53,660 nucleotides of DNA from a virus (Duplodnaviria; Caudoviricetes), in the IMG/VR virus record IMGVR_UViG_3300025887_000028, positions 1-53,660 of that record; one strand, written 5' to 3'. The notes beneath the pieces were generated by a model, which ran no database searches, was not told where the DNA came from, and worked only from the letters and a program-made list of their open reading frames with translations. Of the stretch, positions 1 to 53,660 are shown piece after piece. The position numbers and the translations under genes were made by a program. Positions within the stretch are counted from its first letter, which is position 1, and the number at the start of each line of letters is the position of its first letter.

Positions 1-633
1 ATAAGCTTTACCTGAAAAAGTACCACCAGCATCAGCTTCAGCATAAGCACCAACAATCGCATAGTTGCCTGATATTGCAACTGAGTAGCCAAATTGATCG
101 CCAGCACTCGTACTATAAGCATTTGGATTATCCAATGTGTGAACCAATGCACCAGTCGTGACATTGAAGATGTAGGCTTTACCAGAAAAAGTACCACCAG
201 CATCATCTTCATTATAAGCAGCAACAATCGCATAGTTACCAGATATAGAAACTGATATGCCAAAATTATCACTTTGACTCGTGCTATAAGCATTTGGATT
301 GTCTAAAGTATGAACTAGAGCACCAGTCGTGACATTGAAAATATAAGCTTTACCAGAAACAGTACCACCAGCATCATCTTCGGCATAAGCAGCAACAATC
401 GCATAATTACCATCTATTGTAACTGAGGTGCCAAATTGATCGCCAGCACTCGTACTATAAGCATTAGGATTATCCAATGTGTGAACCAATGCACCACCTA
501 CTGTGCTGAAACTTTCAACGAGTGGTATAGTCGCAGTATACTTTTTAGTGCCGTCGGGGAAACCTACGTTACTGATGTTTGTAAGTCTTCTATCGTCATC
601 GATAACGGTTGTATTATTTACTTTTATTGACAT
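1..633 (-). CDS. FG-GAP/integrin-alpha-like beta-propeller repeat protein, N-terminal part (runs off the window); paralog of 635..4561
   Basis: Not in ORF track. Manual translation from ATG at 633: MSIKVNNTTVIDDDRRLTNISNVGFPDG...GALVHTLDNPNAYSTSAGDQFGTSVTIDGNYAIVAAYAEDDAGGTVSGKAYIFNVTTG; open to the window edge; starts 1 nt after the stop of the upstream gene. Confidence 0.9.
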   Translation of the reverse strand, partial: MSIKVNNTTVIDDDRRLTNISNVGFPDGTKKYTATIPLVESFSTVGGALVHTLDNPNAYSTSAGDQFGTSVTIDGNYAIVAAYAEDDAGGTVSGKAYIFNVTTGALVHTLDNPNAYSTSQSDNFGISVSISGNYAIVAAYNEDDAGGTFSGKAYIFNVTTGALVHTLDNPNAYSTSAGDQFGYSVAISGNYAIVGAYAEADAGGTFSGKAY

Positions 634-634
634 G

Positions 635-3600
635 TTATTGTACCATTACTAGAAGTTTATCTATGTATGTTTGATCTGTGACTGAGAAGATATAAGCTTT
701 ACCTGAATCACCACCACCAGCATCATCTTCAAAGTAAGCACCTACAATCGCATAGTTGCCAGATATAGAAGCTGAGTACCCAAAACGATCACTCGCACTC
801 GTGCTATAAGCGGTAGGATTATCCAATGTGTGAACCAATGCACCAGTCGTAACATTGAAGATATAAACTTTACCAGAATTAAAACCACCAGCATCATCTT
901 CTCTATAAGCACCTACAATCGCATAATTGCCTGACATAGCAACTGTCGAAGCAAAATTATCACTAGAACTCGTACTATAAGCGGTAGGATTATCTAAAGT
1001 GTGAACTAGAGCGCCAGTCGTAACATTGAAGATATAAGCTTTACCTGAATCACCACCACCTGCATCATCTTCACCAATAGCACCAACAATTGCATAATTA
1101 CCTGATACGGCAACTGGCAAGCCAAAACGATCACTCAAACTCGCACTATAAGCATTAGGATTGTCTAATGTATGAACTAAAGCACTAGTCGTGACATTGT
1201 AGATATAAGCTTTACCAGATTGAAAATCACCAGCATCATCTTCATCAAAAGCACCTACAATCGCATAGTTGCCTGATATTGCAACTGACAAGCCAAAATT
1301 ATCACCAGAACTCGTACTATAAGCATTCGGGTTATCCAATGTGTGAACTAAAGCGCCAGTCGTGACATTGTAGATGTAAGCTTTACCTGAAGTAAGACCA
1401 CCAGCATCATCTTCTCTATAAGCACCTACAATCGCATAGTTATCTGATATAGCAACTGAGATGCCAAAATTATCATTCGCACTCGTACTATAAGCATTTG
1501 GATTATCTATCGTATGAACCAATGCGCCGGTTGTGACATTGAAAATATAAGCTTTACCAGAATCACTGCCACCTGCATCATCTTCAAAGTGAGCACCTAC
1601 AATCGCATAATTGCCTGATATTGCAACTGAGTAGCCAAAGAAATCATTCCCACTCGTGCTATAAGCATTTGGATTGTCAAGAGTATGAACTAAAGCGCCA
1701 GTCGTGACATTGTAGATATAAACTTTACCAGAATTAAAACCACCAGCATCACCTTCTTGATAAGCGCCAGCAATCGCATAGTTATCTGATATTGCAACTG
1801 ACAAGCCAAAGAAATCACTCACACTCGTACTATAAGCATTAGGATTATCAAGAGTACGGGCTAAAGCACCTCCGAACAAAGCAGGTTCTAGCAAAGATTG
1901 CAATGCATCAGTGCTTGGGTTTATACTGCTTGTGCTAGAAAAGTTTATTTTATCTATTTGACTGTATTTGGTAACATCGTCTACTGTGAAGATATAAGCT
2001 TTACTAGAAGTTGTACCACCAGCATCATCTTCGGAGTAAGCAGCAACAATCGCATAGTTACCTGATATTGCAACTGTCCAAGCAAAACTATCACCAGCAC
2101 TCGTACTATAAGCATTAGGATTGTCCAATGTGTGGACTAAAGCACCTGTTGTCACGTCAAAGATATAAGCTTTACCAGAACCAGAGCCACCAGCATCATC
2201 TTCACTATTAGCACCAACAATCGCATAATTACCTGATATAGCAACCGTGTCGCCAAAACTATCACCAGCACTCGTACTATAAGCATTAGGATTGTCCAAT
2301 GTGTGGACTAAAGCACCTGTTGTCACGTCAAAGATATAAGCTTTACTAGAAGAAGTACCACCGGCATCATCTTCATATCTAGCGCCTACAATCGCATAGT
2401 TACCTGATATGGAAACTGAGATACTAAATTGATCACCAGCACTCGTACCATAAGCATTTGGATTATCTAAAGTGTGAACTAGAGCGCCATTCGTGACATT
2501 ATAGATATAAGCTTTACCAGAATCATTACCACCAGTATCATCTTCTTGATCGGCACCAACAATCGCATAGTTACCTGATATAGCAACTGAGTAGCCAAAG
2601 ATATCGCTCGCACTCGTACTATAAGCATTTGGATTGTCTAATGTATGAACTAGAGCACCAGTCGTGACATTGTAGATATAAGCTTTACCAGAAAAAGTAC
2701 CACCAGCATCAGCTTCAGAATAAGCACCTACAATCGCATAGTTGCCTGATATGGCAACTGAGTCGCCAAAACGATCAGTCTGACTCGTACTATAAGCATT
2801 AGGATTGTCAAGAGTATGAACTAAAGCACCAGTCGTGACATTGAAAATATAAGCTTTACCAGAATTTAAACCACCTGCATCATCTTCGTTATACGCACCA
2901 ACAATCGCATAGTTTCCTGACATAGCAACTGAGTAGCCAAAATAATCAGCCTGACTCGTACTATAAGCGGTAGGATTGTCTAATGTATGAAGCAAAGCGC
3001 CAGTCGTGACATTGAAGATATAAGCTTTACCAGAACCAGAGCCACCAGCAGCATCTTCTAAATAAGCACCTACAATCGCATAGTTGCCTGATATTGCAAC
3101 CTCCCAGCCAAAGAGATCGTTCAAACTCGTACTATAAACATTCGGGTTATCTAATGTGTGAACTAAAGCACCTGCAGAGTATTCAATTTCAGTCTCGGTG
3201 TCATAGTACACTTCTCTACCAATGTATGATAATTCTTCACCAGCGAAGATGTAAGCTTTACCAGATTGAATACCACCAGCATCATCTTCTTGATAAGCAC
3301 CTATAATCGCATAATTGCCTGATATTGCAACTGAGTGGCCAAAGAGATCACCAGAACTCGTACCATAAGCATTTGGATTGTCTAATGTATGAACTAAAGA
3401 ACCAGTCGTGACATTGAAGATGTAAGCTTTACCAGAATTAAAACCACCAGCGTCATCTTCAAGATAAGCACCTACAATCGCATAATTACCAGATATAGAA
3501 ACTGAGTACCCAAAATAATCACCAGCACTCGTACCATAAGCATTTGGATTGTCAAGAGTGTGAAGCAAAGCGCCAGTTGTCACATTGAAGATATAAGCTT

Positions 3601-4561
3601 TACCAGAACCAGCGCCACCACCAGCATCATCTTCACCATAAGCACCTACAATCGCATAGTTGTCTGATATGGAAACTGAGGTGCCAAAATCATCAACAGC
3701 ACTCGTACTATAAGCATTAGGATTATCCAATGTGTGAAGCAAAGCGCCAGTCGTGACATTGAAGATATAAGCTTTACCAGAAGTAGTACCACCAGCATCA
3801 TCTTCAAGATAAGTGCCTACAATTGCATAATTACCGGATATCGCAACTGAGTCGCCAAAACGATCACTCAAACTCGTGCTATAAGCATTAGGATTGTCTA
3901 AAGTGTGGACTAATGCACCAGTCCCGACATTGAAAATATAAGCTTTACCAGAATTTAAACCACTAGCATCATCTTCAAAGTAAGCACCAACAATCGCATA
4001 GTTGTCTGATATAGCAACTGACCAGCCAAAACGATCAATATTACTCGTACTATAAGCATTTGGATTGTCAAGAGTATGAACTAAAGCGCCTGTCGTGACA
4101 TTGAAGATATAAGCTTTACCAGAAGTGTTACCACCGGCATCACCTTCAGCATAAGCAGCAACAATCGCATAATTGCCAGATATAGCAACTGAGTTGCCAA
4201 AATAATCACTCGCACTCGTACTATAAGCATTAGGATTGTCTAAAGTATGAACTAGAGCGCCAGTCGTGACATTGTAGATATAAACTTTACCAGAACCAGT
4301 GCCACCAGCATCATCTTCTTCATAAGCACCTACAATCGCATAGTTTCCTGATACAGCAACTGCAGAGCCGAAAAGATCATCTGCACTCGTGCTATAAGCA
4401 TTAGGATTGTCTAACACAGTGGTAAGAGTAGTATTTCTGAAATCTGGTTCTAAGAAGTCTGCTGACGACTGGGCTGTACCATCAGCGAATCCGACGCTTT
4501 CGACATTCACGAAATTACGACTGTTATCGATAACAGGCGTACCTTTTACTTTAATCGCCAT
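635..4561 (-). CDS. FG-GAP repeat protein with three 7-bladed beta-propellers; putative virion adhesin/fibre protein
   Basis: 21 repeats of ~57 aa (LDNPNAYSTSxxDxFGxSVAISGNYAIVGAYxEDDAGGxxSGKAYIFNVTTGALVHT) in 3 blocks of 7 separated by linkers; late promoter upstream. Confidence 0.85.
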   Translation of the reverse strand: MAIKVKGTPVIDNSRNFVNVESVGFADGTAQSSADFLEPDFRNTTLTTVLDNPNAYSTSADDLFGSAVAVSGNYAIVGAYEEDDAGGTGSGKVYIYNVTTGALVHTLDNPNAYSTSASDYFGNSVAISGNYAIVAAYAEGDAGGNTSGKAYIFNVTTGALVHTLDNPNAYSTSNIDRFGWSVAISDNYAIVGAYFEDDASGLNSGKAYIFNVGTGALVHTLDNPNAYSTSLSDRFGDSVAISGNYAIVGTYLEDDAGGTTSGKAYIFNVTTGALLHTLDNPNAYSTSAVDDFGTSVSISDNYAIVGAYGEDDAGGGAGSGKAYIFNVTTGALLHTLDNPNAYGTSAGDYFGYSVSISGNYAIVGAYLEDDAGGFNSGKAYIFNVTTGSLVHTLDNPNAYGTSSGDLFGHSVAISGNYAIIGAYQEDDAGGIQSGKAYIFAGEELSYIGREVYYDTETEIEYSAGALVHTLDNPNVYSTSLNDLFGWEVAISGNYAIVGAYLEDAAGGSGSGKAYIFNVTTGALLHTLDNPTAYSTSQADYFGYSVAMSGNYAIVGAYNEDDAGGLNSGKAYIFNVTTGALVHTLDNPNAYSTSQTDRFGDSVAISGNYAIVGAYSEADAGGTFSGKAYIYNVTTGALVHTLDNPNAYSTSASDIFGYSVAISGNYAIVGADQEDDTGGNDSGKAYIYNVTNGALVHTLDNPNAYGTSAGDQFSISVSISGNYAIVGARYEDDAGGTSSSKAYIFDVTTGALVHTLDNPNAYSTSAGDSFGDTVAISGNYAIVGANSEDDAGGSGSGKAYIFDVTTGALVHTLDNPNAYSTSAGDSFAWTVAISGNYAIVAAYSEDDAGGTTSSKAYIFTVDDVTKYSQIDKINFSSTSSINPSTDALQSLLEPALFGGALARTLDNPNAYSTSVSDFFGLSVAISDNYAIAGAYQEGDAGGFNSGKVYIYNVTTGALVHTLDNPNAYSTSGNDFFGYSVAISGNYAIVGAHFEDDAGGSDSGKAYIFNVTTGALVHTIDNPNAYSTSANDNFGISVAISDNYAIVGAYREDDAGGLTSGKAYIYNVTTGALVHTLDNPNAYSTSSGDNFGLSVAISGNYAIVGAFDEDDAGDFQSGKAYIYNVTTSALVHTLDNPNAYSASLSDRFGLPVAVSGNYAIVGAIGEDDAGGGDSGKAYIFNVTTGALVHTLDNPTAYSTSSSDNFASTVAMSGNYAIVGAYREDDAGGFNSGKVYIFNVTTGALVHTLDNPTAYSTSASDRFGYSASISGNYAIVGAYFEDDAGGGDSGKAYIFSVTDQTYIDKLLVMVQ
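690..4415. repeat. Coding tandem repeat, ~171-bp unit, 21 copies in 3 blocks (about 3 more copies in 1..495)
   Basis: Recurrent ataagctttaccaga / acaatcgcata / ctcgtactataagcatt at a 171-bp period. Confidence 0.9.
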
Positions 4562-4596
4562 CTTCGTTCCTTTTGGTTACTAGGCTCAATTTCTTT

Positions 4597-4604
4597 TATT
4601 TATA
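4597..4604 (-). promoter_or_regulatory. T4-type late promoter TATAAATA for the propeller genes
   Basis: TATTTATA on + strand, ~36 nt upstream of ATG 4561. Confidence 0.8.
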
Positions 4605-4625
4605 TCATTCGTCATCTATTGATTA

Positions 4626-4633
4626 TATAAATA
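4626..4633 (+). promoter_or_regulatory. T4-type late promoter TATAAATA (gp13)
   Basis: Exact consensus upstream of gp13. Confidence 0.85.
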
Positions 4634-4672
4634 AAGATATAATAGAGTGAATAGTCACAAGAAAGAGGCAAA

Positions 4673-5416
4673 ATGGCACAACCTACTGATAGACATTCCT
4701 TCAAAGAATGGTGTCTTCGTAAACTGGGTAAACCAGTCATCGAAATCAATGTAGACCCCGATCAGGTTGATGATCGTGTTGATGAAGCGCTATCGTACTA
4801 TTGGGACTATCATTTTGATGGTGCAGAAAAGATGTTCCTAAAGCATCAAATCACTGCAGAAGACAAAGAGAATGGTTATATCACAGTACCTGAAAACATC
4901 ATAGGCGTGATCAACATTTTCAATGTATCATCAACTTCGCTATCAACATCAAATATCTTTAGCGCACAGTATCAATTCGCATTGAACAATCTACACGACA
5001 TTGCAAGCTATGACACTGTTCACTTTTATATGGGTATGCAACACATTCAGTTTCTTGAAGAGATTTTGACTGGTGCTCAACCGATTCGATATAACCGTCA
5101 TGTGAACAAATTGTATATTGATACTGATTGGAGCAATTTGACAGAGGGTCAATATATTGTTGCAGAGTGTTATCAGATTATCGACCCAGAAGTGTACAGT
5201 GATGTTTGGAAAGATCGCTGGCTGCAAAATTATGCAACTGCGAAAATCAAATATCAATGGGGTTCGAACTTAACTAAGTTTGAAGGTATGCAGCTTCCCG
5301 GTGGCGTAACATTCAACGGTCAGCAAATTCTATCTGATTCACAGGCAGAGATAGAAAAACTGGAAGAAGATATGGTAAACTCATATTCACTACCTGTCCA
5401 TGATATGATAGGCTAG
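4673..5416 (+). CDS. gp13: Neck protein gp13
   Basis: WCLRKLGKPVIEINVD, YQWGSNLTKFEGMQLPGGVTFNG motifs; synteny. Confidence 0.95.
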   Translation: MAQPTDRHSFKEWCLRKLGKPVIEINVDPDQVDDRVDEALSYYWDYHFDGAEKMFLKHQITAEDKENGYITVPENIIGVINIFNVSSTSLSTSNIFSAQYQFALNNLHDIASYDTVHFYMGMQHIQFLEEILTGAQPIRYNRHVNKLYIDTDWSNLTEGQYIVAECYQIIDPEVYSDVWKDRWLQNYATAKIKYQWGSNLTKFEGMQLPGGVTFNGQQILSDSQAEIEKLEEDMVNSYSLPVHDMIG

Positions 5417-5428
5417 CCACTTGGTTTA

Positions 5429-5436
5429 TATAAATA
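5429..5436 (+). promoter_or_regulatory. Late promoter TATAAATA (gp14)
   Basis: Exact consensus, intergenic. Confidence 0.8.
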
Positions 5437-5456
5437 CTCTAGATTAGGATAATACC

Positions 5457-6116
5457 GTGACCAGCAATTTTTACTTCAACAATTTTTCCAACTCTATGGA
5501 ACAACAATTGATCGAGGACCTAATCATCGAATCAATTCGCGTTTATGGACACGATTTGTATTATATCAAAAGAACGCTTGGTGCAAAAGATGAGTTGTTG
5601 AATGAAGACGATCTACCAATTTTCAACGAAGCGCATATGGTAGAAATGTTCATCAAAAATATCGATAGTTTCGAAGGCGAAGGAGATTTTCTCTCTAAGT
5701 TTGGATTGCAGATTAGAGATTCTATCACATTCACGGTTGCAATGAGAACATTCAACTCTGAAGTTGCGATGTATAACGATAACATTCGACCAAAAGAAGG
5801 CGACCTAATATATCTTCCATTAAATAATAAAATATTTGAAATCATGCATGTGGAACATGAAGCAATATTCTATCAAATGGGTCAACTTCAAACATATGAT
5901 CTGCGCTGTGAACTATTCGAATACTCACATCAGCGCTTCGAGACAGGGGTTGACGAGATTGATACGCTATTTGATGCATATGATCTTACAACAGACGAGG
6001 CAATTGCAAACGTCGAATCAGTCGATCTATTGGGTGATAATTGGACAATCGAAGAAGAAGGTGATAACGTGATTGACTTTAGCGTAGAAAATCCATTTGG
6101 GGATGATGATTACTAA
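5457..6116 (+). CDS. gp14: Neck protein gp14
   Basis: EQQLIEDLIIESI, FLSKFGLQIRD, PKEGDLIYLP, NPFG; GTG start. Confidence 0.95.
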   Translation: MTSNFYFNNFSNSMEQQLIEDLIIESIRVYGHDLYYIKRTLGAKDELLNEDDLPIFNEAHMVEMFIKNIDSFEGEGDFLSKFGLQIRDSITFTVAMRTFNSEVAMYNDNIRPKEGDLIYLPLNNKIFEIMHVEHEAIFYQMGQLQTYDLRCELFEYSHQRFETGVDEIDTLFDAYDLTTDEAIANVESVDLLGDNWTIEEEGDNVIDFSVENPFGDDDY

Positions 6117-6919
6117 TGTTTGGAAATAAATTTTACCGTCAAACGATGAGAAAATACGTGGCTGCTTTCGGCACACTATTCAACGACATTCACATCGACC
6201 GAAGAGACAATACTGGTACAGTAGTTCAGGAAATGAAAATTCCTATTCATTATGGTCCGTTTCAAAAGTTTCTTGCAAAGTTAGAACAGGATCCAAATCT
6301 ATCGGCTCCTGCTATGACGCTTCCGCGCATGTCATTTGAAATTACAGGTATATCTTACGATTCTTCGCGCAAGTTGTCAACACTCAATCGTAACTGTGCG
6401 ATAAATCCCAATGATCCAGATAGCAAAATTACGCAATTCGTTGGAACACCTTACAATATAGAGTTTCAATTGAACGTGATGACAAAGTATAATGAAGATG
6501 GTATGAAAATCGTAGAGCAGATTCTTCCGTTTTTCAATCCAGACTTTACACCAAGACTCGATCTATTTGAAGGATCAGATATGAATGTTAGCGTACCAAT
6601 TGTGTTAACAGGTGTTACGCAAGAGGACACTTATGAAGCTGACTTCGAGACACGCAGAGCATTGATTTGGACATTGACATTCACAATGAAGGGTTATTTC
6701 TTCGGACCGTCTACAAATGTCAAGATAATCAAGTTCAGTGAAGCAAATGTATTCAATAGCATTGACCCAGATGCGCAAGGTCAAACAGTGACGGTGCAAC
6801 CTGGATTAACTTCAAACGGTGAACCGACAACTGATATAAATGAAACTATACCATATGCAGATATAAATCCAGATGATGATTGGGGATATATTGTTAAAAT
6901 TGAGGATTTAAATGGCTGA
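6116..6919 (+). CDS. gp15: Tail sheath stabilizer/terminator gp15
   Basis: FGTLFNDI, LPRMSFE, QILPFFNP motifs; synteny. Confidence 0.95.
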   Translation: MFGNKFYRQTMRKYVAAFGTLFNDIHIDRRDNTGTVVQEMKIPIHYGPFQKFLAKLEQDPNLSAPAMTLPRMSFEITGISYDSSRKLSTLNRNCAINPNDPDSKITQFVGTPYNIEFQLNVMTKYNEDGMKIVEQILPFFNPDFTPRLDLFEGSDMNVSVPIVLTGVTQEDTYEADFETRRALIWTLTFTMKGYFFGPSTNVKIIKFSEANVFNSIDPDAQGQTVTVQPGLTSNGEPTTDINETIPYADINPDDDWGYIVKIEDLNG

Positions 6920-7337
6920 TGATATTATAGGCGAATCTCTAGGGCTTGATCCTATGAGCAAGCCTGCATTAGATGGTGAAATAGTAGAGTATGATAACTC
7001 GCCGAAAGAAGTCAAGGCTGAAGAAGACAACAGCGACAATGACTACAAATATGCGAGAGAAAACTTCTATTCAGTAATCGAAACTGGAACGAAAGCACTA
7101 GAGCAAATGTTAGATGTTGCACAAGCATCTGAACACCCTAGAGCTTACGAAGTCGTCTCTACTCTTATGAAAACTCTTGTTGACGCAAACAAAGACCTCG
7201 TAAAGATGAACGAAGATCGCAAGAAATCAAAAGCACCTGAAGAACAAGACCACAAGAGTGTAACAAACAATAATCTATTTGTTGGCTCAACATCAGAGTT
7301 GCAAAAAATGTTGAAAGATTTGAAAGATGACGGATAA
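6912..7337 (+). CDS. gp16: Terminase small subunit gp16
   Basis: DYKYAREN, SEHPRAYEV, NNNLFVGSTSELQKML. Confidence 0.95.
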   Translation: MADDIIGESLGLDPMSKPALDGEIVEYDNSPKEVKAEEDNSDNDYKYARENFYSVIETGTKALEQMLDVAQASEHPRAYEVVSTLMKTLVDANKDLVKMNEDRKKSKAPEEQDHKSVTNNNLFVGSTSELQKMLKDLKDDG

Positions 7338-7352
7338 CGTATCTTTTGAACA

Positions 7353-8981
7353 TTGGGTGAAATTTTGAATATAGATACTCGTGGGTATAATGGAAATCAA
7401 AATATTAAGGGTAAAGGATCACAGATATCTTTTACCCCTGATATGATTAAAGAATGGTTGAAGTGCGCTGAAGACCCAATATACTTTGCTGAAAAATACA
7501 TCAAAATTGTTCACGTTGATCACGGTCTTATTCCAATTAGACTGTACGATTATCAAAAAGAGATTGCTGAAGCAATCACATTCAATCGTCGCGTAACTGT
7601 AAATACGTCTCGACAGGCTGGTAAAACAACAACTGCTGTTGCAATCATTCTGCATTACGTATTATTCAATGAATATAAGACAGCGGCACTGCTTGCGAAC
7701 AAAGGTGATGCGGCGCGTGAAATTCTCGACAGAATCAAAATCGCATATGAATCTCTTCCAAAATGGATGCAGCAAGGTGTCGTAGAGTGGAATAAAGGTA
7801 CAGTTGAACTTGAGAACGGATGTAAGATCATTGCAACAGCTACATCGTCTTCTGCCATTCGTGGTAAGTCGATTTCGTTTCTTTACATTGATGAGACTGC
7901 ATTTGTTGAAAACTGGGACGAATTCTTTGCATCTGTTTTTCCTACAATCTCATCTGGTAAAACGACAAAAATTCTGTTCACATCTACTCCTAACGGACTA
8001 AATCACTTCTATAAGACATGTGAGAGTGCAAGGGAAGGTAAGAATGGATACATATTCATCGAAGTTCCGTGGTATAAAGTGCCTGGTCGTGATGAAGAGT
8101 GGAAACGTGAAACTCTTGAAGCGATGGACCATGACTACCAAAAGTTTGCACAAGAATTCGAATGTCAGTTCCTCGGCTCATCAGGCACGCTTATTGAAGG
8201 ATCAAAACTCAAAACTCTTGTCATTCGTGATCCAATAGCAGAGAGTGCGAAGATCAAAATGTATGAGAAGCCTGTAAAAGGTCATACATATACAATGACT
8301 GTTGATGTGTCAAGAGGTAAAGGACTTGATTATTCGACTTTCTCAGTCTTCGATATTACATCGATGCCTTACAAACAAGTGTGTACATTTAGAGATAATA
8401 TGATAACTCCAATCGACTTTGCAGAAATCGTATTTAGAGTTGCAAAAAACTTCGAAGACGCGAGTACGCTTATTGAAATAAACGATATCGGCGAACAAGT
8501 GGCTGACACTTTGCATTTTGATCTTGAACATGAGAACGTGCTATTCACTGAATCTGCTGGTCGCTCTGGAAAGAGAATATCAGCAGGTTTCGGTAAAAAT
8601 GTCGATAGAGGTATACGAACTACGAAATCCGTCAAGTCAATCGGATGTAATATTCTAAAGCTGTTGATTGAGCAGGATCAATTGATCATCAATGACTTTG
8701 ATACCATAAAAGAGATGAGCACGTTTTCCAGAAAGGGTGTATCATATGAAGCCGAATCTGGGTCTCATGATGACATGGTAATGACGCTGGTTTTATTTTC
8801 TTGGCTGACAGACCAGACATACTTTAAAGATATGACCGATATTAATACTATGATGAAACTAAGAATGAAATCCGAACAGGAAATGTTCGATGATTTGATA
8901 CCATTTGGCTTCAATTTGAATGATGAATTAGAATCCGATTCCATAGAAATTGTTAGTCCTGGCGATTCATGGATTCTATAA
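7353..8981 (+). CDS. gp17: Terminase large subunit gp17
   Basis: Walker A SRQAGKTT, Walker B LYIDE, STPNG, nuclease DVSRGKGLDYS and HDDMVM; TTG start uncertain. Confidence 0.97.
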   Translation: MGEILNIDTRGYNGNQNIKGKGSQISFTPDMIKEWLKCAEDPIYFAEKYIKIVHVDHGLIPIRLYDYQKEIAEAITFNRRVTVNTSRQAGKTTTAVAIILHYVLFNEYKTAALLANKGDAAREILDRIKIAYESLPKWMQQGVVEWNKGTVELENGCKIIATATSSSAIRGKSISFLYIDETAFVENWDEFFASVFPTISSGKTTKILFTSTPNGLNHFYKTCESAREGKNGYIFIEVPWYKVPGRDEEWKRETLEAMDHDYQKFAQEFECQFLGSSGTLIEGSKLKTLVIRDPIAESAKIKMYEKPVKGHTYTMTVDVSRGKGLDYSTFSVFDITSMPYKQVCTFRDNMITPIDFAEIVFRVAKNFEDASTLIEINDIGEQVADTLHFDLEHENVLFTESAGRSGKRISAGFGKNVDRGIRTTKSVKSIGCNILKLLIEQDQLIINDFDTIKEMSTFSRKGVSYEAESGSHDDMVMTLVLFSWLTDQTYFKDMTDINTMMKLRMKSEQEMFDDLIPFGFNLNDELESDSIEIVSPGDSWIL

Positions 8982-8997
8982 TGCAATGTCATATTTT

Positions 8998-9005
8998 TAT
9001 AAATA
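8998..9005 (+). promoter_or_regulatory. Late promoter TATAAATA (gp18)
   Basis: Exact consensus, intergenic. Confidence 0.85.
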
Positions 9006-9048
9006 AACATAGAAATAGTTAAGACGGCTATAAATCATAAAAGGAGAA

Positions 9049-10821
9049 ATGAACATGGCATTCCAAGTAAGCCCAGGTGTAAATGTTTCTGAGATTGACC
9101 TAACGACAGTCGTACCCGCAGTTGCAACCTCTACAGGTGCTTTTGCAGGTGTGTTTCGTTGGGGACCAGTTGATGAACCTATTCTTATCGATTCAGAGAA
9201 TACACTAGTATCGCGTTTTGGTAAACCTTACGCAAACACAACATGGACAAACGCAGAGTCCTTTTTCACTGCAGCAAACTTTCTAGCATATAGTAATTCA
9301 TTGTTTGTAGTTCGCACAGACAACAGTGCAACAAGAGCAACTCTTGCAGGCGCAGCTTTTGAAGCAAAGCATGTAGGTGCATTGGGCAACTCACTTGAAG
9401 TTCTAGTAACAACAGGTGCTGCTGACGAATATTCAACTTCTGTTGACATCAACGAATTCTTTCTTGACATCACAGTAAGTAGAACGAAAGCATCTTTCGA
9501 CTCAGGTGCGGGTGAACCCGGTGTAGCTCAAGGTGATATCATCGAATTAGAAGATGGTACACGACTTGAAATTTCTGAAATCGAAGGTGACGATATTTCG
9601 TTCACAACAAGATACACAGGTCTAAATAGCGTAGGCTCAGCAACACCAAGCTCAACTTACACAGTAAATAGAATTTGGCGTGGTGCAACTGTAATCGGTT
9701 CTGCTCCTACAAGCGAAAACAACATTCACGTTGTTGTAGTCGATGCTGGTGGCGAATTCACTGGAGTTGCAGGAACAGTTCTTGAAGCTTTCGATAACAT
9801 ATCGACTACACCAGGCGCGAAAAGATTTGATGGATCTTCGAACTACTATGTAGACTTTGTTGAACAGAATTCAAACTATATCAGAACGACCGGTACTACA
9901 CCATTTAGAACATATTCTAGATTAATCAACGCTGTTGACGGTACTGACGAATCTGGTTCATTGAATTCAGCGCTTGCAGCAAGCTTTGACTTGTTTAAGA
10001 ATGCTGACGATATCGATGTTTCATTGATAATGACTGGTCGTGCTAATGCAACAGTATCTGCATACATCATCGATAACATCGTCGAATATAGAAAAGATTG
10101 TGTCGTTTTCGTATCACCAGCATTGACAGACGATACTTCTGCTGATATCGTAGCATTTAGAAATACTCTACCAAGTAGTTCATATGCGTTCATGGACTCT
10201 GGATATAAGTATCAGTACGACAAGTACGGTGACGTGTATCGCTGGATTCCTCTAAATGGCGATATTGCAGGTCTTTGTGCAAGAACTGACGAACTTCGTG
10301 ACCCATGGTTCTCACCAGCAGGTTACAATAGAGGTAACGTAAAAAATGTTGTCAAGCTGAAATTTAATCCAAATAAAGCGCAGCGTGATGCACTATACAG
10401 TGCTGGTGTAAACCCAGTTATCACACAGCCAGGTCAAGGTACTGTATTGTTTGGAGATAAAACGCTTCTAGGAACACCTAGCGCATTTGATCGTATCAAC
10501 GTTCGTCGTCTATTCATCGTGCTCGAAAAAGCAATTTCAAGAGCATCAAAATCGACACTATTTGAATTCAACGATGAATTTACAAGATCACAATTCAAGA
10601 ATCTTGTTGAACCGTTTCTTCGTGATGTTCAAGGTCGCCGTGGTATCTTCGACTTCAAAGTTGTTTGCGATGAAACAAATAACACACCAGAAGTTATTGA
10701 CGCAAATCGTTTCACGGGTGATATCTACATCAAACCAGCACGAGCTATCAACTTCATTCAGTTGAACTTCGTTGCTGTTAGAACTGGTGTAGAATTCGAA
10801 GAAATCGTAGGTCAATTCTAA
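9049..10821 (+). CDS. gp18: Tail sheath protein gp18
   Basis: SPGVNVSEIDLT, PWFSPAG, FDRINVRRLF, IKPARAINFIQLNF. Confidence 0.97.
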   Translation: MNMAFQVSPGVNVSEIDLTTVVPAVATSTGAFAGVFRWGPVDEPILIDSENTLVSRFGKPYANTTWTNAESFFTAANFLAYSNSLFVVRTDNSATRATLAGAAFEAKHVGALGNSLEVLVTTGAADEYSTSVDINEFFLDITVSRTKASFDSGAGEPGVAQGDIIELEDGTRLEISEIEGDDISFTTRYTGLNSVGSATPSSTYTVNRIWRGATVIGSAPTSENNIHVVVVDAGGEFTGVAGTVLEAFDNISTTPGAKRFDGSSNYYVDFVEQNSNYIRTTGTTPFRTYSRLINAVDGTDESGSLNSALAASFDLFKNADDIDVSLIMTGRANATVSAYIIDNIVEYRKDCVVFVSPALTDDTSADIVAFRNTLPSSSYAFMDSGYKYQYDKYGDVYRWIPLNGDIAGLCARTDELRDPWFSPAGYNRGNVKNVVKLKFNPNKAQRDALYSAGVNPVITQPGQGTVLFGDKTLLGTPSAFDRINVRRLFIVLEKAISRASKSTLFEFNDEFTRSQFKNLVEPFLRDVQGRRGIFDFKVVCDETNNTPEVIDANRFTGDIYIKPARAINFIQLNFVAVRTGVEFEEIVGQF

Positions 10822-10843
10822 TTAAAGGTAAGGAGTTACAACA

Positions 10844-11398
10844 ATGGCTTTCAATGTAAACGAAATCAAGAGCCAGCTAACTCTTGGAGGCGCTAAGGCA
10901 TCACTTTTTCAGGTTCAAATTCAGAACCCTGTAAACGGTGCAGGCGATCTAAAGACACCATTCATGGTGAAAGCTGCTCAACTTCCAGGCTCAACGCTTG
11001 GTATGATCGAGGTTCCATACTTCGGGCGTAAAATTAAAATTGCTGGTGATAGAACATTCGAAGAGTGGACTGTCACAGTTATCAACGATGAAGACTTTCT
11101 CATTCGCAATGCGATGGAAGAATGGATGGCATCTATAAACTCACATGAGGGTAACATTCGCAATCTAGGCAACGCTTCTCCGTTGCAATATAAATCGCAG
11201 GCTCAAATTACTCAGTATTCCAAAACTGGCGTAGCCCTTCGCGAATATTCCTTTGTAGGACTGTTCCCGACTAATGTTGCACCAATTGAAATGTCTTGGG
11301 AAACTGTTGACGCTATTGAAGAATTCACTGTTACATTCCAATACGACTATTGGAACGTATCTGGTGGAATCACAGGCGGAGCGGCAACTCAAGAGTAA
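10844..11398 (+). CDS. gp19: Tail tube protein gp19
   Basis: AGDRTFEEWTVTVINDEDF, IEEFTVTFQYDYW. Confidence 0.97.
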   Translation: MAFNVNEIKSQLTLGGAKASLFQVQIQNPVNGAGDLKTPFMVKAAQLPGSTLGMIEVPYFGRKIKIAGDRTFEEWTVTVINDEDFLIRNAMEEWMASINSHEGNIRNLGNASPLQYKSQAQITQYSKTGVALREYSFVGLFPTNVAPIEMSWETVDAIEEFTVTFQYDYWNVSGGITGGAATQE

Positions 11399-11408
11399 TG
11401 CTATATAA

Positions 11409-11436
11409 GAAGGGGCGATTAAAGTTGCCCCTTCTA
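11409..11436 (+). terminator. Stem-loop after gp19 (terminator or stabilizer)
   Basis: gaaggggcga-ttaaag-ttgccccttc; weak U-tail. Confidence 0.55.
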
Positions 11437-11459
11437 TCAACTTTAAAGGATTATGGTAC

Positions 11460-13161
11460 ATGGCATTGCAGCTATTTGGTTTTGAGATAAAGCGCAAAGA
11501 AGATGAATTAAATAAGAATAAAGTCGTTTCGTTTGTTCAACCAAACGAAGGCGATGGATCTGTGTCTGTAACAACAAACGTACCAGGCTCTGGTGGTACG
11601 ATGAGTAGCATCATAGATTTGGACGGCGTTGCAAAATCAGAAGCAGAGATTGTTCAAAAATATCGCGACATGCTACAACAACCAGAAGTTCAAATGGCAG
11701 TCGATGATGTTGTGAATGAAGCAATCAATATCACATATGATGAAGCGCCTGTGACGTGTGTTACCGACGATATTCCTAACATATCAGACGGTACAAAAAA
11801 GAAAATACGAGACGAGTTCGACAACATTCTAAGAATGCTCGACTTCTCAAACTATGGTTATGACATTTTTCAAAAATGGTATGTCGATGGTAGATTGAAC
11901 TATCATGTGGTAATCGATGAAAAAAATCCTCGCGACGGAGTGCGCGAGTTGAGATATGTTGATCCAAGAAAAATCAGAAAAATTCGTGAGTATGAAAAGG
12001 TAAAGATCGGCGAAGGTCCAAACACATCATATGTTAATAGAATCAAAAATGAATACTACATATACGTTGAAAATGGATTCCTAAACGATAGCAAGAGTAA
12101 AACGTCAACAACTGTCGCAGACTTTCAAGGTGGTATTAGTGGTCTTAGAATTTCCGTTGACTCTATCGTAAACTGTAGCTCCGGCTTACTAAACGAGAAG
12201 AATACTGTTGTTCTATCACACTTACACAAAGCAATCAAACCACTAAATCAACTTCGCATGATGGAAGATGCGTCTGTTGTGTATCGCATATCAAGAGCAC
12301 CAGAGCGCCGTGTATTTTATATTGACGTTGGTAACTTACCTAAAGCGAAAGCTGAGCAATATCTACGTGACATGATGACGAAGCACAAGAATCGTCTTGT
12401 ATATGATGCGAACAGCGGAGAAGTTCGCGATGATCGTAAACATATGTCAATGACAGACGACTTCTGGTTGCCAAGACGCGAAGGTGGCAAAGGTACTGAG
12501 ATTACTACGCTGCCAGGTGGTCAAAATCTAGGTGAAATGGAAGACATCGTGTATTTCCAGAAGAGACTTTACAAAGCATTGAATGTTCCCGTATCAAGAC
12601 TTGAGCAAGACACAGGATTTGCACTTGGTCGTTCATCAGAGATCAGTAGAGACGAAGTAAAGTTTTCTAAATTCATTCGCAGACTTAGAGCAAGATTTTC
12701 TATTCTTTTTGACAAAATACTTGAAAAGCAACTCATTCTCAAGGGTATTATCACTCCAGAGGATTGGGATAAAATTCAAAATACAATTCGATACGACTTT
12801 ATGCTCGATAATCATTTCGAAGAGTTGAAGCAAGCTGAAATATTGCAAAACAGATTGCAGATATTAAGAGATGTTGAAGAGTACACTGGTACATATTATT
12901 CGAAAAAATGGGTTCGTAAAAACATTCTTCAGATGACAGATGATGAAATTGAAGATATGAAAGACGAGATTGAAAAGGAATCTGAAGAAGAACCTTCTGA
13001 AGATGAAGAAGATATGTACAATGAAGTTAAGACAAGCGATAAAGTGATACAAGAATATCCAGTGGAGATTGAAGAGGAGCGCACCTTGTCAGATGAAGAC
13101 AGAAAGCTAATCGAATCTTTCTCAGAAACTATAAATAGACTTGTAACAGATGACGTAGAGG

Positions 13162-13175
<14 letters not shown>
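11460..13175 (+). CDS. gp20: Portal vertex protein gp20
   Basis: WYVDGRL, YRISRAPERRVFYIDVGNLPK, DDFWLPRREGGKGTEITTLPGGQNLG. Confidence 0.97.
13130..13137 (+). promoter_or_regulatory. Late promoter TATAAATA inside the gp20 3' end, upstream of the collagen gene
   Basis: Exact consensus ~30 nt before the collagen start. Confidence 0.7.
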
Positions 13176-14375
<1,200 letters not shown>

Positions 14376-14379
<4 letters not shown>

Positions 14380-14855
14380 TTGATATGGAATGTGGTGAAT
14401 GCACCGAATGCTGTGAATTATTGAAAATTGATTCGCGCAAACCTTTACAAGATGATGTGATTGAACAGATAGAGATTTATTCTCCTGCTGGAGATTTGTG
14501 CAATCACTGTGAAAAGAATGTAGGGTGTAAAATACACGAAATGCGCCCTTTGATTTGTAGAACTTTTCAATGTGCTTATACACAACATGAAAATGCGCCT
14601 ATTGAATTACGACCCGATAACTGTGGAGTGATATTTGAAAAACTAGATGATGAATTAGTAGTGGGAACAATTAGACCTAATAGACAAATAACCTCTGCTG
14701 GCATTGGTCAGATAAAGAGTTTCAATAAACAAGGATATTCTGTAGTGCTTACTAAATACGACACTAATGAAGTCAAAGTTTTTGAAAACGCCGAAAAAGA
14801 GCGTAGAGATGTTATGGTCAAGTTTGCAAAGTATAGAAAGATAGCAGATGGCTAA
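14376..14855 (+). CDS. YkgJ-like cysteine-cluster (CxxCxxCC) Zn/Fe-S protein
   Basis: CGECTECC ... CNHC ... GCKIHEMRPLICRTFQC; start probably ATG 14385. Confidence 0.75.
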
Positions 14856-17835
14856 TACACCCACAACAGACCTTACAAGCTTATACACAGACAGCGCTAC
14901 AAACTGGGCTGAATTATCAAGCTACACTGCTGGTGCCTCTCCATCTCTTGAAGAAGAAGCGTATCTTCAAGGTCTAAACTGTGTTTCTCAAGCGATTGCT
15001 TCTAACAAAACAGGTGCTGCATCTGGCATTAACTATTCAGCTACTAACCCAGCAGCTTTTGTTGATGGGGGTGATGTATTCTTCTTTTGGTGGCTATTCT
15101 TCTTCCCATCTGCTATCAACGACTATAATGAAACTGTAGGGCAAACTGCTCCTAGTCAAAACAGCCCTGGAACAGCATCAGGATTCTTTATAGGCATCGG
15201 TTCAAGTACAACTAACCACGATTGGTTTGCTGTTGGCGGCGCTGATTACGGGCGTTATCCTTATGGTGGTTGGCAAAACGTAGCAATCGATCCTTTGCGA
15301 GATGCATCATTTACAGATGGCCCACCGGCAGCCTCTACATATAGCAACTTCGGATTTCTACCTAACGTTACTTCTGCTCCTTCTCGTGGTCAGTCACTTG
15401 TTGTTGATGCTATTCGTTGGGGCAGAGGTCTTATCCAATACACAGGTGGATCTCCTGCAGGTACATTTGACGATATTGCTGATACAAATGATACTACTAC
15501 CAATAGATGGGGTTTATTTCAAAGAGCGGTTGGATCATTCATATTTAAAGGCAAATTAGAATTAGGAACCACTGCATCATCGCTATTATTCTCTGCACAA
15601 AACAGAACAATCAATATTGATGATACAAGACAAGTTTATACTAACTTCAACGTAATTGAAGTAAATAATGCTGCCTCAGATATTTCTCTGACAAACATTA
15701 CAATCAATAAACTAAGATATATTGATACTCTTGCATTTGATAATTCTAAAGGTCAGTTTATTGTAAATGACGGCGCTACAGTCATGATTGAAGGCTGTAC
15801 ATTCGCTGACATGGACATATTTACTTTTGGCACAAACTGTGATGTATCTACAACGGCATTCTTGAGATGTGGACAAGTAACACAGGGAAGTGCTCCTATC
15901 ACGTCTTGTGATTTTATCAGTAGTACCGCAGCATCAAGTCTTCTTGCAAATAGTTTAGCAGGTGTTCAAACATGTACATTCCAGAGCGATGGTTCGAACC
16001 ATGCTATTGAATTAACTGCTGTTCCTGCATCATACACGTGGGACCACACTACTACAGGTTACGCAACTGGTTCCCTCGGTATTGAAGGTACTGATTTCAC
16101 CGCCGGATCGACTGGTAACGAAACTCTTTATATCAATGCAACATCTTCTCAAGATATTGTAATTACAATTCCTTCTGGTATCACAACACCAAGTATTAGA
16201 CGCAGTGCAAGCTACACAGGTCAAATTACAGTTCAAGTTCAAGCAAAAACGATTGACGTAAACGTAAAAGATGAAGATGGTGTAAATGTTTCTGGTGCAT
16301 TCGTTTGGTTGAATGATGGTGCCATTACAATCTTTAATGGTACAACAGACGCAAGTGGTAATATACTACAACAGAGCTATAGTGGATCAAATAACACAAC
16401 TCTTCGTGTAAGACAGTTTGGCAAAGAGCCATTCCAAACTACTTTGGGTACAGCAACTGGTTCAGTGTCTCAGCTGGTTACTCTCCTTACAGATGATCAA
16501 CAGGTTGCCGTTCCTACACTAAACAACACTTGGACTATCAACACAACTGCTCAGACTATCACAATGACTTCTGGTCCAACACTTCCGTTCAGTGCTTATA
16601 GTGCGATTGACACGTCACAAGACCTATATGAATCTGTGATGAACACATTTGCTGCTACAGCATTTATGCAATTTACAGTACCGCTTGAATCAGTCACAAG
16701 AACACAGTACAATTTTATCAATGGCTACACATTTGGCGCAAAAGATAATGATTATAAGTTCTTGTATGGCGGTTCGTTTGCTGATGCTGCTAACTCACTA
16801 CTTTGGTCAAACGTTAGAACAATTGGTTCTTTAAGTGGCGGCGGCATCTATATTGTTCAAGGGACAGAATTAGCAGACACTAAACTTACAACTTGGTGGC
16901 CTGACGGAAACATCGATGTTCTCGTGAAGATTCAAGACGGTACATTCATACAGTCTACAGACGAATCTGCAACGGCAGTAGATGGCGCTATTTGGTTATT
17001 TGCAAGAGACTATGGTGATACATACGACCACTTCTTCTCAGACTTATCGGGTGCTGGTCAAAACATTGTTGCTCTTTCGACACTTTCTGATCCAAACAAT
17101 CAAACTGCTTCTGCTACAGTTGGTGCTTATGGAGTCACGATTAGTTCTTTTGGAACAATTTCAAGATCACTAAATGGCACAGACTTCTTCAACTACAGAG
17201 TTGAAGTCAATGGAAATGGTAATACTCTTGCTCAAGTATATGAATATCTAAAGTATGCGACTTCTGAAGATTTCTCCATCACAGTTGATGGAGATGATGG
17301 CTTTGAATATAGAAATGCTGATGAAGCGCTTACTACATTCACTGCAACAGATGTAAAACAAGCCCCATTCGGCACATTTGCCGGTGGTCGTTTCTTCGGT
17401 ACTCAAGGTGTATTCTTGACGAATGTTGTCGGAACAACATTTGAACTTATTGATAATACAGGAACCACACGAACACCACCTCTTACAACAGACTTCCAGA
17501 TTACTGGTCTGAAAGACGGAACTGAAGTAAGACTCTACAATTCAAACACATTTGCAGAAATTGCAGGTGTTGAAGATATGACAGGCGGATCAGGCACAGC
17601 TATTAATGCTTCTGTCGGAGAAGTCTTTATAAGCGGTACTACAGATAGCAATACTTTCAGATTCAATTACAACTTTGTTGACGATTTTGCTAATACTCCT
17701 GTGCCGATTTTCGTCGTTATTATGAATTTGAACTATCAACATATAAGATTGTCGAGTCTTCCTGACTTGTCAATTACGGATCAATCCATTCCTGTTACTC
17801 AGACGATTGATAGAAACTACAATGATCCCGACTAG
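14848..17835 (+). CDS. Large putative virion structural protein (995 aa, Thr/Ser/Gly-rich, beta-rich)
   Basis: Long ORF in late operon; Ig-like segment VNVKDEDGVNVSGAFV; ends DRNYNDPD. Confidence 0.75.
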   Translation: MANTPTTDLTSLYTDSATNWAELSSYTAGASPSLEEEAYLQGLNCVSQAIASNKTGAASGINYSATNPAAFVDGGDVFFFWWLFFFPSAINDYNETVGQTAPSQNSPGTASGFFIGIGSSTTNHDWFAVGGADYGRYPYGGWQNVAIDPLRDASFTDGPPAASTYSNFGFLPNVTSAPSRGQSLVVDAIRWGRGLIQYTGGSPAGTFDDIADTNDTTTNRWGLFQRAVGSFIFKGKLELGTTASSLLFSAQNRTINIDDTRQVYTNFNVIEVNNAASDISLTNITINKLRYIDTLAFDNSKGQFIVNDGATVMIEGCTFADMDIFTFGTNCDVSTTAFLRCGQVTQGSAPITSCDFISSTAASSLLANSLAGVQTCTFQSDGSNHAIELTAVPASYTWDHTTTGYATGSLGIEGTDFTAGSTGNETLYINATSSQDIVITIPSGITTPSIRRSASYTGQITVQVQAKTIDVNVKDEDGVNVSGAFVWLNDGAITIFNGTTDASGNILQQSYSGSNNTTLRVRQFGKEPFQTTLGTATGSVSQLVTLLTDDQQVAVPTLNNTWTINTTAQTITMTSGPTLPFSAYSAIDTSQDLYESVMNTFAATAFMQFTVPLESVTRTQYNFINGYTFGAKDNDYKFLYGGSFADAANSLLWSNVRTIGSLSGGGIYIVQGTELADTKLTTWWPDGNIDVLVKIQDGTFIQSTDESATAVDGAIWLFARDYGDTYDHFFSDLSGAGQNIVALSTLSDPNNQTASATVGAYGVTISSFGTISRSLNGTDFFNYRVEVNGNGNTLAQVYEYLKYATSEDFSITVDGDDGFEYRNADEALTTFTATDVKQAPFGTFAGGRFFGTQGVFLTNVVGTTFELIDNTGTTRTPPLTTDFQITGLKDGTEVRLYNSNTFAEIAGVEDMTGGSGTAINASVGEVFISGTTDSNTFRFNYNFVDDFANTPVPIFVVIMNLNYQHIRLSSLPDLSITDQSIPVTQTIDRNYNDPD

Positions 17836-17842
17836 TGATTTT

Positions 17843-17850
17843 TATAAATA
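17843..17850 (+). promoter_or_regulatory. Late promoter TATAAATA
   Basis: Exact consensus, intergenic, strong SD (aggag) downstream. Confidence 0.85.
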
Positions 17851-17905
17851 GAATAAGAAGTATTGTACTCCATAACAATAAAAATAAAAACTAGGAGAAA
17901 GAAAA

Positions 17906-20260
17906 ATGGCATCAATTCAGCCTAATATCATTGACTTAGATGATCTGTTAATTCAGATTTCTAATATCAACGACAATGGTTCAACAAGCACCACGTTTAC
18001 GACAGCCGCAGCACACGGCATTAGCGTAGGTGACGAAGTCGTAATCAGTAATTGTAGCACAGCTGGATATAACGCTACTGTTGCTGCACAAAGTGCGACA
18101 GTTACGGCGACTGACGTTGACGTAACAGGTACGACATTTACAATTGCTACATCACTAGGAGCACAAAACGCTGCTGGTACTGGTCAAGTAATTGTAGACG
18201 ATGTTGCTGCTAATGACGTATATTTCACACCAGAAATTACAGTAGATGTTGTCAATTCAACATTCACACTCAATCAAGCAGGTAATCTATCTGTTGCTGG
18301 TACTGGTGTGACTGGTCAGGCACTTTACTCGTTCTTCAAAGAGCGTTGGAAAGAAGTTCCTTCAATCACAAAGTATGCATTCCCAATGCTATCAATTACG
18401 AACGAACAGTTCGAATTTCAAAACGGTTGGGCGCCTATTGCTGATGATACCCGTAAGAAAATTCGTACTGCTGGTTGGGCAGAAGTAAGTGCTACTGGTA
18501 TTACTAATCGTAGATACTCAGGTATTATTACTCTGGGTACACTAGGCGACACAGACCAACCCTACTACACACAAGACGACGCATTTACAGCTTCTACTGT
18601 TAATACGACATTTACTGGACAGGTTAACGAAGCTACTCCAATTCTTATGTCTGCTACTGGCACGAACGATATTAACTTTGATAGCACAAGTTCGATTGCT
18701 TCAACTACAACAAACCTAAGCGTTTTCCAGGTCGGCGATGTTATCACGTTCTCGGGTACTGCTTCTGGTACTAACGATGTGACAGTAACAGTTGCAACTG
18801 TTGGTGCGAATGCGCTTACATTTGAAGAAACTACACTCGCAGCAAGTGGTGTTGATTCCGGAACAGTAAGACTAGCAACTGATAGATCAGGTTACTTCTC
18901 TATCTACGTTCGTACACGTGGTAAAACATACGCAGACGCTGCTCTAGGCGACATCGGTGTTACTACAATGACAACCATTGTGTATCGTTTCCCTGTTACT
19001 AACGGAAACGACCTGAACATCAATACTACAGATGATAATGCATTTACTGGCTTGCTAATCACAGCACTATCTGGTAACGGTACAACTACAACTGTTACCG
19101 CTATTGATCACGGTCTGTATGAAGGTGCTCCAATTACCGTCACCAACACAGCAGATTTCACAGCAGGTAACTATACAGTTTCTGGTGTGACAGACGCTAA
19201 TACGTTTACAATCACAAATATATTCAACGGCACAGAGACAATCGGTGGTACAGAAGCTGTACAACTTCAGTATGTTTCCGACATGAGTGTTACGTACTTA
19301 CAGAATCCATCAACTGGATCTGGTAACGTTAGAATTCGTGGTGATTATGATACTGTCGGAACAGTAACATACGCAGTCGGTGACGTTGTTCTTGATGTTG
19401 GCGATAGCGGAGGAAATGGTGCGGATCGCTGGTACTACTTAGATGGCGTAGACGGTAACGTCGGTCACACAAGCATTGCGGCTGATAATGGTGCTAATGC
19501 GGGAACTTGGGTACTATGGTCATCGCTTGCACTCGGTGCGCATGGTGAAAGAGAAATTGCTACTGGTACATATTCAGCATTCTCAACAATCTTCGATCTG
19601 AACTCTGCTGGTACAACAGCAGCGGCTACTAAAGAGATTGCTTACGAATACGCTCAGTATATTCTTCGTGATACAGGTACAATCGACACTGGTACATCAC
19701 GTAACGGTAATATCTCTGATCCGCTTGTTTACTTCATCGGTTCTCAGCTACACACATATGCAGATACTAACTTCACAATTGAATCAATTGTGTTCCCATC
19801 TGCGGTATATGCTGCTGATATTGCTGCAGTTGATAAGAACAGCATTACGTTCCATGATTGGGAAGACAATCTGGTTCTGTTCCCGCTTACAGTTCTTGTT
19901 ACAATCAACTTCAACGATAACTTGGATACAGACTCGTCTTCACAGTTCTATGCTTACTACACAAGTGTTCCATCAGGAGACTTTGGCACGGTAGACGCAG
20001 TTCTTGTGAGAAACGATGCAGACAATCCAGTATTTGGTTCAGCCTTCAGTCAAACTGATCAGAAGTTTGAATTCAACTACGCATATGACGGTGATACAAC
20101 AGGTGGCAGATCACAGTCTACACCAACTCCGATCACAGTTATTGCTATCGGTCTAGAAAAAGCACAGTACGTGGTTGCTTCTGGTACGATTACAACTGCT
20201 GGTGCTACTATCTCGCTCGTTTCGCCGCTAGAAAGAAACTACGACGATCCTGACGGATAA
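17906..20260 (+). CDS. Putative virion structural protein (784 aa) with repeated small beta-barrel modules (HGxxxG.....TFTI)
   Basis: TAAAHGISVGDEVVIS, AIDHGLYEGAPITV...DANTFTI; ends ERNYDDPDG. Confidence 0.75.
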   Translation: MASIQPNIIDLDDLLIQISNINDNGSTSTTFTTAAAHGISVGDEVVISNCSTAGYNATVAAQSATVTATDVDVTGTTFTIATSLGAQNAAGTGQVIVDDVAANDVYFTPEITVDVVNSTFTLNQAGNLSVAGTGVTGQALYSFFKERWKEVPSITKYAFPMLSITNEQFEFQNGWAPIADDTRKKIRTAGWAEVSATGITNRRYSGIITLGTLGDTDQPYYTQDDAFTASTVNTTFTGQVNEATPILMSATGTNDINFDSTSSIASTTTNLSVFQVGDVITFSGTASGTNDVTVTVATVGANALTFEETTLAASGVDSGTVRLATDRSGYFSIYVRTRGKTYADAALGDIGVTTMTTIVYRFPVTNGNDLNINTTDDNAFTGLLITALSGNGTTTTVTAIDHGLYEGAPITVTNTADFTAGNYTVSGVTDANTFTITNIFNGTETIGGTEAVQLQYVSDMSVTYLQNPSTGSGNVRIRGDYDTVGTVTYAVGDVVLDVGDSGGNGADRWYYLDGVDGNVGHTSIAADNGANAGTWVLWSSLALGAHGEREIATGTYSAFSTIFDLNSAGTTAAATKEIAYEYAQYILRDTGTIDTGTSRNGNISDPLVYFIGSQLHTYADTNFTIESIVFPSAVYAADIAAVDKNSITFHDWEDNLVLFPLTVLVTINFNDNLDTDSSSQFYAYYTSVPSGDFGTVDAVLVRNDADNPVFGSAFSQTDQKFEFNYAYDGDTTGGRSQSTPTPITVIAIGLEKAQYVVASGTITTAGATISLVSPLERNYDDPDG

Positions 20261-20268
20261 TATAAATA
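20261..20268 (+). promoter_or_regulatory. Late promoter TATAAATA
   Basis: Exact consensus directly after the stop codon. Confidence 0.75.
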
Positions 20269-20281
20269 CAAGTGAATGATA

Positions 20282-20310
20282 GAGAGGGCGACTATCGCCC
20301 TCTCAAAAAA
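20282..20310. terminator. Strong GC hairpin gagagggcga-cta-tcgccctctc followed by A6
   Basis: Perfect 10-bp stem; no downstream U-tail on either strand, so the role is unclear. Confidence 0.4.
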
Positions 20311-20326
20311 CTATGAGGTTATAAGT

Positions 20327-20497
20327 ATGACAGATAAAGAAATGAAGAAAAAGCTAGACGAAAGTGTAGACTTCTTTGAGGAGTTTATTAACATCGTTTT
20401 ACCCCAGAATCTAGAGGGTGTAAAACCTATGGATGTAATGCGACACTACAACACCGTTCGTACCGAGCTATCAAAACTCTACGTTGACGTAGACTAA
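20327..20497 (+). CDS. Small hypothetical protein (56 aa)
   Basis: ATG 20327 with gagg SD; the longer ORF-track start (20276) runs through the hairpin. Confidence 0.65.
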   Translation: MTDKEMKKKLDESVDFFEEFINIVLPQNLEGVKPMDVMRHYNTVRTELSKLYVDVD

Positions 20498-20509
20498 TAG
20501 GAGAATCCC

Positions 20510-23026
20510 ATGGCAGGTGAAAGAACGTTCCTTCAGGTTCCACCAGATAGTACAGGTAAGCGTGTGCGTATGACGCACACTGCTGAAGTTTTTTATACTA
20601 ATGGTACTCCCAATTATGATTGGGATATTGGTCAAATGTATACCACACAATTTAGTGATGGTAATCAATACACTATGCATGTTCATGGATTTCATCGCAT
20701 TAGTGCTACATCAGGTCTTCTAGAAGTTCATTACAACAAAGCAGCGAAGTATGACAATCTTAGCCCAAATGTTGGCGCTGATATTATTGATCGCGATGGC
20801 GTAACAAAGGTTGCTGAAGTACAAAGTGTCAGAGATGTTTATATCAACTCTAATCATATTATCGGATATGATAACCCAGAAAACGGCGTAGACGTTGATC
20901 CAACTGGTTCAATGAATGTTCGCTTTGCTGAAGGTCTTCCACAACTTGATGCATTTGGTAAACTAAGAACTTCTGGTGCAAGTATTCTTGGCGACTATAC
21001 ATTTGCTAACAACAACCTACCTAGTGAATTTGCTACAACAAAGTTTGGTAGCGGAAAATCTGTTCACAATGACGATTTACATGCCGCTGAACTAAGAACT
21101 GGTGCAGGTACTGCGACAAAAAACTTTGGACCAGATTCAGATCGTATTCAACTTACGACACATACATATCATCATTATTTCCCAGGTCTGTCTCAAATGT
21201 CAATTATGACTGTTGCTCTAAGCGACCAAGGTCAAACTGGTGTTATGAGAGAATGGGGATACTTTGACGGTCAATATGATGATGATGTTACTGGCACTCC
21301 TAATTATGAACTAGTTACTGGTAACGGTATATTCTTCAGAGTTACAGGCGAAAGTGGTCTACAGTGTGTTATTCGTTCATCTGCTACGGGTGTTGTTACA
21401 GAAACAATTATCAGTAAAGATACGACGACAAAACTTTCAATTGCAAATGGTGTAACAACGACAATTTCAACTTTACCTGATGGTTGGAACGGCGATCCTA
21501 TTGATGGATCAGGTGATAGCCAGAAAGTATTTGATCTAAGAAATGATAACATTTATTGGATGGATATTCAATGGTTAGGTGCTGGACGTGTTCGTTTCGG
21601 AACATATCACAGAGGTCAGCGTATCGTTATTCATGAATATTATCATGACAACAACGGCGGTGTTCCTATCTGTCAGACTGGTTCACTACCACTAAGATAT
21701 TGTCAGCATAATATGAAAAATATTAATGTAGTGTCTGAATCATTAATGAGAGTTTGGTGTGCCTCAGTATTTACAGAAGCAAATCTAGATACAGCTTCAC
21801 TTGGTCGTGGTCAAACAGAATATTTCAAGGCTGTTATTGATCCTGCTAACATGAATGATGTTCAGGGTCTAAATGACGGATTTGGTGATAGACAAATTAC
21901 AACAAAAACAGGTATTACTTCATCTGGTACTACACTTACCGTTCCTAATCTAACGGGTATCAAACCTGGTTGGATTGTAAAGATTGCATCTGGCACGGGT
22001 GTAATGCAAGAAGAAACTCGTGTTGCTGATATCGTAAACTCTACAACAATTGTGGTTGATAAAGCACCAACTACAGCAATTATCAATACAGATGATGTTA
22101 CATTTGAGATGCCCGTCAATGACGAATATTATCTGATTGGTATTCTTGCTCCTAGACCCATCATCAAAGGTGTGAACCACGAAAACAGAACCCTATATCT
22201 ACCACGTTCTGCAAGAGCATATGCATACCATGAAGATGGTGCCGAAGCATTCATAAGTGTTCAGGTTTATATCAATCCAGTTATGTCAGGTGTTACACAA
22301 GCACTACCACTCTATGATGAAACAGAACTGGCAGACTTTGGTGTAGATTCTATATTCTCAAGTGTTGAACCTGGTGATCCTTTCTCGGCTGTTATGGCAT
22401 ACGGTAAAGACGGTATTGATAAAGTAAATCTATTCCGTGAAAGTGGTATTCATGGTCTTGTCACATACTCAGGTGGATACGCTGGACAAGAAGATTTGAG
22501 TGGCGCATTTACTACTCTGCAATCAGCATTCAAGAATCTGGGTGATAGAGGTGGTAACAACCGTTGTCCTATTCTAAAAGTATATCAGTCAAGAACTGCT
22601 GGTGAAGCAACTGTGATTCAAATCAATACACCTCCAACTGGTATTCCATTCTCACTACACAGAGAAGGAAATGCTGTTCAGTTAGATAATATTCCTGGTG
22701 TTATCGGTACCGCCACTGACGGCCAGAATTTATATCTTCGCATGATTGATAATGATAAAGCGGAATTGTATTTTGATAAAACATTCCAAACACCTCTGGA
22801 TACATCGGCAGTAGATAATAGCACAAATAGTAATAGTCTAACATGGCCTGGTAATACAGGCAGTGTTGCAACAGGTGGATTTATTGCATCTGGTTACGGA
22901 CCATATACTTACTTCTCTGTTCTTGCAAAACCGCAGGGTCCTTCAAAGGGTGGTACTGCATATCAGCAACTGCACGGCAAAATTGAAGTAAACTTTTCAC
23001 TGTTCTGGAATGAGATTATTCAGTAA
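20510..23026 (+). CDS. Putative virion structural protein (838 aa) with a possible lectin/ConA-like core
   Basis: QLDAFGKLRTS, IYWMDIQWLGAGRVRFG motifs typical of phage structural proteins; SD aggag. Confidence 0.7.
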   Translation: MAGERTFLQVPPDSTGKRVRMTHTAEVFYTNGTPNYDWDIGQMYTTQFSDGNQYTMHVHGFHRISATSGLLEVHYNKAAKYDNLSPNVGADIIDRDGVTKVAEVQSVRDVYINSNHIIGYDNPENGVDVDPTGSMNVRFAEGLPQLDAFGKLRTSGASILGDYTFANNNLPSEFATTKFGSGKSVHNDDLHAAELRTGAGTATKNFGPDSDRIQLTTHTYHHYFPGLSQMSIMTVALSDQGQTGVMREWGYFDGQYDDDVTGTPNYELVTGNGIFFRVTGESGLQCVIRSSATGVVTETIISKDTTTKLSIANGVTTTISTLPDGWNGDPIDGSGDSQKVFDLRNDNIYWMDIQWLGAGRVRFGTYHRGQRIVIHEYYHDNNGGVPICQTGSLPLRYCQHNMKNINVVSESLMRVWCASVFTEANLDTASLGRGQTEYFKAVIDPANMNDVQGLNDGFGDRQITTKTGITSSGTTLTVPNLTGIKPGWIVKIASGTGVMQEETRVADIVNSTTIVVDKAPTTAIINTDDVTFEMPVNDEYYLIGILAPRPIIKGVNHENRTLYLPRSARAYAYHEDGAEAFISVQVYINPVMSGVTQALPLYDETELADFGVDSIFSSVEPGDPFSAVMAYGKDGIDKVNLFRESGIHGLVTYSGGYAGQEDLSGAFTTLQSAFKNLGDRGGNNRCPILKVYQSRTAGEATVIQINTPPTGIPFSLHREGNAVQLDNIPGVIGTATDGQNLYLRMIDNDKAELYFDKTFQTPLDTSAVDNSTNSNSLTWPGNTGSVATGGFIASGYGPYTYFSVLAKPQGPSKGGTAYQQLHGKIEVNFSLFWNEIIQ

Positions 23027-23631
23027 TGAGTACGGTAGCTTTCAATTACGGAGTATGGTGGCAATGGGAAGATTATCCTAATCAGAAGGTGACTTTTGAT
23101 GGGCCCAATAAAACCATCTTCGTAAATGAAGGCGTCACACAACTTGATGTAAAAGCTGATATATATTCGGCTTACAAAGAGTGGGTTATAAACTCGCCTG
23201 AAAATCCACTTCCTGCAGCATATGTAGAAGCAATTAGTGTTGTTGGTGGTGATCCAATTACAGATACTCAGAGTCTAGGCTCCACATACTTTCTTGAGAG
23301 TGGATGGAGAATTCAACCTTCATCAAGTAAAACGTCTTATACACTAACTGTTGAGGGTAACATCTATACACGTGAAGTTGGCGACACACCATTCTTATTT
23401 GCTGAAGGCGTATCAACATCACTCGTGCGTTCTAATATTGTTGATCTTATTCAAGTTGAAGCAATTGGAGTTAACATCACAGAACAAGATATTGCTGCGA
23501 TTGCGGCTGCATCGGCTACAGCCTCTGCAGGAGAAGTTTGGGACGAAATTATCGATGTGCCTAGAAATCAGAGCGCAAGAGAGAAGCTGCGCAAGATTGC
23601 TACAAAAACACAAGATATCGCATTACGATAA
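23026..23631 (+). CDS. Hypothetical structural protein, apparently sharing a domain with 14848.. and 17906..
   Basis: VTFDGPNKTIFV...DIYSAYKEW...YFLESGWRI; overlapping TAATG. Confidence 0.7.
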   Translation: MSTVAFNYGVWWQWEDYPNQKVTFDGPNKTIFVNEGVTQLDVKADIYSAYKEWVINSPENPLPAAYVEAISVVGGDPITDTQSLGSTYFLESGWRIQPSSSKTSYTLTVEGNIYTREVGDTPFLFAEGVSTSLVRSNIVDLIQVEAIGVNITEQDIAAIAAASATASAGEVWDEIIDVPRNQSAREKLRKIATKTQDIALR

Positions 23632-23633
23632 TT

Positions 23634-23641
23634 TATAAATA
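23634..23641 (+). promoter_or_regulatory. Late promoter TATAAATA (prohead core operon)
   Basis: Exact consensus. Confidence 0.85.
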
Positions 23642-23674
23642 ACATATAGAGATAAAATCAAAAGGAGATGGCCA

Positions 23675-23947
23675 ATGTCAATCGAAAAACTAATCAAAAA
23701 CGCCGTTGAAGGTAAAGCAGACGAATTTCAGGAAACATTTGCTGATATCATGAATCAAAAAATGGAAGTTGCTATTAGCTCAAAATATGAATCCATGTTT
23801 GAAGAGGGATATAAGAAAAAAATGAAAGAAGAAGACGAGTCTGACGAAGATGAAGATGAGTCTGACGAAGATGAAGATGAGTCTGACGAAGATGAAGATG
23901 ATGACATGGAAGAAATGGCGCAAAAAAAGTCTTCGAAGGATAAGTAA
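23675..23947 (+). CDS. Acidic prohead core protein, gp67-like
   Basis: LIKNAVEGKADEFQETF N-terminus, D/E-rich tail, position before gp21. Confidence 0.65.
   Translation: MSIEKLIKNAVEGKADEFQETFADIMNQKMEVAISSKYESMFEEGYKKKMKEEDESDEDEDESDEDEDESDEDEDDDMEEMAQKKSSKDK
23837..23899 (+). repeat. 21-bp perfect tandem repeat x3 (GAGTCTGACGAAGATGAAGAT; ESDEDED)
   Basis: Read directly from the sequence. Confidence 0.95.
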
Positions 23948-23949
23948 TC

Positions 23950-24933
23950 ATGAAATCCCTAAAACAAATCATCAAGGAGACGGTCGCTGAACCAAAATCT
24001 CCTGACGAAAAGCGCTTCAAAGAGCTACACACTAAGAACGTGGATAAGAAAGATTATCCTGTCGATAGTGGTAAATCTGAGAGAGTAACAAAGAAAAAAC
24101 CTCGTAAGGCTGACTATACTGATGGGTCTGATGAAAAGGCTTATGACACTTCATACGAAAGCGTAAGTTTTGAGGATCTTCTTGTTATCGACGAAGATAT
24201 GCTAGAAGAAGCTCTTGAAGACCTTTCTGAAGAGCAACTTGACGAGATCATCAAAACTGCGGTTAAGGCTGTTGGTATTGGAACTTCTGGTGCAAAAGCT
24301 GTTAAGAGTGTTGCGGGTAAAGTCAAGAATAGATTCTCGGCTAGTGGTCGTGCAGATGCGCTAAAGCGCAGGACTGATGCAATTAGAAAAAGAAAAGAAG
24401 ATCAGAACAAGCTTAAAACTGCACGTACAGATTACAATAAAGCTCGTAAAGAAGAAGTAGAACTTGACGAGAACGCATGGGAAGAGATTCCCATGATGGA
24501 AAGACAGTTGAAATTCATCGCATATGCTTCTGAAGAAATGATCGACTATCTTGTAGAGTGCGATACGGATTGTGTGGATCCAGAAGAATGGTTCCAAAAC
24601 AAACTTGCACATATTCATGGTCAGATGAGAACACTTCACGCTTATGTCGAGGGTGATCGTCGCATGGGTGACATGGGTGGCATGTACGAAGAAACTGACC
24701 TTACCGAAAATACTATAAAAGACCTTGAGAAGATTGTCAAGACAAAAAGTCGTGGCGAAATTAAGTTCAAAGACGGCGATTCAATAAAAGTTGATATGCA
24801 GACTGCAAATGTTCTCGTAAAAGTCTATGATGCATTAAACGATCCTAACAAGAAAAAGTTTGAAGATGCTTTAGGTAAAAATGAAACCATGTTCATGAAG
24901 ATGGTAGATTTTGCATGGAGCAAAGTAAAATAA
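23950..24933 (+). CDS. Putative prohead core/internal head protein
   Basis: N-terminal MKSLKQIIKE, many (L/I)xE sites, charged, located between gp67-like and gp21. Confidence 0.6.
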   Translation: MKSLKQIIKETVAEPKSPDEKRFKELHTKNVDKKDYPVDSGKSERVTKKKPRKADYTDGSDEKAYDTSYESVSFEDLLVIDEDMLEEALEDLSEEQLDEIIKTAVKAVGIGTSGAKAVKSVAGKVKNRFSASGRADALKRRTDAIRKRKEDQNKLKTARTDYNKARKEEVELDENAWEEIPMMERQLKFIAYASEEMIDYLVECDTDCVDPEEWFQNKLAHIHGQMRTLHAYVEGDRRMGDMGGMYEETDLTENTIKDLEKIVKTKSRGEIKFKDGDSIKVDMQTANVLVKVYDALNDPNKKKFEDALGKNETMFMKMVDFAWSKVK

Positions 24934-25184
24934 TGCCAAGTATCATCAAACTCAAAGGAACCGAAACGGGTGTTACAAGCGCAACAACGCTCAATAACGC
25001 CCAATTGATTCGCGTATATGCGACAGCAAATTCGTCTATCACCATCACTAACGTTGTAGCTAATACTGCAATAGGTTCTTTCACAGTTCCAGGTGGGCGT
25101 GTCGAATACGTTGAAAAGAGCGCTAATGATACAATCGAGTCTGATGTTGAAGTTCTTTGCACACCAATTTCGTATAACACATAA
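24933..25184 (+). CDS. Small hypothetical beta-rich protein (83 aa)
   Basis: ATG overlapping the upstream stop (TAATG); MPSIIKLKGTE...VEKSANDTI. Confidence 0.7.
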   Translation: MPSIIKLKGTETGVTSATTLNNAQLIRVYATANSSITITNVVANTAIGSFTVPGGRVEYVEKSANDTIESDVEVLCTPISYNT

Positions 25185-25198
25185 CAAGGATAGCGAAA

Positions 25199-25876
25199 AT
25201 GAAGTTAATCAAAGAAGTCGTAGAAGACATTCAATATCTAAAAGAATCCAATGAAAATGGCGATAAGAGCTATTTCATCGAAGGCGTTATCATGCAAGGC
25301 GATATTAAAAATCGCAACGGTCGCGTATACCCTAAGCAAACACTTATGCGTGAATTGAAAAGATATAACGAAAATTATGTCGTAAAGAAACGCGCATTTG
25401 GCGAGTTAGGTCATCCACAAGGTCCTACGATCAATCTTGATCGTGCGTCACATATGTTCACTGAACTTCGCGAAGACGGTTCTAATGTTGTAGGTCGTGC
25501 AAAAGTCATGGACACGCCTATGGGAAAGATCGTAAAAAATATCATCGACGAAGGTGGTCAACTAGGAATCTCATCAAGAGGTATGGGTTCACTAAAGAAA
25601 AACAAATCTGGTATCATGGAAGTACAAGATGACTTTATGCTTGCAACTGCAGGCGATATTGTTGCAGATCCTTCTGCACCAGATGCGTTCGTCCAAGGTA
25701 TCATGGAAGGTGTTGAATTCTATTACGATATATCATCCGGAACATGGCAACAACAACAAGCTTTTGAGGAAATTGAAGAAGAGATTCGTCAGACTGCAAA
25801 GCGCAGTTCGAAGGAACTTGAAGAGCAAGCCTCAAGACTTTTTGAGAAATTTATCAAGTCACTCGCAAATACATAA
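25199..25876 (+). CDS. gp21: Prohead protease gp21
   Basis: NRNGRVYP, GELGHP, GISSRGMGS, DIVADPSAPDAFV. Confidence 0.97.
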   Translation: MKLIKEVVEDIQYLKESNENGDKSYFIEGVIMQGDIKNRNGRVYPKQTLMRELKRYNENYVVKKRAFGELGHPQGPTINLDRASHMFTELREDGSNVVGRAKVMDTPMGKIVKNIIDEGGQLGISSRGMGSLKKNKSGIMEVQDDFMLATAGDIVADPSAPDAFVQGIMEGVEFYYDISSGTWQQQQAFEEIEEEIRQTAKRSSKELEEQASRLFEKFIKSLANT

Positions 25877-25880
25877 TTTG

Positions 25881-25888
25881 TATAAATA
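25881..25888 (+). promoter_or_regulatory. Late promoter TATAAATA (gp22)
   Basis: Exact consensus. Confidence 0.85.
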
Positions 25889-25925
25889 ATGTTAGATTTG
25901 ATACAATCACATAAGGAGCATAACA

Positions 25926-26840
25926 ATGAGTGAAGAACTAGAAAATAAGCTAGACGAAGCGAAAGCAACTGGCGACGATTCGATGTCTGCGGACGCAGTT
26001 GCGCCAGCGGGCGGAGAGCCTAAAAAGCGCAAGGGCGACGTTAAAGCAAAGGTAGATCCAAAGGCTGATGAAATTGAGGATGATGTAAAAACACCTCAAG
26101 GAACAAACAACACTGGTCTTAAAGAATCTGCATTCGAAAGAATTTTCGATGGCGAAGAGCTTTCAGAAGACTTTATGTCAAAAGCTGAAGCAGTATTCGA
26201 AGCAGTCATTAACGAAAAGACTGCAGCTATTGAATCATCTTTGGAAGATAAGTTTGAGAAAGAATTTGTCGAATCAATCGAATCAACTAAGCAGGACATG
26301 ATTGAAAAGGTTGACACATACCTTGATTACGTCATCGAAAGCTGGATGGAAGCAAACGAAGTAGCAGTCGAATCTTCTATCAAAGTTGAAGTTGCTGAGT
26401 CTCTAATTGACAGTCTAAAAGGTCTTGTAGAATCTCACAACATCGATATCGACGATGAGCAAGTTGATGCTATTGCAGAACTTGAAAAGCGTCTTGATGA
26501 ATCTTCAGAAAAGTACAACGAAATTTTTGAAGCACTGATCGAGATCAAAGAAGAGAAAGAGACACTTGAGCGCGAAATCGCTTTTGCTCAAATCTCTGAA
26601 GATTTGACTGACACACAAGCTGATAAGCTAAACGTGCTTGCAGAAGGTATGTCTTGCAACAGCGTTGAAGATTACACTTCAAAACTGAAAGCAATCAAAT
26701 CAAGCTATTTTGTCGAAAATGTAACTGTTGAAACAGGAGCAGAAGTTCTCGAAGAAGAGACCGACGATGAACCAAAAGCAAAGGTTCTTGATGAATCAAT
26801 TGCTAGATATGCACAGATCCTTGATCGTCACGCAAAATAA
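25926..26840 (+). CDS. gp22: Prohead scaffold protein gp22
   Basis: LSEDFMSKAEAVFEA, VDTYLDYVIESWMEANEVAVE; acidic coiled coil between gp21 and gp23. Confidence 0.93.
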   Translation: MSEELENKLDEAKATGDDSMSADAVAPAGGEPKKRKGDVKAKVDPKADEIEDDVKTPQGTNNTGLKESAFERIFDGEELSEDFMSKAEAVFEAVINEKTAAIESSLEDKFEKEFVESIESTKQDMIEKVDTYLDYVIESWMEANEVAVESSIKVEVAESLIDSLKGLVESHNIDIDDEQVDAIAELEKRLDESSEKYNEIFEALIEIKEEKETLEREIAFAQISEDLTDTQADKLNVLAEGMSCNSVEDYTSKLKAIKSSYFVENVTVETGAEVLEEETDDEPKAKVLDESIARYAQILDRHAK

Positions 26841-26846
26841 GAATTA

Positions 26847-26854
26847 TATAAATA
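26847..26854 (+). promoter_or_regulatory. Late promoter TATAAATA (gp23)
   Basis: Exact consensus. Confidence 0.85.
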
Positions 26855-26886
26855 CATATAGTTAATCTCAAATAAGGAGAACGATA

Positions 26887-28149
26887 ATGAGAAACGAAGA
26901 ACTAATGGCAAAGTGGGCTCCTATTCTGGAGCATGAATCACTACCAAACATTGGCGACTCGCATAAGAGAGCGGTTACTGCAACCATTCTTGAGAACACT
27001 GAAGTAGCACTTCGCGAAGGTTCGACATATTCGCCAGCAGCACTTCTAGAAACAGCACCAGCAAACGCAACAGGTAACGGTGTTGAAGGCTACGATCCCG
27101 TACTTATCTCACTTGTTCGTCGTGCTATGCCTAATCTTATCGCATATGACATTGCTGGCGTTCAGCCAATGACAGGCCCAACTGGACTGATCTTTGCAAT
27201 GCGTTCGCGTTACGAAAATCAGGCTGGCGACGAAGCATTCTACAACGAAGCTGACACAGACTTCACAGGTGCAGGTACACACGCTAACAAGCTTGGCGAA
27301 GGTAGCGAGACAACAGGTACAGGCCTTGCGACAGCAACTGCTGAAGCACTTGGTGATGCTGCAAACAATGCATTCCCAGAGATGGCATTCTCAATTGAGA
27401 AAGTTTCTGTGACTGCAAAGAGCCGTGCGCTAAAAGCAGAGTACACAACTGAACTTGCACAGGACCTTAAAGCAATCCACGGTCTTGACGCAGAGACAGA
27501 GCTTGCAAACATGCTTTCAGCAGAACTACTTGCAGAAATCAACCGTGAGGTTGTTCGCACAGTATATTCAAACGCTGTAGCAGGTGCGCAAACAGGTACT
27601 GCAGCACTAGGTACTTTCGACCTTGATGTTGACGCAAACGGTCGCTGGTCAGTAGAGAAGTTCAAAGGCCTTATGTTCCAAATCGAACGTGAAGCTAATG
27701 AAATCGCAAAAGCAACTCGTCGTGGTAAGGGTAACATTCTTATCTGTTCCTCAGACGTAGCGTCTGCGCTTCAAATGGCAGGTATGCTTGATTACACACC
27801 AGCGCTTAACGCAAACAACCTGAACCCAGATGATACTGGCAACACATTCATCGGTGTTCTTAACGGTCGTTTCCGCGTGTACATTGATCCATATGCAGGT
27901 GCTAACTACCTTGTAGTAGGTTACAAAGGCTCAAGCACATTCGACGCAGGTCTCTTCTACTGCCCATACGTACCACTACAGATGGTTCGTGCAGTTGGTG
28001 AGAATAGCTTCCAGTCGAAGCTTGGCTTCAAAACTCGCTACGGCATGGTTGCAAACCCATTCGCTGAAGGTTCAAACGTAGGTGCAGGTCGTCTTCAGGC
28101 TAACACAAACATTTACTACCGCCGCGTGGCAGTAACAAACATCCTATAA
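26887..28149 (+). CDS. gp23: Major capsid protein gp23
   Basis: GVQPMTGPTGLIFAMR, ELAQDLKAIHGLDAE, AGLFYCPYVPL, GFKTRYG. Confidence 0.98.
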   Translation: MRNEELMAKWAPILEHESLPNIGDSHKRAVTATILENTEVALREGSTYSPAALLETAPANATGNGVEGYDPVLISLVRRAMPNLIAYDIAGVQPMTGPTGLIFAMRSRYENQAGDEAFYNEADTDFTGAGTHANKLGEGSETTGTGLATATAEALGDAANNAFPEMAFSIEKVSVTAKSRALKAEYTTELAQDLKAIHGLDAETELANMLSAELLAEINREVVRTVYSNAVAGAQTGTAALGTFDLDVDANGRWSVEKFKGLMFQIEREANEIAKATRRGKGNILICSSDVASALQMAGMLDYTPALNANNLNPDDTGNTFIGVLNGRFRVYIDPYAGANYLVVGYKGSSTFDAGLFYCPYVPLQMVRAVGENSFQSKLGFKTRYGMVANPFAEGSNVGAGRLQANTNIYYRRVAVTNIL

Positions 28150-28177
28150 TAAGACTTAGGTTAACTGAGCTTACTGA

Positions 28178-28207
28178 GAGGGCGTCTTCTGGCGCCCTCT
28201 TTTTTTT
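28178..28207 (+). terminator. Rho-independent terminator after gp23
   Basis: agagggcgtc-ttct-ggcgccctct followed by a T run. Confidence 0.9.
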
Positions 28208-28212
28208 ATTCA

Positions 28213-28220
28213 TATAAATA
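28213..28220 (+). promoter_or_regulatory. Late promoter TATAAATA (gp3)
   Basis: Exact consensus. Confidence 0.85.
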
Positions 28221-28243
28221 GTATCAATGAATAGGAGAAAACG

Positions 28244-28747
28244 ATGATTGATTGTACTACACTTAGACAGAACTTTTACTCACCAAAGAATTATCGTTTG
28301 GTCATAGATCGTTTACCACATGTCGAGTATTTTGCAACTGAAGTAAACATTCCAGGTCTGACGATAAATCCTGTCACAGAAGGATCACCTTTCAGAACGA
28401 TTTATAGACCAGGAGATAAAGTCGAATTTGGAACTCTTGATATCACATTTCTCATCGACGAAGACTTGAATAATTATCAAGAGATTTTTTCTTGGATGAT
28501 TGGTCTAACATATCCAAACAACTTCTCGCAGTATGCAAATCTTATCGAAGGCGATGGATTGTATTCTGACGCAAGTGTAATCACGCAAAACGCAGCAAAA
28601 ACTTCGAATATTGAATTCAAATTCAATGACATATTCCCAATCTCACTGGGTCAAATAGTAATGAACCAGCAAGAAGAAGATGTTACATATGCGTCTGCCA
28701 CAGTAACATTTCAAGTAAATGAATATACTATAACACCTTTGACTTGA
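28244..28747 (+). CDS. gp3: Tail tube terminator/completion protein gp3-like
   Basis: VNIPG, PGDKVEFGTLDITFLIDEDLNNYQEIFSW, SDAS, FPISL; position after gp23. Confidence 0.85.
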   Translation: MIDCTTLRQNFYSPKNYRLVIDRLPHVEYFATEVNIPGLTINPVTEGSPFRTIYRPGDKVEFGTLDITFLIDEDLNNYQEIFSWMIGLTYPNNFSQYANLIEGDGLYSDASVITQNAAKTSNIEFKFNDIFPISLGQIVMNQQEEDVTYASATVTFQVNEYTITPLT

Positions 28748-28772
28748 TTCGCAAACACTTTTGTGATATAAT
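28744..28772 (+). promoter_or_regulatory. sigma70-type promoter for uvsY
   Basis: TTGATT-N17-TATAAT; TGATTCG overlaps the -35. Confidence 0.7.
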
Positions 28773-28799
28773 GATATTATTTTTTTTAATGGAGACGAC

Positions 28800-29237
28800 A
28801 TGAAGCTTGAAGAGATATATGAGATGTGGGCTAAAGATTGTGAAATTGATATGATAAACATATCGAACGAATCAGCCAATATACCAAAACTTCATAACAA
28901 ATACTTCCGCATGTACATGGAGGAAGGTCTACGTCTGAAAAAGCAGAAAACTGATTATAAAAAACTTAGACTTCTCAAAGAGCAATATTACAAGGGCGAC
29001 CTTGATATTGAAGAGTTGAAGGAATATGGTTGGACACCACAACCACTAAAAATTCTTAGACAAGATATCGGGACATATGTTGATGCTGATGATGATATTA
29101 TCAAGCAAACACTCAAAATAGGTATGCAAGAAGCTATCGTAGAATATCTTGAATCGATTATAAAACAGATAACGAATAGAGGTTTTCAACTCAAAACGAT
29201 TGTGGACTGGGAACGCTTTAGAACAGGTGCAATGTAA
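28800..29237 (+). CDS. uvsY: Recombination mediator UvsY
   Basis: WAKDCEID, IPKLHNKY, YVDADDD, RGFQLKTIVDWERF. Confidence 0.92.
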   Translation: MKLEEIYEMWAKDCEIDMINISNESANIPKLHNKYFRMYMEEGLRLKKQKTDYKKLRLLKEQYYKGDLDIEELKEYGWTPQPLKILRQDIGTYVDADDDIIKQTLKIGMQEAIVEYLESIIKQITNRGFQLKTIVDWERFRTGAM

Positions 29238-30698
29238 ATGGAAAGAGTTGTCGTTGAAAAGGTAGATGAGGTCTACGTTCGTGTCGTCGCAGAACCTGGT
29301 ATCAAGATGGAGATGTCCGCATACTTCGAATTTTTTGTTCCAGGTTACAAGTTTATGCCAAGCTATAAGAACAAAATGTGGGATGGGAAGATCCGGCTTC
29401 TCAACACCATGACTGGTATGATATATGCAGGTCTTGTGGGTTACATTGCAAAATTCTGTAAAACAAGAGACTATGAACTCGTGCTCGGTGAAAATATGGC
29501 ACCACTCGAAACATTTCCGGACACTGCTGGTTACGATCTTGCAGAGCAGTTTAATAGCGCATTCGCACCTCGCGACTATCAAAACGATGCAGTTGTCGAA
29601 GCATTGAATGGCGAAAGAAAGCTTCTGCTGTCGCCAACTGCATCTGGTAAATCTTTCATTATCTATCTGCTTGCTAGATATCATGCTGAAATCTGCAATA
29701 GACGCGTTCTCATTCTTGTTCCTACAACATCACTCGTATCACAGATGGCATCTGACTTCGTTGAATACAATAGAGGTAAACCTCTTGATACACATAAGAT
29801 TATGGCAGGAGTGGATAAGAATGTAGATGCACAATATACAGTATCCACATGGCAGTCTATATACAAGCAAAGAAAAGACTACTTCGATAAGTTCGATGTT
29901 ATTTTTGTTGATGAAGCACATCAAGCTAAAGCCAAATCTATCACGAAGATTCTTGAAAAGATGCCTAACATACGTTATAGATACGGTTTAACTGGGACAC
30001 TAGATGACACTGAAACACATGAACTAGTTCTCACTGGGCTTTTTGGTCCAGTGTATCAAGTTACGCATACAAAGACGTTAATTGAGAACAAAACTCTTGC
30101 TGACTTCAAAATCAAAGCAGTGACACTCGAATATCCTGATGGATTGCGCAAGCTAAATAGTAATAAGTCATATCAAGAAGAGATTGATTGGATCGTTCGT
30201 GATGAAGCAAGAAACAAATTTATTCGTAACTTGGCATGGAGTTTACCAGGAAACACTCTCATACTTTTTCAGTTTGTTGAGAAGCACGGTAAAGTCCTTG
30301 CGCCTATGTTGCAAAGAGAAGACAAGAACGTACATTTCATCCATGGTGGGGTTGGGGCACAAGAGCGGGAGGATGTTCGAGGTACTGTCGAAGACAGTGG
30401 CGACAATATTATTCTTGCAAGTTACGGCACATTTTCTACGGGGGTTAGCATTAAAAGACTTGACAATATCATTTTTGCTAGTCCTTCTAAATCTAAAATC
30501 AGAAATCTACAGTCAATTGGGCGAGTGCTGCGTAAAGGCAACGGTAAAGATAAAGCTGTTCTATATGACATTGTGGACGACTTACAATGGAAGTCAAAAA
30601 AGAACTTTGCAGTTCAACACTTCCTTGAGCGTGTGAAAATCTACTCGAATGAGGGTTTCGAATTTAAGATATATAATGTTAAGATAGGAGATCATTGA
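29238..30698 (+). CDS. uvsW: RNA-DNA/DNA helicase UvsW
   Basis: WDGKIRL, SPTASGKS, DEAH, GLTGT, QSIGRVLR. Confidence 0.97.
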   Translation: MERVVVEKVDEVYVRVVAEPGIKMEMSAYFEFFVPGYKFMPSYKNKMWDGKIRLLNTMTGMIYAGLVGYIAKFCKTRDYELVLGENMAPLETFPDTAGYDLAEQFNSAFAPRDYQNDAVVEALNGERKLLLSPTASGKSFIIYLLARYHAEICNRRVLILVPTTSLVSQMASDFVEYNRGKPLDTHKIMAGVDKNVDAQYTVSTWQSIYKQRKDYFDKFDVIFVDEAHQAKAKSITKILEKMPNIRYRYGLTGTLDDTETHELVLTGLFGPVYQVTHTKTLIENKTLADFKIKAVTLEYPDGLRKLNSNKSYQEEIDWIVRDEARNKFIRNLAWSLPGNTLILFQFVEKHGKVLAPMLQREDKNVHFIHGGVGAQEREDVRGTVEDSGDNIILASYGTFSTGVSIKRLDNIIFASPSKSKIRNLQSIGRVLRKGNGKDKAVLYDIVDDLQWKSKKNFAVQHFLERVKIYSNEGFEFKIYNVKIGDH

Positions 30699-31048
30699 TG
30701 AACCTGTTACACATAAAACTGAAGAACGGTGAAGACATTCTTGCAAAAGATCAGTCTACATCACTTGAAAACGTTGTTGTAGTTGCGATGCCTATCTCTG
30801 TTCACATGGATCCTTTGCACGGCTTCTTTGCTAAATCTTGGATGGTTCTGTCAGATATCGATGTAGTTTCCATCAATAAAAATGACATAATGTTTTGTTA
30901 TCCTGCGTCTCAGCATGGTGTCAACTACTATGAAGAGTTTATGAAGAAGCATATCAGATACGATGATGATATTGAATCTGATGATATCGATGACCTAGAG
31001 AAGATGTTCGAAGCAATGCTAGAATCTAAATCATCTAAAATACACTAA
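30698..31048 (+). CDS. Hypothetical protein between uvsW and gp55 (possible Sm-like fold)
   Basis: HIKLKNGEDILA start, acidic tail; SD aggag. Confidence 0.7.
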   Translation: MNLLHIKLKNGEDILAKDQSTSLENVVVVAMPISVHMDPLHGFFAKSWMVLSDIDVVSINKNDIMFCYPASQHGVNYYEEFMKKHIRYDDDIESDDIDDLEKMFEAMLESKSSKIH

Positions 31049-31071
31049 TAGTATTCATATTCGTTATAAGC

Positions 31072-31100
31072 ATTATACACATTCTCAGCACCCATGTCAA
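31072..31100 (-). promoter_or_regulatory. Consensus sigma70 promoter pointing antisense to the uvsW operon
   Basis: Minus strand TTGACA-N17-TATAAT. Confidence 0.65.
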
Positions 31101-31114
31101 CCATTAATTAGGGG

Positions 31115-31143
31115 TTGACATCACATATATTTTGGTATACAAT
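31115..31143 (+). promoter_or_regulatory. sigma70 promoter for gp55
   Basis: TTGACA-N17-TACAAT. Confidence 0.8.
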
Positions 31144-31162
31144 GAAAAGAAAAGGATTTGAA

Positions 31163-31687
31163 ATGGCTAAAGCTAAAAGAAATTATGTAAACAACGCTCA
31201 CTTTTTCGATGCTATGGTTGAGTACCGCAAGCTATGCGAAGATGCTGAGAACGGTGGAGACGAACATCCACGAATACCGAACTACATAGGCGAGTGTCTA
31301 TATCAGATAGCGAATCGTCTTGCAACAAAACCTAACTTCTCTGGATATTCATATAAAGAAGAGATGATTAGTGATGGATTAGAAAATGCGATCATGGCAG
31401 TCAAGAACTTTGATCCAGATAAGTCTAAGAATCCATTCGCATACTTCACACAAGTCATCTACTTTGCGTTTCTCAGACGAATCGAAAAAGAGAAGAAGCA
31501 GTTGTACATCAAACACAAGGTTGTTGAAAACTCTGTAATTCATGATACAGCAGTCGATAGATCAGGTGGTGGCGAGAGTAAAGATGGTAGTGCTGCATAC
31601 ATTGACTTGGATAATGATTACATGAGTAACTTTGTTGAAGGATATGAAGCCACTATGCAGAAGAAACGAGATAATGCGAAAAAATGA
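31163..31687 (+). CDS. gp55: Late sigma factor gp55
   Basis: NYVNN, IPNYIGEC, NFSGYSYKEEMISDG, NPFAYFTQ; ATG 31163 with agga SD. Confidence 0.96.
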   Translation: MAKAKRNYVNNAHFFDAMVEYRKLCEDAENGGDEHPRIPNYIGECLYQIANRLATKPNFSGYSYKEEMISDGLENAIMAVKNFDPDKSKNPFAYFTQVIYFAFLRRIEKEKKQLYIKHKVVENSVIHDTAVDRSGGGESKDGSAAYIDLDNDYMSNFVEGYEATMQKKRDNAKK

Positions 31688-31699
31688 TGGAGTATAATT

Positions 31700-31867
31700 A
31701 TGGCGCAACCTTTACCAGTTATTATAGAAGACTTAGTTGCTAAAGTAAGAGATAGTAAGACGCATCCTGAACAGAGGCAGCATTACGCAGGAACTTTGAA
31801 AAATATTATTGATGAAAGCACCAAAGCATATAAGCAATGGGAGCAAGATTGGGTTAATAGACGATAA
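31700..31867 (+). CDS. Small hypothetical protein (55 aa)
   Basis: Not in ORF track: MAQPLPVIIEDLVAKVRDSKTHPEQRQHYAGTL...; ggag SD, TAATG overlap with gp47. Confidence 0.7.
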   Translation: MAQPLPVIIEDLVAKVRDSKTHPEQRQHYAGTLKNIIDESTKAYKQWEQDWVNRR

Positions 31868-32934
31868 TGAAGATAGCCATTATAACTGACACACACTGGG
31901 GTGCGAGAAATGACAACGCTGCACTTGCACATCACTTTGCAAAATTTTATACCGACGTATTCTTTCCTACCCTAGAAGCTGAAGGTGTAAAGACTATTTT
32001 GCATTTGGGCGATTTAATGGATCGTCGTAAATATGTCAACTATGTTACAGCAAGAAACACTGAAACGTATTTCATCAAACCGTGTTATGACATGGGTATT
32101 GATGTTCATATCATTGCAGGTAATCACGACACATACTACAAGAATACGAACGAAGTCAACAGTCTACGCGAGTTGTACTCGGAAACAAAGTATGATAATT
32201 TAAATCTATATTGGGAAAAGCCGACTGAATTGCATTTCGATGGCTGTGATATTATGCTTGCGCCATGGATTTGCGCAGACAATTCACACGAGACACTTGA
32301 AATATTTCAGAATACCAAGGCGCAAGTTCTTATGGGTCACTTTGAAATCTCTGGCTTTGAGATGATGAAAGGTCACTTGTGTGATCATGGGTTAAGCAAA
32401 TCTATCTTCAAAAAGTTTGACGATGTTTATTCTGGTCACTTTCATCATCCGTCATCGCATGATAACATCACATATCTTGGCGCACCGTATGAGATGAACT
32501 GGTCGGATTATGACGGAAAACGTGGATTTCACATCTTTGATACCAAAACTCGTGAGATGACTTTCTATCAAAATCCACATAGAATCTTTCATAAAATCAT
32601 CTATGATGACACTGACATGACAATCGAAGATGTTGCAGAACTTGACATTTCTCTATTGACAAACACATTCATAAAGGTTATAATCAGAGAGAGAAATAAT
32701 CCATACATCTTTGATTTATTCCTTGACCGATTACAGTCAAGTGATGCTGCTGATATCAAGATTGTTGAAGATCATATGAACTTGGACTTAATCGGTGATG
32801 ACGAGTTGCTTGATGAAGCACAGGACACATTGACTATATTGAAGCAATATGTTGACACTATGAATCTGTCGAGCAATAAGGACAAGGTGAATACGTGCTT
32901 GCGTGAACTATACAGTGAGGCTATAAATCTGTGA
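31867..32934 (+). CDS. gp47: Recombination nuclease gp47 (Mre11/SbcD-like)
   Basis: DTHWG, GDLMD, GNHD, SGHFH. Confidence 0.96.
   Translation: MKIAIITDTHWGARNDNAALAHHFAKFYTDVFFPTLEAEGVKTILHLGDLMDRRKYVNYVTARNTETYFIKPCYDMGIDVHIIAGNHDTYYKNTNEVNSLRELYSETKYDNLNLYWEKPTELHFDGCDIMLAPWICADNSHETLEIFQNTKAQVLMGHFEISGFEMMKGHLCDHGLSKSIFKKFDDVYSGHFHHPSSHDNITYLGAPYEMNWSDYDGKRGFHIFDTKTREMTFYQNPHRIFHKIIYDDTDMTIEDVAELDISLLTNTFIKVIIRERNNPYIFDLFLDRLQSSDAADIKIVEDHMNLDLIGDDELLDEAQDTLTILKQYVDTMNLSSNKDKVNTCLRELYSEAINL
32656..32684 (+). promoter_or_regulatory. Internal sigma70 promoter in gp47 (for gp46)
   Basis: TTGACA-N17-TATAAT. Confidence 0.65.
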
Positions 32935-34640
32935 TACATTTTGATAAGTTATCCTATAAAAATATATTGTCAACAGGCAACGCTTGGACTGAGATTGATC
33001 TGGCAGCCAACAAATCTACGCTGATCGTGGGTGAAAACGGTGCTGGTAAATCGACTATGCTAGATGCAATCTGCTTTGCACTTTATGGTAAACCTTTTCG
33101 CAAGATTAACAAGCCACAGCTAATGAATTCTATCAATCAAAAAGACTTGAAGGTCAAGGTAGAATTTACAACATCTGGTCACAAATATATTGTTCTTAGA
33201 GGTATGAAGCCAGCCATCTTTGAGATATGGCGAGATGGTGAATTGCTTAATCAAGACGCAGCGGCGCGTGACTATCAAGCTTATCTTGAGGAGAATATTC
33301 TTAAATTGAATTTCAAATCTTTCGGACAAGTTGTTGTACTGGGTTCAAGTACATTCGTACCTTTCATGCAGCTACCCGCAAAGTCTAGACGCGATGTTAT
33401 TGAAGATTTGCTTGATATTCAAATCTTTACTGTCATGAACACTCTACTAAAAGAGAAGATTTCTGCGAATAAAGATAATGTCGCGGAAATAAAATATCAA
33501 ATTGACCTGCTCAAAAACAAAATCGAATCTGCTAAGAATCACAACGAATCTATTCGCAAAATCAAAGAAACTGAGGTTTCGCGAATCAAAGATCGTGTGA
33601 AAGAACAGTTAACTATCATTGAAGCAGAGGAGAAGAATATTGAATCTGTTTCTTCAGTGATGGACAATCTCACTGCGCAGATCGGTGACAAATCTTCCGA
33701 GAAAAAGAAGCTAGAAGAGCTTGGTAAGATAGACGATAAATTAGACACGAAGATGCGTCAGATCATGAAGGAAGTGAAGTTCTATGAGAATCATGATAAC
33801 TGTCCAACGTGTAAGCAAGGTATCGAGCACACATTCAAAGAAGATACCAAATCTTCGCATCTGGAAAAGGTCAAAGAAATTGAGTTGGCAAAGGAGCAAA
33901 TTGTCGAGCGAAAGTCGAAGCATATCAATAGACTTAATGTAGTAAGCGATATCGAGGACGAGATTTCTGCGCATCATCTCAGAGTATCTGAGCATAGAGC
34001 GAATGTTAAGTTTGCAAAGAATACGCTATCAAGTATTCGAACAGAGCTTGAAGATGCCCAGAAAGAATTTGAGAGTATTGACACATCTACCATAAATAAT
34101 CTAGAAAGCGATCTAAAGTCTTACCACGCGAATCAAACTGAGTTGTTTGATAGTCGAGAAACTTTGTCACTTGTCAGTTCAATGTTAAAAGATGGTGGCA
34201 TTAAAACGCGAATCATCAAACAGTATATTCCTATCATGAATAAATTGATCAACAAGTATCTTGCTGCTATGGATTTCTTTGTGCAATTTGAATTAGACGA
34301 GAGTTTTAATGAAACAATTAAGAGTCGTTTTCGTGACGAGTTTTCTTACGCTTCTTTCTCCGAAGGAGAGAAATTGCGTATTGACCTTGCCCTACTATTT
34401 ACATGGAGAGCAGTAGCAAAACTTCGTAACTCGGTATCTACTAATCTACTGATCATGGACGAGATTATGGATAGTAGTCTTGACAACACAGGAACAGAAG
34501 AGTTCTTGAAAATTATCAACGAACTTACAGCAGATTCCAACATCTTTATCATCAGTCACAAGGGTGATCAATTGTACGACAAATTCGATAACGTTATCCG
34601 TTTCGAAAAGGTTAAAAATTTTAGTAGAATGGCTACATAG
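32931..34640 (+). CDS. gp46: Recombination ATPase gp46 (Rad50/SbcC-like)
   Basis: GENGAGKST, CPTC zinc hook, FSEGEK signature, MDE, ISH. Confidence 0.97.
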   Translation: MIHFDKLSYKNILSTGNAWTEIDLAANKSTLIVGENGAGKSTMLDAICFALYGKPFRKINKPQLMNSINQKDLKVKVEFTTSGHKYIVLRGMKPAIFEIWRDGELLNQDAAARDYQAYLEENILKLNFKSFGQVVVLGSSTFVPFMQLPAKSRRDVIEDLLDIQIFTVMNTLLKEKISANKDNVAEIKYQIDLLKNKIESAKNHNESIRKIKETEVSRIKDRVKEQLTIIEAEEKNIESVSSVMDNLTAQIGDKSSEKKKLEELGKIDDKLDTKMRQIMKEVKFYENHDNCPTCKQGIEHTFKEDTKSSHLEKVKEIELAKEQIVERKSKHINRLNVVSDIEDEISAHHLRVSEHRANVKFAKNTLSSIRTELEDAQKEFESIDTSTINNLESDLKSYHANQTELFDSRETLSLVSSMLKDGGIKTRIIKQYIPIMNKLINKYLAAMDFFVQFELDESFNETIKSRFRDEFSYASFSEGEKLRIDLALLFTWRAVAKLRNSVSTNLLIMDEIMDSSLDNTGTEEFLKIINELTADSNIFIISHKGDQLYDKFDNVIRFEKVKNFSRMAT

Positions 34641-34649
34641 GAGAGTAAA

Positions 34650-34808
34650 ATGCAAACTGGAAGACTTGCTTCTTTAGAAAGCAAACATAAAGACTTGCAC
34701 AATCGTATTGAAGTTCTTGAGGCTGAGAAGGCACCTGAGAAGTATATTAAGCCTTTGAAAGTTGAAAAACTCATGATAAAGGACGAGATTGAAAAATTGC
34801 ATGTATAA
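34650..34808 (+). CDS. DUF465/YdcH-like small coiled-coil protein (52 aa)
   Basis: Not in ORF track: MQTGRLASLESKHKDLHNRIEVLE...LKVEKLMIKDEIEKL; aggag SD. Confidence 0.75.
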   Translation: MQTGRLASLESKHKDLHNRIEVLEAEKAPEKYIKPLKVEKLMIKDEIEKLHV

Positions 34809-35217
34809 CACTAAGATAGGATTCACATGCTCTGTTTTTGATTTACTCCACGCCGGACACATTGCTATGTTGCGCGAAGCAAAGACGCAGTGCGACTATC
34901 TTATCTGTGGGCTTCAGCTAGACCCGAATATTGATAGACCAGAGAAGAATAGACCGGTTCAGACTGTGGTAGAACGCTATACACAGCTATCAGCCGTCAA
35001 GTATGTTGACGAAATAATTCCGTATGTGACAGAAAAAGACTTGACAGATATGCTTGAAATGTATAGTATAGATGTAAGGATTTTGGGTGACGAATACAAA
35101 GACAAGGACTTCACTGGTCGTGAACTGTGTGATAAACTTGGTATTGACTTGTATTTCAATCGCCGCAACCATAGATTTTCATCAAGTGAATTGAGAAAAA
35201 GAATTTTGGAGAAATAA
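34801..35217 (+). CDS. Cytidylyltransferase (TagD/glycerol-3-phosphate CTase-like)
   Basis: FDLLHAGH (HxGH), YVDEII, RFSSSELR. Confidence 0.88.
   Translation: MYNTKIGFTCSVFDLLHAGHIAMLREAKTQCDYLICGLQLDPNIDRPEKNRPVQTVVERYTQLSAVKYVDEIIPYVTEKDLTDMLEMYSIDVRILGDEYKDKDFTGRELCDKLGIDLYFNRRNHRFSSSELRKRILEK
35041..35069 (+). promoter_or_regulatory. Possible internal sigma70 promoter upstream of the FkbM gene
   Basis: TTGACA-N17-TAGTAT. Confidence 0.45.
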
Positions 35218-35960
35218 TGAAATTAAAGAGGCATAATTATACGAAAAATATTTTAGACTTTATAGATGAATCTGAAGACGAATATATTGATTTAGAGTTA
35301 CAAGAGAATAAAGGTATGAAAGCCTATGTCCGACCTGAGACGTCTGATCCATTTGTTCTAAAAGAAGTCTCTTCTGGCGAATATCGCAAACTCAAAATTA
35401 CTCCAGATGATGTAATCGTTGACTTTGGTTTAAATATAGGTATGTTTACAACTTATGCCCTTTTACAAGGCGCAAAAGAGGTTCACTCCTTTGAAGCTGA
35501 AACTGAGAATTTTCAACTTGCTCAGATGAATGTGAAGCTTAACGGAGTTGATGATAGAGCATATCTCCATAATCGTGCTGTTGTTGGGAATGATGATGAA
35601 GAACGCTATTTCTCTATCAATGTAAAGAAAAATAAGGGTGCGCATTCACTTATTGAGAAGCGTGGTCGCGACACCGCCACCGTAAAGTGTATCAACGTCA
35701 ACAAGGTCTTAGAAGAAGTCAAGCCTAGCATTATTAAGATGGATATTGAAGGTGGTGAATATGAGGTCTTGAAATCCATTAAAAACTATGATACAATACA
35801 TCAATTGATATTTGAATTTCACCATGCACATTTGAACGATATTCCAGATCATCTTAAATATAATGAGATTTTGGACTTACTTCGTAAAGAGTTTTCCAAT
35901 GTTGAAGCAAGAGAAGATACAAAAGGCGCATGGGTATGTGTAGTATATTGTTGGAGATAA
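35217..35960 (+). CDS. FkbM-family SAM-dependent methyltransferase
   Basis: VDFGLNIGMF, VHSFEA, IKMDIEGGEYEVL, IFEFH. Confidence 0.88.
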   Translation: MKLKRHNYTKNILDFIDESEDEYIDLELQENKGMKAYVRPETSDPFVLKEVSSGEYRKLKITPDDVIVDFGLNIGMFTTYALLQGAKEVHSFEAETENFQLAQMNVKLNGVDDRAYLHNRAVVGNDDEERYFSINVKKNKGAHSLIEKRGRDTATVKCINVNKVLEEVKPSIIKMDIEGGEYEVLKSIKNYDTIHQLIFEFHHAHLNDIPDHLKYNEILDLLRKEFSNVEAREDTKGAWVCVVYCWR

Positions 35961-35961
35961 C

Positions 35962-37467
35962 ATGAATAAAACACCTAAATCAGTTGTTGAAGAGAGCGGC
36001 GAATACGATAACTACCTCGACTTTCAAAAGAGAGTCGAGGACTCGTATAGTGTTGGTCTAGAAAAATTCTTTGGCGAAGAAGTACCAGATGTTCTGTACG
36101 ATCAGACGAAAGCCAAGCGTAAAAATGATGCTTGGAAAGTTGTTTATGTTCACTTCCGTAATATAGACGACCTTGAGGACTTCTGTAAGCGTATAAATCA
36201 AATGTTGGATTACAAGAAGAAAGTGACCTGGTATCCTTTGATTGATAGAGGTGCGACTCTGTTTGACGATGGAGATGAAGGTGAAATTGCAATTGATCGT
36301 ACACTTCTTATTCCTCGTAAGGAAACAAAAGAGAAGTTGCCTACTCTTGGTGAACTCAAGTGGAAGCAACACTGGCATGGTATGCCTGAGTTTGCGCAAG
36401 AGCATAGAGAACCGTTTCGCACCGTTCATGTGAAGTTTCGTAACGAAGAAGACTACCGAGAGTTTTCTCGGAAAATTGACCAAGAACTTACTGATAAGAC
36501 GAAAGCTATCTGGCATCCCAAGCTAGAGATTACAGCGAATCGTCTTCTGCGTTGGGTCGAAGATGGTGAGAGAACTCAAGCAAAACATCCACTCTACATT
36601 ATTTCAAAGACACGCTATGACAGTATGTTCACGTCACGTTCTTTGGCACGTATGCAGATTCCACATTACATTGCGATTGAGCCTCAAGAAGAAGAGCAAT
36701 ACGAAAAGGCACTAGACAACTTTGGTATTCGTGACTATGTAACACTTCTTGTTGCTCCATTCTCCAATCATGGCGATGGTCCAGGTCGTGCAAGAAACTG
36801 GTGTTGGGATCACTCTATCAGCATCGGTGCTAAGTATCACTGGGTCTTTGATGACAACATTAGTGACTTCTATCGTCTCCATGAGAATCAGCGTATTCGC
36901 TTTGAGAGTGGTGCAGGGTTTCGTGCGATGGAAGACTTTGTAGAGAGATTTAAGAATGTTTACATTGCTGGTCCACAGTATCGTTTCTTTATTGCACCAG
37001 ATCAGAAGTATCCTGCATTCGTTGCCAACACCCGTATATATTCTGCTTTGCTTATCAGGAATGATTGTAAGCATCGCTGGCGTGGTCGTTACAATGAAGA
37101 CACTGATATCTGCCTTCGGGTTCTGAAAGATGGCGACTGTACCATTCAGTTCAATGCATTTATGCAAGGCAAAGCTGCAACTCAGACTGTAAAGGGTGGT
37201 AATACCGCTGAGTTCTATCACGCAGAGAACTCGGAGAAGATTGATGATGCCACGAACTACAATGCTGAAGGTACTGTGAACAAATCGCAAATGCTTGTTG
37301 ATATGCACCCAGATGTAGCCCGTCTTGTCTGGCGCTATGGTCGCTGGCACCACTGGGTTGACTATGAACCCTTCAAGAAGAACCAGTTGAAGTATGTTGA
37401 TGGCTTCGAGGTGCCTACTGGCGTAAATAATTACGGAATGCGTCTAGAAACCGATTTTAAGGGTTGA
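35962..37467 (+). CDS. TET-associated/GREB1-like (TAGT) glycosyltransferase with duplicated N-terminal accessory domain
   Basis: YIISKTR, IEPQE..Y, GPGRARNWCWDH, HWVFDDNI, RIYSALLI, WRGRYNEDTDICLR, KGGNT. Confidence 0.78.
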   Translation: MNKTPKSVVEESGEYDNYLDFQKRVEDSYSVGLEKFFGEEVPDVLYDQTKAKRKNDAWKVVYVHFRNIDDLEDFCKRINQMLDYKKKVTWYPLIDRGATLFDDGDEGEIAIDRTLLIPRKETKEKLPTLGELKWKQHWHGMPEFAQEHREPFRTVHVKFRNEEDYREFSRKIDQELTDKTKAIWHPKLEITANRLLRWVEDGERTQAKHPLYIISKTRYDSMFTSRSLARMQIPHYIAIEPQEEEQYEKALDNFGIRDYVTLLVAPFSNHGDGPGRARNWCWDHSISIGAKYHWVFDDNISDFYRLHENQRIRFESGAGFRAMEDFVERFKNVYIAGPQYRFFIAPDQKYPAFVANTRIYSALLIRNDCKHRWRGRYNEDTDICLRVLKDGDCTIQFNAFMQGKAATQTVKGGNTAEFYHAENSEKIDDATNYNAEGTVNKSQMLVDMHPDVARLVWRYGRWHHWVDYEPFKKNQLKYVDGFEVPTGVNNYGMRLETDFKG

Positions 37468-37492
37468 CATTCATGACGAATCACTATACATT
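37464..37492 (+). promoter_or_regulatory. sigma70 promoter with CGAATCA in the spacer
   Basis: TTGACA-N17-TACATT. Confidence 0.7.
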
Positions 37493-37519
37493 CATAATGT
37501 AACAAAGAGAGTGATAGCC

Positions 37520-37741
37520 ATGAATGTCAATGTTAGCGGTAATGAACTTCTGAAAATCTTCAACGAGTGCGGTGTTCAAGGCTGGCCTGAGAAGAAAATG
37601 AAGTTCATTCGGCGTGATGTTCGTCAACTGCGGGACTGGTTCCACGATAATGTTATCACTGTTGAAGAAATGCAAAATATTAATGGTTTCGGCAAGAAGC
37701 GGCAGCAATATGTTTTAGAATTTATCAGTGTTTTTTGTTGA
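37520..37741 (+). CDS. Small protein with a C-terminal helix-hairpin-helix-like motif
   Basis: TVEEMQNINGFGKKRQQYV; own promoter. Confidence 0.6.
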   Translation: MNVNVSGNELLKIFNECGVQGWPEKKMKFIRRDVRQLRDWFHDNVITVEEMQNINGFGKKRQQYVLEFISVFC

Positions 37742-37766
37742 CATACAGCGAATCATGTGCTATATG
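37738..37766 (+). promoter_or_regulatory. sigma70 promoter with CGAATCA in the spacer
   Basis: TTGACA-N17-TATATG, TG-extended. Confidence 0.7.
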
Positions 37767-37800
37767 TCTAGTGTGAAATGAAGAAAGTGAGTTATATACT

Positions 37801-39252
37801 ATGAAAAATATGCTAATCAATTCGAACTATCGCAAAATTGACGTTCCTATTCGTGAACTGCTTCTTCGCTACGGCGAGATTGATGTTCAGCCTGTAGGTC
37901 AACGACTAGATACAGAGCCTCAACTTGAGAAATCAAATGATCAATCAAAAGCACAAGGTATCATCAACTCAATTATGATGGGCGTTGACTTAGGTCAGAT
38001 CACAATTCACGAAAAAACTCCAGGCAGCTTTGCTTACGCTGATACTCCTCCTGTAATGGTCGATGGTCAGTGGCAGTTTGAACTGTTAGATCCAACCACC
38101 ACAGCTGGCAGCATGTTTGCTTATGAAAGCGTTGATGGTGGGCACCGTAAACGCTACATCTTCATGTATTTCAACAACAAATTTCGTTGGAATGGGATGT
38201 ACTATAGTGATCTTTCGCCAGAGCAAAAGAAAAAATTTCTTGAAACGAATCTTACATTTTGCATCTATTCAAACTTGTCTATCTATGAAACTGGTTACAT
38301 CTTCCGCTCTTTGAATGAGACTACCGATGTAAATCATCAAGAGATGTTGAACTCGTATGGAGATATTCCAATTGCGAATGCAATTCGTAACACTGTTCGC
38401 CCTGTTCGTGGTGTAAACAACAAAATACACTCTTTCTTTGAGTTTAGCCAAAAAGAAGGCAAAGCAAAGGTGTTCAACGCTATTGCGTTTGATAACAAGC
38501 GCCTTCGTCATGACGAAATGATTGCTCGTGTCTTTTATCGCTACTATGATGGTGGTGGCTTGGGTAAAGCTGATGATGTTGCACTTGAAGAGTTGTACGA
38601 GTCTGATTTGTCACAGAAAGAGGTGGACAAAATCTATGCGAGTGTAAAGAAACTGCTAAACTTTGTTGAAGAAATTTCAACTCAAATAAATCGTTCACTA
38701 GCCAAAAAGATGAACCAAACCGAGTTTAGCTTGTTCTCCCGTATCTGGCTGTATATGGAAGAAGAATTTGAAACTTTCAAAGTCAATGATTATGCAGAGT
38801 TTTATGAAGCTATCTCTACTGCTTATGCTCCATTCACTCTTCCTTATGATAGTCAACCAGCCGAACTTCGTCAGCCTTCTCCATGGGATGCGAACAAAAC
38901 ACGTGGTCAACAGTTCAAAGATGTTTTAGGTTATCACCGTGACCGTGAACCTATCTTTGAGTGCTTGATGTGGCTATTGAAAAGCGTTGATATGGCTTCT
39001 TTGGTAACTCTAAAGGATCCAAAGCGTATCTTTCCACGTGCGTGGCGTGAAGCAAAACTTATTGAACAAGGCTTCAAGTGTGCGATTTCAGGTGAACCAT
39101 TGACAATGGCTGATGCACATGGCGCACACAAAACAGCCCATGCTGAAGGTGGTCTGACTACATACGATAACTTGGCTATGGTTTCAGCTTATCACAATAA
39201 GCGCATGGGCAGCATGACTGTTGAGCAATACACTTCATTGGTAGCAGCATGA
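37801..39252 (+). CDS. GmrSD-like protein: DUF262 (ParB/Srx-like) domain plus C-terminal HNH nuclease
   Basis: QPVGQR, IINSIMMG, VDGGHR, FRSLN..T..N.QE; CAISGE...HKTAHAEGGLTTYDNL......N. Confidence 0.75.
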   Translation: MKNMLINSNYRKIDVPIRELLLRYGEIDVQPVGQRLDTEPQLEKSNDQSKAQGIINSIMMGVDLGQITIHEKTPGSFAYADTPPVMVDGQWQFELLDPTTTAGSMFAYESVDGGHRKRYIFMYFNNKFRWNGMYYSDLSPEQKKKFLETNLTFCIYSNLSIYETGYIFRSLNETTDVNHQEMLNSYGDIPIANAIRNTVRPVRGVNNKIHSFFEFSQKEGKAKVFNAIAFDNKRLRHDEMIARVFYRYYDGGGLGKADDVALEELYESDLSQKEVDKIYASVKKLLNFVEEISTQINRSLAKKMNQTEFSLFSRIWLYMEEEFETFKVNDYAEFYEAISTAYAPFTLPYDSQPAELRQPSPWDANKTRGQQFKDVLGYHRDREPIFECLMWLLKSVDMASLVTLKDPKRIFPRAWREAKLIEQGFKCAISGEPLTMADAHGAHKTAHAEGGLTTYDNLAMVSAYHNKRMGSMTVEQYTSLVAA

Positions 39253-39893
39253 AGCCAAACCGTAAAGACTTCATATTTGATATGGAAACACTAGGGGCAA
39301 GGGTTAACTCTTGTCCTGTAGTGGATATGGCCTACACAACATTTGAGTGGGATCGTTTCATCGAAGACCCGTATTCGTTTCAGGAACTTGCAGCGAATGT
39401 GCAGACAGTCAAGCTATCGGTGAAAGATCAATTGGATAACTATGGTTGCAAGTTCACAAAAGAAGATGTTCAATGGTGGGAGAAGCTTCCAAAAGAGGCT
39501 CGTGACAAGCTAAAAATAACGCCAAACGACTTGACAGTTACTGAATTTTGTGATATTATACTTAAATATCTGAGAGAACAAGTCAATATTGATTACTGGT
39601 GGTCGAGAGGTAACACTTTCGATCCAGTTATTCTTGGTAGATTGATGGATGAAACTAACAATGAGTATCTATTTAAAGAGTATTTGAAGTTTTACAAAGT
39701 GAGAGATGTTCGTACCCACATTGATGCAAAGTTCAATTATACCACAAAAAATGGCTTTGTACCAGTACAAGATGATGAAAAGTGGTATAAATACTTTGTA
39801 GCACACGATAGTAGCCATGATGTGGCTGCGGACATAATGAGACTACAAGCCATTCATCGGGCTGAACATGATTTAGAGCAAGTGAGTATATAA
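39249..39893 (+). CDS. dexA: DexA-like DEDDh 3'-5' exonuclease
   Basis: FDMETL, WWSRGNTFD, RDVRT, HDSSHDVAAD. Confidence 0.85.
   Translation: MKPNRKDFIFDMETLGARVNSCPVVDMAYTTFEWDRFIEDPYSFQELAANVQTVKLSVKDQLDNYGCKFTKEDVQWWEKLPKEARDKLKITPNDLTVTEFCDIILKYLREQVNIDYWWSRGNTFDPVILGRLMDETNNEYLFKEYLKFYKVRDVRTHIDAKFNYTTKNGFVPVQDDEKWYKYFVAHDSSHDVAADIMRLQAIHRAEHDLEQVSI
39531..39559 (+). promoter_or_regulatory. Possible internal sigma70 promoter in dexA
   Basis: TTGACA-N17-TATTAT. Confidence 0.5.
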
Positions 39894-40321
39894 TGGGTAA
39901 AAAAACTAAGCATCCAGCATCTGAGACTGGAGCAATGCGAGAAGCATTGGGTGTGCCTTATTTCCGACAAGTTCCTCTTGAAGCTGTGGCTGCTGGCGCT
40001 GTATCTTTGGAGTATGGCGCACTCAAGTATGCACATCGCAATTGGGAAAGGGGTCTTCCTTGGCAGCAAATGATCGACAGTCTCAAGCGTCATATTGACG
40101 ACTTCGAGCGCGGGCATGACTACGACAGTGGACCAGACGGTTCTGACCTTCATCAAGTTTGTATGATTATGGCATCTGCTATGATGTTATCTGCGTCAGT
40201 AATTCGAGGCGTAGGTGAAGATGATCGTATGCCTGCCACTGGAGAAGATGCGTTGTCTGCAAAACAATGTGCAAAATGGATGAAAGAACAACTTGATAAT
40301 TCTAGATTGAAGGGTAGTTAA
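39893..40321 (+). CDS. dATP/dGTP diphosphohydrolase-domain protein (DUF5664-like)
   Basis: TGAMRE, P.EA, YGALKY..RNWERG, SLKRH, D..S.LH. Confidence 0.75.
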   Translation: MGKKTKHPASETGAMREALGVPYFRQVPLEAVAAGAVSLEYGALKYAHRNWERGLPWQQMIDSLKRHIDDFERGHDYDSGPDGSDLHQVCMIMASAMMLSASVIRGVGEDDRMPATGEDALSAKQCAKWMKEQLDNSRLKGS

Positions 40322-41235
40322 TGGATATTGAAATTAGAACAAGCGATTTACAAGATAAGAAGCTGTTCATAGCCACGCCAATGTATGGTGGGCAATGTGC
40401 AGGTATGTTTACAAAAGCGACGAACGATTTAGCTATGGCGTGTACGCGTCATGGCATTGATGTGCGTTTCTACTATCTATTTAATGAAAGTTTGATCACA
40501 CGGGCTCGCAACTACTGTGTTGATGAATTTTTACGATCTGACTGTACACATCTACTTTTTATCGATTCGGATATCGGATTTGATTATAAAGACGTGTTAA
40601 CATTGTTGCATCTTACTGGTACAGATGACTACGATGTTATGACTGGACCTTATCCTAAGAAGACAATTTCGTGGGAGAAAGTTGCTAAAGCTGCCGAGCA
40701 AGGCTTTGCTGACGAGAATCCATTCATGCTGGAGCACTTTGTTGGTGACTATGTTTTCAATCCTGCTGAGGGTATAAAGTCGTTTAAGATCGACGAGCCT
40801 GTTGAAATTCGAGAAGGCGGTACAGGCTTTATGATGATTACCCGTAAAGTATTTGAAAAATATGAAGAGTCATATCCAGACCTCAAATACAAACCCGATC
40901 ATGTACGCACTGAAAATTTCGACGGTACTCGCGAGATCATGGCGTATTTTGACACTATTATTGATCCAGATACAAGACGTTATCTTTCAGAGGACTATAT
41001 GTTTTCGTATAACGTCCGAAAGATGGGTATGAATATTTGGATGTGTCCATGGATGAAGTTGAAGCATGTTGGTTCATACATCTTCGGAGGATCAATTAGC
41101 GCAATGGCAGCTATTAAAGCATCACCAACTGCATCAAAAGAATCTAACAAAAAACATTACTTGCAATCACCTAAAAAAGATGATACAATCAACAGACAGC
41201 AACGTAGGGCTGCAAAGACAAAGAAGGATACTTAA
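40321..41235 (+). CDS. GT-A fold glycosyltransferase-like protein
   Basis: IATPMYGG, ESLITRARN, LLFIDSDI (DxD), GTGFMMI, YLSEDYMF, HVG. Confidence 0.8.
   Translation: MDIEIRTSDLQDKKLFIATPMYGGQCAGMFTKATNDLAMACTRHGIDVRFYYLFNESLITRARNYCVDEFLRSDCTHLLFIDSDIGFDYKDVLTLLHLTGTDDYDVMTGPYPKKTISWEKVAKAAEQGFADENPFMLEHFVGDYVFNPAEGIKSFKIDEPVEIREGGTGFMMITRKVFEKYEESYPDLKYKPDHVRTENFDGTREIMAYFDTIIDPDTRRYLSEDYMFSYNVRKMGMNIWMCPWMKLKHVGSYIFGGSISAMAAIKASPTASKESNKKHYLQSPKKDDTINRQQRRAAKTKKDT
41161..41189 (+). promoter_or_regulatory. sigma70-type promoter for gp45
   Basis: TTGCAA-N17-TACAAT. Confidence 0.55.
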
Positions 41236-41237
41236 TA

Positions 41238-41888
41238 ATGAAATTTAGTGACGATACAGTCTCTATCTTGAAGAATTTCTCTGGCATTAACCAGGGTCTA
41301 CTATTCAAGCCAGGTAACACTCTGACAACTATTTCCCCGCAACAAACAGTAATGGCAAGCGCCACTATCTCTGAAACTCTTGATGGACGCGCAGCAGTGT
41401 ACGATCTTTCGCGTTTTCTGTCAACAGTATCACTATTCAATGATAGCGTTGATGTAAAGTTTGGATCTGAGAAGTTTGAGATTCGAGATGATCGCCGTAA
41501 GGTATCATATGTCTACGCGGCTGAAAACATGATTGTTACTCCACCAGAAAAGCAAATGAAATTGCCTAATGCTGATGTTACAGTTGATATCAAATGGATT
41601 GACATTGAAAGTGCTATCAGAGGCGCAGGTGTTCTACAGGTGAGTGATATTGCATTCACAGGCGCCAATGGTAAAATTCTATTGCGGGCTGTTGACTCTA
41701 AAAATTCGACATCAGATACATATGATATCGAAATTTCTGACTATGATGGAGAAGACTTTGAGATGACGATCAAAGTTGATAACCTTAAACTATTGCCAGC
41801 AGATTATACTGTTTCGCTTTCAAAGGCTGGCATCTCACATTTCAAATCGACCAATGTTCAATATTGGATCGCAGTTCAAGCTAACTAA
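41238..41888 (+). CDS. gp45: Sliding clamp gp45
   Basis: ILKNFSGIN, YDLSRFL, NLKLLPADY, YWIA. Confidence 0.95.
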   Translation: MKFSDDTVSILKNFSGINQGLLFKPGNTLTTISPQQTVMASATISETLDGRAAVYDLSRFLSTVSLFNDSVDVKFGSEKFEIRDDRRKVSYVYAAENMIVTPPEKQMKLPNADVTVDIKWIDIESAIRGAGVLQVSDIAFTGANGKILLRAVDSKNSTSDTYDIEISDYDGEDFEMTIKVDNLKLLPADYTVSLSKAGISHFKSTNVQYWIAVQAN

Positions 41889-41897
41889 GGAGATATA

Positions 41898-42134
41898 ATG
41901 GCTGATCAGGAACAAGAAGTCCCTAAAGAGGGTACACAATTGCAGATCGTTGATCTACAAGCGCTACTGCAAGTCGTTGATGTGCTTTCATCACGAGGTG
42001 CAGTTAAACCAGAGGAAATGAGTGCAGTTGGTGCTATTCGCGATAAACTTGCAACATTTCTATCAGAAGTGCCGGCAGCAGCCGCAAATGAAACAGAAGG
42101 CACTGACGAAGACGCTACCGAAGCAGAAGCTTAA
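41898..42134 (+). CDS. Small hypothetical protein
   Basis: aggag SD; DLQALLQVVDVLSSRGA...EMSAVG. Confidence 0.7.
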   Translation: MADQEQEVPKEGTQLQIVDLQALLQVVDVLSSRGAVKPEEMSAVGAIRDKLATFLSEVPAAAANETEGTDEDATEAEA

Positions 42135-42138
42135 TGTG

Positions 42139-42158
42139 GAGGGGGTGAAAGCCCCCTC
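42139..42158 (+). terminator. GNRA-capped hairpin between the hypothetical gene and gp44
   Basis: gagggggt-gaaa-gccccctc; no clear U-tail. Confidence 0.5.
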
Positions 42159-42176
42159 TCATAACAATATTATATA

Positions 42177-43142
42177 ATGGAGACTAATATGGTCAATGAT
42201 GTAAATGATTTTCTATGGGTTCAGAAGCACCGCCCGCAAACTGTTGCCGACACTATTCTACCTGAAAATTTGAAAAAGACGTTTCAGCAATTTGTCGATC
42301 AAGCCAACGTTCCCAATCTAATTCTTTCTGGTAGTGCTGGTGTTGGCAAAACAACTGTTGCCAAAGCAATGCTTGAAGAGATTGGTGCAAACTATATCGT
42401 AATCAACGGCTCTATGGAAGGGCGTAAGATCGATACACTGCGTAATCAAATCGCACAGTTTGCGTCTACTGTTTCTTTTCAAGGTGGGCGTAAATATGTT
42501 ATTCTTGACGAGGCCGATTATCTTAACACTGACTCTGTGCAACCAGCTCTTCGCAACTTCATGGAAGAATTTTCAAGTAACTGTGGCTTCATCTTGACAT
42601 GTAACTTCCGCAATCGTATCATCGAACCTTTGCAGTCCCGTTGTTCCGTTATTGAATTTAGAATTACAAAAGAAGATAAGGCGACTATTGCTTCACAGTT
42701 CTTCAAGCGTGTCATCAGCATTCTAGATGAAGAGGGTGTCGAGTATTCGAAAAAAGCTGTTGCAGAAGTTATTCAGACGTATTTTCCTGACTGGCGCAGA
42801 GTTTTAAACGAATTGCAGCGATATTCTGCCACTGGTCGTATTGATGAAGGTGTACTCGCAAATAAGACAAGCGATAACATGAACAAGTTGATCAAGCTTA
42901 TGAAAGAGAAAAATTTCACCGAGATTCGTAAATGGGTGTCTGAAAACTCTGATATTGATAGCGCGGTGCTATATCGACAATTGTACGACATTCTACCCGA
43001 AAAGCTTGGTAGCGCACCAAGTATTGCAGACGCCATTATCATTCTTGCTGAGTATCAGTATAAAGAGGCATTTGTTGCAAACTCTGAAATCAATCGTGTC
43101 GCTGCTCTTGCTACGCTTATGGTCGAGGCTCAGTGGAAATGA
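42177..43142 (+). CDS. gp44: Clamp loader large subunit gp44
   Basis: WVQKHRP, GSAGVGKTT, DEAD, LQSRC, FPDWRR. Confidence 0.96.
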   Translation: METNMVNDVNDFLWVQKHRPQTVADTILPENLKKTFQQFVDQANVPNLILSGSAGVGKTTVAKAMLEEIGANYIVINGSMEGRKIDTLRNQIAQFASTVSFQGGRKYVILDEADYLNTDSVQPALRNFMEEFSSNCGFILTCNFRNRIIEPLQSRCSVIEFRITKEDKATIASQFFKRVISILDEEGVEYSKKAVAEVIQTYFPDWRRVLNELQRYSATGRIDEGVLANKTSDNMNKLIKLMKEKNFTEIRKWVSENSDIDSAVLYRQLYDILPEKLGSAPSIADAIIILAEYQYKEAFVANSEINRVAALATLMVEAQWK

Positions 43143-43327
43143 TGGGGTTTTTCAAGAGAAAAAAGTACAAGTGTCTCGTATGTGAGAAGGGTGTTGGTGA
43201 AAGCTCTCCTATAGTTCGATATCGCTATGGTAATGGTGAAACTGGTGAAGCCAGACTTTGTAACAAATGTGCAAATAAATTCGATAAAGTCGAGTTGGAG
43301 GATAATGCAGATGGCTGGAGCGTTTGA
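43139..43327 (+). CDS. Small Cys4 zinc-binding protein
   Basis: CLVC ... LCNKC; ATGA overlap with gp44 stop. Confidence 0.6.
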   Translation: MMGFFKRKKYKCLVCEKGVGESSPIVRYRYGNGETGEARLCNKCANKFDKVELEDNADGWSV

Positions 43328-43703
43328 TTATGTGAACAATATTCTCTATGGTAAAAAGCCAAACATGATGCGCGATACAGAAAATGATACGCTGGCTGAG
43401 GCTGGCTACGTTGCATGGCAGACTAATTTGGCATTGACTCTGCATCCCGACACAGTTTTGAACGCAAACCTCATGAATCAATATCATCAGCTAAACAATC
43501 GTGCTCAATACGAATTTTATAAATATAGCGTTAGACCTAATAAGCGCGGACGCGTTCCTTGGGTTAAATCGATTGATGATGAAGTGTTGGATATGATTTG
43601 TGAAACGTATTGCTGTAATCGTAATGTTGCGCGTGAATATCTTCCTTTGTTGTCTAATGAGCAATTAAAAACCATGAAAGAACAACAACAAAAGGGTGGT
43701 TAA
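43311..43703 (+). CDS. gp62: Clamp loader small subunit gp62
   Basis: FDYVNNI, DTVLNANLMN, QYEFY, W.K; GGAGG SD; synteny gp44-gp62-regA. Confidence 0.88.
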   Translation: MAGAFDYVNNILYGKKPNMMRDTENDTLAEAGYVAWQTNLALTLHPDTVLNANLMNQYHQLNNRAQYEFYKYSVRPNKRGRVPWVKSIDDEVLDMICETYCCNRNVAREYLPLLSNEQLKTMKEQQQKGG

Positions 43704-44104
43704 TGATGGAAGATATTTTTAAAGGATGTGGCGTTGAAATAGAGTTGCCGGATTCTGAAAGCTTTTTAAAGGTCAAGGAAACATTGACACGGATAGGTAT
43801 TGCCTCCCGTAAAGATAAAAAGCTATACCAGTCATGTCACATCTTGCACAAGCAGGGTAGATATGCTATACTACATTTCAAAGAGCTTTTTATGCTCGAC
43901 GGAAAAATCAATAATTTTACAGACGAAGATAAAGCGCGTAGGAATACAATTGTGAACCTTATCGAAGAGTGGGGTCTGATTGAAGCAGTTGATCCATCGC
44001 AAATTGAAGAACCTATTGCACCTTTGTCGCAGATTAAAGTTCTACCACATCGCGATAAAGGTGAATGGGAATTGGTAGCAAAATACAGTATTGGAAGAAA
44101 ATAA
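43703..44104 (+). CDS. regA: Translational repressor RegA
   Basis: FLKVKETLTRIGIAS, LYQSCHILHKQGRYAILHFKELF, KYSIG. Confidence 0.97.
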   Translation: MMEDIFKGCGVEIELPDSESFLKVKETLTRIGIASRKDKKLYQSCHILHKQGRYAILHFKELFMLDGKINNFTDEDKARRNTIVNLIEEWGLIEAVDPSQIEEPIAPLSQIKVLPHRDKGEWELVAKYSIGRK

Positions 44105-44107
44105 AAT

Positions 44108-44662
44108 ATGACTCACTTTGATATGGTTCGTGAATTTATGGAAGCGTTCGGGCAAGAGGTAAAAACCTCTCCCGAGTTTCCGACTCAAGGGATTGCAGAT
44201 TTACGATATGAACTTATTGCAGAAGAAGTAAAAGAACTTCTAGAAGGTATGCTTAACTTCGATGTGGTTGAAATTGCAGACGCACTCACAGACATTTTGT
44301 ATGTTGCATATGGCGCTGGTCACGCGTTTGGTGTAGACCTACAGGATCTATGCACTGAAGAGTCTAATACAGAACCGTCTAGTTTTCAGAGTATTCTATC
44401 GGCTACTATGGGTGTAGGTATTTCGATCAGAGCCAAAAGCTTGAATGCAATACAATACACTCTAACTGATTTGATTGGAGCTGTATACAAAATGGGTGAG
44501 GATCGCGAAATTAATTTACATGCTTGCTTCACAGAGGTTCAACGATCTAACATGAGCAAGCTCGGTGAAGACGGTAAGCCCATTCGCCGGGAAGATGGTA
44601 AAATTTTGAAAGGTCCAAATTATTCTGAACCTAACTTGGAATTTGTGCGCAAAGTCGTATAA
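44108..44662 (+). CDS. MazG/HisE-like all-alpha NTP pyrophosphohydrolase
   Basis: VREFMEAFGQ, LIAEEVKE, ADALTDILYVAYG, EVQRSNMSK, DGKILKGPNY. Confidence 0.85.
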   Translation: MTHFDMVREFMEAFGQEVKTSPEFPTQGIADLRYELIAEEVKELLEGMLNFDVVEIADALTDILYVAYGAGHAFGVDLQDLCTEESNTEPSSFQSILSATMGVGISIRAKSLNAIQYTLTDLIGAVYKMGEDREINLHACFTEVQRSNMSKLGEDGKPIRREDGKILKGPNYSEPNLEFVRKVV

Positions 44663-44665
44663 ATA
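44658..44665 (+). promoter_or_regulatory. Late promoter TATAAATA upstream of hsp20
   Basis: Exact consensus. Confidence 0.75.
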
Positions 44666-44670
44666 AATGT

Positions 44671-44724
44671 GAGCGCCGTAATGGGCTCAAAAATCAATCT
44701 TGCTTAATAAGGAGATAACAAATG
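44671..44724 (+). promoter_or_regulatory. ROSE-like RNA thermometer in the hsp20 5' UTR
   Basis: Upstream hairpin plus AUCUUGCUU-aau-AAGGAGAU: UUGCU opposite the SD with a bulged G. Confidence 0.75.
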
Positions 44725-45180
44725 ACTACACGTAGATTCACTTCAGAAAATTTACTAAACGATCCGCTATTCATTGGTTTTGACGGTATTTTCAATAAAC
44801 TAACTCAACCAAATAAATCTGGCGCATCTAATTATCCACCATACAATCTAGTTAAAACAGGCGACTATACATATCTAATCGAACTTGCTGTTGCAGGATT
44901 CGATGAAGATGACTTCGATATTGAACTGCATAACGGTGTGCTATCTATTCGTGCGACTATTGATGGTACAGAAGATCAGGTCGACTATCTACATCGAGGT
45001 ATCGCAGCGCGAAGCTTTGAGCGCAAGTTCACTTTAGCAGATACTGTTGAAGTCGATGGTGTATCTTTACACCAAGGTATGCTCAATGTTAAACTTCGAA
45101 ATATCATTCCTGATGAAAAGAAGCCTAAGAAAATTCAGATTGAGACGCATCGTCTCAGTCAAGAGATGCTCACAGAGTAA
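44722..45180 (+). CDS. hsp20: Small heat shock protein Hsp20 (IbpA-like)
   Basis: IGFD, NYPPYNL, IELAVAGF, YLHRGIAARSFERKFTL, GML, PKKIQI. Confidence 0.95.
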   Translation: MTTRRFTSENLLNDPLFIGFDGIFNKLTQPNKSGASNYPPYNLVKTGDYTYLIELAVAGFDEDDFDIELHNGVLSIRATIDGTEDQVDYLHRGIAARSFERKFTLADTVEVDGVSLHQGMLNVKLRNIIPDEKKPKKIQIETHRLSQEMLTE

Positions 45181-45203
45181 CGGGTGGTTCCGTAATGAAC
45201 CCG

Positions 45204-45230
45204 TGGGGAGCCACGGTTAGCTCCCCTTTT
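45204..45230 (+). terminator. Rho-independent terminator after hsp20
   Basis: ggggagc-cacggtta-gctcccc-tttt. Confidence 0.75.
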
Positions 45231-45253
45231 AACACACATCACAGGAGACAAAA

Positions 45254-45472
45254 ATGTCAAAGAACCCATTCGAAATCCGTGCAGAAATGCTACAGCTTGC
45301 AAAAGATTACATGGATCAGCAACACAAAATTAACGTAGAATTTACTGAAAAAATGTTAGACGAAGGTAAAAAAACTTTCGAAGAAGTTCAAGACATGTAT
45401 AAGATGTATTCAACTGAAGAACTGATGGAAAAGGCTAAAGAGCTATATTCGTTCGTTTCAGATAAGGGCTAA
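45254..45472 (+). CDS. Hypothetical protein
   Basis: aggag SD; MSKNPFEIRAEMLQLAKDY...AKELYSFV. Confidence 0.75.
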   Translation: MSKNPFEIRAEMLQLAKDYMDQQHKINVEFTEKMLDEGKKTFEEVQDMYKMYSTEELMEKAKELYSFVSDKG

Positions 45473-45529
45473 CAAAAATGCGTTGGGCTTCACAAAAGCC
45501 CTTCGCTTTGTTACATATGCATAAATCGC

Positions 45530-45558
45530 TTGACAAAAGCGGTCATAGGTTATATACT
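45530..45558 (+). promoter_or_regulatory. sigma70 promoter for gp43
   Basis: TTGACA-N17-TATACT. Confidence 0.8.
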
Positions 45559-45615
45559 ACTCGATATGAAGACTTGCGCACGTAGTGCATCACTATAAAA
45601 TGAAATGAGGGTACT

Positions 45616-48135
45616 ATGAGTTTTTACACGTCTGTTCACAGATTTGGTAACAAGATTTTGTTTCGAGGGTATGATAATAAAGGTAATCGTCTTCATAAAA
45701 AAATTGCATTCAAACCCACACTATATCTCCAAACAAGTGATGCTGATACGGATTGGCACGCTCTCGACGGAACACCTGTTAAACCACTGAAACTTGAATC
45801 TATGAGTGAGATTAAAGAACTCTCCGAGACGTATAGTGATGTTGCAAACTTAAAAATATACGGTAACAACAACTGTGCGGTACAGTTCTTACAAGAAGCT
45901 TATCCAGGTAAGATTGATTACAAGTATAGTTTCTTGAATATCGGTAATATCGATATTGAGGTCGCATCTGACGATGGCTTTCCACATCCTGATCAAGCAG
46001 ATCATCCAGTAATCTCCATTGCATATAAGAGTAGTCTAAACAACATATACTATGTTTGGGGTTTGGATGACTATGACCCTTCAAAGTGTGAGCTTGATTT
46101 GAAGGGAGCATTAATTCGATATGTCAAGTGTCAAAGCGAAGGCGAGTTGCTACAGAAGTTTGTTGTTTTCTGGGAGAACAACTATCCAGATATCATCACT
46201 GGTTGGAACATTAGACTATTCGACATTCCATATCTCGTAAATCGTATCAGTAAGATTTGCGGTGAAAAGACGATGAAAGCTTTGTCGCCATGGAATATTG
46301 TCAACTATCGTGCTATCGGCGTCAAAGGTAAATCTCTAGACGCGTATGAAATTTACGGTGTACAGCAAGTTGACTACTATGATCTGTTTACCAAGTTTGC
46401 ATTCTCATATGGCAAGCAAGAATCGTATTCGCTTGATCACATTTCACATGTCGTGCTAGGCGAGAAGAAGTTGTCGTATGAAGAGCACGGTTCTTTGCAC
46501 ACGCTTTATAAAGAAGATCCTCAGAAATTTATTGACTATAACATTCGAGATGTGCAGCTTGTTGACGAGATTGATAAGCAAACAGGTTTGATGGATCTTG
46601 CTGTCACATTGGCTTATAAGGGTGCAGTCAACTATCCAGAAGTTTTTGGTACCACTGGTATCTGGGATAGTATCACATATAGATATCTGTCAGATAGAAA
46701 CATTGCTGTTCCACAAACCGAGTACAAATCTAAGGGTGATTATCCTGGTGGTTATGTGAAAGATCCTCACATCGGTATGCAGCAATGGGTAACTTCTTTC
46801 GATCTGAATTCACTATATCCAAATTTGATTGTTCAGTATAACATGTCTCCAGAGACATTGCTGACTGATCCACTCAATCGACTCATGGGTGGTGTAGATT
46901 ATTATATGAATGAGAACGCGACTTTACCGCAAGAAGCGATTGATATGGACGTCGCTGTTGCTGCAAATGGTACATGTTATCGCAAAGATAAGCGCGGCTT
47001 CATTCCAGAAATCATTATAGGTCTATATGACGAGCGCCGTGTCACAAAAAACAAGATGCTTGAAGTGCAGCAACAGAATGAACAGACGCCAAGCGCTGAT
47101 TTGAAAAGAGAGGCGAATCGTCTCAATAACACGCAGCAGGCTGTCAAGATTTTGCTGAACTCTTTGTATGGTGCTCTGGGCAACCAATATTTCAGATACT
47201 TTGATATTCGCATCGCTGAAGCAATTACACTATCTGGTCAGCTATCAATTAAGTGGGCTGAAAGTGCTATCAATAAGTCGATGAACAAAATCGTAAAAAC
47301 AGACAATGTTGATTATGTTATTGCCATTGACACAGATTCGCTTTATGTTAATATGAAACCGCTTGTAGATCAGATTAAACCGTCTGATCCTGTCAAATTC
47401 TTGGATAAAGCATGTTCGCAGAAATTTGAGCCAATCTTTGCTAAGGCATACGATAAACTATTTCATCATATGAATGCGTATGAGCCGCGCATGGAAATGG
47501 GTCGTGAAGTTATTGCCGATTATGGTGTTTGGACTGGTAAGAAACATTATATCTTGAATGTGCATAACAACGAAGGCGTTCAATATGCTGAGCCAAAGCT
47601 AAAAGTGATGGGACTTGAAGCAGTAAAATCGTCTACTCCGACGATTGTTCGTACTAAGTTTAGAGAAGCTTATAAGCTAATTTTGACTGGTAGCGAGAAA
47701 CAGTTGATCGAATTTGTTGAAAATTTTGAGAAAGAGTTTAAATCTCTACCAGCAGAAGATGTATCATTTCCTCGAGGTATTTCTGATATTGATAAATGGG
47801 TTGATCGTAACGCGCTATACAAGAAGGGTACTCCTATTCATGTTAGAGGCGCTATCTTGTTCAACTCGAAGATGCTTGAGTTGGGTCTGAATAAGTACAT
47901 GGACACGATTAAGAACGGTACAAAGGTGAAGTTCTGTTACTTGAAAACGCCCAATGTCCTTCGGGAAAATGTCATATCTTTTCCACAATATCTACCCAGA
48001 GAAATGGAATTGAATAACTACATCGACTACGATAAACAGTTTGAAAAATCATTTAAGGAACCTCTGCGACTTGTGACTGACTCTATTGGATGGAATTTAG
48101 AGAACGTAGCAACATTGGAAAGTTTCTTCGGATGA
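45616..48135 (+). CDS. gp43: Family B DNA polymerase gp43
   Basis: Exo DIEV, GWNIRLFD, SFDLNSLYP, KILLNSLYG, DTDS, C-terminal clamp-binding LESFFG. Confidence 0.98.
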   Translation: MSFYTSVHRFGNKILFRGYDNKGNRLHKKIAFKPTLYLQTSDADTDWHALDGTPVKPLKLESMSEIKELSETYSDVANLKIYGNNNCAVQFLQEAYPGKIDYKYSFLNIGNIDIEVASDDGFPHPDQADHPVISIAYKSSLNNIYYVWGLDDYDPSKCELDLKGALIRYVKCQSEGELLQKFVVFWENNYPDIITGWNIRLFDIPYLVNRISKICGEKTMKALSPWNIVNYRAIGVKGKSLDAYEIYGVQQVDYYDLFTKFAFSYGKQESYSLDHISHVVLGEKKLSYEEHGSLHTLYKEDPQKFIDYNIRDVQLVDEIDKQTGLMDLAVTLAYKGAVNYPEVFGTTGIWDSITYRYLSDRNIAVPQTEYKSKGDYPGGYVKDPHIGMQQWVTSFDLNSLYPNLIVQYNMSPETLLTDPLNRLMGGVDYYMNENATLPQEAIDMDVAVAANGTCYRKDKRGFIPEIIIGLYDERRVTKNKMLEVQQQNEQTPSADLKREANRLNNTQQAVKILLNSLYGALGNQYFRYFDIRIAEAITLSGQLSIKWAESAINKSMNKIVKTDNVDYVIAIDTDSLYVNMKPLVDQIKPSDPVKFLDKACSQKFEPIFAKAYDKLFHHMNAYEPRMEMGREVIADYGVWTGKKHYILNVHNNEGVQYAEPKLKVMGLEAVKSSTPTIVRTKFREAYKLILTGSEKQLIEFVENFEKEFKSLPAEDVSFPRGISDIDKWVDRNALYKKGTPIHVRGAILFNSKMLELGLNKYMDTIKNGTKVKFCYLKTPNVLRENVISFPQYLPREMELNNYIDYDKQFEKSFKEPLRLVTDSIGWNLENVATLESFFG

Positions 48136-48160
48136 AATATACTACAATGAGGGGACTAAT

Positions 48161-48427
48161 ATGACTGATGATATTTTTGACTTTGGTTTTACTGCCGTTA
48201 CAGAAGACGATCTAGCCTCTGTTGAAATCTCAAAGAAGATTGCGCAGGAGACAGAAGAAACCGCAAACGATTTGCAGAAACGTTTAGAGAGAATGCATAA
48301 TGCCATTACACCTCTACTCGAAAATTTAAAGAAAAATCCCGAAAAAGAGTATATTTTATGGCCTGATAGGGTGTCAAAAATTGAAGAGTTTCAATCAAAA
48401 TTACTTGACATTTATCAAGGTACATGA
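48161..48427 (+). CDS. Hypothetical protein
   Basis: FDFGFTAV...PLLENLKKNPEKEYILWPDR; gagg SD. Confidence 0.75.
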   Translation: MTDDIFDFGFTAVTEDDLASVEISKKIAQETEETANDLQKRLERMHNAITPLLENLKKNPEKEYILWPDRVSKIEEFQSKLLDIYQGT

Positions 48428-48433
48428 TATATT
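48405..48433 (+). promoter_or_regulatory. sigma70 promoter for uvsX
   Basis: TTGACA-N17-TATATT. Confidence 0.75.
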
Positions 48434-48459
48434 AAAGAGATTATAACAAGAGGTAATAC

Positions 48460-49545
48460 ATGTCACTATTAGAAAAACTTATCAAATCGAGTACCATTAA
48501 ATTGACAGCGCCAATTATGGACTCAAAGGTCTTTGGCAAAAAAGACATGGCACCAACATCTGTTCCAATGGTAAACGTAGCGTTATCGGGTCGCGTTGAC
48601 GGTGGCTTGGTGCCTGGCTTGCTTATGCTTGCTGGTCCAAGCAAACACTTCAAATCGGCGTTTGCTTTGCTTATGGCTGCAGCCTATCTGAAAAAGTATG
48701 ATGATGCTATTATTCTGTTTTACGATTCAGAATTTGGTACTCCACAATCATACTTCGAATCTTTTGGCATTGACATGAACCGTGTTATTCACACACCAAT
48801 CAAAGATGTCGAGGAATTGAAGTTTGATATCATGAAGCAACTTGACAACATTGAAAAGAAAGATAACGTTCTTATTCTTATCGATTCTATTGGTAACCTC
48901 GCTTCAAAGAAAGAAGTGGACGATGCTATGGACGGCAAATCAGTTGCTGATATGTCTCGTGCAAAACAGATGAAGTCTCTGTTCCGTATGGTAACACCTC
49001 ACTTGAACCTCAAAGACATTCCTTTGATTGCGGTCAACCATACGTATAAAGAGATCGGTTTGTATCCCAAAGATATCGTGTCTGGCGGTACCGGAGCGTA
49101 CTATTCCGCAGATGCCATTTGGATCATTGGTCGTCAGCAAGAGAAAGATGGTACTGAGATTGCAGGCTATCACTTCGTAATTAATATTGAGAAGTCTCGA
49201 CATGTGCGCGAGAAGTCTAAGATTCCGATCACTGTTACGTTCGACGGTGGCATTGCAAAGTGGTCAGGATTACTTGATGTTGCAGAGAAGGGTGGCTATA
49301 TTCGTAAACCTAAAGTTGGTTGGTACGAGGCTCTTGATCCCGAAACTGGTGAAGTTCTAACTGAGAAGTTGCTACGAGCAAAAGAAATTCTTTCAAGTGG
49401 AGATTTCTGGAAAATGATGTTTGAGAAAACTGATCTTGCATCTTACATCAAAAAGCGTTATACTGTAGGAACAGGCTCACTCTTTACAGAAGAAGTGAGT
49501 GATTCGCCTTTGCCTGCTGATATAGAAGAAAACGATAATCAATAA
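48460..49545 (+). CDS. uvsX: RecA-like recombinase UvsX
   Basis: AGPSKHFKS, YDSEFG, DSIGNLASKKE, SGGTG. Confidence 0.96.
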   Translation: MSLLEKLIKSSTIKLTAPIMDSKVFGKKDMAPTSVPMVNVALSGRVDGGLVPGLLMLAGPSKHFKSAFALLMAAAYLKKYDDAIILFYDSEFGTPQSYFESFGIDMNRVIHTPIKDVEELKFDIMKQLDNIEKKDNVLILIDSIGNLASKKEVDDAMDGKSVADMSRAKQMKSLFRMVTPHLNLKDIPLIAVNHTYKEIGLYPKDIVSGGTGAYYSADAIWIIGRQQEKDGTEIAGYHFVINIEKSRHVREKSKIPITVTFDGGIAKWSGLLDVAEKGGYIRKPKVGWYEALDPETGEVLTEKLLRAKEILSSGDFWKMMFEKTDLASYIKKRYTVGTGSLFTEEVSDSPLPADIEENDNQ

Positions 49546-49559
49546 ATCGGAGCATTACG

Positions 49560-50993
49560 TTGATTGAAAGAACTATTCTTGCAAATCTAATGTCGAATGA
49601 CAATTTCACGCGGAAAACGATACCGTTCATTGAACCAGAATATTTCGATGATTATGAAGAACGGCATCTTTTCAATGAAATTAGATCGTACATTGACAAA
49701 TACAATGGGCTTCCTACCAAGGAAGCCCTACACATTACGCTGGGTGAAAATGATAGTTTAACAGAAGATCAGTTTACGAAGGTAAGTAGAATTGTTGACG
49801 AGCTTGAATATGACCCAGCAACTGATATTGACTGGCTTGTAGATAAAGCGGAAAAGTTCTGTCAAGATAAAGCAATATACAATGCCGTCAAGAAATCAAT
49901 TCTTATACTTGACGACCGTGATAAACAATATGACAAAGGCTCTATTCCAGAGTTGTTGTCAGATGCGCTGGGCGTTTCTTTCGACAGCAATATTGGTCAC
50001 GACTTTCTTGATAACTCTCAAGAGCGTTACGACTTTTATCACGCGAAAGAGGATAAGATTGCGTTTGATCTTGAATACTTTAATGAAATCACCAAGGGCG
50101 GTCTATCACGCAAAGCTTTGAGTGTTGCCTTGGCAGGCACAGGCGTTGGTAAAACTCTATTCATGACACATTGTGCATCTGCAAATCTGATGGCAGGCAA
50201 TAACGTGCTATATATTACTATGGAAATGGCAGAAGAGCGTATTGCCGAGCGCATTGATGCTAACCTATTGGACGTTTCACTTGATGATTTACGTATGCTT
50301 ACGCGTGAAGCGTATGATTCGCGAATCGCTCGTGTCAAAACGCGTACAACAGGTAAGTTGATTGTTAAAGAGTATCCTACAGCATCTGCTGGTTCAGCCC
50401 ACTTTAGACATTTGTTGAATGAGCTTAGACTAAAGAAGAACTTCAAACCAGATGTTATCTATATCGACTATCTAAATATCTGTATGAGTTCACGAGTTAA
50501 ATATGGCGCAAACGTGAATTCATATACATTGGTGAAAGCTATCGCAGAAGAATTGCGTGGTCTGGCAGTCGAATTTAATGTGCCTGTTATGACTGCGACA
50601 CAGACAACTCGCTCAGGTTTCTCTAATTCAGATGTTGGTCTAGAAGATACTTCAGAATCTTTTGGTCTACCAGCGACTGCAGACTTCATGTTTGCACTTA
50701 TCTCTACAGAGGACCTCGAAGAGCTTGGGCAACTTATGGTAAAGCAGTTGAAAAATCGTTGGGGTGATGTTGGTGCACCTAAACGATTTGTTGTAGGTAT
50801 CGATAGGTCTAAAATGCGACTCTTCGATGCAGAAGAGTCTGCTCAGCAAGGTATTATGGGTTCACCATCAGGCAATAAAAAGAACAATGATGTTGCACTT
50901 ATGGATGATACAGCATTCGGCGGACGTCTAGAAGACGAAATGCGATCTGGTAGAGGTAAACATAAAAAGAGAAGTTTTGAGGGCGTAGTCTAA
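49560..50993 (+). CDS. gp41: Replicative helicase gp41
   Basis: AGTGVGKT, KEYPT, IDYLNI, TSESFGLPATAD, KQLKNR; TTG start. Confidence 0.97.
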   Translation: MIERTILANLMSNDNFTRKTIPFIEPEYFDDYEERHLFNEIRSYIDKYNGLPTKEALHITLGENDSLTEDQFTKVSRIVDELEYDPATDIDWLVDKAEKFCQDKAIYNAVKKSILILDDRDKQYDKGSIPELLSDALGVSFDSNIGHDFLDNSQERYDFYHAKEDKIAFDLEYFNEITKGGLSRKALSVALAGTGVGKTLFMTHCASANLMAGNNVLYITMEMAEERIAERIDANLLDVSLDDLRMLTREAYDSRIARVKTRTTGKLIVKEYPTASAGSAHFRHLLNELRLKKNFKPDVIYIDYLNICMSSRVKYGANVNSYTLVKAIAEELRGLAVEFNVPVMTATQTTRSGFSNSDVGLEDTSESFGLPATADFMFALISTEDLEELGQLMVKQLKNRWGDVGAPKRFVVGIDRSKMRLFDAEESAQQGIMGSPSGNKKNNDVALMDDTAFGGRLEDEMRSGRGKHKKRSFEGVV

Positions 50994-51172
50994 TGTATAC
51001 CGTAAAGGAAAATAATGATACCAGTAAATGGGAAATCTACGAGATCACTACAGATCAGCGTGTACAGAGTTGTAGAACCAAAGACGAAGCAAGGCGATTA
51101 ACGAGATTGTTAAACCTAGGATCAGGCTTCAACGGTTTTACGCCAAGGTTCATCACGGTCGAGTACATTTGA
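50993..51172 (+). CDS. Small hypothetical protein (59 aa)
   Basis: Not in ORF track: MYTVKE...LNLGSGFNGFTPRF; TAATG overlap with gp41. Confidence 0.7.
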   Translation: MYTVKENNDTSKWEIYEITTDQRVQSCRTKDEARRLTRLLNLGSGFNGFTPRFITVEYI

Positions 51173-51181
51173 GACATCCAC

Positions 51182-51224
51182 AAACAAAAAGAAAGGTCGT
51201 CCAATAGAACGACCTTTCTTTAAA
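51182..51224. terminator. Bidirectional rho-independent terminator
   Basis: aagaaaggtcgt-ccaataga-acgacctttctt, 12-bp perfect stem with A run before and T run after. Confidence 0.85.
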
Positions 51225-51360
51225 TTTGATCAATGCGCGATGTCGAGAGGAACCCCACCTGCACTAAACGTGCCGCCCCGACTATTCCTTTCGTGATGTT
51301 GAATTTATCTCTGATCACACTTGCCTCTTATGCTATGCATAGCTCCACGCACCCATGACG
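51185..51360 (-). ncRNA. Candidate structured late non-coding RNA (~175 nt)
   Basis: Minus-strand TATAAATA at 51362-51369, terminator at 51189-51220, several complementary segments, no ORF longer than a few codons. Confidence 0.6.
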
Positions 51361-51361
51361 T

Positions 51362-51369
51362 TATTTATA
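51362..51369 (-). promoter_or_regulatory. Late promoter TATAAATA on the minus strand
   Basis: TATTTATA on + strand in an intergenic region. Confidence 0.7.
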
Positions 51370-51391
51370 CAAATAGAAACCTGGAAACCAC

Positions 51392-51420
51392 TTGACAATG
51401 AACTTTTTTTCAATTATATT
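51392..51420 (+). promoter_or_regulatory. sigma70 promoter
   Basis: TTGACA-N17-TATATT. Confidence 0.7.
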
Positions 51421-51437
51421 GATTTTGTAGCAAAGAG

Positions 51438-51845
51438 GTGATAATGCTTTACGAAATCGAAGGTATAAGTTCGCATTTTGATGTTGAAGAACTTGATAGC
51501 GTTGTGTTTCATGCTATCAAGTTCCTTTCTATGCCTGAGAATACGCTGCTCACCATTCGCTTCTCTGATGATATCGAGTCAGCTGGATATTGTGATGAAG
51601 TTGACTTGGACGAAGGTATCGTTGAAATTGAACTAAATAATAGTCTTGATTTAAACGAAACTATTATGACAATTTTTCATGAGATGGTGCATTGTCGTCA
51701 AATACTTGAAGGACGACTTGTGCAAGGTAATCCTAGTACGTGGGATGGTATAGAGTATACATGCGACTACATGAATTTACCTTGGGAAATAGAGGCATAT
51801 GCACTAGAAGGAAGAATGTATGAAGAATATCGAGAATCTAGATAA
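51438..51845 (+). CDS. Putative zincin-like metallopeptidase
   Basis: TIFHEMVHCRQ (HExxH) and PWEIEAY; start may be ATG 51444. Confidence 0.75.
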   Translation: MIMLYEIEGISSHFDVEELDSVVFHAIKFLSMPENTLLTIRFSDDIESAGYCDEVDLDEGIVEIELNNSLDLNETIMTIFHEMVHCRQILEGRLVQGNPSTWDGIEYTCDYMNLPWEIEAYALEGRMYEEYRESR

Positions 51846-52122
51846 AGAATTTATGGACGTCACCGATAGAGATATTGATATGTTGGTACCATGGTTTTTG
51901 ATGGCATCATATGCATATGACGTTCAAGAAGAACCAATTCTGAGTGATGCCACATATGATAAAATGCTTAGGCGAATGATTGATAACTGGGACGATATCA
52001 ACCATCCGAACAAACATTATATACTAAAAGATGATCTTGAAACTGGAAAGTTTCGATGTGAATACCCCAAACGCGTCAAAGACGCTATTAATACTTTGAA
52101 GGACTCTTGCTATGAAAAATAA
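51820..52122 (+). CDS. Small protein resembling NAD-dependent DNA ligase subdomain Ia
   Basis: ASYAYDVQEEPILSDATYDKM vs LigA YY....P..SD..YD. Confidence 0.55.
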   Translation: MKNIENLDKEFMDVTDRDIDMLVPWFLMASYAYDVQEEPILSDATYDKMLRRMIDNWDDINHPNKHYILKDDLETGKFRCEYPKRVKDAINTLKDSCYEK

Positions 52123-52276
52123 AACACTCCGAGATGAAATCGTTGATGCACTTGACGAAGCTCGTATACTGGAATGTGCGATGGAACGATTTGATAGAGA
52201 TCGTATGCTATTTGTTGCGCAGAGATTAAGTGGCGCGCCGTACTCATTTATTACAGAAGTATATTCAAAACTTTAA
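52112..52276 (+). CDS. Small hypothetical protein (54 aa)
   Basis: Not in ORF track: MKNKTLRDEIVDALDEARILECAM...; agga SD; fills the gap. Confidence 0.55.
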   Translation: MKNKTLRDEIVDALDEARILECAMERFDRDRMLFVAQRLSGAPYSFITEVYSKL

Positions 52277-52277
52277 A

Positions 52278-52607
52278 ATGCCAAAAGCAAAGCAGAGTAA
52301 ACAAGAGAGAGCAGCGCAAGCCAAGAAAGAACACGAAGCATGGCTTGTTTCAATGGGATACAAAGGCGGTAAGTCGCTAAGAGGTAAACATGGTCGTAGA
52401 ATTGGGGTTCATTCTGTTCCTAACTTGCGTGATGGCATACACGAAATGCCAGACACGTCTGATGCTATCTGTAGTAACGGTAGTAAACGAGAGTCCGCAA
52501 AGTATACAGGTACACTCGTCAAAGGTATTGCCACGATGCACAAATCGAACGCAGTTCCTATAACAAGCGGTGAACAAGCAATTGAGATATCGAAAATGAG
52601 GCGCTGA
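52278..52607 (+). CDS. Basic hypothetical protein
   Basis: ATG 52278; YTGTLVKGIATMHKSNAVP...ISKMRR. Confidence 0.7.
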   Translation: MPKAKQSKQERAAQAKKEHEAWLVSMGYKGGKSLRGKHGRRIGVHSVPNLRDGIHEMPDTSDAICSNGSKRESAKYTGTLVKGIATMHKSNAVPITSGEQAIEISKMRR

Positions 52608-52621
52608 TGCGTCTCTTTTTT
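52598..52621 (+). terminator. Rho-independent terminator
   Basis: gaggcgc-tgat-gcgtctc-tttttt. Confidence 0.75.
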
Positions 52622-52625
52622 GTTA

Positions 52626-52633
52626 TATAAATA
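52626..52633 (+). promoter_or_regulatory. Late promoter TATAAATA
   Basis: Exact consensus after the terminator. Confidence 0.8.
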
Positions 52634-52656
52634 GACGTATGACAAAGGAGAAAAAC

Positions 52657-53586
52657 ATGGCAATGACTTTTAGAGAATTCATGTTGACGGAAAGCACGTT
52701 GACAGAATTAAAAGACTCTATCTCTACAATGGGATATAGAGAAATCAAAGACTTGTCTTCACGTCGTTTTAAGGTTCTTGTTCCTGCTAAAGACCGTATG
52801 AAAGTCGCAGAAAAGATTGTTGATAAACTCGGCGGCAAACTGGCAACGACAGGCACCGATGCAGGCAAACCTGTTATAGAATTTGTCGGAGGTTTGAAAG
52901 TATATATCAAACCTAAACCAGGCAGCGGCGTAGGTGGAACTGCAAAAGAAGATGCACAGCTTTCTTCACTGCAAAAGCAGATACAAGCCGAGCTAGAAAA
53001 AACAAACTTAATGGAGTTGCCAATCATGATTGGTAACAGATACTATAACGTAGCAGGCGCCGCGACAACTTCAGGAACTCCAAAATCTGATTTTCACCTT
53101 CTAAATCTAAAAGGTGAAGAGGTTGTCTGGATATCACATAAAGATGGTTCTAAAGCAAAAGACTTTCAACAATGGGGCGGCATGAGCCCAAGGTCGGAGC
53201 CAGAGATTGCGAATCATATAGAGACGAAAAAGTTTGTCGAAGATGTGAAAGACTTGTTCGGCGACACTATGCCGAGAGCTACGACAGTTAGTAGAAAAGT
53301 TAAAGACGCCAAGCTGGCTGGTATGTCAATTTACGGTAACAAATTTGGCTCTGCGTTAGGTAGACAGAACGTTACACTGTTGTTGCAAGGTCCCGTAAAA
53401 TTAGTTAAAAAGAAAGACCATTATGTATTGACTTCTAACCACACATCTGTTAATGGTGATGTGATGACAGGAGGATATGCGCCAGTATTCATGGCGATAT
53501 ATAAAGGTGATAGAAGTAACTTTGGTGTCAAGGGCGCACGTTTTGCCATACAACCAGCGAATTCCAGAAAGTCAAGAGGCGTATAA
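52657..53586 (+). CDS. Late protein with a putative PD-(D/E)xK nuclease-like domain and capsid-targeting-like N-terminus
   Basis: MTFREFMLTE; KED, TPKSDF......WISHKDG....FQQWGG; aggag SD. Confidence 0.55.
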   Translation: MAMTFREFMLTESTLTELKDSISTMGYREIKDLSSRRFKVLVPAKDRMKVAEKIVDKLGGKLATTGTDAGKPVIEFVGGLKVYIKPKPGSGVGGTAKEDAQLSSLQKQIQAELEKTNLMELPIMIGNRYYNVAGAATTSGTPKSDFHLLNLKGEEVVWISHKDGSKAKDFQQWGGMSPRSEPEIANHIETKKFVEDVKDLFGDTMPRATTVSRKVKDAKLAGMSIYGNKFGSALGRQNVTLLLQGPVKLVKKKDHYVLTSNHTSVNGDVMTGGYAPVFMAIYKGDRSNFGVKGARFAIQPANSRKSRGV

Positions 53587-53660
53587 TGTTAAAATTTTCA
53601 TCGTTTCTAGCAGAAGAGAAGAATACGCACCTTGAGCACCTTGAGGATGCTATCCTCAAC
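53586..53660 (+). CDS. Partial CDS with a capsid-targeting-like N-terminus
   Basis: MLKFSSFLAEEKNTHLEHLEDAILN; TAATG overlap. Confidence 0.7.
   Translation, partial: MLKFSSFLAEEKNTHLEHLEDAILN

Follow-up and report, generated by a model that had tools for sequence, protein, structure and literature searches.

The island described here lies in a 53,660-nucleotide stretch of viral DNA (IMG/VR record IMGVR_UViG_3300025887_000028, hereafter the window), which represents about 30% of a genome and comes from an uncultured aquatic T4-like myovirus with cyanophage-type gene order. It is embedded in the replication/recombination operon, between gp46 and gp45, and all its ORFs are on the + strand (Table 1). 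From the DUF465 gene to gp45, the successive intergenic gaps are -20, -1, +1, 43, 59, -4, -1, -1, and +2 bases. The gene positions given by an earlier sequence-only reading agreed exactly with the ORF calls and, for the gp46 and gp45 flanks, with PHROGs; the nucleotidyltransferase ORF opens at 34789, and its first ATG, at 34801, is the start used in that reading.

Table 1. Features of the island and its borders, with positions in the window.
Feature	Position	Strand	Evidence
gp46-like SbcC/Rad50 recombination nuclease subunit, left border	32931..34640	+	phrog_77 1.5e-174; AAA_23, SMC_N
DUF465 small protein	34650..34808	+	PF04325, 28.8 bits vs cut-off 25
HxGH nucleotidyltransferase (cytidylyltransferase-like)	34789..35217	+	PF01467 5.8e-13; phrog_7878 5.3e-35
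FkbM-family SAM methyltransferase	35217..35960	+	PF05050 1e-16; TIGR01444
TAGT protein (501 aa), N-terminal part: two tandem GMPEF domains	35962..36570	+	no Pfam family
TAGT-family GT-A glycosyltransferase domain	36571..37467	+	PF20691 4.3e-42
76-aa ORF	37511..37741	+	translation; without family match
483-aa nuclease, C-terminal HNH, N-terminal DGGHR (ParB/Srx-like?) region	37801..39252	+	homologue profiles
DexA-like 3'-5' exonuclease	39249..39893	+	PF16473 8.5e-12; phrog_255 6e-34
T4-type late-promoter motif TATAAATA	39786..39793	+	single match inside island
MazG/DUF550-type dATP/dGTP diphosphohydrolase N-domain protein	39893..40321	+	PF18909 1.5e-18; phrog_801 1.3e-16
304-aa GT-A glycosyltransferase (phrog_1574)	40321..41235	+	phrog_1574 3.3e-65; predicted fold
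gp45 sliding clamp, right border	41238..41888	+	PF09116; phrog_223 1.2e-69

The labels first given to the cytidylyltransferase, FkbM methyltransferase, and TAGT-like glycosyltransferase all passed the curated Pfam cut-offs, and these genes, separated by gaps of -1 and +1, are translationally coupled. The nucleotidyltransferase matched CTP_transf_like (PF01467) with 49.6 bits (cut-off 21) and carries a HAGH motif of the HxGH type. Its best solved relatives were ethanolamine-phosphate cytidylyltransferase (5.7e-22) and TagD (4e-12), while RfaE-II and TagD models matched it below their cut-offs; it is predicted to supply a donor, either a CDP-alcohol or an NDP/ADP-sugar. The FkbM protein matched PF05050 (62 bits, cut-off 22.7) and TIGR01444 (77.8 bits, cut-off 37.7), and its probable role is O-methylation, either of the transferred group or of the donor. 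Residues 210-413 of the 501-aa protein matched TAGT (PF20691) with 144.8 bits (cut-off 27.5), and D297-D298 and N378-E-D-T-D382 were invariant. Its model (pLDDT 85) matched GT-A folds in the PDB, a T-even-type beta-glucosyl-HMC-alpha-GT (E 5.7e-10, TMt 0.64), and other viral TAGT proteins.

The slot adjoining TAGT is variable in relatives, and the cassette is modular and swappable, which is new here. Of 29 non-redundant islands selected through TAGT, with gp46 and gp45 as their borders, 11 have a cytidylyltransferase, 10 a GT-B, six the DUF465 gene, four a phosphomannomutase (PMM), and three FkbM; across relatives, the slot holds FkbM, GT-B, a GT32-like GT, phosphomannomutase, or CTP_transf_3 and other cytidylyltransferases. 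In L015, the FkbM gene sits between a split-off N-domain (GMPEF, see below) gene and the TAGT gene, a place taken in L029 by CTP_transf_3 and a GT32-like gene, and the gene order in G005 is PMM, CTP_transf_like, GT-B, and TAGT. The presence of other sugar enzymes in this slot supports the proposal that the first three genes form a unit of donor activation, methylation, and glycosyl transfer. TAGT itself is no core gene of the wider group, being present in three of the 21 islands sampled through gp45.

Such high turnover also fits glycan diversification, and FkbM, PMM, RfaE-II-like, TagD-like, and CTP_transf_3 proteins are classic polysaccharide enzymes, the FkbM, PMM, and RfaE-like ones being usual in polysaccharide synthesis. 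It is conceivable, if unlikely, that the cassette remodels the host envelope in the course of infection, producing an activated sugar or phospho-alcohol and adding a methylated sugar to LPS, capsule, or another surface glycan, for example as a superinfection block. Pelagimyophage GT and rfaE-like genes were published as O-antigen modification, and few SAR11 genomes are described in the same source as having restriction systems (PMC7029224). However, the island lies within a replication operon, no membrane or flippase components were found in the cassette, and none of its proteins has a 19-residue segment with a hydrophobicity of at least 1.6 (the products of the three coupled genes reach at most 1.37, the 304-aa GT-A 1.05). 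Moreover, tblastn detected TAGT homologues of 38-48% identity in phages of Aeromonas, Vibrio, Pectobacterium, Paraglaciecola, and Tenacibaculum, hosts from different phyla with different envelopes, a diversity that fits a substrate common to all.

The N-terminal part of the 501-aa protein matched no Pfam family. It consists of two tandem copies of an unnamed, beta-alpha-beta domain of about 70 aa with the motif W-x-GMPEF ... W-x-P, referred to as GMPEF (E59-65/H68-78/E88-91 and E153-159/H162-172/E182-185 in the model), which is matched by 1792 cluster representatives at E<=1e-3. The fusion of TAGT to two copies of this phage-specific domain is new here. In relatives, GMPEF occurs as a stand-alone gene or fused to ParB_N, the latter in two complete 28.7-kb phages (G011 and G014) in which the GMPEF-ParB_N fusion genes are directly upstream of TAGT, TerS, and TerL; in G011, GMPEF-ParB_N is also joined to a GT32-like GT. 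The ParB_N of these fusions shares 43-58% identity with the domain at the N terminus of phage proteins annotated as adenine-specific or DNA methyltransferases, an annotation carried by 20 of the 25 matches listed, out of 195 matching records. Judging from this likeness, the ParB_N type found on GMPEF and a GT is the type fused elsewhere to DNA adenine methyltransferases, which is also new here. One subclass of the phage DNA thymine dioxygenases described in PMC13229309 depends on ParB partners. The ParB_N fusions and the terminase-adjacent position in the small phages point to DNA and count against an envelope glycan.

The same neighborhood, with TAGT beside the terminase in G011 and G014, could also be taken to mean that TAGT glycosylates a phage or host protein (replication, packaging, virion, or host factor), GMPEF being the recognition module. 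The homologue in Vibrio phage 1.076.O lies between portal and head-morphogenesis genes, the best PDB fold matches include the protein-modifying GT-A enzymes LH3, ColGalT1, POMGnT1, and ppGalNAcT2, and GREB1, a relative of TAGT in animals, attaches O-GlcNAc to a protein (PMC7968844). Nevertheless, the late-promoter motif TATAAATA, of which the window has 17 copies where 3.05 would be expected, most of them a short way ahead of structural genes, was not found upstream of the three coupled genes in a scan of the window, and there is thus no sign of their co-expression with virion genes; its sole island copy precedes the diphosphohydrolase, the 304-aa GT-A, and gp45. The fused partner is also a ParB_N of the DNA-methyltransferase-linked type, and we know of no phage TAGT acting on protein. 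A protein target appears quite unlikely.

No Pfam family matched the 304-aa protein. Its model (pLDDT 74) confirms the GT-A fold proposed from the letters, with the STIV GT-A protein A197 as the top Foldseek match (E 2.7e-8) and ColGalT1, ppGalNAcT2, and Mnn9 next, and a D82-S-D84 motif is invariant; a conserved basic C-terminal tail was poorly modeled. Homologues occur in phiM12, Cr30, and DLP6; those of phiM12-type phages are 50-59% identical and occupy the gp46-gp45 interval, and the gene is kept beside gp45 across many T4-like phages, with or without TAGT.

The 483-aa protein, described earlier as DUF262-HNH, matched no Pfam family itself. HNH was matched by 23 of its 43 homologues (best 4.7e-6) and the family profile matches the Cas9 HNH domain (2.9e-4), whereas GmrSD_N/DUF262 was matched by only two of the 43, as was DndB; the DUF262 part of the label is weak. 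In its DGGHR-type motif, G113, G114, and R116 are invariant and D112 and H115 are at least 90% conserved; PADLOC returned NsnA (3.9e-4). The 76-aa ORF, labeled HhH, shows a GFGKK-type motif but no family match in Pfam, PHROGs, NCBIfam, or PADLOC, so that the label goes no further than this motif. The DexA-like and dATP/dGTP diphosphohydrolase labels passed the Pfam cut-offs of 27, with 45.6 bits for PF16473 and 67.1 bits for dGTP_diPhyd_N (PF18909), respectively. The role in self/non-self discrimination that had been assigned to the nucleases and the dNTPase was not supported: the 483-aa nuclease was present in three of the 29 islands, the distribution of DexA and the diphosphohydrolase tracks lineage in the island tallies, and the 304-aa GT-A also occurs without TAGT. 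All three enzymes (HNH nuclease, DexA, and dNTP diphosphohydrolase) are best read as belonging to the ordinary accessory nucleotide metabolism of the lineage, outside the pathway.

As reported from the letters, no TET or hydroxymethylase is coded in the window, PF12851 and PF00303 each having no match in the record. Tet_JBP (PF12851) was matched in none of 10 IMG/VR records (the window's own and nine partial relatives) and in none of five isolate genomes with TAGT homologues. The thymidylate-synthase family PF00303 was matched in none of five records of one set, including the window's own, in none of five small phages, three of them at least 90% complete, and in one of five records of a second set (G005). 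The G005 protein adjoins DHFR, has only thymidylate synthases as best solved matches, and looks like a true ThyA. The two complete 28.7-kb TAGT phages had neither family, and the phrog_81 2OG oxygenase was matched in only one of five records. Among the large relatives, G005 is the nearest (63% identity in gp43), and it spans 65 kb past gp41; this region contains NrdAB, ThyA and DHFR, dCMP deaminase, and SHMT genes, but no hydroxymethylase or TET. Two phages with TAGT homologues, Aeh1 and phage 65, are absent from the gene 42 list in Table 4 of PMC2993671 and are without gene 56. These results leave the proposed hydroxymethyl-pyrimidine acceptor unsupported, and the missing acceptor-making enzyme also counts in favor of an envelope or a protein target.

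The sequence-only reading can be rescued in full if the other ~70% of the genome codes for a hydroxymethylase or TET that supplies hmC or hmU. The cassette would then glycosylate and methylate this base, with the nucleases and the diphosphohydrolase clearing away unmodified DNA and canonical dNTPs. The incompleteness of the window leaves room for such an enzyme, the T-even TAGT is described as working on an hmC-derived base, the L015 island carries a gp1-like dNMP kinase (PF21448), a class-I methyltransferase, and a 2OG-Fe(II) oxygenase, and divergent 5mYOX enzymes are described as escaping PF12851 (PMC13229309). Yet G005 and the complete TAGT phages lack these enzymes, the 483-aa nuclease is in three of the 29 islands, DexA and the diphosphohydrolase track lineage, and no PurZ-type or other partner of the diphosphohydrolase was found in the window's annotation, making this model very unlikely.

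The best reading, with a probability of about 0.5, is post-replicative glycosylation of phage DNA. DNA is a plausible, if unproven, acceptor since the characterized phage TAGT acts on DNA, ParB_N fusions occur, and no late promoter lies ahead of the coupled genes. The nucleotidyltransferase would make the activated donor (a CDP-alcohol or ADP/NDP-sugar), and the GMPEF domains would bring the TAGT enzyme to its substrate, most likely the phage's own newly replicated DNA. TAGT would transfer the sugar directly, or onto a sugar laid by another GT (the 304-aa GT-A here, GT-B or a GT32-like GT in relatives), and FkbM would cap the product by O-methylation. Rather than a 5-hydroxymethyl- or 5-hydroxy-pyrimidine made by the phage as in T-even phages, the acceptor would be a canonical base, a base oxidized by an enzyme too divergent to recognize, or another DNA group. 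If the substrate is phage DNA, the cassette would yield a DNA hypermodification of the sugar type, which would shield the phage genome from host nucleases. To our knowledge, DNA glycosylation without a hydroxylated base has no precedent. The only characterized phage TAGT member, as described in PMC13216743 and PMC13390438, adds glucose to glucosyl-hmC in DNA, heptosyl-5hmC is reported to be made by a phage gene cluster with a cytidylyltransferase (10.1101/2023.12.21.572611), and HTVC023P-type pelagiphages have a TAGT-annotated gene beside thymidine-hypermodification genes (PMC9599517). Points counted against DNA were the lack of an acceptor-making enzyme, the small share of the genome in the window, the non-core status of TAGT, the polysaccharide-type FkbM/PMM/RfaE-like enzymes, and the protein target of GREB1.

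Compared with known systems, the island TAGT belongs, far above cut-off, to the same Pfam family (PF20691) as the T2/T6 beta-glucosyl-HMC-alpha-glucosyltransferase. The two have in common the GT-A fold, a DxD-type motif, a structural match to the T-even-type homologue, and a position inside the T4-like replication gene cluster; TAGT is paired with an alpha-GT in T2/T6 and often with a GT-B in the island's relatives. However, identity to the T-even-type enzyme is about 13% in the structural alignment, and no T-even phage was among the tblastn matches. Unlike T2/T6, the island has two N-terminal GMPEF domains on its TAGT and its own donor-activating enzyme and methyltransferase, and the annotations of the window and G005 show no dCMP hydroxymethylase, alpha-GT, or beta-GT. 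The 304-aa protein has a GT-A fold with A197 as its best match, and differs by its conserved basic C-terminal tail; no function is known to us for A197 or for the phrog_1574 proteins of phiM12, Cr30, and DLP6.

The metavirome MT/5mYOX/GT clusters, as described in 10.1101/2023.12.21.572611, have the same post-replicative logic, polysaccharide-family GTs, and accessory nucleotide-sugar enzymes, such as the cytidylyltransferase on which heptosyl-5hmC depends, but no C5-methyltransferase or recognizable 5mYOX was found in the window, its relatives, or the complete small phages. In the ParB-dependent thymine dioxygenase clusters described in PMC13229309, ParB proteins are likewise partners of a DNA-modifying enzyme, whereas G011 and G014 fuse ParB_N to GMPEF and a GT, on the glycosyltransferase side and not as an oxidase partner. 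Finally, the pelagimyophage/cyanomyophage LPS clusters reported in PMC7029224 come from the same kind of phage and have rfaE-like and GT genes in small clusters, and G005 carries curli CsgG/CsgF genes as reported there for pelagimyophages. Those clusters are described as lying in a host-recognition island with GT8, whereas here the cassette lies in the replication operon, has a TAGT-family enzyme as its anchor GT, and carries an accessory domain linked to ParB_N.

The eight ORFs that separate gp46 from gp45 lie exactly where the sequence-only reading had placed them and are tightly packed, with gaps of −20, −1, +1, 43, 59, −4, −1, −1 and +2 bases along the island. Five labels scored over curated thresholds (CTP_transf_like, FkbM, TAGT, DexA-like exonuclease, and dGTP_diPhyd_N). 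The nucleotidyltransferase carries an HAGH form of the HxGH motif and belongs to superfamily PF01467. Its nearest solved relatives form CDP-alcohols (ethanolamine-phosphate cytidylyltransferase, 5.7e-22; TagD, 4e-12), whereas its PHROG family is named after heptose-1-phosphate adenylyltransferase, and it fell below the TagD/RfaE-II equivalog cut-offs (TIGR01518, 66.9 vs. 165.4 bits; TIGR02199, 75.8 vs. 181.5 bits), so that its donor may be a CDP-alcohol or an NDP/ADP-sugar. The FkbM protein was assigned to its family by PF05050 (62 bits) and TIGR01444 (77.8 against a cut-off of 37.7), and contains SAM motif I (VDFGLNIG). The 76-aa ORF, which had been labelled HhH, matched no family in Pfam, PHROGs, NCBIfam, or PADLOC, and PADLOC returned only weak NsnA, type I REase, and mad2 matches for the island.

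Coordinates of the features discussed, in the window unless a related locus is named
Feature	Position	Strand	Observation
Large gene	635-4561	−	No other large gene is on this strand; 1308-aa product with matches at several places to four small PHROGs without assigned function
Motif TATAAATA	4597-28220		Precedes nearly all structural genes by a few tens of bases
405-aa ORF	13162-14379		After the portal gene; collagen-like tail-fibre repeats; 40 PHROG families matched; position of peak GC skew and AT skew
Region matched by metatranscriptome contigs	30000-46000		Replication genes and island
gp46	32931-34640		5' border of the island
Island	34789/34801-41235	+	Cytidylyltransferase, FkbM, 501-aa GMPEF-TAGT, 76-aa ORF, 483-aa nuclease, DexA, diphosphohydrolase, 304-aa GT-A
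Late-promoter match in the island	39786		Upstream of diphosphohydrolase, 304-aa GT-A, and gp45
304-aa GT-A	40321-41235	+	Residues 252-304: pLDDT <50 over much of the stretch, yet conserved (ASPTASKESN ... NRQQRRA)
gp45	41238-41888		3' border of the island
L015 (related locus, record G001)	8063-9306 and 16929-17522		Class-I SAM methyltransferase (PF08242) and 201-aa 2OG-Fe(II) oxygenase just upstream of N-domain, FkbM, and TAGT; gp1-like dNMP kinase after the 304-aa GT-A homologue
L029 (related locus)	7814-9692		CTP_transf_3 (CMP-Kdo / CMP-sialic-acid synthetase family), possible HD-domain protein, and peptide deformylase, all upstream of the N-domain
L166 (related locus, record G005)	6277-12749		CHASE2-cyclase, FecR-like gene, curlin-repeat genes, CsgG, and CsgF; pelagiphages are reported to carry this curli (T8SS) set
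L053 (Vibrio phage Kuja, NC_048827; Ackermannviridae)	30264-32952		Two tandem TAGT homologues adjoining a gene annotated DNA end protector

The annotation of the window (PHROG matches and ORFs) is that of a T4-like myovirus whose gene order follows that of cyanomyophages and pelagimyophages, and its completeness was estimated at ~30% of a genome. Structural genes (neck, sheath, tube, portal, prohead protease, scaffold, and major capsid) are followed by UvsY, UvsW, gp55, gp47, gp46, and then the island, on the 3' side of which lie gp45, gp44, gp62, RegA, MazG, Hsp20, gp43, UvsX, and gp41. No isolate has a DNA polymerase more than 51% identical to that of the window; Phage C48C1 comes closest, and cyanophages reach 45-47%. 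A megablast search with the island found no match among 50,697 phage records. The island was found almost word for word in public runs labelled freshwater metagenomes, with small shares in estuary runs (small word shares being uninformative in themselves), and many of its protein relatives come from marine collections; judged from these matches, this is an aquatic T4-like phage. Short metatranscriptome contigs from four freshwater-labelled runs were at least 99% identical across the replication genes and the island, and one run covered all 30 bins of the region. Such contigs, in which DNA carry-over is possible, give neither strand nor level, and regions lacking RNA cover are uninformative; all that the matches show is the presence of the phage in RNA libraries. 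Outside the island, the matches along the 1308-aa protein suggest that it is built of repeats, and it is probably a fibre or other structural protein.

The composition of the island was compared among 159 TAGT-selected loci, reduced to 96 non-redundant loci, of which 29 contained both gp46 and gp45; counts refer to genes between these borders. The N-domain, i.e., the GMPEF part (match over at least 40% of the query), was found in 23 of the 29 islands, DexA in 16, the 304-aa GT-A in 13, the diphosphohydrolase and a CobS/CobT-like pair in 12 each, the cytidylyltransferase in 11, a GT-B in 10, a phosphomannomutase in four, and FkbM, the 483-aa nuclease, and a gp1-like dNMP kinase in three each. 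In the nearest large relative (G005; 91 kb, gp43 63% and TAGT 66% identical), gp46 is followed by DUF465, a phosphomannomutase (PF03332), CTP_transf_like, a GT-B (Glycos_transf_1), and the GMPEF-TAGT gene, and in L029 a CMP-sugar-type cytidylyltransferase (CTP_transf_3) stands in place of CTP_transf_like, which hints at an acidic sugar as donor in that lineage. The record of G005 also holds genes for heme oxygenase, bilin reductase, NifU, SHMT, and a class I/II aminotransferase. The neighbours of TAGT vary, yet in every case they are enzymes that activate, transfer, or tailor sugars, a pattern that supports the earlier proposal of one pathway formed by the first three genes. The alternative, that the cassette genes share no common pathway, keeps whatever weight is left by the DNA, envelope, and protein acceptors discussed below. 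When loci were instead collected by alignment around gp45 (a single-protein IMG/VR scan with gp45 gave only one identical contig), gp46 and gp45 were in order in 21 of 80 loci, and these islands contained TAGT in three cases and the 304-aa GT-A in nine; by this count, TAGT is accessory in the wider phage group. A swappable donor/tailoring cassette between gp46 and gp45 was not described in the literature that we searched.

The TAGT domain (residues 210-413) matched PF20691 at 144.8 bits against a cut-off of 27.5 and phrog_842 at 6.2e-47, and its D297-D298 pair was invariant across 60 sequences. In the model of the 501-aa protein (pLDDT 85, pTM 0.84), the C-terminal domain is predicted to adopt a GT-A fold with the acidic metal/donor-binding motif, and its structural matches in the PDB (E ~2e-6) were the LH3 GT domain, GnT-I, SpsA, ColGalT1, and mimivirus R699. 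In a viral structure library, the model matched TAGT-named proteins and, at rank 14, the beta-glucosyl-HMC-alpha-glucosyltransferase of a T4-like Klebsiella phage (E 5.7e-10, TMt 0.64, 13% identity). The top viral match (BFVD A0A6G6XN95) is 890 aa long and 31% identical over 455 aligned columns, indicating that a larger fusion exists, with ~400 residues added to GMPEF-TAGT. The name TAGT reportedly originates from Iyer et al. in 2013.

No family was matched by the first 200 residues of the 501-aa protein, which are built from a duplicated beta-alpha-beta unit (motif W-x-GMPEF ... W-x-P). We call this unit the GMPEF domain; searches of the ESM Atlas with the N-terminal part returned no named family, every score being below 0.9. 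In related IMG/VR loci, the N-terminal part and TAGT are encoded by separate genes: L015 has the order N-domain (112 aa), FkbM (235 aa), and TAGT (300 aa), other loci have the two genes reversed, and in L029 and L034 they are separated by a 317-320-aa protein (53% identity between the two copies) that weakly matches the DXD sugar-binding region PF04488 (0.004-0.006). The GMPEF domain alone had 1792 cluster representatives at E ≤ 1e-3, mostly of 80-130 aa, and the fused form of ~500 aa had at least 7468 metagenome relatives at E ≤ 1e-5 among 8000 candidates scored; several hundred IMG/VR stretches encode relatives. Our literature search found no description of the GMPEF domain or of its fusion to ParB_N or to TAGT. 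The TAGT family and the general logic were already known; what is new here is the architecture, together with the missing acceptor pathway.

In two complete small phage genomes with terminal repeats (G011, 28,668 bases; G014, 28,921 bases), the TAGT gene lies immediately before those for the small and large terminase subunits and is itself preceded by a gene for a fusion of ParB_N with a single GMPEF domain. The G011 fusion additionally contains a GT32-like enzyme, for a total of 508 aa. The ParB_N-GMPEF fusion, with or without a glycosyltransferase, occurs in G011, G014, and L034, and the window protein has none. The ParB_N part in the two small phages is 43-58% identical to the N-terminal domain of phage proteins that carry the annotation adenine-specific or DNA methyltransferase (20 of the 25 matches listed, from 195 records), which suggests that the same targeting domain sits on a DNA methyltransferase in some phages and on GMPEF plus a glycosyltransferase in others. 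One subclass of phage DNA thymine dioxygenases is reported to depend on ParB-family proteins as partners (PMC13229309, 2026). A more far-reaching reading, to which we give a probability of about 0.25, is that ParB-guided glycosyltransferase modules with a GMPEF adaptor would glycosylate phage DNA after replication without a phage-made hydroxymethyl or hydroxy pyrimidine. Attachment would take place directly on a group of a canonical base or of the backbone, or after oxidation by an unrecognised enzyme, and in this very abundant group of T4-like phages from water the DNA would come to bear an O-methylated sugar or a phospho-alcohol adduct. If true, this would be a DNA modification chemistry not yet described.

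DNA as the acceptor, all versions taken together, is in our judgement an even call. The only characterised phage member of the TAGT family is reported to act on DNA-bound glucose (PMC13216743, PMC13390438), which counts in favour of DNA, as do the ParB_N-GMPEF fusions and the terminase-adjacent TAGT of G011 and G014. Also in favour, a phage cluster with a cytidylyltransferase is reported to make heptosyl-5hmC (10.1101/2023.12.21.572611), and in pelagiphage podoviruses a TAGT-annotated gene adjoins thymidine-hypermodification genes (PMC9599517). Transcription points the same way. The T4-type late promoter motif TATAAATA, which follows the T4 consensus, was matched 17 times in the window against 3.05 expected, and T4-style late transcription seems conserved in this phage; in a scan of the window, no such motif was found upstream of the three coupled genes. 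The published default for such pelagimyophage genes is modification of the host O-antigen (PMC7029224), and FkbM, PMM, and RfaE/TagD-like proteins are polysaccharide enzymes. However, flippase, polymerase, and Gtr-type families are absent from the cassette annotation (Pfam, PHROG), and no cassette protein has a 19-residue hydrophobic segment scoring 1.6 or more, i.e., of membrane type, which counts for DNA. Moreover, phages that infect Aeromonas, Vibrio, Pectobacterium, Paraglaciecola, and Tenacibaculum carry TAGT homologues with 38-48% identity, a breadth that fits a universal substrate more easily than the envelope of one host. We regard an envelope glycan as an unlikely acceptor. A protein acceptor appears somewhat less probable still, even though GREB1, the animal relative of TAGT, is reported to glycosylate a protein (PMC7968844) and a TAGT homologue lies among the head genes of Vibrio phage 1.076.O.

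The sequence-only reading had proposed a hydroxymethyl-pyrimidine as the acceptor, a version of DNA glycosylation that we now consider improbable. No acceptor-making enzyme (TS-family hydroxymethylase/hydroxylase or 5mYOX) was found in the window, in the records of its relatives, or in the complete phages checked. Tet_JBP (PF12851) was absent from ten IMG/VR records (27-60% complete), the window's own included, and from five complete isolate genomes carrying TAGT homologues. Among the same ten records, PF00303 was found in G005 alone, and five small TAGT phages, of which three are 90% or more complete, lacked it. A full Pfam scan of G011 and G014 revealed no hydroxymethylase, TET, C5-methyltransferase, or polymerase. 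In T4, alpha-gt and beta-gt lie within the replication cluster; neither enzyme is annotated in the window or in G005, and neither company of the TAGT family (TET/JBP, or dCMP hydroxymethylase with alpha-/beta-GT) was found in the records examined. The window and G005, which are different phages, would if syntenic cover ~118 kb of an estimated 170-180 kb, the nucleotide-metabolism block included. Aeh1 and phage 65 are not among the phages with gene 42 in Table 4 of PMC2993671, which also gives them as lacking gene 56. Thousands of contigs with divergent 5mYOX are said by the authors of PMC13229309 to escape the Pfam model, and a hidden oxidase is thus conceivable.

Several candidates were examined individually. 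The PF00303 protein of G005 looks like a true ThyA: its gene adjoins that of DHFR, only thymidylate synthases are among its best solved matches (top value 4.5e-92), and PFNIASY is kept. In the TS family, an Asn-to-Asp rule separates dUMP from dCMP specificity, and the Asn in this motif is presumably the mark of dUMP specificity. The 190-aa protein of L029, a "DNA methyltransferase" by PHROG, was rejected as a methyltransferase, having no Pfam match and, as sole solved relative, a weak HD-domain match. The 2OG oxygenase of L015 (phrog_81, 3e-17) gave no Tet_JBP match and only sub-threshold prolyl-hydroxylase-type Pfam matches; it is present in one of the 29 islands, phrog_81 was matched in G001 only among five records, and we regard it as a lead only. 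L015 also has a gp1-like dNMP kinase (PF21448) after its 304-aa GT-A homologue. Vibrio phage Kuja carries one TS-family gene elsewhere in its genome, and may offer a tractable cultured system for TAGT on hmU-type DNA.

The 304-aa GT-A has no Pfam family, and a profile of its family found no match in the PDB; single-sequence PDB searches with the 304-aa, 483-aa, and 501-aa proteins returned nothing useful. A GT-A fold is predicted by its model (pLDDT 74), for which the top match was A197 of STIV, a viral GT-A protein (2.7e-8); the DSD motif of the 304-aa protein is invariant. Homologues with 50-59% identity occur in Cr30, in DLP6, and in the phiM12 group, and in Sinorhizobium phage phiM12 the homologue stands alone between gp46 and gp45. 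Judged by this occurrence without TAGT, it is an independent gene with no fixed TAGT partner. In many T4-like phages the gene abuts gp45, and its C-terminal tail is possibly clamp- or DNA-binding. Because T4 alpha-GT binds gp45, a complex of gp45 with the 304-aa protein was predicted; the score of 0.00 is evidence neither way.

The nucleases and the dNTPase had been assigned a role in distinguishing self from non-self, but nothing shows that they discriminate modified from unmodified DNA. Of the "DUF262-HNH" label given to the 483-aa protein, the HNH part is the better supported: a C-terminal HNH domain was recognised in 23 of 43 homologues, and a search with the profile of the family retrieved the Cas9 HNH domain (2.9e-4). 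The DUF262 part is weak, consisting of a conserved DGGHR-type motif and GmrSD_N in 2/43 homologues; DndB was also matched in 2/43, and the protein itself has no Pfam match. Given its flanking gaps of 43 and 59 bases and its rarity among islands, this gene, whose product is 33-34% identical where present, appears to behave like a mobile accessory nuclease. DexA and the diphosphohydrolase are found in the sub-lineage nearest the window and not in CobS/CobT-type islands, so that their link to TAGT is inseparable from shared descent. MazZ/DUF550 enzymes have a role in Z-genome phages; here PF18909 is present, but no PurZ (adenylosuccinate-synthetase-like) gene is in the annotation of the window or of G005.

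A 2026 survey (PMC13216743) counted 288 phage genomes, out of 753, in which TAGT homologues are solitary, with neither alpha- nor beta-GT, and assigned them no function. The island offers a testable context for them, with a dedicated donor-activating enzyme, swappable tailoring enzymes, and a small domain that links the transferase to ParB_N. With more than 7,400 metagenome relatives of the fused form, its role, whatever it be, would be common in natural waters. If DNA is the target, this would be a sugar modification pathway needing no hydroxymethylase, with a bearing on restriction evasion, environmental virome sequencing, and the supply of DNA-labelling enzymes. If a surface or a protein is the target, the annotation "beta-glucosyl-HMC-alpha-glucosyltransferase" would be misleading for hundreds of phages.

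Two likenesses to known systems stand out. The methyltransferase, oxygenase, and glycosyltransferase order of L015 resembles that of MT/5mYOX/GT clusters, and the frequent pairing of a GT-B with TAGT in the relatives of the island recalls T2 and T6, in which a GT-B (alpha-GT) adds the first glucose and TAGT the second.

Follow-up and report, generated by a model that had tools for sequence, protein, structure and literature searches.

What does the stretch of DNA directly behind the gp41 helicase gene of this phage encode, and is its product an RNA? The window, by which we mean the whole stretch of 53,660 nucleotides analysed here, is a 53.7-kb fragment of an uncultured T4-like phage whose IMG/VR record is estimated to be ~30% complete, and the DNA runs containing it are labelled freshwater metagenomes. 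PHROG matches in the window cover a typical T4-type complement (terminase, sheath, tube, portal, prohead protease, scaffold and major head protein) as well as UvsY, a UvsW-like helicase, gp46/47, the clamp loader, RegA, MazG, Hsp20 and DNA polymerase, and its gp41 is only 55–61% identical to that of the nearest cultured phages, which include Melnitz, cyanophages, the pelagiphage HTVC008M, DLP6 and phiM12. Known roles have been assigned to only a few phage non-coding RNAs, and the late phase of infection by lytic T4-type phages is generally regarded as almost wholly protein-driven.

The gap between the ORF that directly follows gp41 (orf59) and the ORF starting at 51438 is 265 nt long. According to the sequence-only reading, the minus strand of this gap encodes a standalone structured RNA, and a dedicated late promoter and a terminator bracket a relatively GC-rich region without a real ORF. 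Comparative evidence from sequence strongly supports the core of this proposal, and on that evidence the finding is real; promoter, terminator and the lack of a conserved ORF all recur across a family of related elements, and the unit keeps its integrity in both orientations in which it occurs. The GC enrichment proved mild, at 0.44–0.45 in 140-nt windows on the element against 0.34–0.45 around it, with the GC skew reversed. Coordinates are collected in Table 1. The RNA body between promoter and terminator is ~135 nt and the whole RNA would be about 170 nt.

Table 1. Features of the RNA element and of the genes referred to in the text (positions in the window)
Feature	Position	Strand	Basis or remark
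gp55-type late sigma factor (gp55-like ORF)	31115–31687		PHROG match
gp45 clamp (gp45-like ORF)	41238–41888		PHROG match
UvsX	48460–49545	+
gp41 helicase	49560–50993	+
orf59, 59-aa ORF directly 3′ of gp41	50993–51172	+
T4-type late promoter TATAAATA	51369–51362	−	Read from sequence
P1, closing helix UGCGUG/CGCGCA	51351–51346 with 51239–51234	−	RNAalifold
P2, hairpin GCUA-UGCA-UAGC (12-nt palindrome)	51343–51332	−	RNAalifold
J2/3, junction strand AAGAGGCAAG	51320–51329	−	GGCA 51325–51322 invariant
P3, hairpin with stem GUGAU/AUCAC	51293–51318 (51318–51314 with 51297–51293)	−	RNAalifold
J3/4, junction strand AAAGGAAUA	51283–51291	−	GGAA 51288–51285 invariant
P4, 5′ strand GUCGGG	51277–51282	−	Pairs with CUCGAC 51242–51247; in the sequence-only reading GUCGGGG 51282–51276 with UCUCGAC 51248–51242, confirmed in the sequence
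P5, small variable hairpin GCAC-GUUUA-GUGC	51261–51273	−	RNAalifold
P6, 3-bp stem AGG/CCU capped by heptaloop UGGGGUU (51257–51251)	51248–51260	−	RNAalifold
A/U-rich single-stranded linker, P1 to terminator	51222–51233	−	Read from sequence
Intrinsic terminator: 15-pair stem, 4-nt loop, U run	51186–51221 (stem 51221–51188)	−
Longest frame in the element, 32-aa GTG frame	51318–51220	−	Others shorter; none conserved

Distribution and orientation of the family

We started from 80 viral-contig loci of IMG/VR that encode gp41 relatives, and compared the gap at each of them with that of the window. The non-coding stretch was 70–77% identical between loci whose gp41 proteins were only 64–71% identical. 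A covariance model made from nine sequences found the element at 18 of the 80 gp41-anchored loci in addition to the window, and a second covariance model with a second gp41-anchored sample found it at 21 of 80 loci. A three-block sequence pattern matched at least 119 viral contigs, and all 80 loci among the pattern matches listed were accepted by the covariance model. The pooled set comprised 72 distinct sequences; we use the term unbiased for 35 distinct members that were found through gp41 alone, without using the RNA sequence. The element occurred once per contig in five large contigs, one of them 99% complete. The family is common to many uncultured freshwater T4-like phages, and it is abundant in freshwater viral metagenomes.

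Searches further afield returned no members. With covariance models R1 and R2, the element was absent from 10 cultured T4-like relatives (Melnitz-1, HTVC008M, DLP6, S-CAM7, AG-345-L05, S-SRM01, DSL-LC03, DSL-LC02, P-RSM3 and phiM12); the best match there (E 0.04, 17 bits) was coding-like, lacked the loop and was rejected. BLAST of the window intergenic region and of two other family members against 50,697 phage records gave no match, and R2 applied to 62 further gp41 loci gave no more distant members. The strict three-block pattern, searched in one genome per species across 185,579 prokaryote species, found no true copy; its sole match lay inside GC-rich coding DNA, was accepted by neither R1 nor R2, and was set aside as chance.

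The unit adjoins uvsX-gp41(-orf59) in 67 of the 72 distinct loci, the other five loci being cut short. Some loci, the window among them, have the unit antisense to gp41, others have it in the gp41 sense, and the orientation follows phylogeny. In a quick gp41 tree, which is not the product of a careful search, the antisense type formed one clade with an SH-aLRT of 99 (nine antisense, three truncated and one without the RNA), the sense type fell in another clade together with some RNA-free rows, and a clade of 44 rows had none. Since the unit is antisense in one gp41 clade and sense in another, promoter, RNA and terminator must have moved together as one package. The inversion carried promoter, body and terminator together and all were kept, which argues that the RNA itself is the product.

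Among the genes examined at the gp41 loci, no neighbour strictly co-occurs with the RNA. Homologues of orf59 were found at 20 of the 80 loci (13 of the 18 RNA-bearing loci and 7 RNA-free loci), and orf59, orf135, orf100, orf125 and orf315 gave no informative match in Pfam, PHROG, NCBIfam or PDB. As a separate observation, locus L011, the closest gp41 relative of the RNA-bearing L012, has no RNA in ~1 kb downstream and carries a coding region there (4850–5250), reflecting either recent loss or displacement.

Covarying fold and fixed unpaired bases

RNAalifold, run on nine antisense-type sequences, returned helices P1–P5 and a sixth helix, P6, with compensatory changes in 15 of the 29 pairs. The first five are the main pairings that the sequence-only reading had drawn from the window sequence; their coordinates check, and the alignment of relatives yielded all of them independently. 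The predicted fold is a four-way junction, in which P1 closes the structure, P2 and P3 are hairpins and the fourth arm consists of P4 stacked on P6, with P5 or an A-rich bulge on the 5′ side of the P4–P6 arm. Across 58 distinct sequences, 94.7% of the cells pair, compared with 30–57% when the partners are slid by 1–3 columns; 24 of the 29 pairs show changes on both sides, and 0 of 500 shuffles reached any of these measures. Because the model shaped that alignment, and a pattern fixing part of P6 had served to pick the sequences in it, we recounted P4 and P6 on a plain MAFFT alignment of 19 gp41-anchored sequences made without a model, where all nine pairs were compensatory and 99.4% of the cells paired. 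Moreover, in a mutual-information scan blind to structure, the top 14 column pairs were all predicted base pairs, and the scan indicated no tertiary pairs beyond the six helices.

Each helix varies freely in sequence and keeps pairing. All six pairs of P1 are compensatory in the 58 distinct sequences, double changes occur in all five pairs of both P2 (91.4% of cells paired) and P3 (84.1% of cells paired, with a loop of widely variable length), and P4 has six of six compensatory pairs with 100% of cells paired in the unbiased alignment A1. All three pairs of P6 show double changes, its stem occurring in eight variants such as CGG/CCG, CCG/CGG, CAC/GUG and UGG/CCA. P5 is the variable part; in the sense-oriented group a 4–6 nt A-rich bulge stands in its place, and 39–47 of the 58 rows are gapped here. 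Against this background three unpaired elements stay fixed. GGCA in J2/3 has a column entropy of 0 and is present in 35/35 unbiased distinct members; GGAA in J3/4, also with an entropy of 0, is invariant in the 19-sequence MAFFT alignment and in the same 35 members; and the heptaloop UGGGGUU together with its closing G–C pair is invariant in all 35. Six covarying helices, three invariant elements and a package that survived inversion together amount to exceptionally clean comparative support and indicate that selection acts on the RNA itself.

Thermodynamic stability of the single sequence carries little of this signal. The 135-nt body folds at −32.6 kcal/mol compared with −31.9 kcal/mol for dinucleotide shuffles (z = −0.25, with 80 of 200 shuffles as good); z fell to −3.28 only when the terminator was included, and was −1.09 for the opposite strand.

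Two alternative pairings, which the earlier reading had taken as a hint of a pseudoknot or switch, did not survive the comparison. The CC of GUUCC covaries with the bases just 5′ of the loop, with which it forms the 3-bp P6. AGGAAU/GUUCCU covaried no more than shuffles did, since the CC follows its P6 partner and the GGAA does not vary. AGAGG/CCUCU fails by inspection, since its 3′ partner (the 3′ strand of P6/P4) changes while AGAGG stays. The comparison lends these proposed pseudoknot or switch pairings no support.

The fold also bears on whether the element works as RNA at all. A function in the DNA or in the act of transcription could be imagined, as a boundary or insulator with a bidirectional terminator between the replication module and the one after it, or as an origin or packaging signal, and the constant position at the end of the uvsX-gp41-orf59 module and a terminator that can work in both directions would suit it. 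However, G–U cells number 114 and A–C cells 6, and this excess means that selection for pairing acts on the promoter-side strand rather than on its complement or on duplex DNA. Covariation runs through six helices, the invariant bases are unpaired, and a terminator alone would not need a body of ~125 nt, so that we consider a DNA-level role highly improbable.

A coding role is harder still to credit. A small late protein gene would use AAGAGG as its ribosome-binding site, followed at a plausible spacing by the GTG-initiated 32-aa frame that ends just before the terminator, and weak tblastn similarity to two relatives can be cited for it. However, the best of the frames anchored on the conserved core is open in only 28 of 72 members in the sense direction and in 37 of 72 in the antisense direction. 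The spacings between conserved blocks are out of register, with all three classes modulo 3 represented, the longest ORF has a median length of 24 aa, and the AAGAGG block is not kept in three members. We regard this explanation as the least plausible of those considered.

Promoter, terminator and downstream genes

In established T4 biology, a motif of the TATAAATA type together with gp55 and gp45 makes a late promoter. TATAAATA occurs 17 times in the window, where 3.05 copies are expected, and 11 of the 17 copies sit 21–57 nt upstream of ORF starts, including those of the sheath, scaffold and major head protein. The element has the arrangement of a T4-type late unit, with TATAAATA at about −10 and both a gp55-like and a gp45-like ORF in the window. 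Among the 71 distinct members with enough upstream sequence, the exact motif precedes the RNA in 58, and the other 13 have ATAAATA or CTAAATA in its place; 57 of the 58 exact copies end −2 to 9 nt before the start of the covariance-model match. From the promoter motif and the presence of gp55 and gp45 in the phage, we infer that the RNA would be made late.

The terminator is kept as well. Of the 69 distinct members whose downstream sequence is long enough, 62 have T4 or longer after a hairpin of −8 kcal/mol or lower; in the remaining seven, a T run accompanies a weaker hairpin. Between the end of the covariance-model match, which extends ~11 nt beyond P1, and the terminator T run lie 14–42 nt in all but one of 62 members, the exception having 67 nt. 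Because the terminator is flanked by an A run as well as a T run, it can also end the convergent uvsX-gp41-orf59 transcript. With its own promoter, its own intrinsic terminator and no conserved ORF, the element has the makings of a stand-alone sRNA gene. Metatranscriptome contigs from four freshwater runs, mapped on 48500–53500, cover parts of uvsX, parts of gp41 and parts of 52045–53395 and leave 51172–52006 uncovered, and assembled contigs at their depth of 2–6 cannot show a small RNA either way.

The main rival to a free-standing RNA gene is an aptamer for a small molecule or ion, either as an orphan riboswitch with the terminator as its expression platform or as a free 'sponge' that would bind a metabolite or signalling nucleotide late in infection. 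Aptamers typically have such an architecture, in which P1 closes a junction of several helices and unpaired purines are invariant; the terminator follows directly, and in the sense-oriented group genes in the same direction come next. However, the element does not lie in the 5′ leader of a gene in the window or in the eight antisense loci of the first sample, where it converges on orf59 and gp41 and has no downstream gene to regulate; we rejected a cis riboswitch there. Visual inspection of nine sense-oriented examples showed that a separate TATAAATA-like promoter lies between the terminator and the next gene in eight, and a sigma-70-like promoter in the ninth (L035). Moreover, the linker before the terminator has no constant length, no pairing that could act as an anti-terminator is evident, and Rfam gave no riboswitch match. 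The convergent arrangement contradicts a cis riboswitch and does not contradict a free sponge, and for the aptamer explanation taken as a whole we allow a small chance.

Relation to known RNAs and proposed role

Rfam 15 at gathering score gave 0 matches in the whole window, and at E up to 10 on 50900–51600 it gave only weak matches centred on the terminator. The best Rfam match, the GibS sRNA (RF04182), scored 35.3 bits (E 0.0045) against a gathering score of 115; GibS is of similar length, but the alignment spans the A/U-rich linker and the terminator hairpin and is essentially a match to the terminator, and it was rejected. Weak plus-strand matches to STnc320 and patAB also fall on the terminator hairpin. 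At E up to 1, ten diverse member loci gave three unrelated weak matches, none of them on the element. ARAGORN predicted 0 tRNA or tmRNA genes in the window, the Rfam searches returned no tRNA-clan match, and junction strands of 8–10 nt do not fit a cloverleaf. Here too the sequence-only reading, which had found the RNA not tRNA-shaped and had assigned it to no known family, agrees with the outcome.

Catalysis offers another use for such a fold. A self-cleaving or otherwise catalytic RNA might well show a compact conserved junction with invariant unpaired nucleotides, as this one does. However, no Rfam 15 ribozyme matched the window (E up to 10) or ten diverse members (E up to 1), and the context suggests no need for processing, since the element is single copy and lies in no repeat or rolling-circle setting. 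We think a catalytic function very unlikely. The sequence-only reading had named a ribozyme as one of several roles, along with a decoy, an antitoxin mimic and an assembly RNA, all of which are guesses.

Full-text literature searches brought up no account of this RNA. A screen of IMG/VR intergenic regions by Fremin, Bhatt and Kyrpides 2023 (PMC10690425) reports 8495 unnamed candidates, 1241 of them with a terminator; as described in the main text, these come from the same IMG/VR source and are conserved, covarying intergenic structures of unknown function. Motifs next to a helicase or a late promoter are not mentioned in that main text, and the family may already stand, anonymously, among the candidates listed in the supplements. 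On comparative grounds the family appears to be a new, well-supported family of phage structured RNA, possibly already present as an unnamed catalogue entry.

PMC7547250 describes StxS, a short regulatory RNA of lambdoid and Stx phages whose transcription runs from the late promoter PR′ to tR′. On that description the likeness lies in a small phage RNA, a late promoter and an intrinsic terminator a short way downstream, and the difference is that StxS is the leader of a late operon whose terminator is overridden by antitermination. The window RNA is a unit of its own: separate promoters come after it, in the window's clade it is not directed at any gene, and it resembles StxS neither in sequence nor in structure. 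The two also belong to different types of phage and use different types of promoter. StxS-type RNA is presumably equivalent to the lambda '6S' RNA. The species 1 and 2 RNAs of T4 (rnaD and rnaC) are small, stable and non-coding and have no established function; their genes belong to the tRNA gene cluster, and processing of an early or middle precursor yields them. Compared with them, the window RNA has its own late promoter and terminator and lies beside gp41, in a window without tRNA genes.

The best explanation, which we hold with moderate confidence, is that the element is a stand-alone gene for a non-coding RNA of ~170 nt that is made late, acts in trans and shows its loop and junction to a partner. 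Host RNA polymerase with the phage late sigma factor would start ~6 nt after TATAAATA, which, by analogy with T4, would be at ~51356, and transcription would stop at the intrinsic terminator. Acting in trans late in infection, the RNA would use the junction and the P4–P6 arm as a rigid scaffold that presents the heptaloop and the purine-rich junction strands to one conserved partner. This partner could be a protein, titrated or scaffolded by the RNA, or an RNA whose C-rich sequence pairs with the loop. Together, the A/U-rich linker and the terminator resemble the 3′ module of bacterial trans-acting sRNAs, and the invariant loop is a candidate seed for a base-pairing sRNA. On the gene-sense strand of the window the loop complement AACCCCA occurs only within the element's own antisense, and in 39 RNA-bearing loci it is sporadic on the gene-sense strand, with no conserved site, which counts against a base-pairing role within the phage. 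In a separate count, the complement pattern has seven matches on both strands of the window, the element included, against 2.14 expected; the heptamer itself, TGGGGTT, rather than its complement, lies on the plus strand at 5258, 15508, 30347, 43143, 46057 and 52403. These extra copies are probably a codon-usage effect.

A more specific possibility, which we rate as unlikely, is a role as free aptamer or decoy: the phage would make large amounts of the RNA late in infection and thereby sequester a host factor that could abort infection. The target may be a nucleotide used in immune signalling, a protein acting as nuclease or sensor, or tRNAs, bound at their C-rich 3′ ends. In T-box RNAs the antiterminator bulge, within a 7-nt unpaired element, pairs through UGGN with the 3′ end of a tRNA. 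The window RNA likewise has a conserved 7-nt unpaired element that starts with UGG and lies beside a G–C-rich helix, a likeness that we take as a lead only; if the RNA is a decoy, the UGG-initial loop might capture the C-rich 3′ ends of particular tRNAs in the T-box manner. However, the window RNA has neither Stem I nor specifier, is not the leader of an aminoacyl-tRNA synthetase gene, and presents a hairpin loop rather than a bulge; its context is a phage replication module, and no T-box model matched the window or ten members. A further tRNA lead was treated as chance, or at most as a lead. The 11-mer GGUGGGGUUCC, the commonest form of P6 plus loop (51248–51260, minus strand), equals the first 11 nt of E. 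coli tRNA-Tyr as its 5′ sequence is printed in PMC13416341, with no further likeness and no tRNA-model match.

To return to the preferred trans-acting RNA, the family offers a well-defined new fold for structural, ligand or partner screening, and its presence marks a clade of uncultured T4-like phages. Should a host factor prove to be the partner, the RNA would represent a new way for phages to control cells late in infection, and if it does serve as a decoy, an RNA-only device for counter-defence or host takeover in T4-like phages.

Several minor observations concern the surrounding genes. At 51392–51420 on the plus strand lies a near-consensus promoter of the sigma-70 type (TTGACA, 17 nt, TATATT; 11/12) aimed at the ORF starting at 51438; it stands back-to-back with the late promoter, so that the gap has divergent early-type and late-type promoters, and TTGACA is visible at the equivalent position in several relatives. 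Within that 135-aa ORF (51438–51845), a 14-pair inverted repeat with an 8-nt loop at 51489–51524 (plus strand) was flagged as terminator-like. Further along, TATAAATA at 52626–52633 (plus strand) lies upstream of a 315-aa ORF (phrog_13937, function unknown), after which a DUF6267-type gene starts (to 53660). In several sense-oriented relatives, an unknown protein of 270–315 aa and then a DUF6267 and cytidylyltransferase-like fusion come directly after the RNA (L022 4795–7343 and L036 4815–7243 carry such pairs), and in the window three early-type genes are inserted between the RNA and the pair. The DUF6267-cytidylyltransferase gene follows the RNA in some sense-oriented loci and is absent there in the commonest subgroup.

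The plus strand carries 47 of the 49 ORFs of at least 80 aa in the window. On the minus strand lie a short 95-aa frame (24893–25180) and a 1308-aa protein (635–4561) with several short repeat-type PHROG matches; the latter has its own TATAAATA at 4597–4604 (minus strand), 36 nt upstream and divergent from a plus-strand late promoter at 4626–4633. As for orf59, which has no Pfam or PHROG family, a homologue is also found at L203 4386–4582, and in the Pelagibacter phage HTVC008M an unannotated one seems to be encoded behind the helicase gene, in what is annotated as a 231-nt 'gap'.
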